A stretch of DNA of 64,000 bases from a virus (Duplodnaviria > Heunggongvirae > Uroviricota > Caudoviricetes). Positions within the stretch are counted from its first letter, which is position 1. Each line of letters opens with the position of its first letter. The stretch lies in the IMG/VR virus record IMGVR_UViG_3300020045_006153, positions 289,234 through 353,233 of that record; one strand, written 5' to 3'. This document shows, piece by piece, positions 1 through 64,000 of the stretch. The translations under genes and the position numbers were made by a program. Under the pieces are notes generated by a model. The model made no database searches and had not been told where the DNA came from. It saw nothing but the letters and a program-made list of their open reading frames with translations.

Positions 1-8
1 GGGGTAGA

Positions 9-449
9 TTAAATTAATTCTAACAACAGTTCTAATTTAGTTTTAATAATTTTATTCCCTAAACTAGAACGAACTCCACGATGTAACGGCTTGGGCCAAG
101 ATCCGATATCACACCATGCGTATCCACTATGTTCATCATTAAGTAATGGAGTAAACTCTTTATCGACTAGCATTACATACGTATTGTATTGAAATTTTTC
201 ATCGTTGCTAGTAAATAATTCAAGTGGTATAACTTTTTTAATAGGTGGAGTTCTGCCTACTTCTTCGGATATTTCTCTCATTAATGTATCATACGGAGTT
301 AAGTCGTGCGGCTCTTTTTTGCCTCCAACTAATCCCCAAGTTCCTGCAGTCTTTGCTTGAGTCCTAAGTAAGAATAAAAATCTTTTAGTATCTTTTGCTA
401 AAAACAATCCCCCAGAACATATAATTTCTGTTATAGAATTAAACGCCAT
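9..449 (-). CDS. NUDIX hydrolase
   Basis: Nudix box-like GGKKEPHDLTPYDTLMREISEEVG; LNDEHSGYAW. Confidence 0.85.
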   Translation of the reverse strand: MAFNSITEIICSGGLFLAKDTKRFLFLLRTQAKTAGTWGLVGGKKEPHDLTPYDTLMREISEEVGRTPPIKKVIPLELFTSNDEKFQYNTYVMLVDKEFTPLLNDEHSGYAWCDIGSWPKPLHRGVRSSLGNKIIKTKLELLLELI

Positions 450-1816
450 TTTTCTTTATCGTAAATACCTTCAAACGACTTGGCCCATTCTTGCCCGTTC
501 CATTTGTATTGTATGCCTGTATATGCATTAGTTATATAAGTGGTGTTACTAATTGTAATTGAATTGAATATAATAACCCAACTAGTTCCGTTGTATTCAA
601 TAATGTCGTTTGCAGAAGCACTGAAAGTAGAACCCCATGCATCTGTTCCTATTCCGATATCTTCTAAAATAAGATAACGAGTACCGGCGGTAATTGAAGT
701 AGGATTAACCGTTTGTGGATTTATAATTGCGTTAATTGTTCCGCTAGTTATGATCGGCCCTACTAGTGAAGTATTTGTTGAGACAGTATCTTGGTCAATG
801 TTTAAACTCATTAACGATTCGTTAGTTGGGTTTAAAGTTAAGTAAGCAACAATTTCGTGACCGTCTGTTTTTGCTAATCTTAACTGGCTTAACCCTGATG
901 TAAACTTGCCGGGATATAAATCGAGCAATTCTAACCAAGAAGGGCGATTAGGAACATTGTCAACGCTTGTCCAACCTTCGCTAACATTTTGTTCACCCGC
1001 AGGCACTAGAACAGCAACATTATTCAAAACAAGTAAATCGTAATCCATTGGGGTTACTACTATTTTAGCAACAGGCGTAGATCCACTAAAGAAATCAGAT
1101 CCATTAATAGCATCTTCATATCCACCGCTTGATCCTGTATTAATTGGTTCTGCAAAAACATTTGCTATTATTTTAGTAATAATACCTAGTTTTTTTACTT
1201 TAACTGGAGTTGAAATCCATGCCGGTGCAGTAAATTGTAGAGTAGCAATGCTCAAATCGTTTGTTGCGCCTTGGGGAATAGTTCTAGATTCAAATACGCA
1301 ATTATCTGTTAGTTCTAAGACACTTAAACTGCTCCAATCGATATAATTATCCGAGGTTTGAAATTCAATACTTGGATTAAACAATACTGTAATTTGTTCC
1401 CATAGTTGTAATTTTTGATCTAAACTAGTTGTCCAAATATCTACATTAAATGTAATAATATACGGAGTTGGCATTAACTTTTCAACTGTATAATTTGCAC
1501 CTTGAGTGTTTAAATATTCTTTACCTTGTGAATCGTATGCGCGTTCTCTGAAACTTTGTGACTGCACAAATGTAGGATCTTGAATTCGAGTGCGATCAAA
1601 CTTTAAATCCTTTATGTACACTGCAATAAACGGTGCACTTTGCATTATATTTTCGGAATTTTTATTAACAATGCTTGCAACTTGTTTGTTCATATCGCCA
1701 AATCGTACAGGCACTTGAACTAATTGCCCTTTTGCATCTTTGTAACTAAAGTTACTAAAGAAGCGCATTACTTGTGTTAAGTAACGTTTGATTTGTCCAT
1801 CATAAAAGAAGTCCAT
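431..1816 (-). CDS. Tail sheath stabiliser/terminator, T4 gp15-like, with C-terminal extension
   Basis: N-terminal FFYDGQIKRYL..VPVRFG and PTPY..DQKLQLWEQI..F.P pattern; next to neck genes. Confidence 0.7.
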   Translation of the reverse strand: MDFFYDGQIKRYLTQVMRFFSNFSYKDAKGQLVQVPVRFGDMNKQVASIVNKNSENIMQSAPFIAVYIKDLKFDRTRIQDPTFVQSQSFRERAYDSQGKEYLNTQGANYTVEKLMPTPYIITFNVDIWTTSLDQKLQLWEQITVLFNPSIEFQTSDNYIDWSSLSVLELTDNCVFESRTIPQGATNDLSIATLQFTAPAWISTPVKVKKLGIITKIIANVFAEPINTGSSGGYEDAINGSDFFSGSTPVAKIVVTPMDYDLLVLNNVAVLVPAGEQNVSEGWTSVDNVPNRPSWLELLDLYPGKFTSGLSQLRLAKTDGHEIVAYLTLNPTNESLMSLNIDQDTVSTNTSLVGPIITSGTINAIINPQTVNPTSITAGTRYLILEDIGIGTDAWGSTFSASANDIIEYNGTSWVIIFNSITISNTTYITNAYTGIQYKWNGQEWAKSFEGIYDKEKWRLIL

Positions 1817-1817
1817 T

Positions 1818-2981
1818 TTAATTATCTGCCTTTGGTTTTAGCGCCTTACTTAATGCTTGACGTTCTACTATTACTTCTCCTGCAATGGTAGCAGTATTTG
1901 TATTGTTGATAAAACTAGTTTTCAACGTCTTTCTATCAGCCGTATTTGTCATAGTCATCCGTACATTTTCTTCGTAATTAATCCAGTGCGTTCCGTCCCA
2001 TCTAAACAATCTATTTGGAAAATAGTCAGTACGTAAATGAAATTGTCCTCGAACATTTCCTACTGGAAATGCATCCCCGGATGTAAATACTGCTCCATTT
2101 GGAGGAACTCCGTCACCGGTCATATATCCTACATAGAAATTTCTGTTAGGTGAATTAAGTATCATACTTGCATCCATTGCCGCAGTTTCGATGTCAACAG
2201 TAAGATCAACACTACTAGCATCTGCTAAATCTACAATACCTGATTCCCTAGTTGGAATTACATAGAAACTGCGAGTATTATATCCACTTAACAGCGCATC
2301 TGATTCGGCTTGTGCAACAATTGCATTATTAATTTCAATACTTTTATTGTAAGTGCTCATTATATCACGTATTGTACTGTTACCGTCGCCGGACGGTGCG
2401 TCAAGGATTTCTTTAAATTCTTGGCTGTCTACTAGCGGAGTGCATTTTGCTCTAAGTAAATGAGGATACCATGTTGCACTATACCCGGTAGATGGGCGGG
2501 TTACTTCAGAAATAACATAAAATCTTTTTAATGCGACCATTGCATCGTCTAATGCATACTCGTCTTTCTGGTGTGGTAATTCAATCACATCGCCTGCCAT
2601 TAACTTTCTACCAATTGATTCAACGGTACCTCGCAAATGAAAGTGTATCATTAACTCGTCGTTTTGTAAAAACAATCCAAACTGTGCTAAGTTAAATACC
2701 GAATCAATCATTGTATAAACACCGCGCAAACAGTATACATCTGGATCGTAATGTCTGTCACGATTTTCCATAAAGATTAAATCTTGTATGCCTAATTCAG
2801 GAATAGGATTAGAATTAATTGGGTTTCCTGGCGAACTTGTTCCAGCAGTTGGATCAACTGGACCTAAATACTTGTGTATCATACAATCTGTTCCGCCAAC
2901 TTGGAATTGCTCATTGATTAACCGATCAATAAGTTTAAAATCGTTGCCCTTTTCCGGGCGGTAGAGTGAAAGTCTAGGCAT
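1818..2981 (-). CDS. Neck/head-closure protein, T4 gp14-like
   Basis: LAQFGLFLQNDEL..GDVIELP pattern; between gp15-like and gp13-like genes. Confidence 0.6.
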   Translation of the reverse strand: MPRLSLYRPEKGNDFKLIDRLINEQFQVGGTDCMIHKYLGPVDPTAGTSSPGNPINSNPIPELGIQDLIFMENRDRHYDPDVYCLRGVYTMIDSVFNLAQFGLFLQNDELMIHFHLRGTVESIGRKLMAGDVIELPHQKDEYALDDAMVALKRFYVISEVTRPSTGYSATWYPHLLRAKCTPLVDSQEFKEILDAPSGDGNSTIRDIMSTYNKSIEINNAIVAQAESDALLSGYNTRSFYVIPTRESGIVDLADASSVDLTVDIETAAMDASMILNSPNRNFYVGYMTGDGVPPNGAVFTSGDAFPVGNVRGQFHLRTDYFPNRLFRWDGTHWINYEENVRMTMTNTADRKTLKTSFINNTNTATIAGEVIVERQALSKALKPKADN

Positions 2982-2992
2982 AGTAAGTGTAT

Positions 2993-3631
2993 TTATGGCT
3001 GTTTTGTTTTACAGTTATCACCATGCCATCTAAAGAAATTAGTGCCAGCAACTGCTTTGCTGCAATGAATGCATGTATATTTTGTCCTATTTTGTGCCTT
3101 CTCTCGTATCTTGTTTAATGTTATGAGAGAATGCGATTTACCTTGATTCCATGTACCTACTGTATCAGCGACTGCTTTACGACGAATAGACATTAATTCT
3201 TTTTCTTCTGATGTTCTAGGTATACCTTTATTCCAAGCAACATTTCCAGTATTTGCTTTTGATATTTTTTGTTTTGTTTCTGCAGATGTAACTACCCCTT
3301 GTCTAGTGGATCCGAATTGCTTTCTTAAAAATTCATAAGTGTGCGAACACGGGTAATACCTGTCTTGAAAATCTGCACCTTTAACGGTCATTCTCCATAC
3401 TGCACGTTTCATTTTTATTAGACTAAGACCTTCGGTCATTTTAGTTAATAATCTATGACAAATAAAATGTTCTCGCGCAGTTAATTTTACTAAATTATCT
3501 TTGAAGTTGCTTCCTCCTATGCTTTTAGGAATAATATGATGTTTTTCAGAATATCCAATAATAGATGATCGACTTTGAGCGCGATTAATAATTTGAGTAT
3601 ACCAAGTGGTATACTTGTTAGGTAAATACAT
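2993..3631 (-). CDS. Free-standing HNH homing endonuclease with NUMOD3-type repeats
   Basis: EKHHIIPKSIGGSN..NLVKLTAREHFICHRLL; repeated SAETKQKIS/WNKG motifs. Confidence 0.9.
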   Translation of the reverse strand: MYLPNKYTTWYTQIINRAQSRSSIIGYSEKHHIIPKSIGGSNFKDNLVKLTAREHFICHRLLTKMTEGLSLIKMKRAVWRMTVKGADFQDRYYPCSHTYEFLRKQFGSTRQGVVTSAETKQKISKANTGNVAWNKGIPRTSEEKELMSIRRKAVADTVGTWNQGKSHSLITLNKIREKAQNRTKYTCIHCSKAVAGTNFFRWHGDNCKTKQP

Positions 3632-3697
3632 TGCTGATGCTCCGTTAAAGCGTTAGAGTAGTTAGGCCTGCACGCCGTGAACTACAACTATTTATAA
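3632..3697 (-). promoter_or_regulatory. Late promoter TATAAATA plus structured leader of the HNH gene
   Basis: Minus strand TATAAATA, then GTAGTT..AACTAC stem and GCTTTAACGGAGC hairpin over the GGAG RBS. Confidence 0.55.
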
Positions 3698-3707
3698 GAA
3701 ACTTTTT

Positions 3708-4469
3708 ATGGCCAATGATCTCGACAACGAACGTCAAAATGTAATAACATATATTCAAACCTTCTTAGGCGCAGGCCTTGTTGATGTGGAATTAGATCCT
3801 ATCCATTATAATACTGCTATTGATAAAGCACTTATGCGATATCGCCAGCGTAGTCAAAATTCAACTGAAGAAAGTTACGGGTTTGTTACGCTACAAGTTG
3901 ATCAAAACGAATACTTTTTACCTAAAGAAGTAATGGAAGTCAGACAAGCATTTAGGCGTAGCATTGGTTCTCGAAGTGGCGGTGGTGACGGCGGCAGTTT
4001 GTTTGAACCATTTAACCTTGCGTATTCTAATACATATTTGATGTCAAGTTCTAACATGGGCGGGCTTGGCACATACTTTGCATTTGCAAGTTATCAAAAC
4101 TTAGTAGGTAAGATGTTTGGAAGTTTTATTAATTTCTCGTTTAATCCCACTTCTCACAAACTAACAATTATGCAACGTCCTAGAACAGAAGAAAGCGTAT
4201 TATTGTGGATGTATAATTATCGTCCGGATTTTAATTTATTTCAAGACTCGTATGCAGGTCTATGGATTAAGGATTATGCACTTGCTAATGCTAAAGTTAT
4301 GCTAGGCGAAGCACGTGAAAAGTTTGCATCTATTGCCGGTCCACAGGGGCCTACTACTTTAAACGGTACTGCATTAAAAGCAGAAGGGCTGGCTGCTATT
4401 GAAAAACTAGATTTAGAATTGATCAATAATTACGACAACCAAAAGCCTATGACATTTGTAATTGGCTAA
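3708..4469 (+). CDS. Neck protein, T4 gp13-like
   Basis: LG..VDVELD..AIDKAL; WIKDYALA..K..LGEAREKF..PQG..LNG. Confidence 0.8.
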   Translation: MANDLDNERQNVITYIQTFLGAGLVDVELDPIHYNTAIDKALMRYRQRSQNSTEESYGFVTLQVDQNEYFLPKEVMEVRQAFRRSIGSRSGGGDGGSLFEPFNLAYSNTYLMSSSNMGGLGTYFAFASYQNLVGKMFGSFINFSFNPTSHKLTIMQRPRTEESVLLWMYNYRPDFNLFQDSYAGLWIKDYALANAKVMLGEAREKFASIAGPQGPTTLNGTALKAEGLAAIEKLDLELINNYDNQKPMTFVIG

Positions 4470-4527
4470 TAAAAATATTGACCTATTTGGCGCAATGCTA
4501 TAAATTATAATATCGCTAGGGGATAAT

Positions 4528-5235
4528 ATGATTGTAGGTTTCGTTGGATTAATTGGTGCCGGCAAAGACACCGCAGCAGACTATTTGGTTAACTTCCATG
4601 GGTTTAGACGTGACAGTTTTGCAGGAACTCTTAAAGATGCAGTAGCAAGTGTATTCGGATGGGATAGAACACTTTTAGAAGGCCGCACTAAAGAATCTAG
4701 AGAGTGGCGTGACCAAGTAGATACATGGTGGGCAGATAGATTAGATATTAAAAATCTAACGCCGCGATGGGTGTTACAAAATTGGGGTACTGAAGTATGT
4801 CGACATGGATTCCACGATGATATATGGATTGCCTCTTTAGAAAATAAAATGCGCAAAACCACCGATAATATTGTTATTAGTGATGTTCGATTTACAAATG
4901 AAATCAAAGCAATACATGATGCAGGTGGAATTGTAATTCGCGTAAAACGAGGTAATGAGCCTGAATGGTTTGATGCAGCAATTGCATACAACAAAGGACC
5001 AAACGGTAATACAGAATGGGCATTAGGTAAAGCCAAACTAGACCGATTTCATGTTCATGCGAGTGAATACTCGTGGGCTGGTGGCAATATCGATATCGTA
5101 ATCGATAATAACTCGTCGATCGACGAGTTATTTGAAAATATTAGGATTGCTACTCGAGATCCGCTTAGAGATCAGGCGATAAAGCGCCTTGGCGCCATGG
5201 CATTTGAAGAGTATGCAGAAGGCGCTGACAATTAG
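4528..5235 (+). CDS. Deoxynucleoside monophosphate kinase (T4 gp1-like)
   Basis: GLIGAGKDT P-loop, SFAGTLK, PRWVLQNWGTE, ISDVRF.NE, HASE. Confidence 0.9.
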   Translation: MIVGFVGLIGAGKDTAADYLVNFHGFRRDSFAGTLKDAVASVFGWDRTLLEGRTKESREWRDQVDTWWADRLDIKNLTPRWVLQNWGTEVCRHGFHDDIWIASLENKMRKTTDNIVISDVRFTNEIKAIHDAGGIVIRVKRGNEPEWFDAAIAYNKGPNGNTEWALGKAKLDRFHVHASEYSWAGGNIDIVIDNNSSIDELFENIRIATRDPLRDQAIKRLGAMAFEEYAEGADN

Positions 5236-5500
5236 CACATACTGATTTTAGATTGTTAAATCGGCAATTCTTTAAATTGCCATCAACATGAAACACATTA
5301 AATTGTTCCACATGCTTACTTGTAAATCCGCATTTATCACATTTAGGCTTTAATCTATATCCTGCTCTAAACCACGTCGGAATTCCGTCTTGTGATACCC
5401 TTGAACAATGATCACACTGCGATCTATAGTGTGCATTTCCGTTTTTATAGTAGTTAATTGCTACTGGCCTGCATCCGCATGTCTTACATAATTGTCTCAT
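5165..5500 (-). CDS. Small Zn-binding HNH-like protein
   Basis: CxxC pairs; VFHVDGNLKNCRFNNLKSVCANC; TAAATA upstream. Confidence 0.7.
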   Translation of the reverse strand: MRQLCKTCGCRPVAINYYKNGNAHYRSQCDHCSRVSQDGIPTWFRAGYRLKPKCDKCGFTSKHVEQFNVFHVDGNLKNCRFNNLKSVCANCQRLLHTLQMPWRQGALSPDL

Positions 5501-5604
5501 ATTGTATTTACGCCCTTTGTCGCGCCCTTTAAACTGTTGTTTAGTTCCTTAAAAACGGTATTGGTGCTAAATAAAAACAAGTAATCCATTAAGGAGATTT
5601 AACA

Positions 5605-8600
5605 ATGGCAACACTACAATCACCAGGCGTACAAGTTAGCGTAATCGACGAAAGCTTCTACACACCTGCTGCCCCAGGAACAGTTCCTCTAATATTTGTG
5701 GCTTCTGCTTCAAATAAGTCAAATGCTAGCGGCACAGGAACCGCACCAGGCACACTTGCAATTAATGCAGGAAAAGTTTGGACTATCACAAGTCAACGCG
5801 ATCTTACAGATACATTTGGTACTCCATTGTTCTATACAGACGCAAGTGGTAATCCAGTAAACGGCGGAGAACTAAATGAATACGGCTTACAAGCAGCATA
5901 CAGTTTGTTAGGCGTAAGTTCAAAAGCATACATTACTCGTGCAGATATTGATCTAGGTCAATTATTGCCTCAAGCAAGTGTACCAGAAGGTGATCCAGTT
6001 AGTGGCACCTATTGGATTGATACAAATGATTCGTTGTATGGTGTAAGTCAATGGGATGCAATTAACAAAGTATTCACCCAAGTTACTCCTTTATTAATCG
6101 ATAATACTAATAAATTAAGTGTTGCTGATTTATCATCTAACGAATGGACACCTAAGGATAGTTTCGGAACAGTTGGTTCTTACGCTATGGTTGTTACTAG
6201 CGAAAACACAAATCAATTATGGTTTAAAAATACAGATAATGCATGGGTTGTTGTTGGGTCTAATGAGGAATCAAATTTTAGTGCAACTGGATTTGTTAGT
6301 TCTGCATGGCAATCGAGCTGGCCTGTAGCAGTTAGCGCAGGATTAGGTACTATTACTACTGGTACTATTACGATTAATACTCTTTCTGTATCTATTGCAG
6401 CAGCGGCTTCTGTATCAGATATTGTTTTAGCAATTAATACCGCAGCAGGATCTACACACGGAGTTAATGCAAAAGTGTTAGGTGGCAAAGTTGCAATTTA
6501 TGCAGATGCTACTGCAACATCTAATGGTACGCTAGCAGACGGTAAACTTACACTAGCAGATGGAACAATCACTGTTGCATCCATTGGCCTTATTGCTCAA
6601 ACTTATGGCGCAGTTGCGTTATCTGTTCAATCTCACACACAATACCCGCAATACGGTACTGGTAAGAATCCAAGTGGAAGTGTATATGTTAAAACTACTG
6701 CACCTAATTATGGAGCCAGTTGGTTAGTTAAATATTTCAACGGTGCGACTCAAACATGGGGAACAGTTTCTGCTCCAATTTATTCGAGTAGTGCAGTTGC
6801 AACTAACACGTTAGATGCAGCAGGTGGAAAAAATATTGCTACAGGAACTTTGTTCATTGAAGCAAATTATGATCACGGTATTGGTTCTGATAGTGCACCT
6901 AAGTTAGCAGAGTTTAAAGTATACCGTCGTACTGCTGTAAGTCCAACTACTATTGTAGGAACATACAGTACATCAACATTTGCTTCTACTGCAACTTTCC
7001 AAATTAGTGAAACTGTTGCTGGAAGTGCAATTTATGCAAATACTTCGACTATTACTATTCCTGCAGGAAGTGCAATTGCTGATGTTGTAACTAAAGTTAG
7101 TGCAGCCGGATTAACAAATGTATCTGCTGTATATAATACAGACGCTGGAACATTTACTTTAAAACATGCACTCGGCGGCGACTTCAAGTTAACCGACGGT
7201 TCTAATACACCATTGCTTACACTTGGATTTAGTGCATACAATATGACTACTAAATTAGGTACTGCAAACTTATACAATACCGGTAGTTTTGATGCAGAAG
7301 AGTTTATTGCAAGTAATTGGAAACCTCTAGTATATGAAGCAAAAACAACTGCTCCATTCTCTACACCGATTGATGGTCAACTATGGTATAGTTCGGTTGT
7401 TGACCAAGTTGATATTATGTATCACAATGGCGATACATGGGTTGGTTATAAAACAGCGTTTCCATTAAGTGATCCTGCTGGTCCACAAGTATCTGCACTT
7501 GCTCCTGCTACACAGAGCGACGGCACTGATTTAGTAACTGGCGATATTTGGATTAGTACTGCCGATATTGAACTATACGGACAAGCGATTTATGTATGGG
7601 ACGGCGATCTATTAAAATGGATTCAACAAGATCCTACAGACCAAACTACTCCAGATGGATGGTTATTCCGTGATGCGCGTTGGGCAACTGCCGGTGACTT
7701 AACCGAGTCTTCTACAATTATTCAATTACTAAGCAGCGATTATTTAGATCCAGATGCTCCTGATCCAGCACTTTATCCACAAGGTATGCGTTTATGGAAT
7801 CTACGTCGTTCTGGATTCAACGTAAAGCAATATGTAAGTAATTACATTAATGTTTATGATAATGATGGTAAGAATGCACGGTTTGGCAATGATCCTATGG
7901 ATGATTACGCAGCAGATCGTTGGGTTTCTGTTAGTCCTAATAATGCTAACGGCAGCGGCACATTTGGACGTTATGCACAACGCGGATTCTTGGTAAAAGG
8001 ATTTAAGGCACTTATTGATACAAATGCAGCAATTAGAGATACTGATACATTAGTGTTTAATTTGATTGCATGCCCTGGTTACTCTGAAGCAATTCAAAAC
8101 ATGATTGCATTCAACACTGATCGTGGACTAACTGCATTTGTTATCGGCGATACTCCGTTCCGTTTAAAACCAACAGGTACTGATTTATCTGCATGGGGAT
8201 TTAACACAAACAGTGCAGTTGATAATAACGATGTCGGTGGTGTTAGTTATGACGAGTACATGGCTATGTTCTATCCAAGTGGATTTACAAACGATAATAC
8301 TGGAAACTATATTGTTGTTCCGCCAAGCCACATGATGCTACGTACTATCGCTAACAGTGATGCAAAGAGTTATCAATGGTTTGCTCCTGCAGGTACACGT
8401 CGTGGCGGTGTTGACAATGCTACTTCGGTAGGGTATATATTAGATGGTGAATTTAAACCAGTTGCATTACACGAATCTATTCGTGATGTAATGGCTTCTG
8501 TTAAAATTAACCCTATTACAACTTTCCCAGGTGTTGGTATTGTAAATTATGGCCAATATACTCGCGCAAGAAATGCAAGTTCTTTAGATAGAATTAACGT

Positions 8601-8907
8601 TGCTCGCTTAGTATGCTACTTACGTAGACAATTAAGTATTCTTGCTCGTCCGTTCTTGTTTGAACCGAATGACAAGATTACACGTAATGAAATCAAAGCG
8701 GCCGCAGAAAGTCTATTACTAGAATTAGTAGGACAACGTGCACTATACGACTTTATTGTGGTATGTGACAGTTCTAATAATACAAGTGCTAGAATTGATC
8801 GAAGCGAATTGTGGATGGATATTGCTATTGAACCAGTTAAGGCTGTAGAGTTTATCTACATTCCACTTCGCTTGAAGAATACTGGCGCGATTGCTGCCGG
8901 TCTATAA
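5605..8907 (+). CDS. Contractile tail sheath protein (gp18-like)
   Basis: SPGVQVSVIDES N-terminus; WFAPAGTRRG, INPI, RINVARL, FEPND, EFIYIP C-terminus. Confidence 0.95.
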   Translation: MATLQSPGVQVSVIDESFYTPAAPGTVPLIFVASASNKSNASGTGTAPGTLAINAGKVWTITSQRDLTDTFGTPLFYTDASGNPVNGGELNEYGLQAAYSLLGVSSKAYITRADIDLGQLLPQASVPEGDPVSGTYWIDTNDSLYGVSQWDAINKVFTQVTPLLIDNTNKLSVADLSSNEWTPKDSFGTVGSYAMVVTSENTNQLWFKNTDNAWVVVGSNEESNFSATGFVSSAWQSSWPVAVSAGLGTITTGTITINTLSVSIAAAASVSDIVLAINTAAGSTHGVNAKVLGGKVAIYADATATSNGTLADGKLTLADGTITVASIGLIAQTYGAVALSVQSHTQYPQYGTGKNPSGSVYVKTTAPNYGASWLVKYFNGATQTWGTVSAPIYSSSAVATNTLDAAGGKNIATGTLFIEANYDHGIGSDSAPKLAEFKVYRRTAVSPTTIVGTYSTSTFASTATFQISETVAGSAIYANTSTITIPAGSAIADVVTKVSAAGLTNVSAVYNTDAGTFTLKHALGGDFKLTDGSNTPLLTLGFSAYNMTTKLGTANLYNTGSFDAEEFIASNWKPLVYEAKTTAPFSTPIDGQLWYSSVVDQVDIMYHNGDTWVGYKTAFPLSDPAGPQVSALAPATQSDGTDLVTGDIWISTADIELYGQAIYVWDGDLLKWIQQDPTDQTTPDGWLFRDARWATAGDLTESSTIIQLLSSDYLDPDAPDPALYPQGMRLWNLRRSGFNVKQYVSNYINVYDNDGKNARFGNDPMDDYAADRWVSVSPNNANGSGTFGRYAQRGFLVKGFKALIDTNAAIRDTDTLVFNLIACPGYSEAIQNMIAFNTDRGLTAFVIGDTPFRLKPTGTDLSAWGFNTNSAVDNNDVGGVSYDEYMAMFYPSGFTNDNTGNYIVVPPSHMMLRTIANSDAKSYQWFAPAGTRRGGVDNATSVGYILDGEFKPVALHESIRDVMASVKINPITTFPGVGIVNYGQYTRARNASSLDRINVARLVCYLRRQLSILARPFLFEPNDKITRNEIKAAAESLLLELVGQRALYDFIVVCDSSNNTSARIDRSELWMDIAIEPVKAVEFIYIPLRLKNTGAIAAGL

Positions 8908-8942
8908 TTAATAAATATAGTAAAGAAAAAGGAACACTTAAC

Positions 8943-9569
8943 ATGGCAATTTCCAGTCTAAGTAAATTAGGTGTCCCCCTTCAAGGGGACCAAAGCGCAG
9001 GCAATCAAGGCCTACTAATGCCAAAGCTGCAATATCGCTTTCGTGTGCTATTTGAAAATTTTGGTGTGAGCAAACCGACTACAGAACTAACAAAACAAGT
9101 TATTTCTACTACTCGCCCTTCTCCAGAATTTGAACAAATTACTCTTGATGTTTATAACAGCAAGATTAAGATGCCCGGCAAGCCAAAATGGAACGATATT
9201 TCTGTTATTGTACGCGACGATGTTACTGGCGCAGTTAGTAAACTAGTCGGCGAACAAATTCAGAAACAATTTGACTTCTTTGAACAGTCTAGTGCTGCAT
9301 CTGGCATTGATTATAAGTTCACTGCTAAGATTGAATTGCTTGACGGTGGTAACGGCGCGTATGAGCCAGGTGTTCTTGAAACATTTGAACTATATGGTTG
9401 CTATATTACTAAAGCAGAATATAAGTCTGCTGAATATAAAACAAGCGATGCAATGGATATTACAATTGGTATCTCGTATGATAATGCTATCCAAGTTAAT
9501 CAATCTGGTGTCAACACTGGTATTGGTGCAAACGTTGGACGTACTATACGTACACTTGCTACAGGCTAA
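8943..9569 (+). CDS. Tail tube protein (gp19-like)
   Basis: Follows sheath; PKLQYRFRV..GKPKW..ISYDNA; 208 aa. Confidence 0.85.
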   Translation: MAISSLSKLGVPLQGDQSAGNQGLLMPKLQYRFRVLFENFGVSKPTTELTKQVISTTRPSPEFEQITLDVYNSKIKMPGKPKWNDISVIVRDDVTGAVSKLVGEQIQKQFDFFEQSSAASGIDYKFTAKIELLDGGNGAYEPGVLETFELYGCYITKAEYKSAEYKTSDAMDITIGISYDNAIQVNQSGVNTGIGANVGRTIRTLATG

Positions 9570-9583
9570 TAACCAGAGTGCAG

Positions 9584-9611
9584 AAAAAGGGCGTAATTTA
9601 CGCCCTTTTTT
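9584..9611. terminator. Intrinsic (possibly bidirectional) terminator
   Basis: AAAAAGGGCGTAATTTACGCCCTTTTT. Confidence 0.8.
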
Positions 9612-9628
9612 AATGACTAAATAATAGC

Positions 9629-10831
9629 ATGTCTAATCCTTTTGTAAACTTTCTCTCTAGCATGGCCGACGGGTCAGGCGATATGCGTGATTATCAACAT
9701 GCTTCTAGGTTGTATGTAAACAACACATACGAGTTAGCACCTAAAGCAGGTTGGATTTATTATGTTGTGTTGAATATAAATCCAGCAGTTGCATCTGCTA
9801 TGTTAGATTCTAAAGTAGCAGCACAGTTTGCTACATGGCAATCTAGATACAAAGGCTCGGTAGGGCTATTAGCAAAGATGATCGATCTTCCTAAGTTTAC
9901 AATTCAAACAGAAACACTAAATCAGTATAATAAAAAAACAATTATACAGAAACAAATTATGTATAGTCCTATATCAGTTACATTTCATGATGATATGGCT
10001 AATTCAACAACTGATATGTGGAAATTTTATTATCAATATTATTTTGCAGACAGCATAAATTCTGGAGTAACTTCGTCTCCACTTAGTATTTTACCTAAAT
10101 ATATGGATTCGAAATATGCAGACAGTCAATCCGCGTATGGATTAAACAATAAACAATCAGTTCCTTTTTTTACATCAATTGATGTGTATCAATTACATAA
10201 GAAAAAATTTACTTCATTTAAAATTGTTAACCCTATTATTAAAGAATGGGCGCACGATAGTCTTGATCAAACACAAGGTAATCGAACATTAACAAGTAAG
10301 ATGACGGTTGATTATGAAACTATCATTTATAATACAAGTGCTGCAAATAAGTCAACTGAACAAAATCCTGGTTTTGGAACAGATCACTATGATAATACTC
10401 CAAGCCCTATTAGTGTTGGGGGAAACGGTGCTGTAAGTTTATTAGGTGGCGCGGGTGTGCTTGCTGGTGCAGATGATATTTTTGGTGATTTACAGAACTT
10501 AGATTCAATGAGTCCATTAGACATGATGAATACGGCACTAAAAGCAAATTCATTATTAAAAAATGTTAAGAACTTATCAGTTGCAGGATTAAAACAAGAA
10601 GGAGTAGGAGTAATCAATAATGCATTAGCAGGAATGGTATCATCTCCGTCTTCAGTAGTTGGGTTAGATGGCACCGTTACAAAAGTCCCTACTTCTGATC
10701 GAATAGGCGCTGGTGTAAGTTCTGCAATATCTGGTATTGCTGCTTCTTTTTCTCCAATTGGCATAAAACTTTTCAGTGGTGCAGGATCATTTGTAAATAA
10801 TACAACAGCAGCATCTCAAACAAAAACTTAA
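9629..10831 (+). CDS. Tail-tube-like baseplate/tube initiator protein
   Basis: DLPKF..NQYN..ISVTFHDD tube-fold pattern; follows tube gene. Confidence 0.55.
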   Translation: MSNPFVNFLSSMADGSGDMRDYQHASRLYVNNTYELAPKAGWIYYVVLNINPAVASAMLDSKVAAQFATWQSRYKGSVGLLAKMIDLPKFTIQTETLNQYNKKTIIQKQIMYSPISVTFHDDMANSTTDMWKFYYQYYFADSINSGVTSSPLSILPKYMDSKYADSQSAYGLNNKQSVPFFTSIDVYQLHKKKFTSFKIVNPIIKEWAHDSLDQTQGNRTLTSKMTVDYETIIYNTSAANKSTEQNPGFGTDHYDNTPSPISVGGNGAVSLLGGAGVLAGADDIFGDLQNLDSMSPLDMMNTALKANSLLKNVKNLSVAGLKQEGVGVINNALAGMVSSPSSVVGLDGTVTKVPTSDRIGAGVSSAISGIAASFSPIGIKLFSGAGSFVNNTTAASQTKT

Positions 10832-10834
10832 TAT

Positions 10835-11209
10835 ATGACAACACTTAGCAATTTGCCCAAACCAAAATCAACATCAAATTCTGATGCTACGTTGAAAGTA
10901 TTCAATCAATATTTTGATCTTCCTATTGAATTAAATAATACTGAACTAGTTGCAATGACTGGGTTTTTTGCTGCACGAGGGTTTGATGAAGTTGCTGCCG
11001 AATCTACAGCAATTACTATATTAACACAAGCAAAGAAAGATAATTTTAGTGGTATGCAAGTTATGGACACATTATCTGGTCTTGATACAGTGAGTATTAG
11101 TAATCTAGTTGCAGAAATATTAAATTTTAATAGATTTAAAACTAGTATAATCGGAGTTACACAATTAAGCACTCCTTCTGCAGAAGTAATTCGGAATATA
11201 GTTGCATGA
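10835..11209 (+). CDS. Hypothetical virion-module protein
   Basis: 124-aa ORF coupled to next gene. Confidence 0.6.
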   Translation: MTTLSNLPKPKSTSNSDATLKVFNQYFDLPIELNNTELVAMTGFFAARGFDEVAAESTAITILTQAKKDNFSGMQVMDTLSGLDTVSISNLVAEILNFNRFKTSIIGVTQLSTPSAEVIRNIVA

Positions 11210-11643
11210 GTTTAAAATTTAGTCAAGGTAACTATACAGTTAAGAATCCTGAGAAATATATCGGCCTAGGAGTTCCGCGATATCGTTCATCTTGGGAACT
11301 TTCTGTTATGCGTATGTGCGATGAAAATCCTGCAATTAATCAATGGGCTAGCGAAAGCGTAAAGATTCCGTATAAGGACCCATTGACTGGTAAAGCAACT
11401 GTATATGTTCCAGATTTTCTTGTAGTGTTTATTGATAAAAATCAAAAGAAACGTGCTGAACTTTGGGAGATTAAGCCTGCTAATCAAGCATTCAAAGAAA
11501 ACGTCGGCAAGAATAAGTATAATCAAGCACAGTTTATTCGTAATCAGATAAAATGGGCAGCGGCTCAAAATTGGTGCAAACAAAATAATGTCCAATTTAG
11601 AATTATAACGGAGAGAGATCTCTATCATACAGGCAAGAAATAA
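11206..11643 (+). CDS. Head completion nuclease (T4 gp4/TnsA-N-like)
   Basis: NPEKYIG..YRSSWE..WASE..IPY..YVPDF..EIKP..KW.AA..F.IITE. Confidence 0.88.
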   Translation: MSLKFSQGNYTVKNPEKYIGLGVPRYRSSWELSVMRMCDENPAINQWASESVKIPYKDPLTGKATVYVPDFLVVFIDKNQKKRAELWEIKPANQAFKENVGKNKYNQAQFIRNQIKWAAAQNWCKQNNVQFRIITERDLYHTGKK

Positions 11644-12116
11644 TGACAAAACGATTAGAAGAGATTTTAAATATTGAACCAATTACTGAGAAAATAATTC
11701 TTCCAGTAGATGCTCCTCAATTGAAACCTATTAATTTACAAGATAAGTTAGAAGAATTTGATAAAATTGCAGCCGCCCTGCCGCGTGTTAAAGGCCTTGG
11801 GGATATGGCTGACGACGAACTCGATACACTTGCAAAAAAAGCAGAACAAGCATACGACGATCTTATGGATTTAGGAATGAATGTTGAAGCAAAATACGGT
11901 TCAAGGATGTTCGAAGTTGCAGCAAGTATGATGGGCCAGGCAATTGCTGCAAAGAGTGCGAAAATAGATAAAAAACTTAAGATGGTAGAATTACAACTTA
12001 AAAAACTTGCGATTGATAAGAAAAACGGTACAACCGACGAGAATGAAGTGCAAGGAGAAGGGTATATTCTTACTGATCGTAACAGCATACTTGAAAAACT
12101 TCGCAACTTGAAATAA
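11643..12116 (+). CDS. Probable terminase small subunit
   Basis: Helical 157 aa, RMFEVAA motif, upstream of large terminase. Confidence 0.5.
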   Translation: MTKRLEEILNIEPITEKIILPVDAPQLKPINLQDKLEEFDKIAAALPRVKGLGDMADDELDTLAKKAEQAYDDLMDLGMNVEAKYGSRMFEVAASMMGQAIAAKSAKIDKKLKMVELQLKKLAIDKKNGTTDENEVQGEGYILTDRNSILEKLRNLK

Positions 12117-12139
12117 ATAAAGCATAGGATATTAACATC

Positions 12140-12733
12140 ATGAACAAACAGTTTAAAGACTACTTAACAGAAAGTGCAAAAAAATACGAGTTCCGTATTA
12201 AAATTGCTGGCCCTGTTACATCTGAACAAGAAAAAACAATGGAAGCATTGTTAGGAAAATTTCAAGTTTCTGGATTTAAAAAAGCCGGAGTTACTCCAAT
12301 ACAGGAATTGCCTTTAGATTTTCCTAAAATTAAAAATTCCGAAGTACACATTTACGAAGTTACTTTAGATTATCCAAGTACACAATGGGAACTACACGAA
12401 TATCTTTGCTCAAATTCAAATATTGCAAAAGAATCGTTAGTAGTACGTCGCCCTGGCGAACCATTAGAAGAATATCAAAAACCTGTTGAAAAGCGAGAAG
12501 GTGCGTTGTTAACAGATAGCGAATACAAAGAATCTCCAAATGCAAATATGGACGATTATTATGGTGACAAATATAACACCGGATTTGTAAAAGAATTAAA
12601 CGATATTTTAAAATTACAACGTAAAGCACAAGGACAGGTAATTCCTGAAACGGCTGATGTAAAATATAGCACTGATGCTGCTATTAATTCCTCTAGTTTG
12701 CTAAAGCAAGCACAAAATCCAAGAAAGAAATAA
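12140..12733 (+). CDS. Hypothetical protein (FKDYLTES start typical of head-associated proteins)
   Basis: TAAATA promoter, RBS, intact ORF. Confidence 0.6.
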   Translation: MNKQFKDYLTESAKKYEFRIKIAGPVTSEQEKTMEALLGKFQVSGFKKAGVTPIQELPLDFPKIKNSEVHIYEVTLDYPSTQWELHEYLCSNSNIAKESLVVRRPGEPLEEYQKPVEKREGALLTDSEYKESPNANMDDYYGDKYNTGFVKELNDILKLQRKAQGQVIPETADVKYSTDAAINSSSLLKQAQNPRKK

Positions 12734-12734
12734 T

Positions 12735-14381
12735 ATGAACATGATTAATTTAATGCAACGTCTTGCAGAATTAGACGCAAAAAATCCTAAAATTGTTAAA
12801 GAGGCCGCATGGGAATCTCCTGAAGAAAAAGATGAAATTGCAAAACATACTCAAAATTTTAAAACAGCACATGCATCAGGTGATACAGCAGGCATGGAAC
12901 AACATCGTAAAGCAGTACAAGTTGCCCGCGAAAAAGCAAGAGTAGCAGCCGGCCCGCGCGACTACAAGTCTGGTGGACCACCAGAGGGCTGGCCATTAGA
13001 TGAAAATACTCCAGGGCGCATTAAATATGACGAAATGCGAAATAAGATTGTTAACGTAATTATTAAATTATATGATCAACCAGGCGCAACAGCAGAAACT
13101 ATTAAACAGATGGGGGATCGTGTTGCAACTCACTTAGGTTATGATCCTGAAGATCCTATTTTTCAAGATGCATGGATTGAGTCATTTACTGATGCAGATT
13201 TATCTGGTGCGTTTGATAAAGAGCCAGAAGATGATTATACTGATTACAGCATGCGTCAAGGCGAAAGAGGCAATCCGGATCAACGAGATAGATGGAACGG
13301 CGATGAACAAGGCGACGACATGTACGAAACAAAAGGAAATCAAATGGAAAATTTAAATTTAGCAAGTCTAAGAATGCTATCAGGCATTAAAACAAAAATG
13401 AAAGAATGTGGTATTCCTATGTTAGGCGGCATGTCGGGTCAGTCGAGTATTCCTGCAAGTATTACTGCAACTGCTGGATCTGGCCGCGAACTTAGTGATA
13501 TGCTTAAGGACATTATGTCATTAGCGGGTGTTAAGCCGGTTACTCAAAATGATATGCCTATTGAACCAACTGCAACTTCGACGCCTGTAGCAAAAGTTGG
13601 CCAACCTGATATGAAAGATTTAATGGCAATGGTTACTGACGAGCCGGACGCAGAAATCGATGGGATGAATGACGGTGATGATTTTAGTCAAGACAATGAA
13701 CCCGAAGATGAAAGTTTAAGCGGTTCTATTGCAGGCGGCACAATTGGTGCAGCAGCAGGTGGACCAATCGGTGCAAAAATTGGATCAGAGATCGGTGATG
13801 AATTAACTGACGAAGACTGGACAATGGATAACGATGTCGAAATGACAGGCAAGATTGAAATTAACCATGGCAACCGCCCGTATGATAATAGTCCAAGCGA
13901 GAAAATGGGGCAAGACGGAGTTCGCCAATTTGGTGATATGGGGGCCGGCGGAACAGGCGATAGAATGGACGGCAATGCTCCTAAAGCACAAGCAACTGAT
14001 ATGGCAGAATCGTTATTTGCACAGTATAAGAAATTTGTTGCAGAAGCAGGTCCTGATAAGAAAGATGTTCCAGCATGGAAACGTAAGGAAAAAGGCGGTG
14101 ATTGGAAAGTTTCTAAATCTGATTTAGAAAAAGAAAAAGATAGTCGTATTAGTGATCCTAAAACACTTGCAAAGAATAGTGGTAAGAAAGTAGATGAAGC
14201 GGCTGATAAACGTGCAGCAATTCAGGCTAAGTTAGATAACGCAAAAGCAAAAGCAGAAGCAAATAGGAAAGCCGGTGGTAGATTATACCCAATTGAAGAT
14301 ACTGATGCAGAAATTAAAAAGCATACAGCGGCACTAAAGGCATTAGGCGAAAGTAAAAAATCGACACAAGGTAAACTATAA
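12735..14381 (+). CDS. Acidic low-complexity hypothetical (possible internal head) protein
   Basis: 548 aa, D/E-rich, followed by terminator. Confidence 0.6.
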   Translation: MNMINLMQRLAELDAKNPKIVKEAAWESPEEKDEIAKHTQNFKTAHASGDTAGMEQHRKAVQVAREKARVAAGPRDYKSGGPPEGWPLDENTPGRIKYDEMRNKIVNVIIKLYDQPGATAETIKQMGDRVATHLGYDPEDPIFQDAWIESFTDADLSGAFDKEPEDDYTDYSMRQGERGNPDQRDRWNGDEQGDDMYETKGNQMENLNLASLRMLSGIKTKMKECGIPMLGGMSGQSSIPASITATAGSGRELSDMLKDIMSLAGVKPVTQNDMPIEPTATSTPVAKVGQPDMKDLMAMVTDEPDAEIDGMNDGDDFSQDNEPEDESLSGSIAGGTIGAAAGGPIGAKIGSEIGDELTDEDWTMDNDVEMTGKIEINHGNRPYDNSPSEKMGQDGVRQFGDMGAGGTGDRMDGNAPKAQATDMAESLFAQYKKFVAEAGPDKKDVPAWKRKEKGGDWKVSKSDLEKEKDSRISDPKTLAKNSGKKVDEAADKRAAIQAKLDNAKAKAEANRKAGGRLYPIEDTDAEIKKHTAALKALGESKKSTQGKL

Positions 14382-14397
14382 GTAGGTTTACTATCAG

Positions 14398-14424
14398 ATA
14401 GCCTCTTCGGAGGCTATTCTTTTC
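14398..14424 (+). terminator. Intrinsic terminator (UUCG loop)
   Basis: ATAGCCTC-TTCG-GAGGCTAT-TCTTTT. Confidence 0.85.
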
Positions 14425-14437
14425 TGTAAATAACAAT

Positions 14438-16027
14438 ATGGCAACAAGATCACTCGATGGCAATTTAATAAAAAAAGCCAATATTAACTATCGCTGGACA
14501 GCACAGCAAGTTGAAGATTTAGCAAAATGTCAGGATCCCGAAACAGGACCTGCGTATTTTCTTGAAAACTTTTTCTTTATTCAGCATCCTACTAAGGGTA
14601 AAATTCAATATCAAGCGTTTGATTATCAAAAGGATTTACTAGACAGTTACCATACAAATCGTTTTAGTGTAAACATGCTAGGACGTCAGATGGGTAAAAC
14701 GACCACTGCGGTAGGTTACTTGTTATGGTATGCAATGTTTGTAGATGATAGTACGATCCTAATTGCAGCGCACAAATATACAGGCGCTCAGGAAATTATG
14801 CAACGTTTACGTTATGGATATGAAACATGCCCGGATCATATTCGTGCTGGTGTGACTGAATATAATAAGCAAAGTTTAACATTCGAAAACGGATCGCGTA
14901 TTGTTGCACAAACAACAACAGAAACAACTGGACGGGGTATGTCTGTTTCTATGTTATATTGTGACGAGTTTGCATACGTAGAACCAAATATTGCAGTTGA
15001 ATTCTGGACTTCTATATCGCCGACACTTGCAACTGGTGGTAAAGCAATTATTACATCTACTCCAAACAGTGACGAAGATCAATTTGCTCAAATTTGGAAT
15101 GAAGCAAACAAAAGATTTGACGAACATGGAAATTCCACACACTTAGGCAAAAACGGATTTCATCCATTTATTGCAGTATGGAGTCAACATCCAGATCGTG
15201 ACGAAGAATGGGCAAACGCAGAACGTAGTCGTGTCGGTGTTGAACGTTTTGAACGTGAACACGAATGTAAATTCTTAATCTTTGATGAAACTCTTATTAA
15301 TGCTATAAGTTTGTCGGATTTAGAAGGTGACGAACCTATTATGAAAATGGGGCAAGCACGTTGGTATAAAAAAATTAACCCTTTATCAACTTATATCGTT
15401 AGTCTTGATCCATCGTTAGGCACCGGCGGCGACTATTCTGCAATACAAATCCTCGAAATTCCTTCAATGGAACAAGTATGTGAATGGCATCATAATATGA
15501 CTCCTGTACAAGCGCAAGCTCGTATTCTTCGAGATTTATTAAAACAAATTGATATGAAATGTTCTGATGCAGGGGTAACTCCTAGTATATATTACTCTGT
15601 GGAAAATAATACAATTGGTGAAGCAGCATTAGTTGCAATTAACGAGTTAGGGGAAGAAACATTGCCTGGCTTATTTCTAAGCGAACCAATTAAGAAAGGA
15701 CATGTACGTAGATTCCGCAAGGGATTTAATACTACGCATGCGGCTAAAATTAGTGCTTGTGCAAAATTAAAACAACTAATTGAAACCCATAGTTTAAAGA
15801 TACATAGTAAGTCGCTAGTAAGTGAACTTAAGACTTTTGTTGCAAATGGCCTTACATATAAAGCCAAAACCGGGCAGCATGATGATTTAGTTGCTAGTTT
15901 ATTACTTGCAATTCGTATGATTATGATGTTACAAGATTGGGATCCGAGCATTTACGATAAAATGAGAGATCACACCGGGTTAGAAGAGCACGATTTACCG
16001 TTGCCTATATACTTTAGTTCTTATTAA
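14438..16027 (+). CDS. Terminase large subunit (T4 gp17-like)
   Basis: RQMGKTT, LYCDEFA, ITSTPN, LDPSLGTGGDYS, HDDLV. Confidence 0.95.
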   Translation: MATRSLDGNLIKKANINYRWTAQQVEDLAKCQDPETGPAYFLENFFFIQHPTKGKIQYQAFDYQKDLLDSYHTNRFSVNMLGRQMGKTTTAVGYLLWYAMFVDDSTILIAAHKYTGAQEIMQRLRYGYETCPDHIRAGVTEYNKQSLTFENGSRIVAQTTTETTGRGMSVSMLYCDEFAYVEPNIAVEFWTSISPTLATGGKAIITSTPNSDEDQFAQIWNEANKRFDEHGNSTHLGKNGFHPFIAVWSQHPDRDEEWANAERSRVGVERFEREHECKFLIFDETLINAISLSDLEGDEPIMKMGQARWYKKINPLSTYIVSLDPSLGTGGDYSAIQILEIPSMEQVCEWHHNMTPVQAQARILRDLLKQIDMKCSDAGVTPSIYYSVENNTIGEAALVAINELGEETLPGLFLSEPIKKGHVRRFRKGFNTTHAAKISACAKLKQLIETHSLKIHSKSLVSELKTFVANGLTYKAKTGQHDDLVASLLLAIRMIMMLQDWDPSIYDKMRDHTGLEEHDLPLPIYFSSY

Positions 16028-16039
16028 TATAAATACAGA

Positions 16040-18172
16040 ATGATGAACGCAATTGAACTTATTTCCCAAGACCTGTTTGATAAAGTTAGAAGCCGTTATT
16101 CAAACCTAGAAATGGGCGACGAAGATGGAAATTCTACTTCAGATCCTAGAGGCGCAAGATTTTTTGATTTTGATTATACAATCGAAGGTAACAACTTAGG
16201 CCGTGTAAGCATTTCAATTAATGAACGTGGAGCATTAAAAGTATTTTATGGACAAGGCATATTAGAAGATGCTGATCCTATTACACAAGAAATGTGGTTT
16301 AATTTTTTAAAAGAAATGCGTAATTTTGCTAAACGTAGACTATTGCGATTCGACACACGCGATATTACTAAAGCAAATCTAGATAAAACCGATTTTCAAT
16401 ATCTCGCCTCAACTGGCTCTAAGGAAGACACTATGTCAGAAAATAAAATGTTTGGTAGCAGCAAAAGTAGTTACTTACCAATGGAAAAAACAAAATTAAT
16501 CATTCGCCATAATAAAGCAGTTGATGAAGAACAGCGTGGCGCTCGCAGCCGCGGCAATAATATTAGTTCGATTTATATTGAAAATGCAGAAGGTGAACGT
16601 TTTAAATATCCGTATGTACATTTAGCAGGGGGCAAGGCTATGCAACGTCACGTTGCTAACGGTGGCCGCCCGTATGATGAGCATGGCCAAGCAATCATTA
16701 AGATGAGTGAACAAATTGCTCAATTAACTGCATTTAAGCGGCACGTTGGTCACCATGATTCAATGCACAATGAAGCAAATGATATTATGGAGAAAGCATC
16801 AGTAAAGTTAGAAACATTACGTGGGCACATTAACAATTTAAGTAAGCAAGGGCATTACCAAGCATGGAAAGAGTCGTTTGCTTCAAATGGTGAAGCAGAA
16901 GAAATGGTAATGGATCAGGCTACTATGGAAAATTACAAAAGTAAGTTTACAGTTAGCACATTTTCAGAAGATTTAACTCAATATTTTCCATTAATTTATT
17001 CTATCATGCATGAGGCCGGCGATGTAGATTTAGATGATTATGTAGGTGAAAGTGGTCACGGCGCCGAATGTAAAAAATGCAATTGTGATCCATGTGAATG
17101 CAATAAAAAGAAAGTTGACGAATTTGCATCATTTGAATCATGGGCAAATGCATTAGCAGAAGGAACAATCGGACCTGATACTATTGCTGCATTAAAAGAA
17201 TTACTAGGTAATGAAAAATTTACTTTAGGAGTTGATGGTACAAGTGCAATCGAAGCACTCGAAGGCATTGGAATTACTGATAATGAATTAAATGATGCAC
17301 TAATCAAACTAGCAACACTTAACCCTAAAGCAGATCCTATTCCTACTATTAGCGCATGGATTACTACAGTTGATCCAGCAGCAGCGCAGCAATTAGGATT
17401 AGATCAAGATCAAGCAACTGCTGAAGAACCAGCAGAGGATATGGCCGATAGTCAAGAACAGCGCCCAGAGCCTAGCATACGCGAGATTGCTGAAATGGTA
17501 AAATCATTTTATGATAGAGAAACTGGTAATTTTCCATTAGGCGAAACTGGTGTTATTACTAAGATTAAGAAAGAATTAGGCGATAGAGCAGGAGCATTGG
17601 CCGAGAGATTAGTACAACATTTAGCAGCACAATCTGGGCAACAATCTAATGATCACGAAGTTGAAGAAAGCGGACCTTGGGACCATGTTGAATATGCACC
17701 CGGCGACCGCGCAAGATTATCACCAGATGATATCAATAGACAAAATAGAGCAGGTTCCCCAGACAATTCTAAAGTTCCTATGATACGTGATAAACACGGT
17801 CGAATGATACCTGATCCATTTGCAGCAAAGAAAGCAGCAATGGCACATGGTCGCGTAGGGCAATATGAAGGAGCAGTTAACGAAATGTCTCCTGAGAAAT
17901 TAGGCAAATATGTTAACAAAGCACAATGGCAACATGATTCATTAGAACGCAGAAATGCAATGAGCACTAAGAATCCAGGCCCTGGCAGTCTTGGAAAGTT
18001 CTCTAAGAATGAGAAAAAGCAAATGAAACGTAAATCTGGAATTGAACAGGCTAAGAATAAAATTGCAAATAAGGTATCTGAATCAGTTGACACAACTAAG
18101 GCTGCATTAACTGAAAGCATTGATAATAAATTGTTTAACGACATAATGAAGTTATCCGGATTAAAGAAATAA
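16040..18172 (+). CDS. Large hypothetical protein
   Basis: 710-aa ORF after TAAATA. Confidence 0.65.
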   Translation: MMNAIELISQDLFDKVRSRYSNLEMGDEDGNSTSDPRGARFFDFDYTIEGNNLGRVSISINERGALKVFYGQGILEDADPITQEMWFNFLKEMRNFAKRRLLRFDTRDITKANLDKTDFQYLASTGSKEDTMSENKMFGSSKSSYLPMEKTKLIIRHNKAVDEEQRGARSRGNNISSIYIENAEGERFKYPYVHLAGGKAMQRHVANGGRPYDEHGQAIIKMSEQIAQLTAFKRHVGHHDSMHNEANDIMEKASVKLETLRGHINNLSKQGHYQAWKESFASNGEAEEMVMDQATMENYKSKFTVSTFSEDLTQYFPLIYSIMHEAGDVDLDDYVGESGHGAECKKCNCDPCECNKKKVDEFASFESWANALAEGTIGPDTIAALKELLGNEKFTLGVDGTSAIEALEGIGITDNELNDALIKLATLNPKADPIPTISAWITTVDPAAAQQLGLDQDQATAEEPAEDMADSQEQRPEPSIREIAEMVKSFYDRETGNFPLGETGVITKIKKELGDRAGALAERLVQHLAAQSGQQSNDHEVEESGPWDHVEYAPGDRARLSPDDINRQNRAGSPDNSKVPMIRDKHGRMIPDPFAAKKAAMAHGRVGQYEGAVNEMSPEKLGKYVNKAQWQHDSLERRNAMSTKNPGPGSLGKFSKNEKKQMKRKSGIEQAKNKIANKVSESVDTTKAALTESIDNKLFNDIMKLSGLKK

Positions 18173-18318
18173 TCGGCTAAACGACTCCTATAATTAGCAG
18201 CCATTTATGTTGCGATGATAAATAAAACTGTGCATAATAATGTTATGCACAGTTTTTCTTTTAGTCAGTTGGCTTTAAGAGAGCGGCACATAAAATTAAA
18301 TTATTAAGGAAAATCATT

Positions 18319-19323
18319 ATGGCAACTTTAGCAGAAATCAGAGCAAAGCTTCAAGCATCATCTCAGCAAAACACCGGCGGCTCGGCAGGTGGAGACAACG
18401 CAATTTACCCCCACTGGAATATCGCAGAAGGACAAACCGCTACATTACGCTTCGTACCAGATGCAGATCCAAACAACACCTTTTTCTGGATTGAACGTGC
18501 AATGATCAAATTGCCTTTCGCAGGTGTTAAGGGCGAAGCAAATTCCAAACCCGTTACTGTGCAAGTACCTTGTATGGAGATGTGGAATGAAACATGTCCT
18601 GTTCTTACAGAAGTACGTCCTTGGTTCAAGGATAAATCTTTAGAAGAGATGGGTCGTAAATACTGGAAGAAAAAGTCTTATCTTTTCCAAGGCTTTGTTG
18701 TTGACAGTGCTTACAAGGAAGATGGAAAAGTTCCAGAAAATCCAATCCGCCGTTTTATTATCGGCTCTCAAATTTTCAACATTATCAAAGCAGCATTGCT
18801 TGATCCTGATATGGAAGAGTTGCCAACAGATTATGTCCGTGGTGTTGACTTCAAGGTAGTTAAAACAAGCAAAGGTGGATATGCTGATTACTCTACTTCG
18901 CAATGGGCTCGTCGTGAACGTGCACTTAGTGAAGATGAATTGGCAGGTGTTCAACAATATACGCCATTTGACTTGAAGAGTTTCTTGCCTAAAAAGCCAG
19001 GAGAAGTTGAACTTAAGGTTATCAAGGAAATGTTTGAAGCGTCTGTCGACGGCGAAGCATTTGATATGGAACGTTGGGGTCAATACTACAAGCCAGGTGG
19101 ATCTTATACACCTGCAGGCGGAGCGGCAACTCCTGCAACTCCAGCAGCAACTCGTCCTGCTCCGGTAGCAGCAGCGCGTCCGGCACCTGCCGATGATGAA
19201 GATATGGGCAATGCAGTAGATAAAGCCGAAGAATCTTTTGCAGCACCAGCAGAAGCAGCACCAGCAGCAGCAAGCTCACGTGCACAAGACATTCTTGCAG
19301 CAATCCGTAGTCGTAACAAGTAA
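18319..19323 (+). CDS. ssDNA-binding protein (T4 gp32-like)
   Basis: LRFVPD, CMEMWNETCPV, GYADYSTS; flexible acidic/Ala tail. Confidence 0.9.
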   Translation: MATLAEIRAKLQASSQQNTGGSAGGDNAIYPHWNIAEGQTATLRFVPDADPNNTFFWIERAMIKLPFAGVKGEANSKPVTVQVPCMEMWNETCPVLTEVRPWFKDKSLEEMGRKYWKKKSYLFQGFVVDSAYKEDGKVPENPIRRFIIGSQIFNIIKAALLDPDMEELPTDYVRGVDFKVVKTSKGGYADYSTSQWARRERALSEDELAGVQQYTPFDLKSFLPKKPGEVELKVIKEMFEASVDGEAFDMERWGQYYKPGGSYTPAGGAATPATPAATRPAPVAAARPAPADDEDMGNAVDKAEESFAAPAEAAPAAASSRAQDILAAIRSRNK

Positions 19324-19327
19324 TTAA

Positions 19328-19362
19328 AGAAGATAGGGAGAGAAATTTCCCTATCTCTTTTT
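19328..19362 (+). terminator. Intrinsic terminator
   Basis: AGATAGGGA..TCCCTATCT-CTTTTT. Confidence 0.7.
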
Positions 19363-19393
19363 AGCACCATCACGATTATAAAAAGGAAATAAA

Positions 19394-20452
19394 ATGGCAA
19401 AATCATTTGATATTAGTAAGTTTAGGAAGTCAATCACAAAGAGTATTGATGGGTTGGGCATTGGATTCAACGACCCAACTGATTGGGTGAGCACGGGTAA
19501 CTATGCATTAAATTATCTCATTAGTGGATCTTTTGGTAAAGGCATTCCGCTCGGCAAAGTTACAGTATTTGCCGGAGAAAGTGGCGCAGGCAAATCGTAT
19601 ATCTGTTCAGGTAACTTAATTCGTAATGCACAAGAACAAGGTATTTTTGTTATCTTAGTTGATAGTGAAAATGCGCTTGATGAAAAGTGGCTTATTGATT
19701 TAGGAGTTGACACAAGTGCAGAAAAGTTGTTAAAACTTAATGTAGCAATGATCGACGACGTAGCAAGAACTATCTCTGAGTTCATGAAAGAATATAAAAC
19801 AATGGATTCGGAAGACCGGCCTAAGATTTTATTTGTAATTGACTCATTAGGTATGTTGCTTACTCCGACTGATGTAAATCAATTCGAAGCAGGTGAAATG
19901 AAGGGCGATATGGGTCGTAAGCCAAAGGCACTAACTTCGTTAGTTCGCAATTGCGTTAACATGTTTGGATCATATAATGTTGGCATGGTATGCACTAATC
20001 ACACCTATGCATCACAAGATATGTTTGACCCGGATGACAAAATTAGTGGCGGTCAAGGATTTATCTATGCATCTTCTATTGTAGTTGCTATGCGTAAATT
20101 AAAACTTAAGACTGACGCCGACGGTAACAAGACTACAACAGTGAATGGTATTCGTGCTGCATGTAAGATTATGAAAACTCGATATGCAAAACCATTCGAA
20201 AGCGTCCAAGTAGAAATTCCATACTCGACTGGAATGAGTCCGTTTAGTGGATTAGTTGACCTTGCAGAAGCAAAAGGATTACTAAAGAAAGAAGGAAACA
20301 GTCTTGTTTATACTACTCACGATGGCGAAATTATTAAACAATTTCGCAAGGCATGGGAACGTAATGAGAAAGATGGATTAACTATTATGATGGCAGAATG
20401 GACCGATGTCGATGTAAGTCAGATAACTAATGAAGCCATTACTGAGGAGTAA
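19394..20452 (+). CDS. uvsX: RecA-like recombinase
   Basis: GESGAGKS Walker A, VDSENALD, VIDSLG, NHTY, SGGQG. Confidence 0.92.
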   Translation: MAKSFDISKFRKSITKSIDGLGIGFNDPTDWVSTGNYALNYLISGSFGKGIPLGKVTVFAGESGAGKSYICSGNLIRNAQEQGIFVILVDSENALDEKWLIDLGVDTSAEKLLKLNVAMIDDVARTISEFMKEYKTMDSEDRPKILFVIDSLGMLLTPTDVNQFEAGEMKGDMGRKPKALTSLVRNCVNMFGSYNVGMVCTNHTYASQDMFDPDDKISGGQGFIYASSIVVAMRKLKLKTDADGNKTTTVNGIRAACKIMKTRYAKPFESVQVEIPYSTGMSPFSGLVDLAEAKGLLKKEGNSLVYTTHDGEIIKQFRKAWERNEKDGLTIMMAEWTDVDVSQITNEAITEE

Positions 20453-20457
20453 TAAAA

Positions 20458-20715
20458 ATGGAAGATAGTTTAATTATGGAAATGTGGGATTTATTCATTG
20501 AATATATTCCGGAAAAAAACAGAGAACTAGCAGCAAGCCAATATGTAGAGTTTTTACTTGGCCAAGGATTTGAAATAGATACGTTGGAAGGGTTTATGGG
20601 ATATGATCCACATATGGACTCTGCTATTAAGATTGTCGTAGATGCTGAAAAAGTCGATGACGATTATGATGACGGAGAGAACGAAGCAGGATACGACGAA
20701 GAAGAGGATTATTAA
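20458..20715 (+). CDS. Acidic hypothetical protein
   Basis: 85 aa with RBS. Confidence 0.6.
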   Translation: MEDSLIMEMWDLFIEYIPEKNRELAASQYVEFLLGQGFEIDTLEGFMGYDPHMDSAIKIVVDAEKVDDDYDDGENEAGYDEEEDY

Positions 20716-21173
20716 TGTCAATCTGGTATGCCAAAGTTAGCAACAGTCTTGCAAATTTGCCTGGATGTATTGACTATTTTTATAGTGAATTAAATGAGGC
20801 AAAGAAAGAAGTTAAGATATACGGTAGTATAGAAAAAGCAGCAGCGGCATTACCTGGTATTGTTGAGCAACGGTTTAATCAACTTCAAGAAATTGAAGCA
20901 GTATTAGAATTCTTAAACATTCAACTTCGTAAACTTCGTTCTAAATTATTTAAGAAATATCTTGAAAATTATGCTCGTGCTCTTAGTTCACGGGACGTAG
21001 AAAAATATGTTGACGGTGAGGAAGAAGTTGTTGACATGGAATTGTTAATTAACGAATTTGCATTACTTAGAAATCAATGGCTTGGTATTATTAAAGCAAT
21101 CGACCAAAAGCAATGGCAAATGACAAATATTGTTAAACTTAGAGCAGCAGGCCTAGAAGATGTTAGCATTTAA
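20715..21173 (+). CDS. uvsY: Recombination mediator
   Basis: Coiled-coil; KYVDGE; KQWQMTNIVKLRAAG C-terminus; between uvsX and uvsW. Confidence 0.8.
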   Translation: MSIWYAKVSNSLANLPGCIDYFYSELNEAKKEVKIYGSIEKAAAALPGIVEQRFNQLQEIEAVLEFLNIQLRKLRSKLFKKYLENYARALSSRDVEKYVDGEEEVVDMELLINEFALLRNQWLGIIKAIDQKQWQMTNIVKLRAAGLEDVSI

Positions 21174-21174
21174 A

Positions 21175-21199
21175 ATAAGGGCTTAGGCCCTTATTTTTA
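21175..21199 (+). terminator. Intrinsic terminator
   Basis: ATAAGGGC-TTAG-GCCCTTAT-TTTT. Confidence 0.8.
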
Positions 21200-21209
21200 T
21201 TAAAATATT

Positions 21210-22385
21210 ATGCATATAGAAAATATAATTAGCCAATTAGCATGGGCAATATCTCTTGCAAAACCGGATACGAGTATTGTTAATAGTATGTCGGATCAAG
21301 TGCAAGCAGGCCGTGGATTTACAGAAAAACAACGTACATTAGCGTTGAGTTTAGTGTATAAGTATAGAGTAAAATTATCTGAATTATTAAAACTTGATAT
21401 TCAACAGTTGCTACTTGCACCGACATTTAAGTATCCAGTACGCACTATTCAATATGCAAAGAGTATATCAGTTGTTGAAAAACTTTCAACAAAGGTTTTT
21501 GCAGCACAATTTCCATATAATGCAGAATTAGTTGACTCTATAAAACTATATAAAAATAGTAATCCTAAGTTTATATCTGGCGATATTGCATGGAATGGCG
21601 AATCTCGTGTATGGGAATTTGGGTATAATGAGCCAAACATTTTATTTCTTGCAGGTCTATTAGATCAAGGATTTACTTGTGATGATGCATTTGCTGAATT
21701 AGCAGAAATGGCATTAATAATCGAACACGACATAGAAAAACATATACCGATGCTAGTTGTCGAAGGCGGCAAGTTTTTGTATAAAAATACTATAAACTCT
21801 ATTCCTCAGCCGACGTCGACTAATTTAGTTGAAGTATTGTTAGCAGCAAGGCAGTATGGCATTACTTGTTGGGATGACAATATTGAAAATATAATCGAAT
21901 CTACCGGAATTAATAATGTAATTAAGACATTGCTTTCGTCTACTACCTGTTGTCCAGTAGTTGTTGAGAATTCAACAATGCACGATATAAAAGATGCAAT
22001 TCTTTATAGTAAAACCGTGTTATTTGTAATTCCTGGAGGAACTGAACAATTACATTTGTCCAATGCTCATACCTTCTTAAATCGATTATGTTATACTAAT
22101 GAACAGATATCAGTGATGTTTAGACTTGATAGTAGTTCAGGTAAAATGTGTAATGAATATATAAAAACACACAAACTCAATAATAGTATTAGTGATGATA
22201 CTAAATTTGTATTTGTAAGTGGTAAAATACCAAAGCCGTTAATTGAAGCAAACAAACGGTTTGATTTAGTGGTACATTTTGGTACTAACTCTGCTCATTA
22301 TACATTGAAGAATTTTATTAAGAATCATCATAATGTGATTAGCATAAACATGCTTGAAAGTGAACCGGAGTTAAAATTTGTCTAG
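21210..22385 (+). CDS. Hypothetical protein
   Basis: 391-aa ORF coupled to uvsW. Confidence 0.6.
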   Translation: MHIENIISQLAWAISLAKPDTSIVNSMSDQVQAGRGFTEKQRTLALSLVYKYRVKLSELLKLDIQQLLLAPTFKYPVRTIQYAKSISVVEKLSTKVFAAQFPYNAELVDSIKLYKNSNPKFISGDIAWNGESRVWEFGYNEPNILFLAGLLDQGFTCDDAFAELAEMALIIEHDIEKHIPMLVVEGGKFLYKNTINSIPQPTSTNLVEVLLAARQYGITCWDDNIENIIESTGINNVIKTLLSSTTCCPVVVENSTMHDIKDAILYSKTVLFVIPGGTEQLHLSNAHTFLNRLCYTNEQISVMFRLDSSSGKMCNEYIKTHKLNNSISDDTKFVFVSGKIPKPLIEANKRFDLVVHFGTNSAHYTLKNFIKNHHNVISINMLESEPELKFV

Positions 22386-23868
22386 TTGTAGAATTGTTAT
22401 TAAAGATGAAGTGAATGTAAAAATTGAGAACTTAGATCTTGATACTCGTAAGGCGTTGGTTAAAAAATTCAAATATGAAGATCCGACTGCACGATATCGT
22501 CCATCTTTTAAATTAGGCCGATGGGATGGTGCAGTTAGTTTCTTTGGTCTTGGAGGAACAACATATCTTTATTTGTTACCTCAGATCCTTGAGTTCTTAG
22601 AAGGTCGTAACTATTATATCGAAGTAGAAGACGAAAGAGTAAGTCCTCCCCTTGAATTTGAAAAAGTAACAGAAGAATTTTGGGGAGACCAAACTTGGCC
22701 AGCAGGACACTTATATGCCGGCCAAAAAATCAGACTGCGGGACGATCAAGTTGAGGTTGTTAATAAATTCCTTGAAAATCCCCAATGTATACAGGAGATT
22801 GCAACAGGGTTTGGTAAGACAATTACTACTGCTACATTATCAAAGATATGTGAAAAGTATGGACGAACAATTACTATTGTTCCGAATAAGTCGTTAGTTG
22901 AACAAACTGAGGAAGATTTTATTAATTGTCAGTTAGATGTTGGAGTGTATTATGGTGATCGCAAGGATTTAAATAAAACACATACTATTTGTACTTGGCA
23001 AAGTTTAAACATATTAGATAAAAAATCTAAAGATGAAGATGCTGATTTATTAATCAGCCTTGCTGAATTTTTAGATGGTGTACAAACTGTAATGGTCGAT
23101 GAAGTGCATATGGCTAAAGCAGATGTTCTAAAGAAATTACTAACACAGAATCTAAATCATGCAGCAATTCGTTGGGGATTAACTGGGACGATTCCAAAAG
23201 CCGAGATTGATCAACTTAATATTAAAGTATCATTAGGTGAAGTAGTTCATCAAGTTAAGGCACACGAATTGCAAGAAAAAGGCGTGCTCAGTAATTGCCA
23301 TGTAAATATTGTGCAAACAGCAGAGCATAAAGAGTTTGGTTCATATGCTGAAGAACTAAAGTTCCTTGTAACTAACAAAGAACGCGTTGAATACATGTCT
23401 ACATTAATTGCTGAGATTGCAAAAACAGGCAATACATTAGTCTTAGTTGATAGAATCGAAACTGGTAAATTGTTACAAACTTATTTGAGTAGCGTAACCA
23501 GTTTAATGACAAATAAGCCGGACGTTGCATTCATATCTGGAGCAGTTAAGACAACTGATAGAAAAGAAGAGTATGACGAAATTAAAACTTCAACTAATAA
23601 AATTATCATCGCTACGTACGGTGTTGCAGCCGTGGGTATTAACATTCCTCGCATTTTCAATATGGTTCTTATCGAACCTGGGAAAAGTTTTGTAAGAGTT
23701 ATTCAAAGTATTGGTCGTGGAATTCGTAAAGCAGATGACAAAGATTTTGTCCAAATATGGGACTTAACAGCAGCAACTAAGTATGCTAAAAAACACTTAA
23801 CGGAAAGAAAACGCTTCTATAAAGATGCGCACTATCCATTTACAATAGACAAAGTCAAATATCAATAA
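22378..23868 (+). CDS. uvsW: SF2 DNA helicase
   Basis: ATGFGKT, DEVH, GLTGT, QSIGRGIR. Confidence 0.9.
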   Translation: MSSCRIVIKDEVNVKIENLDLDTRKALVKKFKYEDPTARYRPSFKLGRWDGAVSFFGLGGTTYLYLLPQILEFLEGRNYYIEVEDERVSPPLEFEKVTEEFWGDQTWPAGHLYAGQKIRLRDDQVEVVNKFLENPQCIQEIATGFGKTITTATLSKICEKYGRTITIVPNKSLVEQTEEDFINCQLDVGVYYGDRKDLNKTHTICTWQSLNILDKKSKDEDADLLISLAEFLDGVQTVMVDEVHMAKADVLKKLLTQNLNHAAIRWGLTGTIPKAEIDQLNIKVSLGEVVHQVKAHELQEKGVLSNCHVNIVQTAEHKEFGSYAEELKFLVTNKERVEYMSTLIAEIAKTGNTLVLVDRIETGKLLQTYLSSVTSLMTNKPDVAFISGAVKTTDRKEEYDEIKTSTNKIIIATYGVAAVGINIPRIFNMVLIEPGKSFVRVIQSIGRGIRKADDKDFVQIWDLTAATKYAKKHLTERKRFYKDAHYPFTIDKVKYQ

Positions 23869-23882
23869 TTAGGAGAATAAAA

Positions 23883-24386
23883 ATTCAAATTTTAACTTTA
23901 GAAAATAAAACGTTCTATCTCAATGATCTTCCAGAAGAGGTCGATGATGATTTACGTTTCTCTGTGCTAGACAATAGTGATCCAAACAATCCGGACTACT
24001 TTTATATTCCGTTAATTTTTCTTGAATCATTTACCTGTCCAGCAGCAGTACTACAAATCGGACCATATGAAATTACGATGCCACTTGATTGGTGTGCAGT
24101 AGTAGGTGATCCTGAAGGTCCGGATATGGAAGTATTGCCAATTACAAGTTTAAACGATCGAGGGTTTAGGACATTTTGTTTTAATCCATTAAGTTCGTTT
24201 AGACCAGAATTTTATGACATTGATATTGTGAACATATATCAAGATGTTAAATGGTATTTTCCAAAAATGAAGCCAGGACAGTTACTCACTACGCCGCTTC
24301 ATGCAGGTGAAAAACCAGTGTGTTCATTTTTTGTTAAAGAAGTTAGTAGACAAAGCGAGTTGTTAGACTACACTAAATGTTGGTAA
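23883..24386 (+). CDS. Hypothetical protein, probable ATT start
   Basis: AGGAG at 23871-75, ATT at 23883 in frame with the track ORF (23964). Confidence 0.6.
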   Translation: MQILTLENKTFYLNDLPEEVDDDLRFSVLDNSDPNNPDYFYIPLIFLESFTCPAAVLQIGPYEITMPLDWCAVVGDPEGPDMEVLPITSLNDRGFRTFCFNPLSSFRPEFYDIDIVNIYQDVKWYFPKMKPGQLLTTPLHAGEKPVCSFFVKEVSRQSELLDYTKCW

Positions 24387-24402
24387 AATAAAGGAGAATA
24401 AT

Positions 24403-24669
24403 ATGGGAAAACTTACACCGGGCATTACGCTTATATACGAAAGTCCAGATAAAGGCGAGACAGTTTATGCTAGAGAAGCAGGCACTGATAAAAAGACATT
24501 AGTTGGATATAATTTTCCGAGAGATAAATCAGTTCAACTCACACACGCTAAGTTATGGGCAGATATACATGAAGCAGCACTGACAAATGCAGAGTTGCAA
24601 AATTTGTTGCAAATGTGTATAATTGTATATAACACAATTAAATCACCTGTCTTACACCATCCTGTATAA
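24403..24669 (+). CDS. Hypothetical protein
   Basis: AGGAG RBS; IYESPDKGETVYAR. Confidence 0.65.
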   Translation: MGKLTPGITLIYESPDKGETVYAREAGTDKKTLVGYNFPRDKSVQLTHAKLWADIHEAALTNAELQNLLQMCIIVYNTIKSPVLHHPV

Positions 24670-24671
24670 AA

Positions 24672-25136
24672 ATGGCAACCGCAAAACTTGATATCAAAAG
24701 AGAATTAGAAGCAGTAGATACTCGTAATTACGAGTTTTACGATAATTTAACCGATGACGAACGTAAAGTATTCAGTCCGTATATTCTAATGAGATATACT
24801 TCAAATGTTCAAGGCGACCGCGATATTCAAGAATGGTTTGTTGAAATGACCAATGAACTTGTAAACAAAGATCATTGGTCATTGAGTAAGGAACACAAAG
24901 CACTATTATGGAAATTATTTGCAGGTACAGGTGCGGGAGTAAAATGTTATCATCCGTATCTTGCAGCAGGTAAAAAAGAAAAAGCAAATAAGATTGAAAA
25001 ATTATTATGTGAACTTAATCCGGCTATGAAAATGGAAGATATTAAATATCTAGCAAGTATAATGGACAAGAAAGACATAACTAACTTATTTGATAGTTTA
25101 GGTTTTGATAAAAAGCAACGTAAAGATTATGAATAA
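24672..25136 (+). CDS. Clamp-loader small subunit-like (T4 gp62-like)
   Basis: FSPYILMRY..N motif, size, replication context. Confidence 0.55.
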   Translation: MATAKLDIKRELEAVDTRNYEFYDNLTDDERKVFSPYILMRYTSNVQGDRDIQEWFVEMTNELVNKDHWSLSKEHKALLWKLFAGTGAGVKCYHPYLAAGKKEKANKIEKLLCELNPAMKMEDIKYLASIMDKKDITNLFDSLGFDKKQRKDYE

Positions 25137-25326
25137 TGAGTATACATCTACCTCTGACTTTAGTATAAGTTGGACAACAGTTAATTGTGAATTTAACTCA
25201 TTTAAGGATGTGTACGATTTTTGCAAATTAAATTGCAGAGATATGTTTGCTATTGACAATTTGCAGCACCAATTGCGATTTAAAGACGAACGAGATGCTA
25301 CTTTATTTTCTTTAAAATGGAAATAA
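25129..25326 (+). CDS. Small hypothetical protein
   Basis: C-terminal FKDERDATLFSLKW motif. Confidence 0.45.
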   Translation: MNNEYTSTSDFSISWTTVNCEFNSFKDVYDFCKLNCRDMFAIDNLQHQLRFKDERDATLFSLKWK

Positions 25327-25544
25327 TAATGAAAGATAAACTAGGCAATTCCTTTCATATAGGATGCAAAGTAGTACGGGCTATTACAGATGGACATCTT
25401 GCAATATGCGAAGTAACACAAATAATAGGCGAGAGTTTGTATTTAGATCACAGTAAACAACCTATTAAATTCCCAAGTCGGTTGTTAATTATAGAACAAG
25501 ATCCGCTGTATAAATTAGTAAAGAATTACAAACCAAATGATTGA
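25317..25544 (+). CDS. Small hypothetical protein
   Basis: Coupled ORF. Confidence 0.5.
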   Translation: MEIIMKDKLGNSFHIGCKVVRAITDGHLAICEVTQIIGESLYLDHSKQPIKFPSRLLIIEQDPLYKLVKNYKPND

Positions 25545-26232
25545 TTTAGTTGACCAACCGTATACGTGTGTACACTGTAAGAAGAGTTTTATGAAAAATA
25601 AAACTCTTATTTCTCATATGTGCGAAGGCAAGAGACGTGCTTTACAAAAAGATGAGAAAAGAGTACAGACTGGAATGGTTGCATTTAATCGATTTTACAT
25701 CCTTACACAATTTGCTAAGAAAAATAAAACGTACGAAGAATTTTGCAAGAGTTCATATTACAACGCATTTGTAAAATTCGGTTCGTTTATTAACAACGTA
25801 AATCCGTTGTATCCAGATAAGTTTGTTGACTACGTGATTAAGAGCGGTGTTAAATTAGATGACTGGTGCAAAGATTCATTGTATGAAAAGTATTTGTACG
25901 AAATGATTAAAACTGAGCCAGTTGAAAGTGCAGTACAACGATCATTACAAAATATGATGGACTGGGCAGATTCTAACAATGCACAATTTAATCACTATTT
26001 TAATTATGTAAATCCAAATAGAGCAGTACAGGATATTCGCAATGGAAAAATCACTCCGTGGTTAATTTTAAATTGCAAGAGCGGTAAAAAAATGCTAAAT
26101 GAGTTCAGCGATGAACAGTTGGACATGATTGCACCTGCGTTAGATATGCAATACTGGTTAAAGAAATTTAAACAAATACCGGCAGATACTATTCTAGTTA
26201 AAGAAATATGTAAAGAGGCTAGTATAACATGA
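25537..26232 (+). CDS. Protein with N-terminal Zn-finger-like motif
   Basis: YTCVHCKKSF..LISHMC. Confidence 0.65.
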   Translation: MIDLVDQPYTCVHCKKSFMKNKTLISHMCEGKRRALQKDEKRVQTGMVAFNRFYILTQFAKKNKTYEEFCKSSYYNAFVKFGSFINNVNPLYPDKFVDYVIKSGVKLDDWCKDSLYEKYLYEMIKTEPVESAVQRSLQNMMDWADSNNAQFNHYFNYVNPNRAVQDIRNGKITPWLILNCKSGKKMLNEFSDEQLDMIAPALDMQYWLKKFKQIPADTILVKEICKEASIT

Positions 26233-26825
26233 AAGTTCAAGGAGATGTAGATATTGATTTTGCAAATAGGGATGATTTATTATCCTTAATTCCACACGTA
26301 GTTGCGAGTAGATATGAAAAAGGCGAATTAAAGAAACACAATTCTGGAATTTATTTACAGAATATTCCGAAAAATCCATTAACTGGAATTTGCTCTATTG
26401 ATTACGAAGCAGCAGCAGCACGGGGATATTTTAAAATTGATTTCTTAAATGTATCTGCATATCAAGGAATTAGAAATGAAAAGCATATTGAACAATTGCT
26501 TTCTATAGATCCTATATGGGAATTATTATATGAAAAAGATATATGTGACCAATTAGTGCATGTAAATGGATACAATCAATTACTATCTAAATTGAGACCT
26601 GCCAGCATAGAAGAACTAGCAATTGTACTGGCGTTGATTAGACCGGGAAAAAAGCATTTACTTAGTAAATGTTTAGAAGCCGGATATACTAGTATTAATG
26701 ACGAAATATGGACTAAACCAGAAGATAACAGTTATTACTTTAAAAAATCACATGCTACTTCTTATGCACATTTAATTGTTATGCAACTAAATAAAATTTG
26801 TGAAACGGTTAGCGCATCTTCTTAA
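26229..26825 (+). CDS. Short family-C DNA polymerase (DnaE alpha-like) fragment
   Basis: DVDIDF, KHNSGIY, GYFKIDFL, LALIRPG, YYFKKSHATSYA. Confidence 0.8.
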   Translation: MKVQGDVDIDFANRDDLLSLIPHVVASRYEKGELKKHNSGIYLQNIPKNPLTGICSIDYEAAAARGYFKIDFLNVSAYQGIRNEKHIEQLLSIDPIWELLYEKDICDQLVHVNGYNQLLSKLRPASIEELAIVLALIRPGKKHLLSKCLEAGYTSINDEIWTKPEDNSYYFKKSHATSYAHLIVMQLNKICETVSASS

Positions 26826-27189
26826 CGTTTTTAACCAATTGAATTGATTTACGTTTAACCCTCTTCTCGGCTATTTCACTTAGATTAACAATAGGACCAA
26901 ATACAATTTCTATATCTTTAGAATTAAATGTTTTTATGTATCCCCTATAAGGAATCATATCAGATTTTAAAAATATATTGATTGGAATTTTTCTATTGCT
27001 TTCCCACCACCATACATCGCCTGCTTCTAAAAAGGCTTGTTTTTCCACCTCGGTTTTGATTACAGCGAAGTCATAGATGCTGGCTACGTTGTTGTCAAAG
27101 TTTATGATGATGCCTATATATTCGATCTCGTTAGATTTAATACATGTCATAAACGGAAAATTCTTCTGAAAGTTGTCTTTTGTTGTCAT
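26809..27189 (-). CDS. Hypothetical protein
   Basis: WWWESNRKIPINIFL; intact ORF. Confidence 0.65.
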   Translation of the reverse strand: MTTKDNFQKNFPFMTCIKSNEIEYIGIIINFDNNVASIYDFAVIKTEVEKQAFLEAGDVWWWESNRKIPINIFLKSDMIPYRGYIKTFNSKDIEIVFGPIVNLSEIAEKRVKRKSIQLVKNVKKMR

Positions 27190-27210
27190 TGATTACGGTA
27201 AATACATATT

Positions 27211-28089
27211 ATGAAAATACCAGTTTATTTATATACCAATTCCTTCGAAGTTATATTGGATCTGGATAATAACAATAGGATAGTACAGATTATGTATCAA
27301 CGAGACCTTACTTTACAAAAAGGCGTCAAGAATAGAGTTCAATTACAGTTTAAAAACAGTGATCAGAAACTGTTGAATGTTTCTACATCAAGTTTTGTCT
27401 TTATATTATTTGATACAGTTAACCAACGCAATATAGTTGAAAAGGATGTAACTATCCTTGATACCGGCTCCACTTCAACAACTTATGCAAGTAAAGGGCT
27501 TGGAGAAGTAGTGTTCTCTGAGAGTGACCTAGACTCGTGTGATACTGTGTATTATAAATTTGGTGTAAAAGCAATGGATACAGATGGTAGTTATGTTCCT
27601 ACTTACGCAAATACGTATTACGGAATAAGCGGTACACTTGAAGTTAAACATGATTTATATCCTACATTAATTCCTAGTCAAGAAATTACAAAATTCAGTA
27701 CATACTACAATGCTGATGTAGTAGCACAGCAATACGAATATTATTCAGGTAATCTAAATGCAAAACCTGAATTTAACTCAAATACTGCATTACACACTGT
27801 AGCAGTTTATATGAAAAAATTTCGAGGACGAGTACTAATCGAAGGAACATTAGAAAATGATCCGTCGTCTTTTGGTAACTATGCAACAATTAGCGATATC
27901 ACATATAATCAGTTTACCGGAATTGATTATACTAACTTTAATGGTGTATTTTCAAAAATACGTATTCGATATATTCCTGCAAAAGAACCAGTTTATCAAA
28001 GTAACGATATTAATGCATCAGATCTAACAACAAGAGCAGCGATCCGTGCATATGCCGGATCTGTAGACAAAGCATATTACAGAAGTTAA
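27211..28089 (+). CDS. Hypothetical (possibly virion) protein
   Basis: TAAATA directly upstream; beta-rich composition. Confidence 0.55.
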   Translation: MKIPVYLYTNSFEVILDLDNNNRIVQIMYQRDLTLQKGVKNRVQLQFKNSDQKLLNVSTSSFVFILFDTVNQRNIVEKDVTILDTGSTSTTYASKGLGEVVFSESDLDSCDTVYYKFGVKAMDTDGSYVPTYANTYYGISGTLEVKHDLYPTLIPSQEITKFSTYYNADVVAQQYEYYSGNLNAKPEFNSNTALHTVAVYMKKFRGRVLIEGTLENDPSSFGNYATISDITYNQFTGIDYTNFNGVFSKIRIRYIPAKEPVYQSNDINASDLTTRAAIRAYAGSVDKAYYRS

Positions 28090-28098
28090 ACTATATGT

Positions 28099-29094
28099 AT
28101 GAATCTCATACAAGCAAGTGTCCAATCAGCATTACCACCTAATCGAAAGTTAACCACTGGCGGATGGGTGTCATTCAATGCTCCGTGCTGCATTCATAAA
28201 GGCGAAAGCGCAGATACAAAGAAACGCGGCGGGATTTTATTTTCACAAGATGGATTTATCTACAGTTGTTTTAACTGCGGATTTAAAGCAGGATGGCAAC
28301 CTGGTAAGATGCTAAGTCAAAATACAAAGAACTTATTTCATTGGATGGGAATGCCAGATAGTGATATTAATACTTTGATTGTTGAAACATTACGTGAAAA
28401 GAATGCTATACCAGTTGCGTCAAAAGTACTTAGTTTCGAATTGCATGATGTTGCATTGCCCGATGAGTGCCTGCCGATTATAACTTGGATTAATGAAGGA
28501 TGCGAAGACACGAAACTTCTTAATGTTATTGAATACATTTTAGGTCGAGGTCTTACATTAGATGATTACAACTGGCATTGGAGCAGTGCAACCGGCTACT
28601 CTGACAGAGTATTCATACCGTATTACTATCGCGGTAATGTAGTAGGATGGAATGGTCGTAAGATTAGAGACGGTGCACCGAAATATCTTAAGTCGGCACA
28701 AAATGGATATGTGTTTAACATCGATGCGCAGAATTATGAACGTGCATTTGTAATTGTAGTAGAAGGTGAGTTTGATGCAATCTCAATTGGAGGAGTTGCA
28801 ATAGGTAGCAACAATCCTAACGAAACACAATGCGCAAGGATAAATGCATTAGCAAAAGAAGTAATAGTAGTCCCAGACAGAGATAAAGCAGGTGCAATGA
28901 TGCTTGATGCTGCAATAGCAAACGGTTGGAGTATGAGTTTACCGCCTTGGGGCGATGATATTAAAGATGTAAACGATGCAGTAAAACGATACGGTAAAGT
29001 ATACGTATTAGCAGTAATATTACATTATAGAACATCTAACAATCTACTAATTGAATTAGAAAAGAAAAAACTAGAAAGAATTCATGGCAATTAA
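28099..29094 (+). CDS. DNA primase (gp61/DnaG-like)
   Basis: Zn-binding CC..CFNC; VVEGEFDA; PDRDKAG; KDVND. Confidence 0.9.
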   Translation: MNLIQASVQSALPPNRKLTTGGWVSFNAPCCIHKGESADTKKRGGILFSQDGFIYSCFNCGFKAGWQPGKMLSQNTKNLFHWMGMPDSDINTLIVETLREKNAIPVASKVLSFELHDVALPDECLPIITWINEGCEDTKLLNVIEYILGRGLTLDDYNWHWSSATGYSDRVFIPYYYRGNVVGWNGRKIRDGAPKYLKSAQNGYVFNIDAQNYERAFVIVVEGEFDAISIGGVAIGSNNPNETQCARINALAKEVIVVPDRDKAGAMMLDAAIANGWSMSLPPWGDDIKDVNDAVKRYGKVYVLAVILHYRTSNNLLIELEKKKLERIHGN

Positions 29095-30568
29095 ACAAGA
29101 AACTAAAAAAACAAACTACAGTCAAGACGTACAAAAATTATATTTAGAAATGTTTTTAAGTGATGCAGAAACTTTCATACGTTGCCAAAGTATTTTTGAT
29201 CCAGAAGCGTTTGATCAACGGTTGCAAGACACTGCAAAGTTTATTACAGAATACGTAGATAGTTATAAAATTATGCCAGAAGTTGCAATTGTTAATGCAA
29301 CGTGTAATTCAAATCTAACTCAACTTGATTTACCAAAAGAAAATTATGATTGGCTAATGGAAGAATTTGAAAGTTTTTCTAGGCACAAAGCACTCGAACA
29401 TGCAATTATTAAATCTGCAGACTTAATTGAAAAAGGCGATTATGGTCCAGTAGAAAAAATGATTAAAGATGCTGTTCAAATTAGTTTAAATCGCGATATG
29501 GGTACAGATTATTTTGACGACCCCCGTGCACGATTAATGAAACTTAAAGACGGTAATGGACAAATTAGTACAGGGTGGCCAAGCGTTGATCGTAAGTTGT
29601 ACGGAGGATTCAATCGTGGCGAACTTAATATTTTTGCGGCTGCGTCCGGAGGCGGTAAGAGTTTATTTCTTGCTAACTTAGGAGTAAATTGGGCGCTGCA
29701 AGGCCTTAATGTTGTATACTTAACATTTGAATTAAGTGAAGCATTAGTGGCCATGCGACTAGACAGTATGATGACAGGTATTCCAGCGCGTGAAGTATTT
29801 CGTTCTATTGATGATGTGGAATTGAAGGTTAAAATGCTGGGAAAAAAGGCGGGAAGTGTACAGATCAAGTATATGCCCTCAGGGAAAAATTGTAACGATA
29901 TTAGAGCCTATTTGAAGGAATATCAGGTCAAAAAGGGATATAAACCAGACGTTTTGTTAATAGATTACCTTGATTTGATGATGCCTTTATCTGTGAAGAT
30001 AAGTCCTAGTGATCTGTTTATTAAGGACAAATATGTATCAGAAGAACTTCGTAATTTGGGCATGGAAACTAACACATTAATGGTTACTGCATCGCAGTTA
30101 AACAGAAGCGCAGTTGAAGAAATCGAGTTCGATCACTCGCACATTTCCGGAGGATTGTCTAAGATTCAAACTGCAGATAATGTAATCGGTATCTTTACTA
30201 GTCGCGCTATGAAGGAGCGTGGCCGCTATCAGATTCAATTTATGAAAACACGTTCTAGTTCAGGTGTTGGACAGAAAGTTGATCTCGAGTTTAACGGAGA
30301 TACATTGCGAATCGGTGACCTTGGAGATGAAGAAGATACAAGTAGTTTTAATCAAGGTGGCGGGCAGAAGCAAATGCCAAACGGTACCAATGCAACTATT
30401 AACTCGTTTAAGAAGACGAGTACAGTTAGAGAAACAGTTGATCCCGATACTGGAGAGATTCGATCTGCAGATCCTAAGTCAGGCATTGCAGCACCAAAAG
30501 TTAAAGCAGACGCCGGTGGCTCACAAATACGTAAAATGCTAGCATCTATTAATACAGAAAAAGATTAA
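29084..30568 (+). CDS. Replicative helicase (gp41/DnaB-like)
   Basis: AASGGGKS, IDYLDLM, TASQLNR, KTRSS. Confidence 0.92.
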   Translation: MAIKQETKKTNYSQDVQKLYLEMFLSDAETFIRCQSIFDPEAFDQRLQDTAKFITEYVDSYKIMPEVAIVNATCNSNLTQLDLPKENYDWLMEEFESFSRHKALEHAIIKSADLIEKGDYGPVEKMIKDAVQISLNRDMGTDYFDDPRARLMKLKDGNGQISTGWPSVDRKLYGGFNRGELNIFAAASGGGKSLFLANLGVNWALQGLNVVYLTFELSEALVAMRLDSMMTGIPAREVFRSIDDVELKVKMLGKKAGSVQIKYMPSGKNCNDIRAYLKEYQVKKGYKPDVLLIDYLDLMMPLSVKISPSDLFIKDKYVSEELRNLGMETNTLMVTASQLNRSAVEEIEFDHSHISGGLSKIQTADNVIGIFTSRAMKERGRYQIQFMKTRSSSGVGQKVDLEFNGDTLRIGDLGDEEDTSSFNQGGGQKQMPNGTNATINSFKKTSTVRETVDPDTGEIRSADPKSGIAAPKVKADAGGSQIRKMLASINTEKD

Positions 30569-31228
30569 ATGATACCTAAATTGATTATTCAGGTATATGC
30601 AAGCAGTATACCTATGCCAGGTGAAATTAGACAAAATATAGAACATATTAAAACGATTAACACTGGATATCAGCATAAATTGTTTGACGAAACAGCAGTT
30701 AGAGAATATATTCAAAACAATAGTTGGCCAGAACTACTTGAGCAAATTGATCGTATAAATCCTAAATACTTTGTAGTACTGCTTGATATATTTAGATATC
30801 TTATTTTGTATAAAGAAGGTGGTGTGTACCTTGATATTAAAAGTACATTATCTGCGCCATTAGATGATGTACTTTTATCTAGCGATTTGTTTTTACTACC
30901 TGATAATGCTTATAATATTTTTTTGCAATGGTGTGTTATCTCAGTTCCTAATCACCCATACCTTAAATTAATACTCGATACAATAGTGCATACATTAGCA
31001 AACTATCAATATCAAATCGACGGAGTTGGAGAAAAAGGAGTATTTAATGTATCGGGATCGGGGATGTATTCTCGATGTATTTTGTCATTGTTTAACCCTT
31101 CCTTACACCGAATAGTTAATTTATCTACAGTAGGTATAAAATATACTATTTTTAACAAGTCAACTGCGCATAAGTTGCTATTTAATAAACCACATTATAC
31201 TACATTATTGGCAAAATTAGTTATCTAA
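30569..31228 (+). CDS. Glycosyltransferase, GT32/OCH1-like
   Basis: IPKLIIQ..DIFRYLILYKEGGVYLDIK..HP. Confidence 0.8.
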   Translation: MIPKLIIQVYASSIPMPGEIRQNIEHIKTINTGYQHKLFDETAVREYIQNNSWPELLEQIDRINPKYFVVLLDIFRYLILYKEGGVYLDIKSTLSAPLDDVLLSSDLFLLPDNAYNIFLQWCVISVPNHPYLKLILDTIVHTLANYQYQIDGVGEKGVFNVSGSGMYSRCILSLFNPSLHRIVNLSTVGIKYTIFNKSTAHKLLFNKPHYTTLLAKLVI

Positions 31229-31267
31229 CTCGTTAAGTTTGTATGCATAGTATGTTATACTAATTGT

Positions 31268-31804
31268 ATGAAGAAGCAAACATTTAATCTAGATATGGAT
31301 GGCGTAGTAGCAGACTGGTCAGCAGGTGCTGCTAAAATTGTAGGGTACAAAATTGACGATCCGAATCAACTCTATCCTGATAGTGATTGGGCAAAGATTA
31401 GAGAGCATCAACGTATGTTCCGAGATCTACCGTTGATGCCACATGCCTTAGAGATGATAGATATTGCACGTGGATTCCGTGATCAATTGGGATACGAGTT
31501 AGTTTATCTAACTGCAATCCCGCACTATAACGACGTTCATTGGGCGTTCTGGGATAAGATGCTGTGGTCAATGCATCATTCTCCTGATATCCCTGTGCAC
31601 TTCGGGCCTTATTCTGCAGATAAAGCAATACATTGTTTGCCTGGCGATATTCTAGTTGATGATCGATCTGATAACTGCTCCGAATGGGTAAACGCAGGCG
31701 GTGTTGCGGTTCATGTACGAACTGGCCATTATAGAGATGCATTAAATACACTCGCAGCAATGTTTGAGAAGAAACTTGCATTGCAACGCCTTTCTAATAT
31801 GTAA
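31268..31804 (+). CDS. HAD 5'(3')-deoxyribonucleotidase-like
   Basis: LDMDGVVADW; ILVDDR..N..W..AGG. Confidence 0.85.
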   Translation: MKKQTFNLDMDGVVADWSAGAAKIVGYKIDDPNQLYPDSDWAKIREHQRMFRDLPLMPHALEMIDIARGFRDQLGYELVYLTAIPHYNDVHWAFWDKMLWSMHHSPDIPVHFGPYSADKAIHCLPGDILVDDRSDNCSEWVNAGGVAVHVRTGHYRDALNTLAAMFEKKLALQRLSNM

Positions 31805-31808
31805 AAAC

Positions 31809-32543
31809 ATGCAAGTAGATATTTCCAATAACCTTATTAAGAGTTGCACCTGTGGCAACAAGACTGAATTCACACCTAACTCAATCTGCGATGTATCAAT
31901 CCTCATTTGTAATGAATGTGGTGTTGCGCATCAATTGCTAGAGGGATGGGATGAAGCAAAATTAAACGAATTCTACGGACATGAGTACCATAAGAATTAC
32001 ATGCAGAAGACAGGTCATCAATCATATCACGATAGATATAAGCACGACCTTGCAGTTGCTGCAAAGCGATTTGCAACTTACTCTGCATATATTATGGGTG
32101 CAATTGGAAAAAAGACGTTAGATATCGGAAGTTCGAATAGTGCATTTGTACACTATGCATTAGCAAACGGATATGATGCTTGGGGACTAGAACCCGGCGA
32201 CATCGGCGACGACGGTTGCACTATTCGTGGCAACCTTGCATCTGCAAGAATCGACGAAGGAGTATGGGACTTAATCACAATGCATGATAGCATCGAGCAC
32301 ATGGTTAATATTGGATCTGCACTAACAAAAGTACACAGTCTATTGTCCACAGACGGAAAATTGATTATTGATTTACCTAACTTCTGGCATACAGACGGCA
32401 TGCACCACTGGAAAGTAGTTGAGCATCTTTGGTTCCATAATGTTGATCAAATGACAGAATTACTTAATAACCACGGGTTTGATGTTGATGCAGTACACGA
32501 GCCTATTCCTGGAAAACTCGTGTTTTATACAATTAAGGTTTAA
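31809..32543 (+). CDS. Class I SAM-dependent methyltransferase with Cys-rich N-terminus
   Basis: LDIGSS, GLEP, DLITMHDSIEH, EHLWF. Confidence 0.8.
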   Translation: MQVDISNNLIKSCTCGNKTEFTPNSICDVSILICNECGVAHQLLEGWDEAKLNEFYGHEYHKNYMQKTGHQSYHDRYKHDLAVAAKRFATYSAYIMGAIGKKTLDIGSSNSAFVHYALANGYDAWGLEPGDIGDDGCTIRGNLASARIDEGVWDLITMHDSIEHMVNIGSALTKVHSLLSTDGKLIIDLPNFWHTDGMHHWKVVEHLWFHNVDQMTELLNNHGFDVDAVHEPIPGKLVFYTIKV

Positions 32544-33186
32544 GAACTAAAGGAAGATACTTTTGCACTAGTTGCAAACGTAACTGCGGACTTTGGCCCG
32601 GCCAATGCATAACCCAATCACCGGGTTGCCATTGGCCATTTGTACCTATGCAGTCGATATGGTTCCTAGGGTCTAGGCCATCTATTCCGTGACATCCATC
32701 AGAGAAGCAAGCAGCATTAAATGTTCTCTGGGGAACAATTTTAATAATGTCTTTGAAGTGGTTAAATGTATCGATCATTACTTCTTGCTCATTTGGATAC
32801 AAGTGTGATACAGACATAATCATTTCAAGATACTTACGGCCTTCTATTGAATTACGGACCATCATCATACCTGCATTGATTCCATTCCAATATGTAGTTA
32901 GTAGCACATGGTACTCATTATCTACAACATCTTCAATACGGATGTTGAAGTTAGTGATCAAAGAATCACAATCTTTCCAGAGTATCCATTCTACATCGGG
33001 ATTCTCATTACATATAGCAAGTAGCAGATCGATCTTAGCGTATCCGGGATTTGCAATATCGCTATCTGTCATTGCAACATATGGATAGTCGTGCAGTTCA
33101 CAATACTTAAGTCCGTTTTCGTTCCATGTGTATGGATACAAATAATTGTACCCTTCGTCATGCATAGTTGCTATTGCCATTACCAT
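32533..33186 (-). CDS. Glycosyltransferase, GT34-like
   Basis: WILWKDCDSLITN, INAGMMMVRN, EQ, GDWVMHWPG. Confidence 0.8.
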   Translation of the reverse strand: MVMAIATMHDEGYNYLYPYTWNENGLKYCELHDYPYVAMTDSDIANPGYAKIDLLLAICNENPDVEWILWKDCDSLITNFNIRIEDVVDNEYHVLLTTYWNGINAGMMMVRNSIEGRKYLEMIMSVSHLYPNEQEVMIDTFNHFKDIIKIVPQRTFNAACFSDGCHGIDGLDPRNHIDCIGTNGQWQPGDWVMHWPGQSPQLRLQLVQKYLPLVLKP

Positions 33187-33190
33187 AATA

Positions 33191-33967
33191 TTAAAAGTAA
33201 AAAATGTTTGTTCTATATGGATAGTTAACTTCTAACCGTTCCATAGTTTCGTTCTTGCGGGTTTCAATCCACATTGTTTTTCCCAATGCTAATCCCACAG
33301 CACACGGACTAGACATGCTAGTAATAAGCATTTCGCTGCCTGCTATAACAGATGCCATATCTTTAAATGTAGCAGTGGGGAAATATGGAACAGAAGTTTT
33401 AAAAGTTTCATTGAACCATTCGTGCTCTTCTTTAAATCCGATAAACACCGATTGATCAGATAGCCCGTAGTCTACCCATTCTTGCCATTGCGGACTGATA
33501 ACGTTGTTGCCGTCTTGATATCGTTTACCCCTGAAAATAACTATAGGACGGTCTTTTATTTTTAAGGGAGTATTGCAGGTCATATATGGACGCATTTGCA
33601 AAGCAATTTTGTTTGCTTCTAAATCTAGTCCGCATGCCTTTGCATATTGATTGGGGAAGTTCCTTGGGAATACACCAACTTCATGATGGCGGGCCATTTC
33701 GTCAAGATCGTAATCTACCTTCTCGCCAGCCCATACAGTAAATCCAGTTATGTAGTCTTGTTCCAGAATAAAAGATTCCATGCTTTTAAAATCTTCCAGT
33801 GACATACGCCCCGAATGAAAGCCAGCGCTCGGCCATCCTAATTTCTCCTGTATCATGCGATCCATATTATGTAATTTTAGATACAAATGCCCCCCACCCA
33901 ATAACTTAACTACTGAAAGAGAATTAAAAACATCCCCCGTAGTACCTGAATGTGAAAATGTTAACAT
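33191..33967 (-). CDS. GT9/heptosyltransferase-like protein
   Basis: HSGTTGDV; MASVIAGSEMLITSMSSP.AVGLALGK. Confidence 0.6.
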   Translation of the reverse strand: MLTFSHSGTTGDVFNSLSVVKLLGGGHLYLKLHNMDRMIQEKLGWPSAGFHSGRMSLEDFKSMESFILEQDYITGFTVWAGEKVDYDLDEMARHHEVGVFPRNFPNQYAKACGLDLEANKIALQMRPYMTCNTPLKIKDRPIVIFRGKRYQDGNNVISPQWQEWVDYGLSDQSVFIGFKEEHEWFNETFKTSVPYFPTATFKDMASVIAGSEMLITSMSSPCAVGLALGKTMWIETRKNETMERLEVNYPYRTNIFYF

Positions 33968-34059
33968 GCAAGTATTTACAGATTAGGAACAGGAGAGCCC
34001 TGACTTCTGAGTGCGAAGCACGGCGTGCGCAAAAATTTTAAAACTATTATCTACGTAGT

Positions 34060-34272
34060 TTATGATCCGCCACCGGCCCCATTTAGTGTATTAATAGCAT
34101 TGATGACATCGTCATGAGTAGCAAAGTACGCACTGTAAGGAATGCCTTCAGGCGTCTCTAACCGTATCATCCATACCTCTCCGATCTCAGCGACTGCTAG
34201 GATATAACCATATGTATTGCGCAATGGGCCAATGCAATAGTGTGGAATAACTTTGAAAGTGTGGTCAAACAT
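34060..34272 (-). CDS. Small hypothetical protein
   Basis: TAAATA upstream. Confidence 0.45.
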   Translation of the reverse strand: MFDHTFKVIPHYCIGPLRNTYGYILAVAEIGEVWMIRLETPEGIPYSAYFATHDDVINAINTLNGAGGGS

Positions 34273-34351
34273 ATACTAGATTATTTAACCCAAAAAAAAC
34301 TTTAAGCACAACAAAAAATTGTGTAAAAAATTTTCAAGGGTGTGAAATCTG

Positions 34352-34552
34352 TTATGTTGGTACTTCTATAGCGAATTTTATCCATGCTATCTTACACATA
34401 CTGTAGTTGGAGCGTAGATAAAACTTAAACACTGTATGAGTATGTTTAACGAATTCTGAGTATTCGATACCTTGTGCACAGTAGTTCTGGATAAGGAAGC
34501 GGCGGCATTCATCTAAGTGACCATTGGGTATAGTGAGTTCTAAATTGTACAT
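34352..34552 (-). CDS. Small hypothetical protein
   Basis: TAAATA upstream. Confidence 0.45.
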   Translation of the reverse strand: MYNLELTIPNGHLDECRRFLIQNYCAQGIEYSEFVKHTHTVFKFYLRSNYSMCKIAWIKFAIEVPT

Positions 34553-34793
34553 AGTGATATTTACACTAGAGACAGCCCGAAAACTTTACATATAGCCAAA
34601 AAAGTTGCGCGTAAAAAAAAGCGTGGTTGGAGAACCATACCCCTGGTGATTTACAACCATTGGTTTGATTTTAGGGGTTTAGAATAGTAGAGAAACATAG
34701 TAGGGGAAAATGCTTGCTTGTTGCGCAAATGCAACAATAGTTTTGTGCTATATGCCCCCACCCCCCATAAGGGGACCCTATAGGCCCCACCAC

Positions 34794-34919
34794 CTAGTCC
34801 ATTAACCCCAGCGCCCTCAGGGTCCGGATAACCTCTGCTCGCGTGTAGCCGGTCATAATGCAAATGCCTCCGATGGACAGTTCGTTTTCGGTGTACAGTG
34901 TGCGGATGTATTCTTGCAT
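34794..34919 (-). CDS. 41-aa HTH-like peptide, last cassette of the array (not in ORF track)
   Basis: MQEYIRTLYTENELSIGGICIMTGYTRAEVIRTLRALGLMD behind a consensus promoter. Confidence 0.5.
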   Translation of the reverse strand: MQEYIRTLYTENELSIGGICIMTGYTRAEVIRTLRALGLMD

Positions 34920-35510
34920 GTTACGTGTGCCCTGTTAGTGTGTATGCATGTATTATAACAGCGCATCGCTACGCTGTCAAGCAGTAACCCTACGCACTAC
35001 TACACTACTGGCACAGCAAACACAGTGCCCACATAGTTCTCGTAGTCGCAGGATGTCAATGACTATTTCAAAAACACTGCAAAGAATCCGCCTTCGCACA
35101 GCAGCCACAATGTAATTGCCTGGGCAATTAGGGTTATGCCAATCTCGCGTCCTTGGTTAATCACAATGCCCAGGCTCAGCGTCATCAGGAACAGGAGCGT
35201 AATTTGAGGCCACATAATGTTCTTCCTTTGTTAGTGTGTATGCATGTATTATAGCACAGTTGTTTAGGCTGTGCTATACTTTACATAAAAGATTTCTTGT
35301 ACAAGTCCCACATGTACACTGCAAACGCTCCCGAGGCATCGCGCAACCGCACTACCTTATTCCGGGCATAACAATGGTAGAAGCAATCACGGTAAAGTTT
35401 ACCATGCGCAACTTCCCCATCTGTGTCAACAAACCTATACGAAACTGGGGACATGTTGCTCTTCCTTGTTACTGTGTATGCATGTATTATAACATGCAGT
35501 TAACACATTG

Positions 35511-35666
35511 TCAACTGTTATCTGGCCACCAGTTTGGGTGTTTTGTTTTGTTGTATCCGCGGTTGTACAGTGCCCACTTCTCGGAAAACTCCGGGTAAGG
35601 ATTTGAGTTGTCCTTACCTTTGTGTGCGTCAATACAGCCTTGCTCGTATGGGTTTGTTGTGTGCAT
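35511..35666 (-). CDS. Rmf/CrpP-like peptide, leaderless (not in ORF track)
   Basis: MHTTNPYEQGCIDAHKGKDNSNPYPEFSEKWALYNRGY...; ATG 6 nt after TATAAT. Confidence 0.5.
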   Translation of the reverse strand: MHTTNPYEQGCIDAHKGKDNSNPYPEFSEKWALYNRGYNKTKHPNWWPDNS

Positions 35667-35714
35667 ATATGTATTATAGCACAGGTGTTTATGCTGTGCT
35701 ATAACTTTACAAAA

Positions 35715-35945
35715 CTATTTCAAACCCAACTTTACAGCGGCTGCAACTGCTTCTGGGGGCAAGGGGATGCCGCTTGCTTTTGCAGCGTCGTAGGCTGCTT
35801 GTAATGCTTGCATTTGCGCATTGCTAACACGCACAGTAGCCTGCGGACCGCGGTCCTTCTCAACTTTATTTTGCAGCGCATACAAGCTATTTTGCTGGCG
35901 CTTGTTGAGATTGGACAAAACTGCTGTTTGGAGTGGAGTGTTCAT
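35715..35945 (-). CDS. Early hypothetical protein
   Basis: Promoter + AAAGGA RBS; start MNTPLQ. Confidence 0.6.
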   Translation of the reverse strand: MNTPLQTAVLSNLNKRQQNSLYALQNKVEKDRGPQATVRVSNAQMQALQAAYDAAKASGIPLPPEAVAAAVKLGLK

Positions 35946-36035
35946 TTCGTTTCCTTTGTTTGTTGCGTATGCATGTATTATACAACGCAGGCGGGGAAAG
36001 GGCAAGCGTTATTTGCTATGCCCTTTCACTTTACT

Positions 36036-36350
36036 TTACCAGCGGCTACCGTTCATTGCGTTTGCAACCACGCTCTTCACCGCTGCCTCAAACGCATCGC
36101 CCTCAAACAGCTTGTCCTCGTCCAAGTTATCCTGTACAATGTTGGTAAAGTCGTAGTTGTCAATCCAACGTTCCAAGTCGCTATCAATGTCCGGACCCGT
36201 TGCAGCGTTTTCTTCCAAGTCCAGGATACGCGCTTGCATTTCCACAATCTGCGTTTCGTAGCGCTCTTCCACTACCTTCACCGCCGCTGCAACCATTTGC
36301 GTAATCGTTGCGTTCAGCGTTGCTTGGAACAGTGCAGTAAAGTCAGTCAT
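36036..36350 (-). CDS. Early acidic hypothetical protein
   Basis: Own promoter and RBS. Confidence 0.65.
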   Translation of the reverse strand: MTDFTALFQATLNATITQMVAAAVKVVEERYETQIVEMQARILDLEENAATGPDIDSDLERWIDNYDFTNIVQDNLDEDKLFEGDAFEAAVKSVVANAMNGSRW

Positions 36351-36389
36351 TTCGTTTTCCTTGTGTGTTGCTATGCATGTATTATAACG

Positions 36390-36599
36390 TTAAACAGTTG
36401 CCTTGTCAAGCATTTTCAGCCCCCACGTGCCATCATTATTGTTGTTGCGCAGGACCTTTGCATGTGCCCGGGCAGTGCAATCCGTTGCCTCAACTTCAAG
36501 CAGTTCTGCCATTTCCACCATGTACTCTGGCCAGTACACAGCAGGGTCACATACAATAATGTGAGTGGGGAAAACAATGGTGTTGTGTTTAATTTGCAT
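36390..36599 (-). CDS. Early hypothetical protein (leaderless)
   Basis: ATG 6 nt after TATAAT. Confidence 0.5.
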   Translation of the reverse strand: MQIKHNTIVFPTHIIVCDPAVYWPEYMVEMAELLEVEATDCTARAHAKVLRNNNNDGTWGLKMLDKATV

Positions 36600-36616
36600 G
36601 TGTGTATTATAACACC

Positions 36617-36796
36617 TTACAGCACAGCGGAAGGCATCTTTACAAGAATATTATTAAATGCGCCAAGCGGAATTGCCTGCGCGGTACCGTACAAGTCCCC
36701 TTCAGCGTGCCGCAAGGCGCGGGCGAGGATCTTCCACTCCTCCAGCGTAAAGTGTGCATATGCTGCTTGTGTCTTTTGCAGTTCAGTCAGTTCCAT
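36617..36796 (-). CDS. Early hypothetical protein (59 aa, not in track)
   Basis: MELTELQKTQ.. behind promoter and AAGGA. Confidence 0.5.
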   Translation of the reverse strand: MELTELQKTQAAYAHFTLEEWKILARALRHAEGDLYGTAQAIPLGAFNNILVKMPSAVL

Positions 36797-37176
36797 TGCG
36801 CGTCCTTGTTAGTGTGTATGCATGTATTATAGCATACATGCAGGAATTGTCAACCTTTATTTCACAACTGTTGGATCTTCCGTGCCACAATCCGTGCAGC
36901 AATCAACACCTGCAGCAAGGGTTCTGCAACCGCCTTAGCGCGGTTTTTAGAGGGCGCGGATACAACTACCTTATGTTGTTCTCCCGTCGCTGTGCGGGCT
37001 TCTACAATGTATGTGTGCATTTATTCCCAGTAAACAAAACGTTTTGTAATATTCTTGTAAGCAAAATAACTTACAATAAGCGGGCTAAAAAGTACGAGCA
37101 GTTTAAGTATGTCCATGCATGTATTATAACGTTATTTGGACAAACGGGCAAGCGTTATTTGCATTGCCCTTTCACT

Positions 37177-37419
37177 TTACTCAACTACATGCAGTCGCGT
37201 TTCCAACACGTCCTTGCCGCCACGCGCATCGTAGTGTGTGCTTGTGTGCACTGTCACCTGCATGCCTGCTGCTTCCAGTGCAGCCTTTATAACAGCATAG
37301 TCCTCTTCCTTCCAGCGCCACACTTTAATGCTGCGTGCGCCGTCCTTCAGTTTGTCGTTAAAAATAGTCGGATGTGTGCCGGCCAGTTTGCGTACAATCT
37401 GCATTACGTTTGTTGCCAT
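37177..37419 (-). CDS. Early hypothetical protein
   Basis: Own promoter/RBS; FNDKLKDGARSIKVW. Confidence 0.65.
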   Translation of the reverse strand: MATNVMQIVRKLAGTHPTIFNDKLKDGARSIKVWRWKEEDYAVIKAALEAAGMQVTVHTSTHYDARGGKDVLETRLHVVE

Positions 37420-37503
37420 TTGCGTGTCCTTGTTGCTGTGTATGCATGTATTATAACATGCATTGTAAAGTGCACAAATAATACTTGTGCACTTTACATA
37501 TCT

Positions 37504-37737
37504 TTACAAAAGCACTGTTGCAGCATACGCCTCGTAAGCGTCCTCGTCGCAGTCAATCACTGCAAGCACTTTGCCAGTTTGTGCAGTAATCGTAACCATG
37601 TCGTCTTCGTCGCGCTCGTAGTAGCCCAGCAGCGTGTCATCCACAAAAACTTCGCCACTGTCCTGCTCGCCGTTAAAACTCAGCGTCTTGCCATTTGCAG
37701 TGTAAACTACGCCGCTGTCTGTGTAAAGTACTTGCAT
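37504..37737 (-). CDS. Early acidic hypothetical protein
   Basis: Own promoter/RBS. Confidence 0.6.
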   Translation of the reverse strand: MQVLYTDSGVVYTANGKTLSFNGEQDSGEVFVDDTLLGYYERDEDDMVTITAQTGKVLAVIDCDEDAYEAYAATVLL

Positions 37738-37824
37738 TTTGTGTTCCTTGTTACTGTGTATGTATGTATTATACTGCCCAAAAGCAAAGTACGCAAGTGT
37801 TATTTGCGTACTTTACAAAGTATT

Positions 37825-38088
37825 TTAGTTAAACACAAAGCCCAAGCGCTCTGCTTCTTGCGTTACAGCAGCAAGTGTAACAAAATCGTCTTGCACCCAG
37901 TCTGCGTCCAGCAGTGCGCAAACACAGTCCTCTTCGCGCTCTGCTTGCTCCAGTTCCATAAAGCGCACATCCGTGTGCTCGTTGCGCAGCAGCACAGCAG
38001 TACGTCCCTTGCTGTTAGCGTAACGCACGTTAATCACGCCGTTCAAAGTGCTAACGCCCACGAATTTGTAAGTTGCTGTGTTTGCCAT
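37825..38088 (-). CDS. Early protein, 'GVSTLNG..VRYAN' family copy 1
   Basis: Similar to 44459 and 50394 ORFs. Confidence 0.7.
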   Translation of the reverse strand: MANTATYKFVGVSTLNGVINVRYANSKGRTAVLLRNEHTDVRFMELEQAEREEDCVCALLDADWVQDDFVTLAAVTQEAERLGFVFN

Positions 38089-38194
38089 TTTGTGTTCCTT
38101 TTGTTTGCTACTGCATTATTGCAGCGCATGTATGTATTATATACTCAAAAGCGTAAAGCGCAAGTGTTATTTTGCGCTTTACATATCTTTACAT

Positions 38195-38473
38195 TTAAGC
38201 AATGTCCGCAATGCAGCGCAAGTATTGTCCGCTGCCCGTCAATTTCACAGTGTTGCTGTAACCCAACGCATTAAAATCATTCTGCACTTGTTCCAACACA
38301 CTGCTTGCCCGCAGCATGTTAATCGTGTATACTACACTGCGCCGTGCAGGAACTTTCTTCGCCGTCTTCTCCGTGTAACTGCCCACCTTGCAGCCGTATG
38401 CATACTCTGCTGCTCCGTGTGCAGCAATCGCCTGCTTCATAACTTTGCGCACTTGCATTGTGTTTGCTTGCAT
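38195..38473 (-). CDS. Early hypothetical protein
   Basis: AAAGGAG RBS; start MQANTMQ. Confidence 0.6.
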   Translation of the reverse strand: MQANTMQVRKVMKQAIAAHGAAEYAYGCKVGSYTEKTAKKVPARRSVVYTINMLRASSVLEQVQNDFNALGYSNTVKLTGSGQYLRCIADIA

Positions 38474-38548
38474 ACTATCTCCTTTGTTTAACATGTATGT
38501 ATTATAACAGGATTTGCAAAGTGTGCAAGATATTTTGCACACTTTACA

Positions 38549-39142
38549 TTATACAAGCACTTGTTGCAAAGCCGCCACACGCACAATATTTTCCAACTTT
38601 ACAGTACGCACACAAATCGTATGCGTCACGTCATTCTTTTTATTGTACACTGTGTTGTCTTTTTGCAACATCTTTGCTGCCGCGCCCTTTGTGCAGTATG
38701 CAGCAACTTCTTCTTCTGTTACAATTTCGTTGTCTTTTACATACACACTCTTCGCACTATTATAGTGCAAATACATGTATTCCTGTCCGCTCACTTTGTT
38801 GCGTACAATTGTATAGCAGTCAGCGTCGTGTGTAAAGCTAGCTTCGCTTGCCTCAAACTCTGCTACATTCGTTTCGTCGTTGCCGTCAACCTTTTTTGCA
38901 CTGCGTTGCACAGCCGCCACATAGTTCAGCCTGTTTGCAAACATCAGCACGCTCGCCCGTGTCACTTTTTGTATCAGCACGTCTTTGTGCGCAGCAGCAA
39001 GCGCCACCTTTGTCACCTGCGTCACGTTCGCAATCGTTGCCGTGTTGTTGTAATCGCGCAACAGTGCAGTCACTCGCTGTGCAGTTACTTTGTTTTGTTT
39101 TTGTGCAGCAATAGCAGCGCGGGCGTAAGCAAGTGTAAGCAT
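38549..39142 (-). CDS. Early hypothetical protein (197 aa, no proline)
   Basis: Own promoter/RBS. Confidence 0.7.
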   Translation of the reverse strand: MLTLAYARAAIAAQKQNKVTAQRVTALLRDYNNTATIANVTQVTKVALAAAHKDVLIQKVTRASVLMFANRLNYVAAVQRSAKKVDGNDETNVAEFEASEASFTHDADCYTIVRNKVSGQEYMYLHYNSAKSVYVKDNEIVTEEEVAAYCTKGAAAKMLQKDNTVYNKKNDVTHTICVRTVKLENIVRVAALQQVLV

Positions 39143-39228
39143 TTTGTATCCTTTTTGTACGCTGCATTATTGCAGCGCATGTATGTATTATACGGCCGTT
39201 TGAAGGGGCTGTGCAACTATTTTGCCTG

Positions 39229-39350
39229 CTTTACATATCTTTACAATTGGGCTTTATATAGCACATTTTTGAGGTCCTGTCAAGCATCTTTACACAACTT
39301 TACATTCGTTGTTTTTCCGCCACAAGACCCCAACTTTACATAACTTTACA
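39229..39350 (-). promoter_or_regulatory. Three tandem TGTAAAG-N3-TGTAAAG boxes, one 16-bp palindrome, extra promoter
   Basis: CTTTACA-N3-CTTTACA at 39229, 39288, 39334. Confidence 0.6.
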
Positions 39351-39360
39351 ATCGCCTCCA

Positions 39361-39376
39361 AAGCCCTTTCGGGCTG
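39361..39376 (-). terminator. GAAA-tetraloop hairpin terminator
   Basis: AGCCC-GAAA-GGGCTTT on minus strand; similar at ~42150-42178 and ~44434-44447. Confidence 0.6.
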
Positions 39377-39381
39377 CTGGG

Positions 39382-40185
39382 TTATACTTTGTTCCAGTTG
39401 TTCTTCACGTAAGTTCGTGCTAGTGTACGCGTCATGCCCAACGTAAAAACTGCAGATGCAATCACAAGTTCCTCACTCCAGCCATTGCTCTTTGCTGCAC
39501 TAATCAACGCACGTACTTTGTCAGCATTGGTGCCGCCCGTTGTAGGTGCTTTGTACACGGGTTGCACAGTAAACACAGAGGGCTTTGGTGCTACAAACTG
39601 CGCTGCTGGCTTTGCAGCAGGTTTTGCTGCACTTGCAAGCATATGAGCCTGTGTACGTGTATATGGACTGTCCTTGCTAATGCGTCCTTTGCCCTGTGCA
39701 ATACGTACACTGCCACGTTGAATCTTGTTGTGGATGTTAGCGCTCACTGCAATAATGTGGCCGGTGCTAGTAGTGTATGCGTAGGGCTTGGCATGGGCTA
39801 CTGCTTCGGGCGCATCTTCCTGGCGGTAGCAGCGCTCACCATTGCCACCAAGTGCACGGCACACTCGCTTCCAACCTGGGTTGTGCTGGCGACCATACTG
39901 TGGATGCGATTGGCATACGGTATGAGCAACTTCGTGTGGCACCGTGTCATTCAGCAAGTGGTCCCAAGACTGACCACCCAATTGCATATGATGGATGTTA
40001 AACCTGAGGTAATAACCCTTATGCAGCGGGGTCGTATGTTGGAAGTTATACCCGGCCATTCCGGCAGCACGACCTGTCAAGTCAAAGCGCACATCAATTG
40101 TTGGCATCTTGATACCGAACGTAGACTCTGCTAGTGCAACACATGCTGCAACTTTGTCTTTAATTGCTTGGATCTTTGCTTGCAT
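39382..40185 (-). CDS. SprT-like zinc metalloprotease
   Basis: GRAAG.A; TVPHEVAH; HNPGWKRVC. Confidence 0.85.
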   Translation of the reverse strand: MQAKIQAIKDKVAACVALAESTFGIKMPTIDVRFDLTGRAAGMAGYNFQHTTPLHKGYYLRFNIHHMQLGGQSWDHLLNDTVPHEVAHTVCQSHPQYGRQHNPGWKRVCRALGGNGERCYRQEDAPEAVAHAKPYAYTTSTGHIIAVSANIHNKIQRGSVRIAQGKGRISKDSPYTRTQAHMLASAAKPAAKPAAQFVAPKPSVFTVQPVYKAPTTGGTNADKVRALISAAKSNGWSEELVIASAVFTLGMTRTLARTYVKNNWNKV

Positions 40186-40584
40186 TTCGTTTCCTTTGTT
40201 TGCTGCGTATGTATGTATTATACTCTCAGCCTAACAGTATGTCAACAACTAATTAACCAAAAGGTCTACGACCTAGCAATGTATCAATACCCACAAGGAT
40301 ACAGAACCAAATGTAATGAAAGATCAGACCGTCTGTTATCCAATACGCAACGAGCAAACACAGCAGCAACATAGCGCCGCACCCCAGCAAGAATAGTGTC
40401 ATGTCAACCCCTAACGTACAAACTTACCAAACAAACTGCAACAAACGCTCCCACCACAATGTGCGCTATAATGTTTCGCATTACTTGCCCAGCAAGGGTT
40501 GATCGTTTACAATGCACCACACTGATCGTGCAATTACTACACCGATAGCAAACAAACACAAGTGGTACACTAGATATGAAGTGA

Positions 40585-40812
40585 TCATACTTTTTCCTTA
40601 AACACTGGTTCGTTCCAGTATAGCGTTATTGCAAAAACTCCTGTGGCCAATACAATGAGTGCGTTTACGCCCGGGATCATTGATATGATCGTACGGCTTA
40701 TCAAGTATCCCCACGTAAGCATTGCCGGCCATGCTTTTGCTTCTCTGTAGTATATCAGTCCGCACAGCAACACGCTAATGATATAACCGACGATGAGCAT
40801 TTCTACTAGCAT
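40585..40812 (-). CDS. Small membrane protein
   Basis: Two hydrophobic segments; one of several tiny hydrophobic ORFs at 40.2-41.1 kb. Confidence 0.5.
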   Translation of the reverse strand: MLVEMLIVGYIISVLLCGLIYYREAKAWPAMLTWGYLISRTIISMIPGVNALIVLATGVFAITLYWNEPVFKEKV

Positions 40813-41092
40813 GGGAGTCCTTTTGATTTGCGGTAAATGAACACTTCTAACTTCACAATGCCGTACACAAAAATCAGTGTCATCGTTGTAAAGAAGTAAG
40901 GAGCAAGTTGTTGTATTGTGTGCATGTATGTATTATACTCTCACTTAGGATAATTTGCAACCAATCCTACGATCAATCCTACCAAACACACCCAGAATGC
41001 AAATCGACCCGACAGTGTGTTGTCTTTAAACAACACCCCCACTGCTAGTGCATTGATTGTTATCAATAGCACAGAAAAGAAATGTGGGCCCA

Positions 41093-41290
41093 TTAAATCG
41101 TATCCATTTCTTGTGCCATATCATACATCTTGGGGTCCATACGACGCATGCCGTCTTCCCACTTGTCAGTGCAAATGAATTTGTCAGTGTGGTGATCCCA
41201 TTGACGATCTAAATTCGAAGATATAAAATATCGAATATCCTCGATCTCTTCGTTAGTCAGGATGATCTCGAGGTCGTTCAATCTGCGCAT
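41093..41290 (-). CDS. Hypothetical protein
   Basis: Start MRRLNDL. Confidence 0.5.
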   Translation of the reverse strand: MRRLNDLEIILTNEEIEDIRYFISSNLDRQWDHHTDKFICTDKWEDGMRRMDPKMYDMAQEMDTI

Positions 41291-41518
41291 ATTAGCCCCA
41301 TTGAAAAAATGATTTCTTGTGTGGAGTTGCACCGTGCTCACGTGCTATCCAGATAGTATAGCAAGGAACGATATTGATGCAGTATCGTTTGTTATATTCG
41401 CTGTAGTGCACACCTAGCCACCATGCACCTGCTTGAAACACAATACCACATTTCATTTCGTTTCCTTTGTTTGCTGCGTATGTATGTATTATAACAGGGA
41501 CTTATCTCCCTGTCAACA

Positions 41519-41848
41519 CTATTCAGCCCAATAAAATCCCACAGTCTTGTCTTCATTGCACAGCCTGCGAATGCGCGCCTGTTCAGACTTGTGTTGATTG
41601 CTGGTAGCAAGTCGGCCATTGAAGCGGTCCGCTGCTGCTGCTGTGATGCTGCTGTACCGCTTGCCATATGCCACAACAGGCTTGCGATACGGACGCTTTT
41701 CGTTATCCAGGAGCACTGCTTGCTCAACTTCTTCACGTGTCACTGTGCCTGCTGTAAGGCCGATGAACAGTGCAGTGCGGCCTGCTTGACAAGTAAGCGG
41801 CAGTGCAGTATAATCGACCTTTTTAACTGCTTTGATACGTGCGTTCAT
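41519..41848 (-). CDS. Hypothetical protein with NUMOD1-like motif
   Basis: KPVVAYGKRYSSITAAA. Confidence 0.55.
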   Translation of the reverse strand: MNARIKAVKKVDYTALPLTCQAGRTALFIGLTAGTVTREEVEQAVLLDNEKRPYRKPVVAYGKRYSSITAAAADRFNGRLATSNQHKSEQARIRRLCNEDKTVGFYWAE

Positions 41849-41905
41849 ATGTGTCCTTTTGTTCCTTGTGTGTATTGTAACGCAAATATAACTCTGCGTC
41901 AATCA

Positions 41906-42088
41906 TTATTTGCTGAAAGGGAACTTGCCGGTCATGACGTATGCTGTAAATTCTTCAGCCTTCATGTATGCGATGTGCACTCCCTTCATCTCCATGCTTA
42001 TGAGTTCTTCTGCCTGAGTTGTGGCCTCGGTAGAAGTGTCCCAGGAGCCGAAACAGTCATACCTGTCAAACACATACCATATTCCCAT
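41906..42088 (-). CDS. Early hypothetical protein
   Basis: Own promoter/RBS. Confidence 0.55.
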   Translation of the reverse strand: MGIWYVFDRYDCFGSWDTSTEATTQAEELISMEMKGVHIAYMKAEEFTAYVMTGKFPFSK

Positions 42089-42179
42089 TTCGTTTCCCTT
42101 TGTTTGTTGCATGTATGTATTATACTCTCAATCTCAGGCACTGTCAACAAAAAAGAGCCCTTTCGGGCCCTCTTTTTAC

Positions 42180-43097
42180 TTAGTTAGTAAGCACATACGT
42201 AGCCAACTGCTTCCAGTTGCCGCCTGCTGCCCGCAACTTTGTAACCGCTTGCAGTGTGCGCAAGGACAACTCCTTAACGCTGTTTTGCTGCTCTTTGATC
42301 AAGTCCATTGCGTCCTGCTTGTGCTTTTGCGCAGCGGACGGCATAAAACTAACGCTTGCAACCATATGCTCCATGCGCTCAATCTTTTGCTCTGCAGTCA
42401 TCTTCAAGTCCACACAGTACGCCCGGGTAAGTAGTGCACCTGCAATTTGATTGCGTTGCATGTTGCTAATAAAAATGACGCGTCCGTGGAACACAAAACT
42501 ACGCGGCAAGTCGTCGTCCTTCATGTCCGCGTTCCAGCTAATAACGCGCTTGTCGTAACTGTCCAGCGCGCCCTTCAGCAAGTTGAGTGCAGTAGCGTCC
42601 TTCAGCACGTCATCGCAGTCGTCAAACACAAGCACGCCGTCCTTGTTCATAAACAACTCGCGGTACAGTCCTTTTGCAGTACTGTAACCCTTAATCATTT
42701 TGTAACTGTGCGCGGGCTTTTCTTCGTCTGCTTCAATTCCGCTAGCATCCACGAGCCCGTGTGCAGCAAGTGCTTCCTGTACAGTATGCGTCTTACCCAG
42801 CCCGCCTGGCCCTGTAATAACAACGCTGTTCGCTTTGTTTTCAGCAACCATGCCCACCAGCTGCGTCACGAAGCCAAAACGCTCCATAATAGGCCATTGT
42901 GCGTCAACGTCGTCTGCGGATCCTGCAATGCCGTCTTCAGTCATGCCCACTTCGTCGCTACCCAAGTCCTCGACATTCTTGTGTCCAGCCTTTTCCATCA
43001 TCTTCACAACACGAGTCTTGTCGTAGGACTTAACAACTTTGCGTCCCATGTACATGCCAACCCAATTGCCGTCTGCGTAAATAATCTTTGCTTGCAT
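42180..43097 (-). CDS. AAA+ ATPase
   Basis: GPGGLGKT Walker A; VLVFDDCD Walker B; VIFISN; ALLTR. Confidence 0.85.
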   Translation of the reverse strand: MQAKIIYADGNWVGMYMGRKVVKSYDKTRVVKMMEKAGHKNVEDLGSDEVGMTEDGIAGSADDVDAQWPIMERFGFVTQLVGMVAENKANSVVITGPGGLGKTHTVQEALAAHGLVDASGIEADEEKPAHSYKMIKGYSTAKGLYRELFMNKDGVLVFDDCDDVLKDATALNLLKGALDSYDKRVISWNADMKDDDLPRSFVFHGRVIFISNMQRNQIAGALLTRAYCVDLKMTAEQKIERMEHMVASVSFMPSAAQKHKQDAMDLIKEQQNSVKELSLRTLQAVTKLRAAGGNWKQLATYVLTN

Positions 43098-43537
43098 GCT
43101 ACGTATCCTTCTGTTGTTTGCTATGTGTCTATTATACTGCTATTTGTGAGAGTGAGCAATCTCTTTGTGAGGTACTTGACCTCACTGTAGGGTTATTATT
43201 TGATAATGTTGAATGCAATCAGACCCAGCACAAATGCTGAGATCAGCGGAATGATCTTGAATACAACTGCTGAGGCAAAGTTCGTTGTATTCAGTACAGA
43301 GCCCATAACAACGAGATATGCAGCGATAACGAGTTGTGCAATTTGAACGTTTTCCATTTGTATTCCTTTGTTGCTATGTATGTATTATAACCCCAATCTC
43401 GCATGTTGTCAATAACATATTCTCTATAGGGTTATTATTCGAGCAAGCACCCTCTACGTCCATCCCCCTTTGTTCGACATACTTATTATAGTCTCATAAG
43501 AGAAAGTGTGCAAGCAATGCCCGCACACTCTGTAGGG

Positions 43538-43864
43538 TTAATACGTAATTGGCACGTTAATGTTGATGCCTTGCGCAGACAGTTTGCACACAATGCCTTC
43601 GTCTTCCCATTCGGCGATGCATTTTTTAAACAATGGTTCGTCTCCTACAAATCCGCCTTCTACTTTAACAGTAATCATTGTCTTACGGGCACTGTTAAAG
43701 ACACGTGCGTTAGGATTCAATGTAGACACCACTGCTTGAATTGCGCGTGACTTGATCTCTACATGCTCGGGGAAGTTGCTTCGATTTGCGATATCGGTCA
43801 TACGTGCGTTAGCAAACGCTCCGTATTTCTTACGGCCAGCATCTTTTGTTTCGATATACTTCAT
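43538..43864 (-). CDS. Early hypothetical protein
   Basis: Own promoter/RBS. Confidence 0.6.
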   Translation of the reverse strand: MKYIETKDAGRKKYGAFANARMTDIANRSNFPEHVEIKSRAIQAVVSTLNPNARVFNSARKTMITVKVEGGFVGDEPLFKKCIAEWEDEGIVCKLSAQGININVPITY

Positions 43865-43921
43865 ACATACTCCTTTGTTGCTATGCTTGTATTATAAGGC
43901 TAGTTTAGTTGCTTGTCAACC

Positions 43922-44143
43922 TTATTCGGGGATAAGTTTCGTGCCTTCCCAGATGTAAATCTCGCCCAGGTTGGTATGCATAGTTGCACCGGCTGTGGTT
44001 CTGAATGCATTGACCGCTGTTGGCATGCCGACTGCTTTATATCGGTAGAACTCGCCTGAGATGTCTTTAATCATTTGTTGTGCAACGAAGTTGTTAACCT
44101 TCATTATCATTTGGCCGGTGCTGTCGCGAATGATGTATGTCAT
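43922..44143 (-). CDS. Early hypothetical protein
   Basis: Own promoter/RBS. Confidence 0.6.
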   Translation of the reverse strand: MTYIIRDSTGQMIMKVNNFVAQQMIKDISGEFYRYKAVGMPTAVNAFRTTAGATMHTNLGEIYIWEGTKLIPE

Positions 44144-44330
44144 CTTGTGTTCCTTTGTTGCTTGTATGTATTATACTCTCACAATGCAGGAGTGTCAACA
44201 ACTATTTAAATCCACCCTGTTAATTCAGGCTATGCATCCTTACCAGATGCCAACGCTGCGACACGTTTCGAGTTAGTTCCCGTATTGTAAGCCCTCGTCG
44301 CAAAAGGCCTGTGGATTCAAATAGCAGTTG

Positions 44331-44434
44331 TTTGTTTAGATAGAAGGCGTTAACATAGCTTCCTCTTGAGGCTTAGTTACTGCATTCACACGCTGAGCCT
44401 TGTACTCAGTTGTAACGCCTTCTATCTAAACAAA
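44331..44434 (-). ncRNA. Putative structured RNA closed by a perfect 22-bp stem
   Basis: TTTGTTTAGATAGAAGGCGTTA / TAACGCCTTCTATCTAAACAAA enclosing two small hairpins. Confidence 0.5.
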
Positions 44435-44458
44435 GCCCTTTCGGGCCCTGCTTATTGC

Positions 44459-44716
44459 TTACGCAATTTCCAGTTCCAGCCGCTCAAACTCACGGCCCAC
44501 TGCAAACGCATTGTGGATGTCCTCTTGCACAAAGTCTTCCTTGGACAGTGCTTCCACAGCGCCCACTTCGTCCAGCGCAACGGGCAGTTCAACAAAGCGG
44601 ATCGCAGTGTGGCCGTTACGCTCCAGCACACGAGCACGACCCTTTTCGTTAGTGTAGCGCACAGCAATCTTGCCGTTCAGGGTGGACAGGCCGACGAATT
44701 TGAAAGTGTTGTTCAT
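44459..44716 (-). CDS. Early protein, 'GVSTLNG..VRYAN' family copy 2
   Basis: Paralog of 37825 and 50394. Confidence 0.7.
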   Translation of the reverse strand: MNNTFKFVGLSTLNGKIAVRYTNEKGRARVLERNGHTAIRFVELPVALDEVGAVEALSKEDFVQEDIHNAFAVGREFERLELEIA

Positions 44717-44815
44717 TTTAAATTTCCTTTAAAGTGTGTTGCTAAGTATGTATTATAACGTCTAACTAACTATCTTGCAAGTCTTTTTTGCTTGCTATTT
44801 CCAATTTCTTTTTGT

Positions 44816-44938
44816 TTACCAGAACTTGCTGATGAAGTGCACTGCTACATAAATTGCAGTGCCGGCAAATGCCGCTGCTGCTACAAACGAAAGCACAATC
44901 ATCAATTCAATTAGTGTGAAACCTTTTTGCTTTTTCAT
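44816..44938 (-). CDS. 40-aa prepilin-type peptide (not in ORF track)
   Basis: MKKQKGFTLIELMIVLSFVAAAAFAGTAIYVAVHFISKFW; AAGGAG RBS and own promoter. Confidence 0.8.
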   Translation of the reverse strand: MKKQKGFTLIELMIVLSFVAAAAFAGTAIYVAVHFISKFW

Positions 44939-44999
44939 CTCTAACTCCTTTGTTGCTATGTATGTATTATAACGCAGTTTTTACACTGCGTCAACCTTT

Positions 45000-45239
45000 T
45001 TATGCCAACAACGTAATGTTGTCTGTGCTCAGTTGTGTACGTGCAATCACCATTGCCGCTTCCACTGCTGCTTCCTTCACTTCGTCGGAAGCGTCGCTGT
45101 CGCACAAGTCGCCGCTCACGTAAGCACTGTTCAACACGCTTACGCGCTTGGATGCAATGTCGAACGTTACAAGCAAACGCAAAGTCCCCAGGCGTGTGTT
45201 TTTAACTACTTTGGCTACTGCTTGGCAATGTGTTTGCAT
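45000..45239 (-). CDS. Early hypothetical protein
   Basis: Own promoter/RBS. Confidence 0.6.
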   Translation of the reverse strand: MQTHCQAVAKVVKNTRLGTLRLLVTFDIASKRVSVLNSAYVSGDLCDSDASDEVKEAAVEAAMVIARTQLSTDNITLLA

Positions 45240-45444
45240 GTGTGTTCCTTTGTTGCTATGTATGTATTATAAGGCCAATTTAATAGCCTGTCAACTGTTT
45301 TTACTCAATAACGCTTGCTGCTGCACCAGCAATCAATCCCACGCCAACGACCAGCAAACCGTGAAAGTTGTTACCGGTAAGGCCTGCTGTTGCTATAGCA
45401 GTAATAGCGACGCCGATCAGGTAGATATGAAATAGTTTCATAGA

Positions 45445-45642
45445 TTATCCGTACATTGTTTCAAAGTCGAATGCAGTGCTGCCGTAGTCCCAGCGCTCGT
45501 CATCCCAATCGTCGCCCCATGCTTCGATGCATTCTTCGACTAGCGACACAGGCACTTTTAGGTCCAGGGCGATCATGTGTGGAGCCATACCTCGCTTGTA
45601 CAAGTCTTCGATCTCGCCGTATACTTTGCTCATCATGCTCAT
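45445..45642 (-). CDS. HTH-like small protein
   Basis: GMAPHMIALDLKVPVSLVEE. Confidence 0.55.
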   Translation of the reverse strand: MSMMSKVYGEIEDLYKRGMAPHMIALDLKVPVSLVEECIEAWGDDWDDERWDYGSTAFDFETMYG

Positions 45643-46032
45643 CGTATTCTCCTTGTTGCGATATATGTATTATACTGTTGATCGACATTGCTGTCAAGCG
45701 AAAGGGGAAATTAATCCCCTTTCATTCTCTAACTATTCTCTAAACTAATTATAAGTTTAAATTATTGCATTATTGCCTCACCTCACGAAAGGCTTATATA
45801 GTATCTTATGGTTCATTTAACAAACAGCAAAGTATTGTTACTTGCTGCTACCTATTGCCAACTTAAGCAAAATACTTCTTGAACCAGGTTGGAACAACTT
45901 TCATCTCCTTAGTAACTGCAAAAATACGTGCTTTGTTTTTACGAGCGGACATTTTGTTTTCCTTTACTGTGTTGCTATGTATGTATTATAACGCTAAACT
46001 ATCTGCTTGTCAACTTCTTTTTGCTGCCTACT

Positions 46033-46230
46033 TCAAAAACTTTTTCGATGCCACTTGTAAAGCCGTTCAGCCTCTTCACCTTTGTTGTTGTCTTTTGCGG
46101 CCTGCATCAACCCGCGGATGTTTGTTGCTTCGGCGCGACCAGCAGTGTAGTACTTGTAATCATCGCTCATCTGGTAGTACCAGTCATGGGCAATTAGGGC
46201 TGCTTCTAGTTCTTTGAGTGTGGTTTCCAT
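46033..46230 (-). CDS. Early hypothetical protein
   Basis: HDWYYQMSDD. Confidence 0.6.
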   Translation of the reverse strand: METTLKELEAALIAHDWYYQMSDDYKYYTAGRAEATNIRGLMQAAKDNNKGEEAERLYKWHRKSF

Positions 46231-46284
46231 TATATTCCGTACTGTGCTGCTATGCATGTATTATAAGGCCTTTCGGCCTTATTG

Positions 46285-46611
46285 TCAATCCATTCTGCTG
46301 CCCGCGTAAAACTTTACACCCAATTTCTCAGTCAGCACCTTGGCTGCTGCCCGTGCACCTTCTTCCAGTGCAGTTATGCTCTGAGTATAAGACTTGCTGG
46401 GATTCCACAGTTGGTAGCCGCCGCCATATGACTTGCTGAAGCCGTGCTTCTTTAATTCGCGAACCAAACGACTAGTACCTTTTTCATGTGTAGTAATCCA
46501 GGCAAAGCCACAGCAATCGCGATCGCCGTGTTGTTGCAGCCATTGTGCAGTTGCAGTAGATGCGGCTTGCATTGCTTCTGCTACGACTGCTTGGACGTTG
46601 ACTTCGGACAT
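46285..46611 (-). CDS. Early hypothetical protein
   Basis: DCCGFAW motif; own promoter/RBS. Confidence 0.7.
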   Translation of the reverse strand: MSEVNVQAVVAEAMQAASTATAQWLQQHGDRDCCGFAWITTHEKGTSRLVRELKKHGFSKSYGGGYQLWNPSKSYTQSITALEEGARAAAKVLTEKLGVKFYAGSRMD

Positions 46612-46955
46612 ATAAACTCCTATTGCGTTGTGTATGTATGTATTATAAGGCCAAAGTGCAGGCCTGTCAACAGATTTGTACGTGTTTCATCAAACAAAGT
46701 TCCGCATTGCTTGATACATAAAGCCTCCAAGCATAGCAATGCAGGCTATTGCAAACATGATACCGAAGATTGCAATCAATATGCCCAGGATATCCATTAA
46801 GAAGTCGACCATATCAACCCGCCAAAAGAATAAGACATGCAACAATCACAGCAGCAACGGGCATGTGACAAAGGGCAAGCACAATAACGGCAATCCAGGG
46901 CATAGCGTTTCCTTTTAGTTTCATAAATGTATTATACTCTCAGAACGCGGTATTG

Positions 46956-47125
46956 TCAAGCCGCTTTGCGAAAGTAACTGTAAGGAATGCCGTGTTCCCA
47001 AGCATAGTAGTCCCAGTCGCCACTGCACTCGCTAGCCTGCATCAGCCAACGCAGCGCGTCTGTGCGTGTCTTAGCACCACTTGCAATAGTGCTAGCCACT
47101 AAGGCTTCGAATCGCTCAATGGCCC
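46956..47125 (-). pseudogene. Headless C-terminal gene remnant
   Basis: AIERFEALV..GA..R..ALRW..GIPYSYF frame without its own start or RBS. Confidence 0.45.
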
Positions 47126-47277
47126 GTTTCGGCTTCTTTTTCGACGAATTCGATGTTGTCGATATCTTCGCCCGTTTCGGGCCGCAGGCTTGTCCAGATA
47201 GCGTCAGCAACCCATTTGCGGGGATGTGATGCTTCGTCGTCCAAGATCAGGTCAAAGGATACGCGGTATGTCTTCAT
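47116..47277 (-). CDS. Hypothetical protein (53 aa, not in track)
   Basis: MKTYRVSFDL..HPRKWVADAI; AAGGA RBS. Confidence 0.55.
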   Translation of the reverse strand: MKTYRVSFDLILDDEASHPRKWVADAIWTSLRPETGEDIDNIEFVEKEAETGH

Positions 47278-47279
47278 TT

Positions 47280-47525
47280 TTAGTCCTTATTCAGTTCTGC
47301 GGCAATGTAAAGGTATTCCTCTTCCTTACTGACCATGCTCAAGTCAGTAACAGCGTCAACCCATCCTTCGAGTATATCAACACGATCAATGCCCTCTAGC
47401 GTCGAACGAACGAGCGACCTTGCATCAGTTTCGTCGTATGCTTCTACAATCATCTTCACATCAACTTCAAAGTGTGCCATTTCAGTATGCTCCGTAGGAT
47501 GCGTCAAGTTGCAGTTCAAGTCCAT
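47280..47525 (-). CDS. Early acidic hypothetical protein
   Basis: Own promoter/RBS. Confidence 0.55.
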   Translation of the reverse strand: MDLNCNLTHPTEHTEMAHFEVDVKMIVEAYDETDARSLVRSTLEGIDRVDILEGWVDAVTDLSMVSKEEEYLYIAAELNKD

Positions 47526-47582
47526 ATATGTTCCTTTGTTACTTGTATGTATTATAACAAGGAACACAAGATCGGTCAACTA

Positions 47583-47894
47583 CTATTTCAATTTACTTTC
47601 GTCAAACTGACCAAACGTAATCACAGCACGTTCAATCTTCATCTTACCCGACTTGAAGTAAGCAACCCACATGTCGCTATTCTCTTCGCCTGTGCCGCCG
47701 AGTGTAAACAGTGTGCCCGGATGTGCAGTGGACACTGTCTTCATGTGATCTTTCCAGTCGTACCACTTTACTTCGTTAAGTGTAAACGCGGTGTCCCACC
47801 CATATCCTGTGATATCGCGCAGTTCTTCAACAAGAACTTCGTCGTCGATAGCATCGTTGTCGTGCTCCATGCTGAATGTTGTGTAATATCCCAT
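47583..47894 (-). CDS. Hypothetical protein
   Basis: MGYYT..KWYDW..GTGEE. Confidence 0.65.
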   Translation of the reverse strand: MGYYTTFSMEHDNDAIDDEVLVEELRDITGYGWDTAFTLNEVKWYDWKDHMKTVSTAHPGTLFTLGGTGEENSDMWVAYFKSGKMKIERAVITFGQFDESKLK

Positions 47895-48080
47895 TGTAGT
47901 TCCTTAAGAAGGGTTAACTGTTAGTTTTCAGAATGTTTGCAGCCAATTGCAGGTATTGCAAATAGGTTAATTCTTTTGCGCCTGCTGCTTGGCAACGCAC
48001 ACAGTGGCGGAAGTATTCGAATTGAAAAGACATTTGTATTCCTTTAGTTGTATGTATTATACTCTCAACTTACACTGCTG

Positions 48081-48275
48081 TCAAGCGTTATTGCGCAAAT
48101 CTTCAATGTCCACTGCAATCTCCATAGCCAACTCGTCCAGTTCAGTCATGTACATATCGCTTACATCTGTGCCGCCAAGTGCAGCCTGAATCAGCATACG
48201 GGCTTCCTCGATCTTCCGCTGCGCTTCTTGCAAAAGTGGAATCTTTGTTGCTTGAACTACTGCGACATCTTGCAT
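48081..48275 (-). CDS. Early hypothetical protein
   Basis: Own promoter/RBS. Confidence 0.6.
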   Translation of the reverse strand: MQDVAVVQATKIPLLQEAQRKIEEARMLIQAALGGTDVSDMYMTELDELAMEIAVDIEDLRNNA

Positions 48276-48527
48276 TTTGTTTCCTTGTTTGCTTGCTATG
48301 CTTGTATTATAGCATCACTTTGAGGGAACGTATACCTTTATTTGTACACAGATTGCGGAATATCCGCGCTCTACTGCTCTCGTACCTTGCATACGTTGGC
48401 AAGACTCGTAATCTGCGACCGGAGGCGAGTATGAAATTTGGTTGCTATTGTAGCCGCCAACTGACATCAAAACCCAAACTAAAACTGTTTGCATAGTGTT
48501 CCTTAGTGTGCTTGTATTATAGCACCG

Positions 48528-48725
48528 TTATTCTGCAAAGTCAACGTATCCGTCAATAAAACTATCCGACATGTAGCCGTCTTCCATTGCCTGCAACAGC
48601 GTATCGCCATTGCAAATCAGCCGGCCACCTCCACAGTTATTCATGATGTATGCAGCATACTCGTCATCGAGATCGCCTGAGTCGAACGCTTCTTCAACTT
48701 CTTCGCGTGTTGCTTGATTGCGCAT
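48528..48725 (-). CDS. Early acidic hypothetical protein
   Basis: Own promoter/RBS. Confidence 0.6.
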   Translation of the reverse strand: MRNQATREEVEEAFDSGDLDDEYAAYIMNNCGGGRLICNGDTLLQAMEDGYMSDSFIDGYVDFAE

Positions 48726-48798
48726 TGTGTATTCCTTGTTGCTATGCTTGTATTATAACGCAGAAAGGAACTGCTGTCAAACAATTCCCTAACTTATT

Positions 48799-49026
48799 TT
48801 AGTATTTCGGAATAGGACGGGGATCCATCCTCATAATCGATTCGCACACTTCCTTCGCTTCCTTCAAGCCAATCTTGTACTGATTGCGGATGAACTTGAT
48901 TGCGATCAACCTCGTGCTGAATGCGTTATCAACAGATCCTGCCAACATCAAGGAGCGCACGACGTCGAACTCAGCGTCTGTTACGTTGTGTGTCTCGTAC
49001 TTCACTGCATATTTGATCGTTTGCAT
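48799..49026 (-). CDS. Small protein with ribosomal L7/L12 C-terminal-like motif
   Basis: IAIKFIRNQYKIGLKEAKEVCE. Confidence 0.55.
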   Translation of the reverse strand: MQTIKYAVKYETHNVTDAEFDVVRSLMLAGSVDNAFSTRLIAIKFIRNQYKIGLKEAKEVCESIMRMDPRPIPKY

Positions 49027-49262
49027 GTATGTTCCTTTGTTTGCTGCGTTGTATGTATTATAACAGCGTATCGCTACACTGTCAATAGATTAGTTGCAAA
49101 GAGTTTGTAAAATACGTCCACGGTCTGTACCACACTGGGGGCTTGTAACCAAAATACATTGCGTCATTGCGCGCCTCTTCCAGCGTCTTGTTGTATACTG
49201 TTAATGTGGTGGTGATGTTGCTTTTGCCCCACCACATAACGATTCTTGGATAGCGTCTCATA

Positions 49263-49574
49263 TTAAATTTCCTTCCAGCCGCTGCTCATGCACAGCCACT
49301 GTTCTTCACCCACAACCACCACGTCGCCTACGCTAAGGCTACGAGCACGTCCGTACTTCTCTTCGCGCTCGTCCTGGCGATAAGGGTTGTTAGTAAGGTC
49401 AAACGCTTCTTCGGCTGCATCCATGCTGTCGCCGTTTGCTTCAAACAGTGCAGACTCAGTGTACAGTCCTGCTTTCATTGCAGCACGGATTGCTTCAATT
49501 GCTTTGTCTTCTTCCAGGAAGTACAGTGTACCCATCATCGAGGAAGGAGCAAGTTTGAGTTTAATCGTTGCCAT
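49263..49574 (-). CDS. YodL-like protein
   Basis: RSLSVGDVVVV..GW. Confidence 0.55.
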   Translation of the reverse strand: MATIKLKLAPSSMMGTLYFLEEDKAIEAIRAAMKAGLYTESALFEANGDSMDAAEEAFDLTNNPYRQDEREEKYGRARSLSVGDVVVVGEEQWLCMSSGWKEI

Positions 49575-49733
49575 TTCGTGTTCCTTTGTTTGCTGCGTTG
49601 TATGTATTATAAGGCCGTTTGAGAGAGAATGCAATACTTTTTTGAAATGTTACACTTTGTTACATCTGCGTGAGATCGTGAGAAAGCCCGCGCACTTCAC
49701 AGCGGGCGGGCTTACTAAATCAACTTGACTTAA

Positions 49734-50003
49734 TTAAACTAGGCCAAGTGCCATTGCTTTGTAGCCAGCAGCCACGATCTCACGGCTTGGAGTACCTAGT
49801 ACATACTCGCTTACCTGTACGCCGTTGCCTGCCTTGCGATTCTTCAAATACACTGCGTAACCACTGTGGCGGATGCGACTAACTTCAGCACGGATGTTCA
49901 TGATACCAAACCGCTTTGCAGCCTGTGATTGGGTAACACGGTCACCTTGTTGTAGTGCTGTGAACAGTTTGTATGTCTTTGTTTCTGGGCTAATCTTCTT
50001 CAT
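49734..50003 (-). CDS. Winged-HTH DNA-binding protein
   Basis: VTQSQAAKRFGIMNIRAEVSRIR..GY.V. Confidence 0.7.
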   Translation of the reverse strand: MKKISPETKTYKLFTALQQGDRVTQSQAAKRFGIMNIRAEVSRIRHSGYAVYLKNRKAGNGVQVSEYVLGTPSREIVAAGYKAMALGLV

Positions 50004-50092
50004 ATATTGTTTTCCTTATTGTGTACTGCTTAACAGTTAAAACTATTGTAGCAAATACACAACAGGTAAATCAATATATTATTTTGCCAAAC

Positions 50093-50305
50093 TTAGCTCT
50101 TTGAGGAAGTAGACTTGAACAACAGGCCAAACAGCACAAGGATACCCCAGGCCTGAAGCCAAGTAATTTCATGCACGCCGTCGACTAGTCCAACCAAGCA
50201 CCCATTCCACAGCCAATAGACTGGCAAACTCATCAGCAAGCCAAACCCAACGATAAGAGCAACAATGCCGAGAATGCCGAGAATAATTGTAGAGATAGCG
50301 TTCAT
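50093..50305 (-). CDS. Small membrane protein
   Basis: WLWN..ITWLQAWG hydrophobic. Confidence 0.6.
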   Translation of the reverse strand: MNAISTIILGILGIVALIVGFGLLMSLPVYWLWNGCLVGLVDGVHEITWLQAWGILVLFGLLFKSTSSKS

Positions 50306-50393
50306 GTGTGATCCTTTTGTGTGTTTATGTATATGCCCGTACAGTTGTGTGCAGTGCTATGCAGCGGGGTACTGGTATAGCACTGCGCTTGTA

Positions 50394-50807
50394 TTAGAAC
50401 GGTGCGTCTTCGAGTGCAGCGTTTACTACGGCATCTTCGTCCTTAGCAACCTTGGCTGCATTGACCTTGGCTTTGATGCCTTCGATAGTGGGCTTTGCTT
50501 TTGCAACCTTAGCAGGCTTCTCAGCCTTCACTTTAGGCTCTTTAGCAGGCTTCACTGCACGGGCTTCCACTGCTTCTTCCAGTGCAGCCTCAACATCGGC
50601 ATTCATAACGCCGTCGACCATTGCAAAGTCGATGCTGATCAAATGTGCAATCGCATCTTCCTTCTCCATTGCGGAGGGCAGTTCGATGATGTTAATGTCA
50701 GTGTGGCCGTTCTTTGCCAGCACCTTAACGCGGATAGCGTCATTTGCAAAGCGAACCTTAACGATACCGTTGAGAGTGGAAACGCCAGCGTGTGTAAAAG
50801 TAGTCAT
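50394..50807 (-). CDS. 'GVSTLNG..VRFAN' family copy 3 with Lys/Ala/Pro-rich tail
   Basis: Paralog of 37825 and 44459; KPAKEPKVKAEKPAK tail. Confidence 0.7.
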   Translation of the reverse strand: MTTFTHAGVSTLNGIVKVRFANDAIRVKVLAKNGHTDINIIELPSAMEKEDAIAHLISIDFAMVDGVMNADVEAALEEAVEARAVKPAKEPKVKAEKPAKVAKAKPTIEGIKAKVNAAKVAKDEDAVVNAALEDAPF

Positions 50808-50918
50808 TTTAAATATCCTTTTCTGTGTGTGTAAAGTGTTATAAACTAGCACTGTTGCTTGTTTATGTATTAATTATAGCGTCAACTGGTAATGTCGTCA
50901 ACCGTTTTGTTGTTGTAA

Positions 50919-51332
50919 TTAAACAACAGCAACATGTAAAGCAGATTCCAGCGTTACTGCTTTGTTTCCGTATGTATAGTATTGCCACACGCCGTTCGTG
51001 TCCATGACATATACATGTTCCCAGTTGCTTAATGCTTCAGCAACTGAGTTGTAAGTAGCAAACGGGCTGCATTCATCGCGATCTCGTCCGTAGAAGCGAC
51101 ACTGAACAGCAACACCATCTTCAAAAACAATCGGATCATTGAAACTGACCTTGTTGCCAATTTCCTTGCCCAACACAGAACAATCGCCCATGGCCACGAG
51201 ATTGTTTGCTTTGGTACTGTTGTAATGCTCGAGTAGCACCTTGCCGGTGTAGCGCAAGTAACCGTCGGAGTGTACGTAGATTGCTTTGAACTTAGTTCCG
51301 TGCATTACGCCTACTAGTGCATGTGTGCTCAT
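50919..51332 (-). CDS. Early hypothetical protein
   Basis: IYVHSDGY..G..L..HY; FYGRDR. Confidence 0.7.
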   Translation of the reverse strand: MSTHALVGVMHGTKFKAIYVHSDGYLRYTGKVLLEHYNSTKANNLVAMGDCSVLGKEIGNKVSFNDPIVFEDGVAVQCRFYGRDRDECSPFATYNSVAEALSNWEHVYVMDTNGVWQYYTYGNKAVTLESALHVAVV

Positions 51333-51377
51333 TGTGTGTTCCTTGTTACTGTGTATGCTTGTATTATACAACGGCAA

Positions 51378-51578
51378 TTAGCCGTTGTCAACCATTTCCA
51401 GCAAACGATCGTAGTGTTCTAAGAACTCTTGTGCAGTCTGTGCCATGCGCTTCATAGCGGACAGTTCGTATGTGGACAAGTCCATTTCCTTCAGCGTCTC
51501 GGCTTCTTCCATTGCGCTAACGCAATCTTGCAAGTCACTGGAAGTGTTCTCAAAACGGCAGTAAGACATATTGCTCAT
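51378..51578 (-). CDS. Early hypothetical protein
   Basis: MSYCRFENT..DL.DC. Confidence 0.7.
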   Translation of the reverse strand: MSNMSYCRFENTSSDLQDCVSAMEEAETLKEMDLSTYELSAMKRMAQTAQEFLEHYDRLLEMVDNG

Positions 51579-51638
51579 TGTGTGCTCCTGTTTAACATGT
51601 ATGTATTATAACAGCCTTTTTATAGGGTGTCAACAACT

Positions 51639-52211
51639 TTATGCCAGAGGATCTGTGCAAACAATTTGCTGCCCACGCAACATAAAGTTGCCTTTATGCA
51701 GATCCCAACCTATGCTTTTGTTGCATTTTGATTTCGATGCTTTCAACACCTTAATAGCCTCGCTCAGCGGTTTCGGAAGTGTCCTATTTGTAATGCCCAA
51801 CCGCGCCCGCACTGTTGGCTCTGTCATTACGTCATGGAAGTTCCTGCGATGCAGTGTATCGGAAAACCAGTAAGGTATATTGTCCTCGGCCTTTGTCAAC
51901 GGAGCCAGTTTCTCCATTGCAACCACCATCACTTCGTTTTGCTTACTTACAATAAAGCGAACCCCGTAAATCTTCGGCGTGTACGGATTGTGAGTCTTCT
52001 GCTGCGCCAGTGTTTTAACGTAGGCAATGTATCCGTCGTTGTCGCATACATGACTGATCTTGTACACAACATCGTTATCAGGTGAACCAAACACACGACC
52101 ATACAGTCCCGATCCCAAATATGTCGTCGCGCCCTGCGCCTCAATCATTTCTTCGGCCTGATCGTATGCTTCGGTACCATCGGCTGCATCTAGTGTTTCG
52201 ATTTCAAACAT
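51639..52211 (-). CDS. Minimal protein kinase-like enzyme
   Basis: YLGSGLYGRVF, VVYKI, MEKL, DLHKGNFM, TDP. Confidence 0.8.
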   Translation of the reverse strand: MFEIETLDAADGTEAYDQAEEMIEAQGATTYLGSGLYGRVFGSPDNDVVYKISHVCDNDGYIAYVKTLAQQKTHNPYTPKIYGVRFIVSKQNEVMVVAMEKLAPLTKAEDNIPYWFSDTLHRRNFHDVMTEPTVRARLGITNRTLPKPLSEAIKVLKASKSKCNKSIGWDLHKGNFMLRGQQIVCTDPLA

Positions 52212-52267
52212 CTCTGTTCCCGTGTTGTTAAAGTATGTATGTATTATAACTGCACTTTGCCAAACTG

Positions 52268-52471
52268 TCAACTGTTTTTAATAGTAGTAAAGAAACTATT
52301 TTTCAACTCACTAATCTCATCTACAGGGATATAGAAGTCAGTGAGAGGATCCCAATACTCGCCAGCCTTGGGATCGTAATATGCAACACGGCCATTGGGA
52401 TAGTGGAACGGTCCCTCGAGTCCTTTGCGGGGACCGTATTCCTTGCTGTGCTTGAAAACAACGTATCCCAT
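52268..52471 (-). CDS. Hypothetical protein
   Basis: GLEGPF..YYDPKAGEYWDP. Confidence 0.65.
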   Translation of the reverse strand: MGYVVFKHSKEYGPRKGLEGPFHYPNGRVAYYDPKAGEYWDPLTDFYIPVDEISELKNSFFTTIKNS

Positions 52472-52673
52472 CGCATACTCCTTGCTGTGAAGTATGTATT
52501 ATACTATCGACTGAAGATAGTGTCAAGATCTTTCTTCACTTCAAACTCGCCGCGCTCCGTCATACCTTGCAACGTGATCTCGATCAATGATTCGCTAATT
52601 TCGTTAACCGTTCGCATAACATCATCCATATTGAATGTATAATACACGATGTATTGTTTATCTTCGTCCGGAT

Positions 52674-52904
52674 TCATATGTCAAACCCTTCTGCAATCAA
52701 CTCTTCAATTGCTTTGTTAAACTCATCTTGGATGTTCCATACAGAAGCAGCAATTCGCTCGTCCTTTTTACGACGGGCTCGAGCAGAACCTTTTTGGTAT
52801 ACATCAAAAATATGGTCTTTGCAGTACGATCGATCCTTTACGGCTTCGTTGCAACATGCAGGCTTCATTCCGGGGCTGTTCCCGATCCATTGACAATTGT
52901 TCAT
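52674..52904 (-). CDS. Small Cys/His protein, GcrA C-terminal-like
   Basis: CQWIG..C..RSYC..H. Confidence 0.45.
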   Translation of the reverse strand: MNNCQWIGNSPGMKPACCNEAVKDRSYCKDHIFDVYQKGSARARRKKDERIAASVWNIQDEFNKAIEELIAEGFDI

Positions 52905-53332
52905 TTTTATTTTCCTTACACTACTAACAGTGCCCCGAAGGGCGATTGGATTATTTGTTCTTGTTTTTAGTTTCTTTGGCTTCTGCAACTTGTGCAGACT
53001 TTCCGCTGTATGCTGTGCCTGCTTTGTGGATCAAACCAGTTTTAGTGTACACGATAGTGCCGCCGGCAGAGGATGGGATGGAGTTTTTCATTTGGTTCTT
53101 TCTATGTTAATGTATTATACGATCTGTTTACTGCTCTGTCAAGTAGTGGGCCACTTCTTTCTTGCCCAGTTGCCGAGGTACATACCTACAGCCAGCGCAC
53201 CTATCCATGCCATAAGTAATGTATAAGCCTGCAAGTCATACCAGATAAGCGCAAGCATTGCACTCATCATTACAACAAATGTTGCCACCTGCTTGGCACG
53301 ATTGATTTCTTGCAGTGTGCATTCAATCTTCA

Positions 53333-53608
53333 TTACATGCTCCAATATGCTTCGCTTGCAGGGCTGCAGAAGTTGGGTGTGTCCTCTGCTTCCATGTAGG
53401 GCAAGCCGCTCATCAAGTTAATCCGCTCAACCATCTTCACAGGGCGAGCAGCGAATTCTGCAGCGGACACAATTTGCCACTTCACAAGGCCTGCGTTCTT
53501 ATTCATCTTCGTGCAAACCATCTTTGCACCTTGCTCAGTGTACTGCTTCTTATCCCAACTGTACTTGCCGTGGAAAAAACCAGTTGCAATCTCTTGAATG
53601 TAAAACAT
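53333..53608 (-). CDS. Early hypothetical protein
   Basis: NLMSG..DTP..CSPASEAYWSM. Confidence 0.65.
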   Translation of the reverse strand: MFYIQEIATGFFHGKYSWDKKQYTEQGAKMVCTKMNKNAGLVKWQIVSAAEFAARPVKMVERINLMSGLPYMEAEDTPNFCSPASEAYWSM

Positions 53609-53647
53609 ACTCTGCTCCTTGTTACTGTGTATGCTTGTATTATAACA

Positions 53648-54518
53648 CTACAAACGAAACTGAGCAAGCATTTCTTTTGCATCTTCACAAGACTTTACTT
53701 CGTCTAGTGCAGCGTGTACAATGAGGTCACGGATAGTAACATACTCGGGACCACCCCGAGCTAGCAGGGCATCCAGATCCTCTTGCGTTTCACAAGACCA
53801 CACTTGTTCAGCAATCCAGTGCTGTTCCATTGTGAGCCCGTATAGTTTAATTCCCATCCACTTCCTCTTCTTCCTCTAGACCCACAAGGGTTTCCAGATT
53901 ATCCTTCCAGTCAGCGTTATGCTGCTTGCCAATCCATTCGATCACTGCTTCAATGGCGCCAGGGTTGTCCGCAAAGAAGTTTTCCAGCACACCACAGAAG
54001 ATTGAAGTGTATCCACACACATTCTCAATTACTGTTTCCATGTGCTTAACGCCGCGCTCGCCTTCCATGCAGTACATCTTGTTGTCTTCCATGTAGCGTT
54101 GCAGCGGTTCTTCGATAGTTGGCATAATCAACTCCTTGTTACTGTGTATACATGTATTATAACGTCAGTTGAAAGTTACGTCAATAACAATATCAGTAAT
54201 TGCACCCTCTGTGTCCCAGTCCATACGTGTAACTGTGATCGTCCGCGACTGCTCGGCGAGCCGCTCAAGGACTGCCTTTTTCAAACTGTCCATTAACTCA
54301 GAGACCATCTGTGCAGTGTCGTGGCGCACATCCGAAAGGCCGGCGACGACCGCAGCACGATCAGTGGCGTATGTTTGCGTATCAATGAACATGTCAACGT
54401 ATGCTTCTACGTTGGATATAAATGCAGCCCTTGCAATACCGTCAACCATGCTTGCTTGGCTCCACAATGCAGCATGGCCCATCAGCACTGCTGCGCTGTC
54501 GTTGTAGTTCACTGTCAT
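53648..54518 (-). CDS. Three early hypothetical ORFs (53648-53857, 53847-54125, 54165-54518)
   Basis: RBS/promoter-led, acidic. Confidence 0.55.
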
Positions 54519-54705
54519 TTTAATTCCTCTTTTCTACGTTGATACGGTTGTCCATACCGTCGTGATTGATCAAGCTGTCCAGCACATACATTTCATCACA
54601 CGTTTGGATGAAGAACACTGTGTCAACGTAGTTTCCCAAAAGGAACACATCCCATGCTTGCATCTTCTACTCCTTTGTTGCTATGCTTGTATTATAGCGT
54701 AGAGA

Positions 54706-55038
54706 TTAAGCCTTGTCAACCTCTATCAGCAAGTGTTCTTCAAACAGCCAAGTGATGTTGGAGCCAGCAACGTTAGGTACGTCGTCCTCAGTAATCCATT
54801 CCGCAGCTTCATCCTCAGTAAGGGTTTGCGACTTGCCATCGTATAGCTGAACCAAAATGTATTGCTTCATATCCACCTCTGTCTCTGTCATGATCAATAG
54901 TTCTTCTTCACCCCGCCAAGCAGTAACCCCGCCGGTCCCCTTAATTGCGCGACCATTGCCCTTCTTTCGCTTAAGGAATTCCTGCTCGGTTACTTCCCTG
55001 GACCTGCCGCTGTATAAGTCAATCACGAGGTATTTCAT
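54706..55038 (-). CDS. Internally duplicated two-domain small protein
   Basis: MKYLVIDLYSGRSREVTE vs MKQYILVQLYDGKSQTLTE. Confidence 0.55.
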   Translation of the reverse strand: MKYLVIDLYSGRSREVTEQEFLKRKKGNGRAIKGTGGVTAWRGEEELLIMTETEVDMKQYILVQLYDGKSQTLTEDEAAEWITEDDVPNVAGSNITWLFEEHLLIEVDKA

Positions 55039-55039
55039 A

Positions 55040-57030
55040 TCACTCTCCGTAATAGCCGTAGTCTTCATCGGTGCCAAAGCCGGCACTAGCCATGCCGCTG
55101 TCAAAGTCGCCATCCATGGACTCGTCGTATTCGGGATCAACTTCTTCGTCACTATTGTCAACGAAGTAATCGTTGGACAGGCACATGTCCTTCACGCTGT
55201 CTTCACTCATGTACGCAAGCGCCATATCAGCAACAGCACGGGGATCAATGGTGCCGTCGTCCATTCCTTCGATCAGTTTGCAAGTGTATTCGCGAATCTT
55301 TGCAAATTGTGCGTCATTCATTGTATGTCCTTTGTTGCGTATGCTTGTATTATAACAGCGAATTGCTACACTGTCAACGACTAAAGTGTTGCAGTTGAGA
55401 TTGCCACGGGCTTGCTATCAATCTCGCATAGCACAACTGATACCATGTGTTCTTTGCTGCGTGGAGGGCAGATCACTTTGATTGCAGATTGCTTTGCTGC
55501 ATACAGTGATTCAGCATGGATGTTCCACACCTTTCCATTATAGAATGCTTTGTATCCGTTCATATTATTCCCCGTATGTTTCGTTGATATCACACTCGAT
55601 TTCACACATCACTTCATCGATACTTTCTGCCCACTCGCTCAATCCCACGGTGTCACAGTCGTATACTTGCTCGAAAGCACTGATAGCGGCTTTGAGGTTT
55701 TCAGCGTGGATAGCCAAGATGCGGAAGCGCTCGTTTGCTTGATCTTGCGTAAGGGTAGTTGCAGTGTGTGCCATATAGTTCCTTTGTGTTGCTATGCTTG
55801 TATTATAACAGCATAACAACACATTGTCAACAATTAAACTTCGTAACCCATCAATCGCATTGCATAGCGAAAGGGTTCGGGTTCATCGGGCTCGGACAGT
55901 CCGTAAATGAACGAGCGCACTTCTTCGCTCGTCTCGTCCTCGAACACATAGTATGCATCGCTGATGTCAGCAAGCGATTCAACTCGCTTAACAAACTCTT
56001 CGAGGGAGTTGATCATATCAGTCTTCCCACGAGGAGTCGAGATATGCGTCGGGCTCAACAGCACAGTCGTCTTCGTTCATCACGTACTCGTCATCATCAG
56101 TGAGTGCGTCGGTTCCGTTGACTTCGTAGTCAGGACCTTCGTTATCGTAGTAGTCGTCGATCTCGTACTGTTCATCGTACCAGTTATCGTTGTAGTAGTC
56201 TGTTTCCATGATCTGCTCCTTACTGTGTATGCTTGTATTATAACAGCGAATTGCTATGCTGTCAACGACTTTACATTAGTGCAGGGATGCCTTTGACATT
56301 ATACCCGTCGGCAGTTGCTTTGTGCAGCACCTCAACCCTGAGGGTCGTGCCCATACGTGCACACATGTCCAACACCCATTGCTTGTCAGCAAAGGACACT
56401 TCGTCGCCACGCCCTTCCATTGTTGCTTGTTTGATCAGGCGCAGCTTGTTCTTCTCGTAAGCGTTGAGCAATGAGTAGTTCATATCAGTCTCCCTTGGCT
56501 TTGAACTCAGCAATCATCGAGTCCATCCAAGCAAACCGTGCTTCACGGACTTTATTGAGGTCCTCGGTGACGTAAGCAACCAACCTGTGGTTCCTATTCA
56601 ACCAGCTTTCAAACGTATAGCAGCCATCGAGTCGGACTGCAATCAAGTCGAGCACGTTATCAATCTGATCGTCCAGTTGGTCCTGTTCTGTCCAGGTCAT
56701 GCCCTTGCGTACATCATCGCCGACTTGCTTAAGGACGTTGCAAATGTACGGCTGATGTACATACAATTGCAGGCGGGTTTTGCAGAGCAGTGTAGACGTT
56801 TTCATGTTGTTCCTTTGTTGCTTGCATGTATTATATTACACGCCGGCTAACTTGTCAAGCAAAGAATGCAATGCCTCAGCCTCTTCGCAAAATTCTGCCA
56901 TCGCACCGTCTGGGTAATCCTGCGGAAATGCTGCAACGGATTCAATGCTGTCCTCTACGTCTTCGAGGAGCTTGCGCCATGCACGGTAAGCAATATTGCG
57001 CTCGTCGTCTGTGAGGTTAACTGTTTTCAT
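55040..57030 (-). CDS. Run of small early ORFs (55040-55321, 55381-55563, 55565-55774, 55834-56015, 56018-56209, 56271-56483, 56485-56805, 56836-57030)
   Basis: Each led by the repeated promoter or a coupled GGAG RBS; several extremely acidic. Confidence 0.55.
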
Positions 57031-57089
57031 GTTGTTCCTTTGTGTTGCTATGCATGTATTATAACAAGGTTTTACCTACGTGTCAACTA

Positions 57090-57425
57090 CTAATCGCCCC
57101 TTGTGTCAGTATTCAATGTTGGTTGCACAGTTCTACGTATCTCTACCTCACGCTTGTGTGCAGCAACTTTACCGCGTACAACTTCATGCACGAGGATCTC
57201 TATTTCTTCTTTAGTGTCGAGAGTGCGCAGTGCAACACACAGTAGCCAATCCTTACCTTCTGTTTTAGCACGATAGAAGTGCTTTGCGGCGCGAGACTTC
57301 ACAGACTTTTGTATAGTGCTTTCCGTCTTTGCAGTAACTCCGATGTAGTTCTGCCCAGCAACACGCAACTCATATATGATATGATTTCTGTCTTCGCGTT
57401 TTTTACGTGCAACTTGTTTGTCCAT
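57090..57425 (-). CDS. Stand-alone GIY-YIG nuclease-like domain, leaderless
   Basis: HIIYELRVAGQNYIGVT..R..KH..E; ATG 6 nt after TATAAT. Confidence 0.7.
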   Translation of the reverse strand: MDKQVARKKREDRNHIIYELRVAGQNYIGVTAKTESTIQKSVKSRAAKHFYRAKTEGKDWLLCVALRTLDTKEEIEILVHEVVRGKVAAHKREVEIRRTVQPTLNTDTRGD

Positions 57426-57481
57426 ACATGTATTATAAGGCAATTTCGCCAAACCGTCAATATATTTTTGCCACTATTTTC

Positions 57482-57825
57482 GTTGTTTTCCCGCCACGCC
57501 CCAGGCACTTCAAAATTGTGGATAACCTGTGGATATGCTGTTAGTAACCTGTGGATAACCTATGTGGCAGAAAAGCCACTGTGGATAACCTGTGGATAAC
57601 TCAAAACTGTGAGATTCTCGCCACATGTTGTATAAAAGCAACTTGTGGATAACTTTGTGTGGCTTTAAAACAACAGTGGATAACCTGTGGATAAGTTTTT
57701 GCGGGAGATCGTTGTATTTTTACAACACTGTGGATAAGTTGTGGATAACTTATCGTTGTATAAAAGCCACAGTGCATAACTTGTGGATAACCAGAATCCA
57801 AATGCACTGTGAGAATTTTGCCACA
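57482..57825. repeat. DnaA-box array interleaved with 16-bp palindromes (oriC/datA-like)
   Basis: 9 perfect TGTGGATAA (=TTATCCACA) plus 3 near matches, all co-oriented. Confidence 0.85.
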
Positions 57826-57827
57826 CA

Positions 57828-57916
57828 TAGTAGAGCAAACAGGATTCGAACCTGTGAAAGAAACTATAATTATATAGTTGGCAACCCTGACCTGCCGTTA
57901 CACCCTTGCTCTACTA
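57828..57916 (-). tRNA. Degenerate tRNA-like element (possibly Gly-GCC derived)
   Basis: Acceptor-like stem and ACAGG-TTCGAAT-CCTGT T-arm; broken D/anticodon stems; no CCA. Confidence 0.45.
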
Positions 57917-57920
57917 TATG

Positions 57921-57998
57921 TGGTAGGACGAGTGGGAGTCGAACCCACGATCCATCGATTATGAGTCGATTGCTTTAGGCCATCTAAGCTATCATCCT
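57921..57998 (-). tRNA. tRNA CAT anticodon (Ile2-like; Met not excluded)
   Basis: Cloverleaf; ATCGA-CTCATAA-TCGAT; encoded CCA. Confidence 0.88.
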
Positions 57999-58007
57999 AA
58001 GCCATTT

Positions 58008-58093
58008 TGGTGCGGGTAGCCGGACTCGAACCGGCACGGATTTCTCCGAGGGATTTTAAGTCCCTTGCGTCTACCAAATTTCACCATACCCGC
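58008..58093 (-). tRNA. tRNA-Leu(TAA)
   Basis: AGGGA-CTTAAAA-TCCCT, long variable arm, CCA. Confidence 0.92.
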
Positions 58094-58208
58094 AATTAAC
58101 CTTAATAGGATGAGCCAATCTCATCTCTATACAAAACTTACTTAGCAGTACTGCCAAACTATTCTTCCCTAAACAGGCAAAGTCATTAGCAGCACTCCCT
58201 ATACATTA

Positions 58209-58237
58209 ATTATACACACATTCCCCGCCCCTGTCAA
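58209..58237 (-). promoter_or_regulatory. sigma70 promoter upstream of tRNA cluster
   Basis: TTGACA-N17-TATAAT. Confidence 0.75.
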
Positions 58238-58786
58238 CAACTACTTTACTCATAACGTATACAGCAGCGGGGTCATACACAACTACAGCAACTCTCACAC
58301 AGCAATCTATAACACTATACAGCATACTAGAGCAGCGGGGTCTATACATATAAGTCGATCCTACGTAGTGAAAGGTTAGACTTTTATAGCAACATGCGTA
58401 TATGCACATACAACGCATACACACACTACAAGTACATATGCACGTAGTATAAGGTTACAGTGTTAGCAATTGCTATGCTAGAGCAGCGGGGTCTTTGTAC
58501 TCATAGGATTTAAGACCGTTTAATTGCACGGTTTATATCGTTTATGTACATAGGTAGTGGTTCAAATAACATGGTACAAAATTGGATCAAAATGGATCAA
58601 AATGGGACGTTTTTGGCTCAGAATAAGGCAGATTCTTCGTTATTTTGGTTGGATTCTGAATAAATTTGGACTAGAAATATAAGCGTAGATTTATTATTTG
58701 GACGTTGGAGGGAGAGGCATAGTTAGAATGGTGCCAATAGGGCCCCAGGTAAAATCAATATGTTTTTCAACTATGCCCAGGTAAAA

Positions 58787-60682
58787 TCAGTATGTTTTCG
58801 CTACCGAATTGCTAGCCGCTATCCTTTCTTTTAATATATCTTTTTCTTTTTTAACTTCTTCACTACACAGTATTTCACTGCTCCAACGGAGTAAGAACAT
58901 CATGTATTCGCTTTTACCGTATATGTTAATTGTGTATACTTGATATGCTGTATTAACGTATCCTAAATTAATGCACGTACAATCACATGTTATGTTACGA
59001 CTCTTAAACCATTTTTTTATATAGCACATAGATGCATATGACTTTATCATTACGCTGTTTACTTCTTCTGTGTTATTCTGTGTATAATGAGATTTCATCT
59101 GCGCTCTCGTATCTTACCCAGCGATAGGCGGAGTAATGTCATTTCTTGATCTGTGAAGTTACCCCTGGCTTGTAACTCTGCGTATGTGTTTATTTTATGA
59201 AAAGGAGTGAATGTGCCACCGATCATCTCGTACAGAAATCCTGCTTTACGATTGTAGAGAAAGGTTATGCCGTTAGTTGATTCAATTTTAGTGAATCCTT
59301 TGTCTGTGTTACTCAACTGCATATAGGTCGGATTCGCAGACTATATTGCCGATTTTAAGACGAAGTAATGTCATCTCTTGATCTGTGAAGTTGCCCGTTG
59401 TTTTCAGTTGTTCATATGTGGATATAAAGTTTTCCTTGAACACATTATTCTTAGCATCTATTACATGTTCCATTATCACATTGTCCACGAACACATATAT
59501 AACTGTGTCATTGTTGAATATGGCTAGACGTGGATCAAAGGCTGCGCTTGCTTTTGGGTAGGTAGTTATAATCATTTTGCATATCGCAATACATCAAACA
59601 GTGTTGCCCATTCTCGTGTGGGATACATATGTTCGTAATCATTATACGGGGTCCAGGTACATCGAGTATATGCTTTTTGCAGATATATCCATTTACCTTT
59701 TCTTGTTTTGCGGGGAAAGATAATAAAGGTTTGAACCCACTTAGTATAGTCTATTATGCACGAATCATTCAGTGACATAAGGTCCTCTTTTCTTTAATAG
59801 ATTCATAGTTACAACTGCATCTTCTTTGCAGTACTCCTGTAGTTTACCTATCGTTATAAGGTTATCAACTTCGGACAATTTGCTTGTATAAGAGTAAGAC
59901 CGATTAGCGGAGTAAGGATATGTCTGCTTGTGTTCCTCATTCCAGGAAATGATTGGGCCCAACTTTAAACGTAGCAGAGTTATTTCTTTATCTGTGAACT
60001 TGCCCAACAGTTGAAGTTCTGTGTAGTTTGTAATTCTACGGCGAATGGGATTCAAGCAATGTACCACAGTTTTTTGTGATTTGGTCTCGATGCTTGTTTG
60101 AAATACATAATCACCGTTCTTTATGTACGTAACGTTTCCGTTCTTATTAAGTTCCACGATCTGCCTCTACAAATTTCAGAAATGATTCGTATAACTTTTG
60201 TGTGGGGTTAACCAAAGGGCCAAACTTAAGTTGCAGCACAGTAAGTTCTTTTGCTGTAAAGTATGGTACTAGGTCTTTGTAATCTTCGATATTCTTACCG
60301 CCTTCTATTACCCATGCACGTTGTTGCTCGGGATAGAATCGTACAATGTCGTTGACTAAGTAGCAGTCATTATATAACCCGAAACTTTCAAACTTAACAA
60401 TTTTCATGATAGGTCCAATGTATTAGTGAATTTAAGTTTAAGCAAAAGCATGTCGTGGTCATTTAGTTTTGCTCTTTCTTGCAGCGCATCCCAAGTACGA
60501 ATGCGTTGAGCACCTACAGATACTATTGTATAATTTTCTACCGGGGGTAGATTATTTTGCCAAACTTGTCCGGACCAACCTTGAGTAGCACTCTTTGAAC
60601 AATGTCGAGGATATAAATTAACTCTCGCATCTTCGATTTTCCAGTAGTCACAAAAATCAAGTTGTACGTGTGTAAGTTTCAT
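58787..60682 (-). CDS. Operon of seven small ORFs, most sharing an FTD.E.TLLRL.LG motif
   Basis: 58787, 59095, 59309, 59572, 59765, 60147, 60404; overlapping starts/stops. Confidence 0.6.
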
Positions 60683-60705
60683 ACTACAGTATAACAGGTA
60701 TTACC

Positions 60706-60963
60706 TTATTCGTTGCTGTTATTTTTAATTTCTTGTTGCTTAATTACAACGTTTATCTTTTTATTAAGACGTGCTAGATCGTTGTCTAGAAGTTGTATAC
60801 GTGTTAGTAGTTCTAACAACGCGTCATTGGTTGCGGCAGTACTTCTAACAACTGGTTTGTCAGAAGATGCCCATTTCCATATTGTATACAGTATGAATGC
60901 ACAAATAAGAAAAGCCCCAACTGGTAGGGCCATTTCGGACGTGATCTTTTCTATATTCATCAC
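60706..60963 (-). CDS. Small membrane-anchored coiled-coil protein
   Basis: One TM segment; TAAATA upstream. Confidence 0.5.
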   Translation of the reverse strand: MMNIEKITSEMALPVGAFLICAFILYTIWKWASSDKPVVRSTAATNDALLELLTRIQLLDNDLARLNKKINVVIKQQEIKNNSNE

Positions 60964-61000
60964 GTATTTAAGTTATGTGTGGTATCACATGTATAGGGTG

Positions 61001-61765
61001 TTAACTTGCTTTAAAGATAACTTGTGCAGCAGATGAATCCAACGGTGCTTCGAGTATTGTCCAGTTCGTTCCTAATACAGGAGTTAGATGAATATGACTG
61101 CGAGGTATCCAATACTTGTCCACGTTAATCTTCAACTGATCAACCATATTAGACACTGCACTATCAACGCATATCAATGCTTGCGCATTTTCAATTATCG
61201 TAAGCCAATCAAAAATAGAAGAAGTTACATTTGCTGTGATATTAATTCGCTTCCATTCTTTTGGAATTGCACTAAGATCCGGATTGGCAGTAAAATTAGA
61301 CCCTTCTAAGTGAGTAACATAATACGGTTCTAATGAAGTAGTAAGGCGCTTGTATAACTCAATTTCTTTGTTAAAATACCGAGTAATGCATTGGTCTAAA
61401 TTCCATTTGTTAAGAAAAGGAACGCCTGCTTTGCTGTACTTAAATTCGTCAAAGTGTTGAATTTGAAAGTATGGTACTTTAGACAGTTCTGGCACAACAT
61501 TAAGGCTTTGATACAAACAGAGTATTTCTGTGGCACCAAATGCTTTAATACGTTTCAAGGGTTCTGCGTAGAAGAAATCACCCTTAGTGTCAACTGGGAT
61601 GGGTACCCATTTAACCCAGGGTGCATGGTCTTTAACAGAATGCCAGAACTCTTCGCAGATGGGCCAAATAACTTGATACCCTTGATCAGCGTAATGCTTT
61701 GCAATGGGCAGGGCTATGATGATATCACCGAGGCCACGGCTTTGTATGATTCCGATTTTATTCAT
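61001..61765 (-). CDS. GT9/heptosyltransferase-like protein
   Basis: RGLGDIIIALP; IIENAQALICVDSAV. Confidence 0.7.
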   Translation of the reverse strand: MNKIGIIQSRGLGDIIIALPIAKHYADQGYQVIWPICEEFWHSVKDHAPWVKWVPIPVDTKGDFFYAEPLKRIKAFGATEILCLYQSLNVVPELSKVPYFQIQHFDEFKYSKAGVPFLNKWNLDQCITRYFNKEIELYKRLTTSLEPYYVTHLEGSNFTANPDLSAIPKEWKRINITANVTSSIFDWLTIIENAQALICVDSAVSNMVDQLKINVDKYWIPRSHIHLTPVLGTNWTILEAPLDSSAAQVIFKAS

Positions 61766-62844
61766 TTATATAGTGGTTTGCAAAATTTATACACTTCCGG
61801 AAACTCGGCTTTATCGGCGATACTAACTAGTTCACCGTCAGTATCGATCCAGGCAGATGGTTCTACTGATTGCACTGTCTTTTCTGTGTGTGCTTTTATC
61901 ACTTCATGTGCAAAGGCTAACTCATTGTGTCTTTTCGTGAAAGCCGCGTTGGATGTTTTACGTCGCAACATAAGGATTTCCTCATCGCTCAAAGGGTTGC
62001 GCGCCAAGTGGCTAGATGCATTTAGCACAGTAGTGATACCGCAGGCATAGATGTATTTTTCGTCTTTGGTAGCAAAGTCGCCGTCGACATACAGGCGCAC
62101 ATCGTGTGTGAAGTCTTCGGACTCGATGAATATCTGCTCGTCTCTACGATTCATTCCAGCGCACCAGGGCCCTTTGTCCACTGGCCCCTGCACTGGCTCG
62201 GCGTCATCTTCTTTGTCAAAGCCTTTGGGTCGCCGTGTGTACCCAGCATCGCGCAACTTCTGGCTGCGTGTAGGCTCGGCCTTTGGCTCACTTGGCTGCA
62301 TGGTAGTGTAGAAGCAAGTGCCATCCACAAACCCGTGCTCTGTGCTGTAGGTAACTGGCACCCACATGCCGTACGACTGATCCATATCGAGTGACTTGCA
62401 GCAAATATCTCCGCGAACCACTTTCAGCATTGCAGGTAAGGGGGTTGTCTGTCGGGCCTGGGGTGTAGCGTACAAGTGTGTTCCGTTTGGCACATCAGAG
62501 TGAAAAGTGCAGTAACCAATTTCACCGTTGACGTGATCCGCTGCCGTGGTTGCTACTGCTCCAGCCTTTGCCTCACTTGGCTGCGCGTGGGTGTAGAGCT
62601 TCACGGTGCAATCAGTTGTGGCAAATAAGCCTTGGCCAAATCTATCGTCATAAGCACTTTCCATATCGGATACTTTGATGGCATCAACAGGCTCCTGCGC
62701 TTCAATGGATGCGATGAGTGCGCGGAGGTCGGTGATTTCCTGTTTAACCACATAGTAGGTGGTGCCCTCCTCATTTTTTGCCGATTTGGCTAAGAACTCC
62801 AGAGCCTCCAAAGCAGCCCGCAGGGTAGTGAGTGTGTCAGCCAT
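61762..62844 (-). CDS. Mosaic accessory protein (Ea22/Ead-like modular type)
   Basis: Repeated QEPV/LY..QPSE(A/P)KA/PLSDEEI modules. Confidence 0.55.
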   Translation of the reverse strand: MADTLTTLRAALEALEFLAKSAKNEEGTTYYVVKQEITDLRALIASIEAQEPVDAIKVSDMESAYDDRFGQGLFATTDCTVKLYTHAQPSEAKAGAVATTAADHVNGEIGYCTFHSDVPNGTHLYATPQARQTTPLPAMLKVVRGDICCKSLDMDQSYGMWVPVTYSTEHGFVDGTCFYTTMQPSEPKAEPTRSQKLRDAGYTRRPKGFDKEDDAEPVQGPVDKGPWCAGMNRRDEQIFIESEDFTHDVRLYVDGDFATKDEKYIYACGITTVLNASSHLARNPLSDEEILMLRRKTSNAAFTKRHNELAFAHEVIKAHTEKTVQSVEPSAWIDTDGELVSIADKAEFPEVYKFCKPLYK

Positions 62845-63842
62845 TTGTGGCCTTCTTTGTGAGTGCTATGGTCAAGGCGGCGATGGCTTTGGTTCCCGAC
62901 GGGTGGACAGCGCCGACACCTTGCAAAAAGTCCAAAGCCTCCAGCCCCTGCTGTGCGGCGGCGCGGAGTATTTCCAGTTTGTCCTCCGCTTCTACGGCGG
63001 CATCTGCGTTTTGCTGTGCTGAAATCGATATGCGATCAATCTCTACATCCCGCACGTATAGCGCGGTGCGCAGGTCAGAAATCTCGGCTTGCATGGCGGT
63101 TTCCGATGTTTGCCAGTATGGGCCATCTGGCTGTCGGCGCTCTTTCCACGTCTTGATTTGCGCAGCCCGCTGGGTAGTGAGTGTGTTGTTCATTTAGTTT
63201 CCTCAAGCATCCGAAGATCGGAGGTAAGCACTTCGCACCACACTTTGTCTGGCTTGGATACCAGCGCAAACTGATGCCAATACCCATTCCCACTAAAGTG
63301 GTGGCCTAAGTAAATCAGCCGTTCAGACTGGCCTTTCCAGTTGTAGCGTTCGCCCATTTTGAATTTAATTTGCTCAGCCATTGGTGGCCTCCTTTATTTG
63401 CGGGAATGCATTGATGAGAAACTGGACAATCTTTGCGGCTTTGTCTGCGTCAATATCGATGCTGGTTTCGCTGTCGCTATACCAGTGGTCATGCGAATGC
63501 TCGGTGTATTCAAGGCAAACGTCTTTGTAAGTATCTGTCCATTGGGTTTCAACAAGACTACAGCTTGAAGTGAGTTCTACTCTTTTCTCATCAGCCATTT
63601 GTGGCCTCCTTTGTGAAGATTGCCCAAGCGTCATCATCGGTCGTGTAAGGAACGCAGGGCGTGTCGTAAGAATCTCTACCGGCTTGAAAGATTGCGCGTT
63701 TGCTTTCCAGCGTCTTCCGCAGCGCCTTGTTTTCCGCAGCCAGTATGTAATACTTTCTGTCCAGGAATTCCGCGTGCGCTATGTTCTCTTCGCGTAGCCG
63801 GTCGCGCTCTGCTTTGATTTGGTCTATTGCTTCTTGATTCAT
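62837..63842 (-). CDS. Four coupled accessory ORFs (62837-63193, 63190-63381, 63374-63598, 63591-63842)
   Basis: GGAGGCCAC RBS junctions with overlapping stop/start. Confidence 0.55.
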
Positions 63843-64000
63843 TTGGTGGCCTCCTTTGTGAGTTCTTCGTCGATGGCAGCGTCGAGTTCACTGGCTTCGT
63901 AGATGTCAAAGTGCGGGTTCTTTACAACGGCGAAACAGAAATCTTCGTTGTCTTGGATGCGCAGCCACCGATACCGTGCCGCATCTTTGCGTAGCGTGTC

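Follow-up and report, generated by a model that had tools for sequence, protein, structure and literature searches.

Five consecutive early genes on the minus strand of an uncultured phage genome are written almost without the dinucleotides TC and CC in their sense strand, so that the template (plus) strand is almost free of GA and GG. The genome (IMG/VR record IMGVR_UViG_3300020045_006153) is 353,233 bp long; all coordinates below refer to the window, i.e. the 64,000-nt stretch covering its positions 289,234–353,233. The purge begins at the start site of promoter P39192, ends at the terminator behind the last of the five genes and is maintained by selection. We tentatively suggest, at somewhat less than even confidence, that these cassettes avoid a guanine modification made by the phage itself.

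In the plus strand of positions 37151–39180 (2030 nt) there are 5 GA and 6 GG (observed/expected ratio ρ of 0.06 and 0.08, respectively), with GC and GT abundant (206 and 185, ρ of 1.94 and 1.43); these counts agree with the approximate ones made by hand in an earlier note on this DNA, about 5 and 6 in some 2030 bp. The GA/GG-free stretches given there as 37383–38061 and 38531–39120 are runs of 681 nt (37382–38061) and 592 nt (38530–39120). Since the same strand retains 119 TC and 91 CC, the bias is one-sided, as had been claimed. The mRNA of the block is rich in GA (119 in 2 kb), which is missing from the template strand instead. No other 1-kb window across the 353,233-bp genome has at most 25 GA+GG or at most 25 TC+CC. 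Restriction-site avoidance would involve a palindromic or otherwise defined site, genome-wide and on both strands, and the ban described here is one of a dinucleotide pair, local and one-sided; comparison of palindromes containing GA, GG, TC or CC with palindromes free of them revealed no general signal. Separately, AGCT is avoided genome-wide in this phage. The features of the region are listed in Table 1.

Table 1. Features of the purged block and its surroundings (window coordinates).
Feature	Position	Strand	Description
Purged block, five promoter-to-terminator units	37129..39186	-	sense strand without TC/CC
Promoter P39192	39187..39216	-	TTGCAC, 18-nt spacer, TATAAT then ACATACATGC
TGTAAAG direct-repeat array	39235..39356	-	repeats paired at a distance of 10 bp; lies upstream of the block; candidate operator
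g197	38549..39142	-	197 aa, without Pro
g92	38195..38473	-	small early protein, start ATG 38473, ribosome site AAGGAG
g87	37825..38088	-	acidic, 87 aa, 1 TC/CC
g77	37504..37737	-	very acidic, 77 aa; TC/CC zero across the whole unit
g80	37177..37419	-	final gene of the block, 3 residual TC/CC
Inter-gene hairpin (example)	38153..38182	-	arms GTAAAGCGCAA and TTGCGCTTTAC, loop AATAACAC; probably a terminator
Terminator-like hairpin	37135..37165	-	GGGCAA ... TTGCCC, then GTTTGT; end of the purge
Downstream flank, nine small units	34958..37128	-	partial ban by dinucleotide and trinucleotide counts
Early promoter array	34957..57437	-	51 co-oriented sigma-70-type promoters, TATAATACATRCAT

The minus-strand TC/CC counts in the five units, from promoter 39192 to promoter 37129, are 2/3, 1/1, 1/0, 0/0 and 2/5. 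In the rest of this promoter array, approximately 45 units, TC/CC ρ is about 0.5–0.9, so that other minus-strand genes are not equally depleted. Since only five units are fully purged, the array serves as an internal control. Weaker depletions reported earlier are also real: TC and CC ρ are 0.32 and 0.41 in the unit 43136–42125, and 0.23 and 0.36 in the unit 45271–44972, while in the units 37128–34958, covering the depletion placed at about 36.0–36.4 kb, TC ρ is 0.23–0.47 and CC is near normal. In this flank, TCA, TCG and TCT are at 0.15–0.23 of the expectation, compared to near-normal TCC (0.93) and CCN (0.6–1.1).

The spacer of P39192 keeps TC and CC, the purge starting approximately at the −10 element or the start site, and at the other end the first CC and TC return in the 3’ arm of the terminator-like hairpin. 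The TGTAAAG motif is found also 5’ of the internal promoters, and relatives have comparable pairs. Hairpins resembling the inter-gene one in Table 1, whose 3’ arm contains the −35 box of the next promoter, are located at approximately 37784–37816, 37470–37500 and 38515–38540. The −35 box is TTGACA in 38 of the 51 array promoters. Avoidance of GA in the −35 box was considered as a marker of purged promoters and dropped, as hairpin symmetry explains it and a purged unit in a relative (G013, see below) has TTGACA. An exact-pattern scan of IMG/VR for the promoter yielded chance single matches only, and PHROG searches with the five block proteins gave nothing useful.

The ban overrides protein sequence, in agreement with the earlier note. 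A codon-aware null was constructed by keeping the protein sequences fixed and sampling codons from 33 other early genes (2000 draws). With amino acids thus preserved, 86.5 ± 8.3 YC dinucleotides (TC or CC) are expected, with a minimum of 58 among the draws, and 8 are observed. The depletion affects all three codon positions, the codon junction included. Serine is encoded by AGY in 21 of 21 cases, compared to 82 of 160 in the reference genes, and the proline share is 0.4% vs 2.7%. Proline is absent from g77, g87 and g197; the single Pro codon of g92 is among the few exceptions to the ban. The sense strand of g197 has no TC and two CC, along with 39 GA and 20 GG. Paralogs of g87 at 44459–44716 and 50394–50807 contain 20 and 35 TC/CC, respectively, vs 1 in g87, and g87 has ELEQ where these sisters have ELP, as had been noticed. 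In the paralog comparison, a conserved Ser changes from TCC to AGC, Pro is replaced by Glu, and Leu CTG becomes TTG only after T-ending codons. This comparison shows recoding and not C-to-T decay.

A scan of IMG/VR with the single g197 protein gave no match, and an alignment-based scan did give matches. In all, g197 has about 50 relatives. Most of them are purged on both strands over approximately 500–600 nt, and some are relaxed. Five (L094, L095, L099, L100, L102) have no TC, CC, GA or GG at all in the sense strand over 486–594 nt, and in four others (L091, L093, L096, L101) these counts are near zero. The proteins encoded by both-strand-purged g197 relatives contain practically no Asp, Glu, Gly or Pro, and their leaders lack a Shine-Dalgarno sequence. 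A second gene of the relatives (about 105 aa) is likewise purged on both strands, and homologs of g77 (41–43% identity) are, like g77 itself, TC/CC-free. Single-strand purges in relatives also run from the start site to the terminator and always follow the direction of the gene; those that affect minus-strand genes of L095 and L102 are no exception. The purged state is kept at 35–67% protein identity. One relative, the above-mentioned G013 (93% complete), carries both the transglycosylase described below and its own purged block of 743 nt. The 12 IMG/VR contigs with g197 relatives are fragments (5–44% complete) that miss the transglycosylase region, and ten large contigs with the transglycosylase contain no g197 homolog. 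Most genes purged on both strands are co-oriented with their neighbours, which led us to reject antisense read-through as the cause. With both strands purged, the ban must concern a step in DNA rather than a word in RNA, and hence Rho or an RNase acting on mRNA alone is an insufficient explanation.

The genome encodes candidate enzymes of guanine modification. FolE (9.5e-41), PTPS/QueD (6.4e-16) and QueE (phrog_2076, 5.5e-47; TIGR QueE models, about 1e-18) are present. Adjacent to polB and a clamp-like gene is a gene for a 567-aa protein whose structural model (pLDDT 89, pTM 0.89) has tRNA-guanine transglycosylases as all 50 best Foldseek matches in PDB (E 2e-6, probability 1.00). The DSGGxQ block (D92, S93, G95, Q97) and D282 are invariant, and the atlas features are TGT 0.93 and DpdA 0.89. 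This putative transglycosylase was recognised only by the fold search and the motif: it was missed by the sequence models PF01702, PF23859, phrog_887 and phrog_7068, as well as by CAjan DpdA, NCBIfam, and PDB sequence and profile searches. Thus a TGT-fold guanine transglycosylase, as judged from the predicted fold, and the precursor genes expected of a DpdA-type system are both present. No QueC was found near the que cluster, which itself includes genes for a glycosyltransferase and a UDP-sugar dehydrogenase; therefore the base may differ from that of DpdA-type systems. In the phage records that were searched, the transglycosylase has homologs only in PA5oct-like phages, Vibrio phage 2.275.O (adjacent to QueF, YhhQ, QueC and FolE) and Sinorhizobium phage Phosso. 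The PA5oct homolog (42% identity) has the same synteny with QueE, and PA5oct is the closest cultured carrier. Resistance of PA5oct DNA to enzymes has been taken as evidence of modified G at GA and/or GG; ApaLI (GTGCAC, without GA/GG) also failed to cut it, which makes this assignment loose (PMC12191111). DpdA of CAjan modifies GA and GGC (PMC7544227).

According to the reading that we favour, the phage would carry a 7-deazaguanine-type base in place of guanine at G-purine steps, primarily GA and secondarily GG, introduced by the TGT-fold DNA transglycosylase encoded beside the polymerase. A few early cassettes are written so that the template strand read by RNA polymerase has no GA or GG step; in most relatives, neither strand has one, and the stretch would remain ordinary unmodified DNA in a decorated genome. 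A possible benefit is that unadapted host RNA polymerase would initiate and elongate unhindered on the incoming DNA; alternatively, the cassettes might be spared by host nucleases or base-excising enzymes directed at modified bases. We infer the modification of the DNA, its GA/GG motif (by analogy with PA5oct and CAjan) and the benefit of unmodified DNA. The earlier note had offered four hypotheses, choosing none. Its first one, a modification kept off the template strand, has gained the most support, from the que and TGT genes, from the modified G reported at GA and/or GG in PA5oct and from the both-strand purge in relatives. The dinucleotides banned from the template match the reported PA5oct and CAjan targets. 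The two tiers of depletion, TCA/TCG/TCT only (template HGA) in the flank and both dinucleotides in the core, look as they might with two modification motifs. In PA5oct, segments of 141–217 nt without all four dinucleotides lie at promoter and leader regions and share the GCAAAATAACGC loop motif with the hairpins of the block; their PA5oct positions are 264906–265150, 267253–267563, 239300–239490 and 277085–277227.

There are observations against avoidance of the phage’s own modification. CAjan, with proven GA/GGC modification, and Vibrio phage 2.275.O, which carries the enzyme, have no such block, and PA5oct has only the short both-strand-free segments; hence carrying the enzyme, as 2.275.O and PA5oct do, is not sufficient. 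The same −10 element serves some 45 neighbouring units that are unpurged, 38 of them with TTGACA and hence GA in the −35 box; GA/GG on templates and in promoters must therefore be tolerable to the host polymerase. Why only few genes need the purge is left unexplained by this reading. With a little more reserve, it can be extended to a widespread clade of giant phages that may hypermodify guanine at G-purine steps and keep a handful of first-expressed cassettes “naked” by means of a reduced dialect (no GA/GG on one or both strands), so that these genes would be read first or survive modification-directed host nucleases; relatives would have carried this as far as proteins without Asp, Glu, Gly and Pro and messages without Shine-Dalgarno sequences.

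Evasion of Rho is an unlikely alternative. The primary binding clefts of Rho grip 5’-YC-3’ (UC, CC) in nascent RNA (PMC12360218, PMC13323073), and composition-based Rho avoidance, via purine bias, is documented in Bacilli (PMC13323073). Transcripts without YC could not load Rho at these clefts, and early messages would thereby escape premature termination. This mechanism was not among the four hypotheses of the earlier note. The banned pair is exactly the ligand of Rho, the ban lies on the RNA-like strand along each gene from start site to terminator, and lack of YC is accompanied by sense-strand C (19.9%) below G (26.2%). The predicted structure of g197, a small Sm/WYL-like beta-barrel with insertions, provides a weak lead: its best structural neighbour in VIA-align is Rof (YaeO, 6jie_A; rmsd 2.4 Å over 67 residues) with Z of 6.2, which is within the tool’s background, many Sm/Hfq/WYL chains having Z of about 5, and a Foldseek search of PDB with the model gave no match. 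However, most relatives drop GA/GG from the mRNA too, losing the Shine-Dalgarno sequence and all Asp, Glu and Gly, so that a constraint limited to the RNA-like strand holds in this genome but not in most relatives (g197 and the second gene). The units here are 300–700 nt long and monocistronic with good ribosome sites, and thus poor Rho targets. Moreover, Rho requires several spaced YC, hence thinning would suffice, whereas hardly any YC is left. In the flank, TCC is tolerated and TCA, TCG and TCT are not, a context rule not described for the clefts in PMC12360218 and PMC13323073, and several lineages have relaxed the ban though Rho is nearly universal.

Also improbable, to a similar degree, is an enzyme, of host defence or of phage-encoded host shut-off, that cuts, deaminates or ADP-ribosylates single-stranded pyrimidine-C in the displaced non-template strand of heavily transcribed genes or in mRNA; it unites the second and third hypotheses of the earlier note, which remain rivals. 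TC-preferring enzymes include T4 endonuclease IV on single-stranded DNA, the DddA/SsdA deaminases, and DarT at TNTC. A purge that is almost complete and overrides protein sequence would be expected if a single hit were enough to destroy the molecule; the ban reaches further for TC than for CC, and further for TCA/TCG/TCT than for TCC, resembling the context preference of an enzyme; and scattered relaxed lineages would fit a host-specific agent. Yet this genome yielded no such agent, and a literature search found no phage defence based on DNA cytosine deaminases. An RNA-only agent leaves the loss of sense-strand GA/GG in relatives unexplained, a DNA deaminase should threaten the immediate fidelity of expression via template-strand C, whereas the non-template strand is purged first, and protection is missing from some 45 units that have the same strong promoters. 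Finally, neutral erosion of the non-transcribed strand, by repeated C-to-T deamination or by UV damage, the last hypothesis of the note, is scarcely credible and was rejected: although the depletion is strand-specific and restricted to transcribed DNA, T is the rarest base of the affected strand (21.7%) with C content unchanged (19.9% vs 20.7% in the array), the deaminase footprint of YC loss, YT gain and T enrichment is absent (TT ρ 1.25, CT ρ 1.07), deamination cannot produce TCC to AGC or the CTG to TTG change seen only after T-ending codons, to which Pro to Glu is added, the reading frames are intact and conserved, and the purged state persists at the protein identities given above.

If avoidance of the phage’s own modification is the true explanation, DNA hypermodification costs enough, in expression or exposure to defence, to rewrite genes and proteins, and phages single out the genes needed most urgently by keeping them free of modification. 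The sequence motif of a modification enzyme could then be read computationally from a genome, and the first-acting, probably counter-defence, genes could be identified in the same way. Among the relatives are naturally occurring folded proteins that do without four amino acids, and PA5oct is a cultured relative in which the ban could be studied. For PA5oct, R9.4.1 nanopore reads (PMC7318152) and RNA-seq data at 5, 15 and 25 min have been published. Whatever the agent, so complete a dinucleotide ban, repeated across many uncultured giant phages, indicates that infected cells are the site of a strong interaction still to be characterised.

Literature searches did not find a published description of a cassette-level GA/GG ban. 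The system resembles the DpdA-type systems of CAjan and PA5oct in the TGT-fold transglycosylase with FolE, QueD and QueE and in that the dinucleotides banned from the template are those reported as modified. It differs in that genes kept free of the motif are not described in PMC7544227 or PMC12191111, and in that the enzyme is undetected by Pfam TGT/DpdA or PHROG models. As in Rho avoidance in Bacilli, the block sense strand is purine-rich, stripped of exactly UC/CC, and follows the direction of transcription; in contrast, the ban here is absolute and confined to a small number of short cassettes, it changes the proteins, and in relatives GA/GG of the same strand are banned as well, features that Rho leaves unexplained.

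Viruses are known to suppress short motifs, examples being restriction-site avoidance, CpG suppression against ZAP and TC depletion under APOBEC3. In these cases, as in ours, selection recodes away a short word read by some factor. The known cases, however, are genome-wide and partial, and palindromic for restriction sites, whereas the block is cassette-specific, near-total and transcription-directed, and its target may be the virus’s own enzyme.

Between window positions 37151 and 39180 (2030 nt), the plus strand contains five GA and six GG dinucleotides (observed/expected ratios 0.06 and 0.08, respectively) and is rich in G as GC (206, ratio 1.94) and GT (185). The exact counts equal those estimated by hand in the earlier note, and the bias is one-sided, as stated there: the same strand retains 119 TC and 91 CC. 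The two GA/GG-free stretches reported in that note measure 681 and 592 nt. The window is the final 64 kb of one virus contig of 353,233 bp, estimated to be 99% complete; in the rest of this genome no other 1-kb window had GA+GG or TC+CC counts of 25 or less. A 506-aa open reading frame antisense to the block (window 36754-38274, plus strand) is a by-product of the ban and not a gene, staying open because TGA is impossible without GA.

The ban in the block results from selection, neither from chance nor from decay. With the five proteins fixed and codons sampled from 33 other early genes (2000 draws), 86.5 ± 8.3 TC/CC are predicted on the sense strand (minimum 58), and eight are observed; the deficit is present in all three codon phases. 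Thus the amino-acid-preserving resampling did not reproduce the depletion; equal depletion in such a test had been proposed as a refutation. As noted earlier, serine is encoded by AGY (21 of 21 codons in the five genes), and proline is nearly missing. The 87-aa gene g87 (37825..38088) contains one TC/CC, and its paralogs at 44459-44716 and 50394-50807 contain 20 and 35. Conserved residues encoded by TCC ACC CTG (and TCC ACT CTC) in the paralogs are encoded by AGC ACT TTG in g87, and the proline of both paralogs is indeed replaced by glutamate.

The block is a part of an array of 51 co-oriented, near-identical early promoters of the sigma-70 type (TATAATACATRCAT) on the minus strand (window 34957-57437), 38 of them with a perfect TTGACA −35 box. 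Each precedes one or two small genes, giving about 60 tiny, co-directional genes in total, and the G+C content of the array is 45–50% versus 30–40% in the remaining window. Only five units, between promoter 39192 and position 37129, are purged, with TC/CC counts of 2/3, 1/1, 1/0, 0/0 and 2/5. The ban starts approximately at the −10 element of promoter 39192 (CCCC and TTC persist in its spacer). It ends inside a terminator-like hairpin past the last gene, in the 3' arm. Of 43 minus-strand TGTAAAG copies genome-wide, 14 fall into a single 5-kb bin at the block. In the downstream flanking units (37128-34958), covering the weaker depletion noted earlier at approximately 36.0-36.4 kb, the ban is partial: TCA, TCG and TCT occur at 0.15–0.23 of expectation, and TCC and CCN are near normal. 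About 45 adjoining units share the −10 element and escape the purge. Hence the other proposed refutation, equal depletion in other minus-strand genes, was not observed, and the host polymerase copes with GA/GG.

The first gene of the block, g197 (38549..39142, minus strand), has 37 homologs in metagenomes (40–67% identity) and 12 loci in IMG/VR. Its predicted structure (pLDDT 91) is an Sm/WYL-like barrel with insertions; the nearest structural neighbor, the Rho inhibitor YaeO (Z 6.2), is inside the background of the method. In most homologs the sense strand lacks all four dinucleotides: TC, CC, GA and GG are absent over 486–594 nt in L094, L095, L099, L100 and L102, and their totals are 2–8 in L091, L093, L096 and L101. 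Given zero GA, GG, TC and CC, Asp, Glu, Gly and Pro are practically missing from these proteins. The leaders of the genes lack Shine-Dalgarno sequences, and therefore translation must start by another route. Another gene, about 105 aa long, is likewise free of all four dinucleotides; in L095 (4579-4884) its product looks, by eye, like a small winged-helix DNA-binding protein, possibly the reader of TGTAAAG/TGTAAC repeat pairs. In several neighboring genes, including homologs of the block gene g77 (41–43% identity), only TC/CC are missing, and in either orientation it is the gene's own sense strand that lacks them. Relaxed relatives also exist (L092: TC 20, CC 18, GA 13, GG 7). In the family tree, which composition may distort, they are interspersed with purged members, and g197 itself, with its template-only ban, is placed in a partly relaxed clade. 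Since relatives purge GA/GG as well as TC/CC from the sense strand, the selected rule is a DNA step, G then purine, on one or both strands.

Such a rule could reflect a need to escape a G modification that the phage itself would make, the leading reading, to which we give somewhat less than an even chance. FolE, QueD/PTPS and QueE are all encoded in the genome; QueC was not found in the modification cluster, whose 357-aa gene matches no known family. The cluster might yield a base derived from CDG, perhaps a glycosylated one. A 567-aa protein encoded next to polB and a clamp-like gene was undetected by all sequence models tried. Its family has an invariant DSGGxQ block, and the best 50 PDB matches of its model (pLDDT 89) are exclusively tRNA-guanine transglycosylases. 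This TGT-fold transglycosylase is a candidate agent behind the ban. Separately, AGCT occurs at 57 sites genome-wide (observed/expected 0.07) versus 1050 and 595 in the relatives G013 and G015, and GATC, GGCC, CCGG and TCGA have ratios of about 1.0. This suggests host AluI-type restriction, unblocked by the phage DNA chemistry, as in AGCT G is followed by C.

Coordinates and composition of the features discussed (G000:C1, full genome; L005, corresponding locus coordinates)
Feature	Location	Description
Intergenic hairpins	purged block	arms 11 bp, loop AATAACAC; 3' arm bears a TTGCRC-type −35
TGTAAAG direct repeats	upstream of promoters	frequently paired, 10 bp apart
Modification cluster	G000:C1:188860-197070 (L005:2862-11070)	next to polB; QueE, FolE, UDP-glucose/GDP-mannose dehydrogenase-family gene, 357-aa gene, TGT-fold transglycosylase
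QueD	162943-163353	28 kb from modification cluster
Both-strand-purged ~200-aa proteins	L094:3316-3927, L095:5944-6558, L099:5950-6516, L102:5860-6525	conserved, confident predicted fold
PA5oct segments free of four dinucleotides	MK797984.1: 267253-267563, 264906-265150, 239300-239490, 277085-277227	

Evasion of Rho by transcripts devoid of YC matches UC/CC exactly. We nevertheless consider it unlikely, as it does not account for the both-strand state of the relatives, for how complete the purge is or for the sparing of TCC, and the units are short and well translated; loss of GA/GG from the message is not explained by Rho or an RNase acting on mRNA alone. A hypothetical YC-specific enzyme acting on single strands is similarly improbable. 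Mutational erosion is barely credible: its C-to-T form, suggested in the earlier note, is excluded because T is scarce (21.7%) and C content normal on the purged strand.

No published description of such GA/GG-free islands was found in a literature search. The transglycosylase family has more than 7900 matches in metagenomes; among the phage records searched, it is present only in PA5oct-like phages (42% identity, shared synteny with QueE), Vibrio phage 2.275.O (adjacent to QueF, YhhQ, QueC and FolE) and Phosso. No such block was found in Vibrio phage 2.275.O, and RsoM2USA has neither block nor transglycosylase. The enzyme is therefore insufficient for the trait. The 93%-complete relative G013, which encodes the enzyme, has a 743-nt block of two genes with zero TC/CC. 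DNA of the cultured jumbo phage PA5oct is reported to be resistant to several restriction enzymes, which was read as modified G at GA and/or GG (PMC12191111). At promoter/leader regions, its genome has only short segments (141–217 nt) devoid of TC, CC, GA and GG. An annotated 70-aa ORF (EST35_0386) and, preceding the tRNA cluster, tandem TTGCAA-N17-TATAAT promoters are among them, and the segments share the GCAAAATAACGC motif with the hairpin loops of the block studied here. The CAjan genome contains no purged block. Its DpdA modifies both GA and GGC, one enzyme with two motifs (PMC7544227), which resembles the two tiers of the ban described here.

Follow-up and report, generated by a model that had tools for sequence, protein, structure and literature searches.

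A micro-protein of a jumbo phage joins a predicted prepilin signal to a tail that appears to mark an undescribed viral superfamily

We analyzed a stretch of 64,000 nucleotides (referred to as the window) that constitutes the final 64 kb of a 353,233-bp IMG/VR virus record, which was judged 99% complete. The phage is a jumbo myovirus with genes for a tail sheath, a terminase, a UvsX-like recombinase and a DnaB-like helicase. The terminase shares 53% identity with its counterpart in Pseudomonas phage PA5oct, and PA5oct-type phages are the nearest named phages by this gene. At ~32000–36000 of the window, the GC content changes from ~0.33–0.39, in plus-strand structural and replication genes, to ~0.45, in an array of small minus-strand genes, and both GC skew and AT skew switch sign there. 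On the minus strand at 57830–58093, three tRNA genes (Leu-CAG, Met-CAT and Leu-TAA) form a cluster. The subject of this study is a gene of the small-gene array that encodes a 40-amino acid (aa) protein, and the features of its locus are given in Table 1.

Table 1. Features of the micro-gene and of its upstream region (positions are those of the window; mature residues are numbered from the predicted cleavage site)
Feature	Position	Strand	Basis
Mini-prepilin CDS, 40 aa, ATG start	44816..44938	minus	ORF list and sequence; stop codon 44816-44818 included
Leader codons MKKQKG, 6 residues, basic, with Gly(-1) as the predicted prepilin-peptidase site	44921..44938	minus	sequence
Predicted mature residues 1-23: pilin-like stem (F1, T2, E5, L6) and variable hydrophobic segment, Gly near 20-21	44852..44920	minus	conservation, n=115; PDB pilins
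C-terminal tail, 11 residues, Y24-V-A-V-H28-F-I-S-K32-F-W34-stop, hallmark of the wider superfamily	44819..44851	minus	tail-only scans, hhalign
Predicted sigma-70-type promoter, TTGACG-17 nt-TATAAT, 11/12 matches	44966..44994	minus	consensus scan; function predicted
-10/leader unit, 26 nt, TTATAAT + ACATACATAGCAACAAAGG, common to the small-gene cassettes of the phage	44947..44972	minus	six copies in window
Shine-Dalgarno AGGAG, 6 nt 5' of ATG	44945..44949	minus	read from sequence
7-bp inverted repeat ACGCAGT/ACTGCGT, 6-nt loop, fills promoter spacer	44972..44991		terminator-like on + strand

An earlier description of this DNA, made without database searches (hereafter, the sequence-only reading), had claimed that the 40-aa gene has an early promoter of its own. 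As for the promoter itself, this claim agrees with what we found, given that TTGACG-17 nt-TATAAT (11/12, 44994..44966) is followed by the 26-nt leader and AGGAG. The -10/leader unit was found in six copies in the window when three or fewer mismatches were allowed, as compared with none in 100 shuffles, and its core was present, among the 75 loci compared, only in loci of this phage. The flanking minus-strand genes at 44459–44716 (85 aa) and 45000–45239 (79 aa) each have their own copy of the promoter-leader cassette, indicating that the genes here are transcribed singly, each as its own unit, and not as an operon. The sigma-70 consensus and the position in the small-gene array would place expression of the 40-aa gene early in infection, and a high expression level is predicted from the near-consensus promoter and the good ribosome-binding site. 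Note that the inverted repeat in the promoter spacer is perfect and, when read on the plus strand, is followed by a T-run and has a terminator-like score. It may serve as an operator, or else terminate antisense transcription.

The 40-aa product consists, in this order, of MKKQKG, FTLIEL with Phe at +1 and Glu at +5, an unbroken hydrophobic run and the stop. It has all the features of a class III signal, namely a short, positively charged leader that ends in Gly(-1), a hydrophobic +1 residue, Glu5 and, after it, a run of about 20 hydrophobic residues. The ORF matched Pfam N_methyl (PF07963) at E = 4e-8 with 32.9 bits, as against a gathering score of 21.2, and TIGR02532 with 25.7 bits (cut-off 16.3). 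Since a search of the full 353,233-bp record gave no second N_methyl match (genome-wide E = 8.3e-8), the match is far beyond chance. AlphaFold2, run on the family alignment, predicted a single helix over residues 9–38 with a mean pLDDT of 92, and the predicted mature 34-mer is hydrophobic almost throughout (GRAVY 1.72). The sequence-only reading had proposed precisely this anatomy, in which MKKQKG and FTLIEL with Glu at +5 lead into a hydrophobic helix that stops without a head, and had named an N_methyl match as a check. The anatomy is borne out by the sequence, by both models and by the single predicted helix, and the match lies above the curated cut-off. The ORF had also been called hidden. 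In so far as this meant that it was unlisted, the description did not hold, as a public protein collection already contains the 40-aa ORF with a precomputed N_methyl match.

Neither alpha1-C nor a globular alpha-beta head is present in the 40-aa protein, which stops 34 residues past the predicted cleavage site, and no pilin head was found in the sequence or in the ORF list, whether downstream of the ORF or in another frame. Furthermore, the promoter of the next gene starts ~35 nt past the stop, so that there is no space for a head domain. Given that the sequence features of a class III signal are all present and the head domain is missing, we refer to the product as a prepilin-signal micro-protein and not as a pilin. 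The earlier term "headless pilin" is apt in that the prepilin signal is genuine and there is no head. However, the protein is more than a cut-down pilin, as its last 11 residues are a separate module (see below). No pilus assembly genes of the PilB, PilC or PilD type were found in the phage. In addition, the phage genome had no match to the A24 prepilin peptidase (PF01478), indicating that a host peptidase would be required for cleavage and methylation. Judging from its motif, the 40-aa protein looks like a substrate of such a host prepilin peptidase, and a piliated host, at which the prepilin signal hints, is a reasonable expectation for the phage.

We then consider how widely these elements are conserved. 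A word-seeded search yielded five further proteins of 40–43 aa with 58–67% identity to the 40-aa protein, in all of which the N-terminal GFTLIEL and the last twelve residues were invariant, the middle being variable. Full-length relatives were 34–45 aa long, and 15 of 24 family members individually matched N_methyl at E ≤ 0.1. When a 24-member profile was compared with 1.84 billion cluster representatives, 775 proteins passed E ≤ 1e-3, 64 of them with E ≤ 1e-10. Of these 775, the best 150 were, with few exceptions, 35–45 aa long and ended exactly at the last profile position. An ordinary pilin N-terminus from the PDB reached only ~31 bits against a comparable family profile, which corresponds to E of ~0.02 in the large library, and most of the 775 proteins are therefore probably tail-bearing as well.

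Residue conservation in the prepilin-signal sub-clade was determined with 139 representatives that had been pre-selected to end in H[F/Y]xxKxW. Gly(-1) and Glu(+5) occurred together in 132 of the 139, and Thr2 was found in 130/132. The leader was usually 5–7 residues long and T4a-like, with the consensus K/N-Q-K/R-G. The predicted mature length was exactly 34 residues in 115/132, despite a highly variable middle. As for the tail, His28, Phe29, Lys32 and Trp34 were invariant (139/139), although the invariance of His28, Lys32 and Trp34 is partly by construction owing to the pre-selected ending. Tail residues on which no selection had been imposed were also well conserved, with Phe29 in 139/139, Tyr24 in 117/139 and Phe33 in 113/139. 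Among the 115 members with a 34-residue mature form, positions 24–26, 28–30 and 32–34 were all conserved. A preferential conservation of one face of the tail helix was considered and rejected, since the conservation moment was non-significant (permutation p=0.86). In one group of related contigs, pN/pS was <1 in most pairs, and all replacements were located in the middle segment. Note that a motif frequency of 146/154, which came from a profile search, was discarded as biased because the profile itself contained the prepilin motif; the tail-only scans described below gave ~15–23%.

Solved pilins, namely MshA (9lab), PilA (9laa) and the geopilins 9egp and 7tgg, aligned only to profile positions 1 to 25–30, indicating that the tail is not pilin-derived. 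We scanned three collections (cellular, metagenome and viral) for the tail only, using a degenerate DNA pattern for Tyr-x3-His-Phe-[ILVFM]-x-Lys-Phe-Trp-stop. Among the genomes of 185,579 cellular species (596 Gb), 36 matches were obtained, about six of which were real members; one is in a Paraburkholderia panacisoli prophage, where the gene adjoins RecT- and RecE-like genes, and the other members are in MAG bins. On the other hand, at least 104 genuine micro-ORFs with helix and tail were found in metagenome contigs and at least 105 in viral contigs, the contigs being up to 480 kb in length and 24% to 67% in GC. The contrast between the viral contigs and the cellular species genomes indicates that the superfamily is overwhelmingly viral. 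Among the matches listed, the prepilin signal was present in 16/104 from metagenomes (~15%) and in about 24/105 from viral contigs (~23%, after three regex misses were corrected by hand), so that 77–85% of the tail-bearing members among the matches listed had a plain short N-terminus without any pilin feature. It follows that the same invariant tail works without PilD in most relatives.

The two kinds of member are related. In 41 motif-less members selected with the tail DNA pattern, the His, Phe, Lys, Phe and Trp of the tail, as well as the Tyr, were present without exception, and a profile of these 41 alone detected the window ORF at E=1.2e-10 with 41 bits, as a single copy in the phage. A comparison of the motif-less with the prepilin-signal sub-family by hhalign gave 99% probability and E=6e-18. 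The smallest motif-less members have 29–31 aa in total, near the predicted 34-residue mature size. Members of the superfamily, including the 40-aa ORF, have 30–45 aa and one hydrophobic helix, and end in H-F-[ILV]-x-K-F-W with a Tyr four residues before the His. They are stand-alone, virus-borne genes. Neither a conserved neighbour nor an operon partner of the micro-gene was found in 19 loci or in 130 loci, and no pilus-related genes were linked to it in the 130 loci. Pfam, PHROGs, NCBIfam, PADLOC and the ESM Atlas had no model or cluster that covers the tail, the source names of the members were only "hypothetical" or "uncharacterized membrane protein", and the searchable literature contained neither strings of the tail motif nor expressions like "headless pilin", "mini-pilin" or "pilin mimic". 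Taken at the level of sequence, the tail defines a large, undescribed viral superfamily of single-helix membrane micro-proteins that comprises hundreds of 50%-identity clusters, and the 40-aa protein is a chimera in which a prepilin signal and stem are joined to a viral helix-plus-tail module.

Two metagenome contigs contain tandem pairs of diverged motif-less tail-family genes (L077:9376-9588 and L127:181-445), indicating that local duplication of the micro-gene occurs. In addition, there is an abundant sub-group of near-identical proteins of ~29 aa, which start with MRNYLGC and continue with GGLFWY and the tail. These are encoded on many independent viral contigs of low GC, ~0.30–0.34 (L210, L215, L219, L225, L229, L247, L261, L262, L269, L271, L309, L311 and others), and the sub-group apparently comes from one widespread phage lineage.

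We also examined the cellular genomes that contain members for the host machinery. In five genomes, a sample too small for interpretation and made up of incomplete MAG bins, an A24 peptidase was detected in 2/2 genomes with prepilin-signal members and in 1/3 with motif-less members, and PilC/GspF in 1/2 and 1/3, respectively, of the same five MAG-bin genomes. Two of the three motif-less cellular members were in bins in which neither an A24 peptidase nor PilC/GspF was detected, although genes can be missing from MAGs and phage contigs can be assigned to the wrong bin. In one Patescibacteria MAG (G004, contig L041), the prepilin peptidase and PilC/GspF matches have 4–7 in-frame TGA codons each, indicating that TGA is a sense codon in this organism (table 25 or table 4). 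The family member on L041 likewise has an in-frame TGA just 5' of the helix codons.

The 40-aa protein was compared with known systems. Like type IV pilins and pseudopilins of the type II secretion system (T2SS), it has Phe at +1, Thr2 and Glu5 behind a basic leader that ends in Gly, as well as a helix resembling alpha1-N. Unlike pilins, it has neither alpha1-C nor a head, its predicted mature form is of only 34 residues, its last 11 residues are not those of a pilin, and it is encoded by a virulent-looking jumbo phage without assembly genes or peptidase. Geobacter-type geopilins (PilA-N, "geopilin domain 1"; PDB 9egp and 7tgg) resemble the 40-aa protein in being shortened pilins that amount to roughly an N-terminal helix, and were among the best PDB matches, but they do not have the HF-x2-KFW tail. 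Geopilins retain alpha1-C and are encoded by cells, within pilus operons; each works together with a separate PilA-C as a genuine subunit of the filament. In the haloarchaeal provirus SNJ2, PilA1 and PilA2 are virus-supplied pilins with class III signals that are processed and handled by the host type IV machinery (PMC12426801); these pilins are full-size and build real pili, whereas the 40-aa protein is headless and of bacterial type.

Among phage proteins that act on pili, PfsE (PA0721) of Pf4 is a 30-aa, N-in inner-membrane peptide that binds PilC via an aromatic motif, stops pilus extension and excludes pilus-dependent phages (PMC8764522). Being likewise a phage micro-protein of ~30–40 aa with conserved aromatics and a predicted N-in position in the inner membrane, the 40-aa protein has in PfsE its best functional analogue under our leading hypothesis. 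However, PfsE has no prepilin signal and is confined to P. aeruginosa Pf prophages, and its motif is YAWGW, which is absent from the 40-aa sequence, as against Y-x3-HF-x2-KFW in the 40-aa family. Tip of D3112 and Aqs1 of DMS3 are described as early phage proteins that abolish type IV pili and thereby bring about superinfection exclusion (PMC8764522, PMC11436027). Both are soluble and bind the cytoplasmic ATPase PilB; they neither contain a membrane helix nor mimic pilins, and are not homologous to the 40-aa family.

PA5oct-type phages need type IV pili as a co-receptor (PMC6950013). No family member was detected in the PA5oct genome by a search that worked in a positive control on the genome of the present phage, and a tblastn search of named phages gave only N-terminal matches to the 40-aa protein. 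Short prepilin-like ORFs of phages, such as LSL4 gp166c (59 aa), phrog_10597, phrog_13280 and phrog_11263, are of 60 aa or less, have the prepilin motif and are annotated as hypothetical, but they match only residues 1 to about 19–29 of the 40-aa protein and make up a separate family or families. LSL4 gp166c (L076:601-780), which comes from a cultured P. aeruginosa Nankokuvirus, has a hydrophilic charged tail without the HF-x2-KFW end, and would offer an experimentally tractable cousin among phage mini-prepilins. Partial prepilin-like N-terminal matches similar to that of LSL4 were found in the likewise cultured phages Epa16, Epa17, Epa18, Epa24 and Epa26. A 31-aa ORF with a perfect prepilin motif on a 312-kb IMG/VR contig (L005:6001-6096) was considered as a truncated member and rejected, since nothing tail-like follows its stop; another small membrane ORF comes next. 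The L005 ORF suggests that there are further independent families of phage mini-prepilins.

Our leading hypothesis for the prepilin-signal sub-clade is that the 40-aa protein interferes with type IV filament machines (pili and T2SS), as the sequence-only reading had proposed in its idea of a poisoned pilus or T2SS assembly, and we give it a little less than an even chance of being right. Soon after infection, host RNA polymerase would transcribe the gene from the near-consensus sigma-70 promoter, and the peptide would be inserted into the inner membrane with its N-terminus inside and act there. As the canonical conserved motif suggests, the host PilD/A24 peptidase would cut after Gly6 and methylate the Phe, leaving a leaderless 34-residue helix that carries Glu5. 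This mature helix may then dock where pilins dock, either on pilin stems or on the PilC/GspF platform, the invariant Tyr24/His28/Lys32/Trp34 tail adding an extra contact. Since it has no globular domain, such a stem-only peptide, if produced in excess, would be unable to support filament growth, and the headless helix would block or destabilise type IV pili, type II secretion pseudopili and competence pili. The phage would benefit in that pilus-dependent competitors are excluded and fewer progeny are lost on already infected cells.

Several points bear on this hypothesis. A Glu at position 5 of a membrane helix is costly, and pilin genetics indicates that it is needed for methylation and assembly but not for cleavage. 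That it has been kept in hundreds of diverged clusters points to a pilin-like treatment that goes further than cleavage. To our knowledge, bacterial proteins with class III signals are essentially all subunits of type IV filament machines, and this near-specificity for the machines, together with the retained Glu5 and the precedent of PfsE, favours filament interference. On the other hand, the hypothesis is weakened by the presence of the prepilin signal in only ~15–23% of superfamily members among the matches listed, by the consideration that FTLIEL conservation could reflect peptidase recognition and methylation only, and by the finding that no pilus gene was linked in 130 loci and that PA5oct has no member. 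In its widest form, the proposal is that a viral superfamily of proteins of ~30–45 residues ending in HF-x2-KFW has gone unnoticed, and that in about a fifth of it a host prepilin signal has been grafted on, so that PilD would mature these proteins to 34-residue "stem-only pilins" serving as chain terminators or plugs. We offer this tentatively, as a proposal that we regard as somewhat unlikely to hold in all its parts.

Other explanations have to be weighed against filament interference. The prepilin signal may be a biogenesis device only, which sets an N-in/C-out topology and has its leader shaved off, yielding a minimal peptide of helix and tail such as the motif-less relatives produce without processing. 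The tail would then act on a pilus-independent membrane target, for example another envelope machine or a lipid carrier, or the peptide would self-assemble into a small viroporin-like channel lined by Tyr24, His28 and Lys32 (i, i+4, i+8). This is the main rival, in our judgment only somewhat less probable than filament interference. Consistent with it, 77–85% of the tail-bearing micro-proteins among the matches listed keep the identical tail without pilin features, the motif-less profile matches the window ORF at E=1.2e-10 (99% in hhalign), and the minimal members of 29–31 aa are about as long as the predicted 34-residue mature form. Some motif-less members are, furthermore, in bins without a detectable A24 peptidase or PilC/GspF, the MAGs being incomplete, and the tail is conserved on all sides and not on one helix face. 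However, Glu5, Thr2 and Leu6 are retained across hundreds of diverged clusters, which exceeds the known needs of cleavage, and we know of no bacterial protein that uses a class III signal for insertion alone. It is also conceivable, but improbable, that the type IV filament motor extracts the mature peptide as a cargo or subunit and that the tail is delivered to the periplasm, the secretin or the surface, for instance as a tip or plug, the machine being exploited and not blocked. Pilins become extractable through the loss of their leader, and conservation of the prepilin motif and the fixed length of 34 residues would suit such a role. A virus that uses host machinery for its own pilins exists in SNJ2 (PMC12426801). 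Against extraction, a 34-residue helix with a GRAVY of 1.72 has no soluble surface for life outside the membrane or a filament core, and no supporting context gene was found in 130 loci.

If, instead, the peptide were an abundant competing substrate, it would, in line with the second option of the sequence-only reading, titrate the prepilin peptidase, host prepilins would be left unprocessed, pili and T2SS would fail and membrane insertion may clog. The strong promoter, the ribosome-binding site and the canonical substrate motif are in line with such competition. In Synechocystis lacking PilD, accumulation of prepilins is reportedly the cause of the growth defect. Photoautotrophic growth of that organism was abolished without PilD (PMC8546353). 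The invariant tail, the fixed 34-residue spacing and the motif-less majority are left unexplained by titration, which we hold to be quite improbable. Moreover, a cleavable substrate is turned over, and is thus a weak competitive inhibitor unless product release is slow. It is hardly credible, finally, that the 40-aa ORF is non-functional, having either arisen by chance or been left behind by the decay of a pilin gene captured from a host. Although the ORF is very short, 775 cluster representatives were obtained at E ≤ 1e-3, and both termini are conserved across contigs of 24–67% GC. In addition, pN/pS is <1 in most pairs, the gene has its own consensus promoter and Shine-Dalgarno sequence, and the tail is not pilin-derived. 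On this sequence evidence, a chance ORF or a pilin pseudogene appears to be excluded for practical purposes.

If the 40-aa protein is processed by PilD and does block filament machines, pili, type II secretion and DNA uptake would have a minimal inhibitor of natural origin, only 34 residues long. Filament interference would then be a third route by which phages shut off their receptor, besides those of Tip and Aqs1, which bind PilB, and of PfsE, which binds PilC, and the peptide would be a defined tool for studying the docking of pilin stems at the assembly platform. The members with the signal would also be the first viral substrates of prepilin peptidase, and would amount to a broadly distributed shutdown of pili, type II secretion or competence. 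Whatever the mechanism, an abundant and unannotated superfamily of viral micro-proteins is now defined, and the invariance of its tail implies that a conserved bacterial membrane target is probably involved. With one sub-family carrying the prepilin signal and the other lacking it, the pair is a built-in experiment that sets pilus-dependent against pilus-independent action. The 40-aa protein is of more interest for the undescribed superfamily to which it leads, and which includes a sub-clade with the prepilin signal, than as a lone "headless pilin".

Follow-up and report, generated by a model that had tools for sequence, protein, structure and literature searches.

A phased array of DnaA boxes and palindromes at the head of the early genes of a giant T4-like phage

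What does a dense cluster of DnaA boxes do at the head of the early genes of a giant T4-like phage that encodes its own DnaB-family helicase? The cluster comes from an IMG/VR virus record of 353,233 bp (37.8% GC) and lies in its final 64 kb; this stretch of 64,000 nucleotides is the window analysed here, and positions refer to it unless another record is named. A first-pass annotation of the locus had offered two readings, either a hybrid origin at which host DnaA is loaded together with a second protein, or a datA-like sponge that multiplies with the phage and stops host initiation. To that annotation we add the conservation of the arrangement across a clade of phages, its link to a GIY-YIG nuclease gene and a precedent in the iss region of T5.

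The phage is an uncultured freshwater giant T4-like myovirus whose tail sheath shares 35-44% identity with the sheaths of PA5oct, Atu_ph07 and Phosso, values that allow a distant placement only. In the GenBank phages, we found no megablast match for positions 57000-58400 (50,697 phage records) and no tblastn match for one structural ORF. The start of the record (G000:1-170) and its end (63839-64000) share ~160 nt, with 94% protein-level identity, in a repeated gene. We read the record ends as an assembly break at a repeat and not as physical ends, and the phage map is probably circular. Positions 62001-64000 have 52% GC in a genome of 38% GC, and the early block at 34-58 kb has 44-47% GC.

Boxes, palindromes and surrounding genes

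We found nine perfect and three near matches to the DnaA box TTATCCACA at 57517-57790, all in the same orientation, which amounts to 12 boxes in 274 bp within a gene-free stretch of 310 bp (Table 1). Every one of them sits exactly where the first-pass annotation had placed it. The entire 353,233 bp contain 12 perfect boxes, nine in the array and three elsewhere, and the reversed word, used as a control, occurs three times in the same genome; by arithmetic from the density outside the array, ~0.003 perfect boxes per 310 bp would be expected by chance. The description of the boxes as co-oriented and mostly paired at 11 bp also holds, since six pairs have a start-to-start distance of exactly 11 bp, corresponding to a 2-bp gap, and only the box at 57644 stands alone. 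A weak site with three mismatches at 57539 fills out a run of four boxes in 11-bp register. The starts of the six box groups are separated by 63, 64, 31, 54 and 42 bp. These distances are multiples of 10.6 bp, which would put all boxes on one face of the helix, and the phasing of the groups is strong (Rayleigh R 0.98 at 10.6 bp, P ~0.001 compared with random placements). The array is 61% AT, against ~62% for the genome. A coding function was rejected because the repeats advance in steps of 11 bp and occur in varying numbers, and because the ORFs across the array consist of translated repeats.

Interleaved with the boxes are five 16-bp palindromes of the form GTKGY-N6-RMCAC (P1 to P5), each followed by a box after 0, 1, 0, 2 and 0 bp, respectively, just as the annotation had it when it described palindromes with a box within 0-2 bp. 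The strict palindrome pattern is found eight times in the genome, compared with 2.6 times in shuffles, and three of the eight copies are inside the array. A further palindrome close to the promoter of the nuclease gene (P0) belongs to a conserved module that is the counterpart of the single palindrome kept by relatives upstream of the same promoter. Palindromes flank the array on both sides in this genome, and we suggest that this could provide a simple route to inversion. Other roles for the palindromes were rejected: they are present at only 4 of 37 early promoters and are therefore not a general upstream element of these; their arms (GTTGY and GCCAC) show no consistent pairing on either strand, which argues against RNA hairpins; and their spacings are, on our reading, unsuitable for a sigma54, CRP or NtcA site. 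Separately, the motif GTGGCGG-N4-RCAAC (in gene orientation) occurs four times, at 38563, 38905 and 39308 in the early block and at 57482 upstream of the nuclease promoter. The copies at 39308 and 57482 lie 21-24 nt upstream of a -35, and the motif could be a regulator site.

The genes around the array are encoded on the minus strand. A genome-wide scan gave 37 near-consensus minus-strand sigma70 promoters between 34980 and 58237, and the array lies at the upstream edge of this early block, between its first promoter, that of a tRNA cluster, and its second, so that the earlier placement at the head of the early genes is borne out. No terminator-like site was found between the tRNA cluster and the array, and 57 bp separate the array from the -35 of the nuclease promoter downstream. 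The nuclease is a stand-alone GIY-YIG protein; the GIY, YIG, R, H, E and N residues are invariant among its homologues, and a comparison with the PDB sequences gave no relative with E below 1. Its start codon is 6 nt past the -10 (TATAAT acatgt ATG; 57423-57437, minus strand), and for this reason the mRNA is probably leaderless. A leaderless-type layout is common to several relatives (L241, L258, L264 and L299), and an AAGGAG leader is found in others (L251 and L297).

Table 1. Coordinates of the array, its elements and the flanking genes and promoters.
Feature	Position	Strand	Sequence	Remark
Stand-alone GIY-YIG nuclease gene	57090..57425	-		111 aa; PF01541 matches of homologues
sigma70-type promoter	57432..57460	-	TTGACG-17 nt-TATAAT	drives GIY-YIG gene
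Palindrome P0	57482-57497	-	GTGGCGGGAAAACAAC in gene orientation	promoter-proximal
Upstream module of nuclease promoter	57482..57509	-		conserved; P0 preceded by AGTGCC (57504-57509 on +)
DnaA-box array (predicted)	57517..57790	-	TTATCCACA on minus strand, TGTGGATAA on +	
Perfect boxes	57517, 57550, 57580, 57591, 57644, 57686, 57729, 57740, 57782		TGTGGATAA on +	
Near boxes	57528, 57675, 57771			1, 1 and 2 mismatches, respectively
Double boxes	57517/57528, 57539(weak)/57550, 57580/57591, 57675/57686, 57729/57740, 57771/57782	-		
Lone box	57644	-		not in a pair
Palindrome P1	57564..57579		GTGGCAGAAAAGCCAC	abuts double box 57580/57591
Degenerate palindrome-like element	57609..57624		GTGAGATTCTCGCCAC	27-nt repeat pairs element with 57806-57832
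Palindrome P2	57627..57642		GTTGTATAAAAGCAAC	1 bp ahead of box 57644
Palindrome P3	57659..57674		GTGGCTTTAAAACAAC	abuts double box 57675/57686
Palindrome P4	57711..57726		GTTGTATTTTTACAAC	2 bp ahead of double box 57729/57740
Palindrome P5	57755..57770		GTTGTATAAAAGCCAC	abuts double box 57771/57782
Degenerate palindrome	57809..57824		GTGAGAATTTTGCCAC	tRNA-proximal edge of array
tRNA cluster Leu-CAG, Met, Leu-UAA	57830..58093	-		directly upstream of array (transcription direction)
sigma70 promoter of tRNA cluster	58209..58237	-	consensus	first promoter of early block

Several further features of the region were recorded. The tRNA-Leu(CAG) (57830-57917, minus strand) is an ARAGORN call that scores 24.4 bits in Rfam, where the cut-off is 29, and it occupies the place of the tRNA-Arg(TCT) of the relatives; this tRNA is perhaps atypical or in decay. 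Two words, GCTGTATA and ACAGCAGC, are found ahead of the tRNA cluster at 58260-58350 and again in most relatives (upstream regions of L241-L319). The early block also encodes an AAA+ protein of 305 aa (42180-43097, minus strand; phrog_1250) with weak clamp-loader and DnaA-like P-loop matches, which is conserved in the relative G001 and in many array-bearing contigs and is a candidate replication or loader factor. Another early gene (51639-52271, minus strand) matches the PHROG of the T7 gp0.7-type protein kinase/host-transcription inhibitor with E 1e-13.

The palindrome and double-box unit among relatives

The tandem-box pattern alone is too unspecific for scanning viral contigs, and the search was made with a composite consisting of a palindrome, 0-3 nt and then GTGGATAA-NN-TGTGGATAA. 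A search of 185,579 bacterial and archaeal species genomes gave no copy of this composite, which is present in 5 viral contigs and in 41 metagenome contigs, the latter mostly from lakes according to the record names. On 34 of the 41 metagenome contigs, homologues of early-block genes of this phage are encoded. The GIY-YIG gene is the commonest neighbour, adjoining the array in 27 of the 41; it lies downstream of R-oriented boxes in 24 of these, and in the other 3 the unit has the inverted orientation seen here. In 13 long contigs, a dense series of promoters begins at the array, whichever way the array is oriented. The relative G001 (357,559 bp, sheath 52% identical) has five perfect boxes and the same palindrome/double-box unit, which immediately precedes the first of 20 plus-strand early promoters. 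Within the unit the polarity is constant, with the palindrome on the TGTGG side of the first box, and the unit as a whole faces either way. The first-pass annotation had suggested searching relatives for the array, and such a search recovers it across the clade; judged from the contigs compared here, this clade of phages alone possesses the palindrome/double-box unit.

Closer relatives (protein 56-83% identical) provided 46 distinct gaps between the tRNAs and the GIY-YIG gene. No box is present in 37 of them; three contain one palindrome with a near and a perfect box, one contains a perfect pair, and a palindrome upstream of the promoter is retained in 15 of the 46. The box-free relatives were also inspected for alternative repeated ('private') box words, and none were found. 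Most relatives being without a box, the array is optional, and any benefit that it confers would be conditional. Box number ranges from 0 to 14 across the relatives, with 8 to 14 boxes in contigs whose nuclease is 89-100% identical to that of the relative L148, and one contig (68% identical) has six consecutive 11-bp repeats. On these comparisons, copy number is changing fast. In the sister lineages L324, L326, L335 and L336, we observed a conserved block, CGTCCACCCC...GTTCGAAC or CCTTCGAATCC, ~60-110 bp past the composite; it resembles a tRNA T-arm, and ARAGORN reported no tRNA in the one such locus scanned (L133).

Host DnaA as the probable ligand

Host DnaA is very probably the protein that reads the boxes. 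The box 9-mer is the exact DnaA consensus, and the double boxes with a 2-bp gap have the arrangement required by E. coli DnaA, which in vivo needs double boxes 2-3 bp apart and whose binding is abolished by 4-bp gaps (PMC11317965). We also compared degenerate boxes that accompany perfect boxes in register, 49 distinct ones from 42 arrays. Position 5 of TTATNCACA is the most variable among them (20 changes, to all three other bases), and positions 4, 7 and 8 never vary, a pattern that agrees with the Schaper-Messer consensus as it is quoted second-hand. A search of the phage genome for dnaA, also suggested by the first-pass annotation, gave no homologue of DnaA domain III or IV. It is from this combination of the exact consensus, the 2-bp double boxes, the tolerance at position 5, the lack of a phage DnaA and the lack of alternative words that we infer host DnaA as the ligand. 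A second partner that binds the palindromes is plausible because the composite is specific to the clade. Of the earlier interpretation, the part that invoked host DnaA is thus supported, and its second protein is plausible.

The same recognition unit, two boxes 2-3 bp apart, is found at DnaA-regulated promoters of E. coli (Stringer, Fitzgerald and Wade 2024, PMC11317965). These promoters have single pairs at fixed positions, whereas the phage has six phased pairs at no fixed distance from a promoter.

A docking or titration array and its alternatives

Our preferred explanation, to which we assign a probability of roughly 0.4, is that the array is an accessory and expandable sink or platform for host DnaA, that is, a docking or titration array. 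A binding platform fits better than an origin or an operator because the sites are of high affinity, their copy number varies, their orientation is free, no promoter distance is fixed and the array is dispensable. In particular, a variable number of boxes in free orientation would give the dose-like behaviour expected of a sink. There are cellular precedents in datA, which has 5 boxes in about 1 kb, and secondly in the DnaA-box clusters of B. subtilis, non-origin loci that bind, titrate or inactivate DnaA with a dose-dependent effect. The array resembles them in its dense high-affinity boxes away from an unwinding element, and its nine perfect boxes without origin hallmarks are in line with a locus of the datA type. 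It also lies past tRNAs, as does datA, which directly follows a tRNA operon whose read-through transcription traverses it (PMC10950094). Unlike these precedents, the array is carried by a lytic phage, is interleaved with palindromes and varies in copy number among relatives; it is also far denser than datA. An IHF site, which is a feature of datA, was not found, as the array contains no exact WATCAANNNNTTR, and the seven matches with one mismatch are the box junctions themselves.

In the mechanism that we propose, the array would derive from an ancestral unit, a double DnaA box preceded by a single 16-bp palindrome, which marks the upstream edge of the early-gene block in the whole clade of freshwater giant T4-like phages and which would have been amplified, and inverted, in the present phage. 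DnaA dimers would occupy the six double boxes, and dimers on the same face could join into one oligomer of ~12 subunits, while the palindromes would hold a second dimeric protein in fixed contact, at 0-2 bp, with the first box. The array would not open the DNA for replication. It would act instead as a high-affinity sink or platform in the manner of datA and the B. subtilis clusters, and as phage copies accumulate, DnaA would be withdrawn from oriC and from DnaA-regulated host promoters, including those of nucleotide-synthesis genes. One incoming genome brings only 12 sites, and titration would thus be relevant only after replication or in hosts that are poor in DnaA. The sponge of the first-pass annotation would accordingly be the half of its interpretation that fits the architecture better than the hybrid origin does.

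The strict phasing and the fixed contact with the palindromes are more elaborate than a plain sponge needs and remain unexplained by it, and for this reason we keep open a reading as a two-protein gate, which we regard as rather doubtful. The unit would then be a gate, phased on the helix, where the early block of the whole clade begins and where DnaA and the palindrome binder touch, and it would either fire a new kind of DnaA-assisted origin or link the programme of the phage to the condition of the host chromosome. One example would be the sensing, at the array, of DnaA set free when the neighbouring nuclease degrades host DNA.

A replication origin is less likely than a docking or titration array. 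As an accessory origin, a reading that we find similarly doubtful, the array would have host DnaA and the palindrome binder open or mark the DNA with the help of flanking transcription, and the phage helicase/primase would be loaded, on the model of the hybrid origins P1 oriR and RK2 oriV or the iteron origin T4 oriE. The co-oriented boxes with 2-bp gaps do resemble the DnaA-oligomerisation regions of oriC and its basal unwinding system, with the spacing of the low-affinity sites of oriC, and would support a DnaA filament. Moreover, sister lineages have convergent box groups around an A/T-rich spacer of 16-25 bp, strong promoters lie on both sides of the array, and the array is in the first-expressed region. 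Even the patchy distribution is compatible with an accessory origin, as T4-type origins are non-essential, variable and poorly conserved. Against this, we found no unwinding element (30-mers in 57400-57900 reach at most 0.77 AT, and do so in the flanks with the promoter and the tRNAs), no DnaA-trios (no run of at least 4 NA(G/T) triplets beside the boxes on either strand) and, in the array, no low-affinity ATP-DnaA sites. The AT maxima near the arrays of relatives are also modest, reaching only the ~99th percentile of their contigs, and, as a further difference from oriC, the composite does not occur in the prokaryote genomes searched (0/185,579). GC skew, which the first-pass annotation had named as a check, tracks gene orientation and gives no origin signal.

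In the hybrid origins P1 oriR, RK2 oriV and pSC101, iterons in direct repeat stand next to a rep gene and an AT-rich region. The array shares with them, and with T4 oriE, the association of DnaA boxes with sites for a second protein encoded by the element, but here the second sites are palindromes, there is no AT-rich region, and in place of an adjacent rep-like initiator or loader gene the neighbour is a nuclease. A DnaB-family helicase is encoded by the phage itself, and we know of no way for DnaA to load it. Together with the absence of the array from most relatives and the flips in its orientation, these observations make the hybrid origin the weak half of the earlier interpretation.

Control of transcription is an unlikely alternative, in which DnaA, alone or against a palindrome binder, would gate the nuclease promoter or block read-through from the tRNAs and would tie early expression to the replication state of the host. 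The short distance to the nuclease -35, the position directly past the tRNAs with no terminator-like site between, the frequent adjacency of the GIY-YIG gene in composite contigs (27/41) and the presence in some relatives of a palindrome alone 25-60 bp upstream of the same promoter are in line with such a role, and there is a precedent in the attenuation of transcription at asnC and datA by DnaA bound within transcription units (PMC10950094). However, the distance between the last box and the promoter ranges from ~30 to >250 bp, sometimes with another gene between, and the array may point either way with respect to the gene. A terminator stands ahead of the array in several relatives, terminator presence is unrelated to box number, and the nuclease promoter is near consensus, with no activator needed. 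We also rejected the idea that the array substitutes for an intrinsic terminator after the tRNAs, because 27 of the 37 box-free gaps are likewise without a strict terminator and because terminators precede the array in several relatives.

The iss region of T5 borders the pre-early genes, is untranslated and contains paired DnaA boxes and inverted repeats/palindromes, and its function is hypothetical (10.1101/866236). By analogy, partly membrane-bound DnaA could pause or anchor the incoming genome at the boundary of the first-expressed block, which we consider quite improbable here. The ingredients match, as both regions have co-oriented paired boxes, 2-3 bp apart, tied to palindromes in an untranslated stretch that borders the first-expressed genes, and the boundary position is conserved across the clade. 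In contrast to the nine perfect boxes with 2-bp gaps of the present array, T5 has 7 boxes (its relatives ~8) that are mostly non-consensus; in our check of the T5 sequence, four boxes form two pairs with 3-bp gaps, and only one of them is perfect (right-hand group). Homology to the T5 repeats was not found by megablast among the phage records, and the T5 palindrome is different. The T5 boxes lie in a terminal repeat of a genome with fixed ends; the ends of the present record overlap in a repeated gene, which points to an assembly break. Circular permutation is usual in T4-like phages, many relatives are without the array, and the T5 model is itself proposed, not proven.

The least probable alternative is that a phage protein other than DnaA reads the boxes and that the consensus match is a signal taken over by it: the composite is private to the clade, and tandem 11-bp direct repeats are also a typical layout for winged-helix response regulators, but the phage has no homologue of DnaA domain IV, the exact 9-mer recurs in >40 independent contigs with a DnaA-like tolerance at position 5, and box-free relatives have no alternative repeated words.

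We found no paper that connects jumbo phages with DnaA boxes. Among cellular regulators, DnaA-box clusters away from origins are known from datA and from B. subtilis, and T5 has been an unexplained phage example. Here, a whole clade of uncultured freshwater giant T4-like phages keeps, expands and shrinks such clusters at the head of the early genes. If the array proved to be an origin after all, T4-type phages would have their first DnaA-assisted origin. If, as we prefer, it docks or titrates DnaA, then titration or redirection by such arrays would mean that phages manipulate the host initiator and its regulon through DNA decoys and not through proteins.
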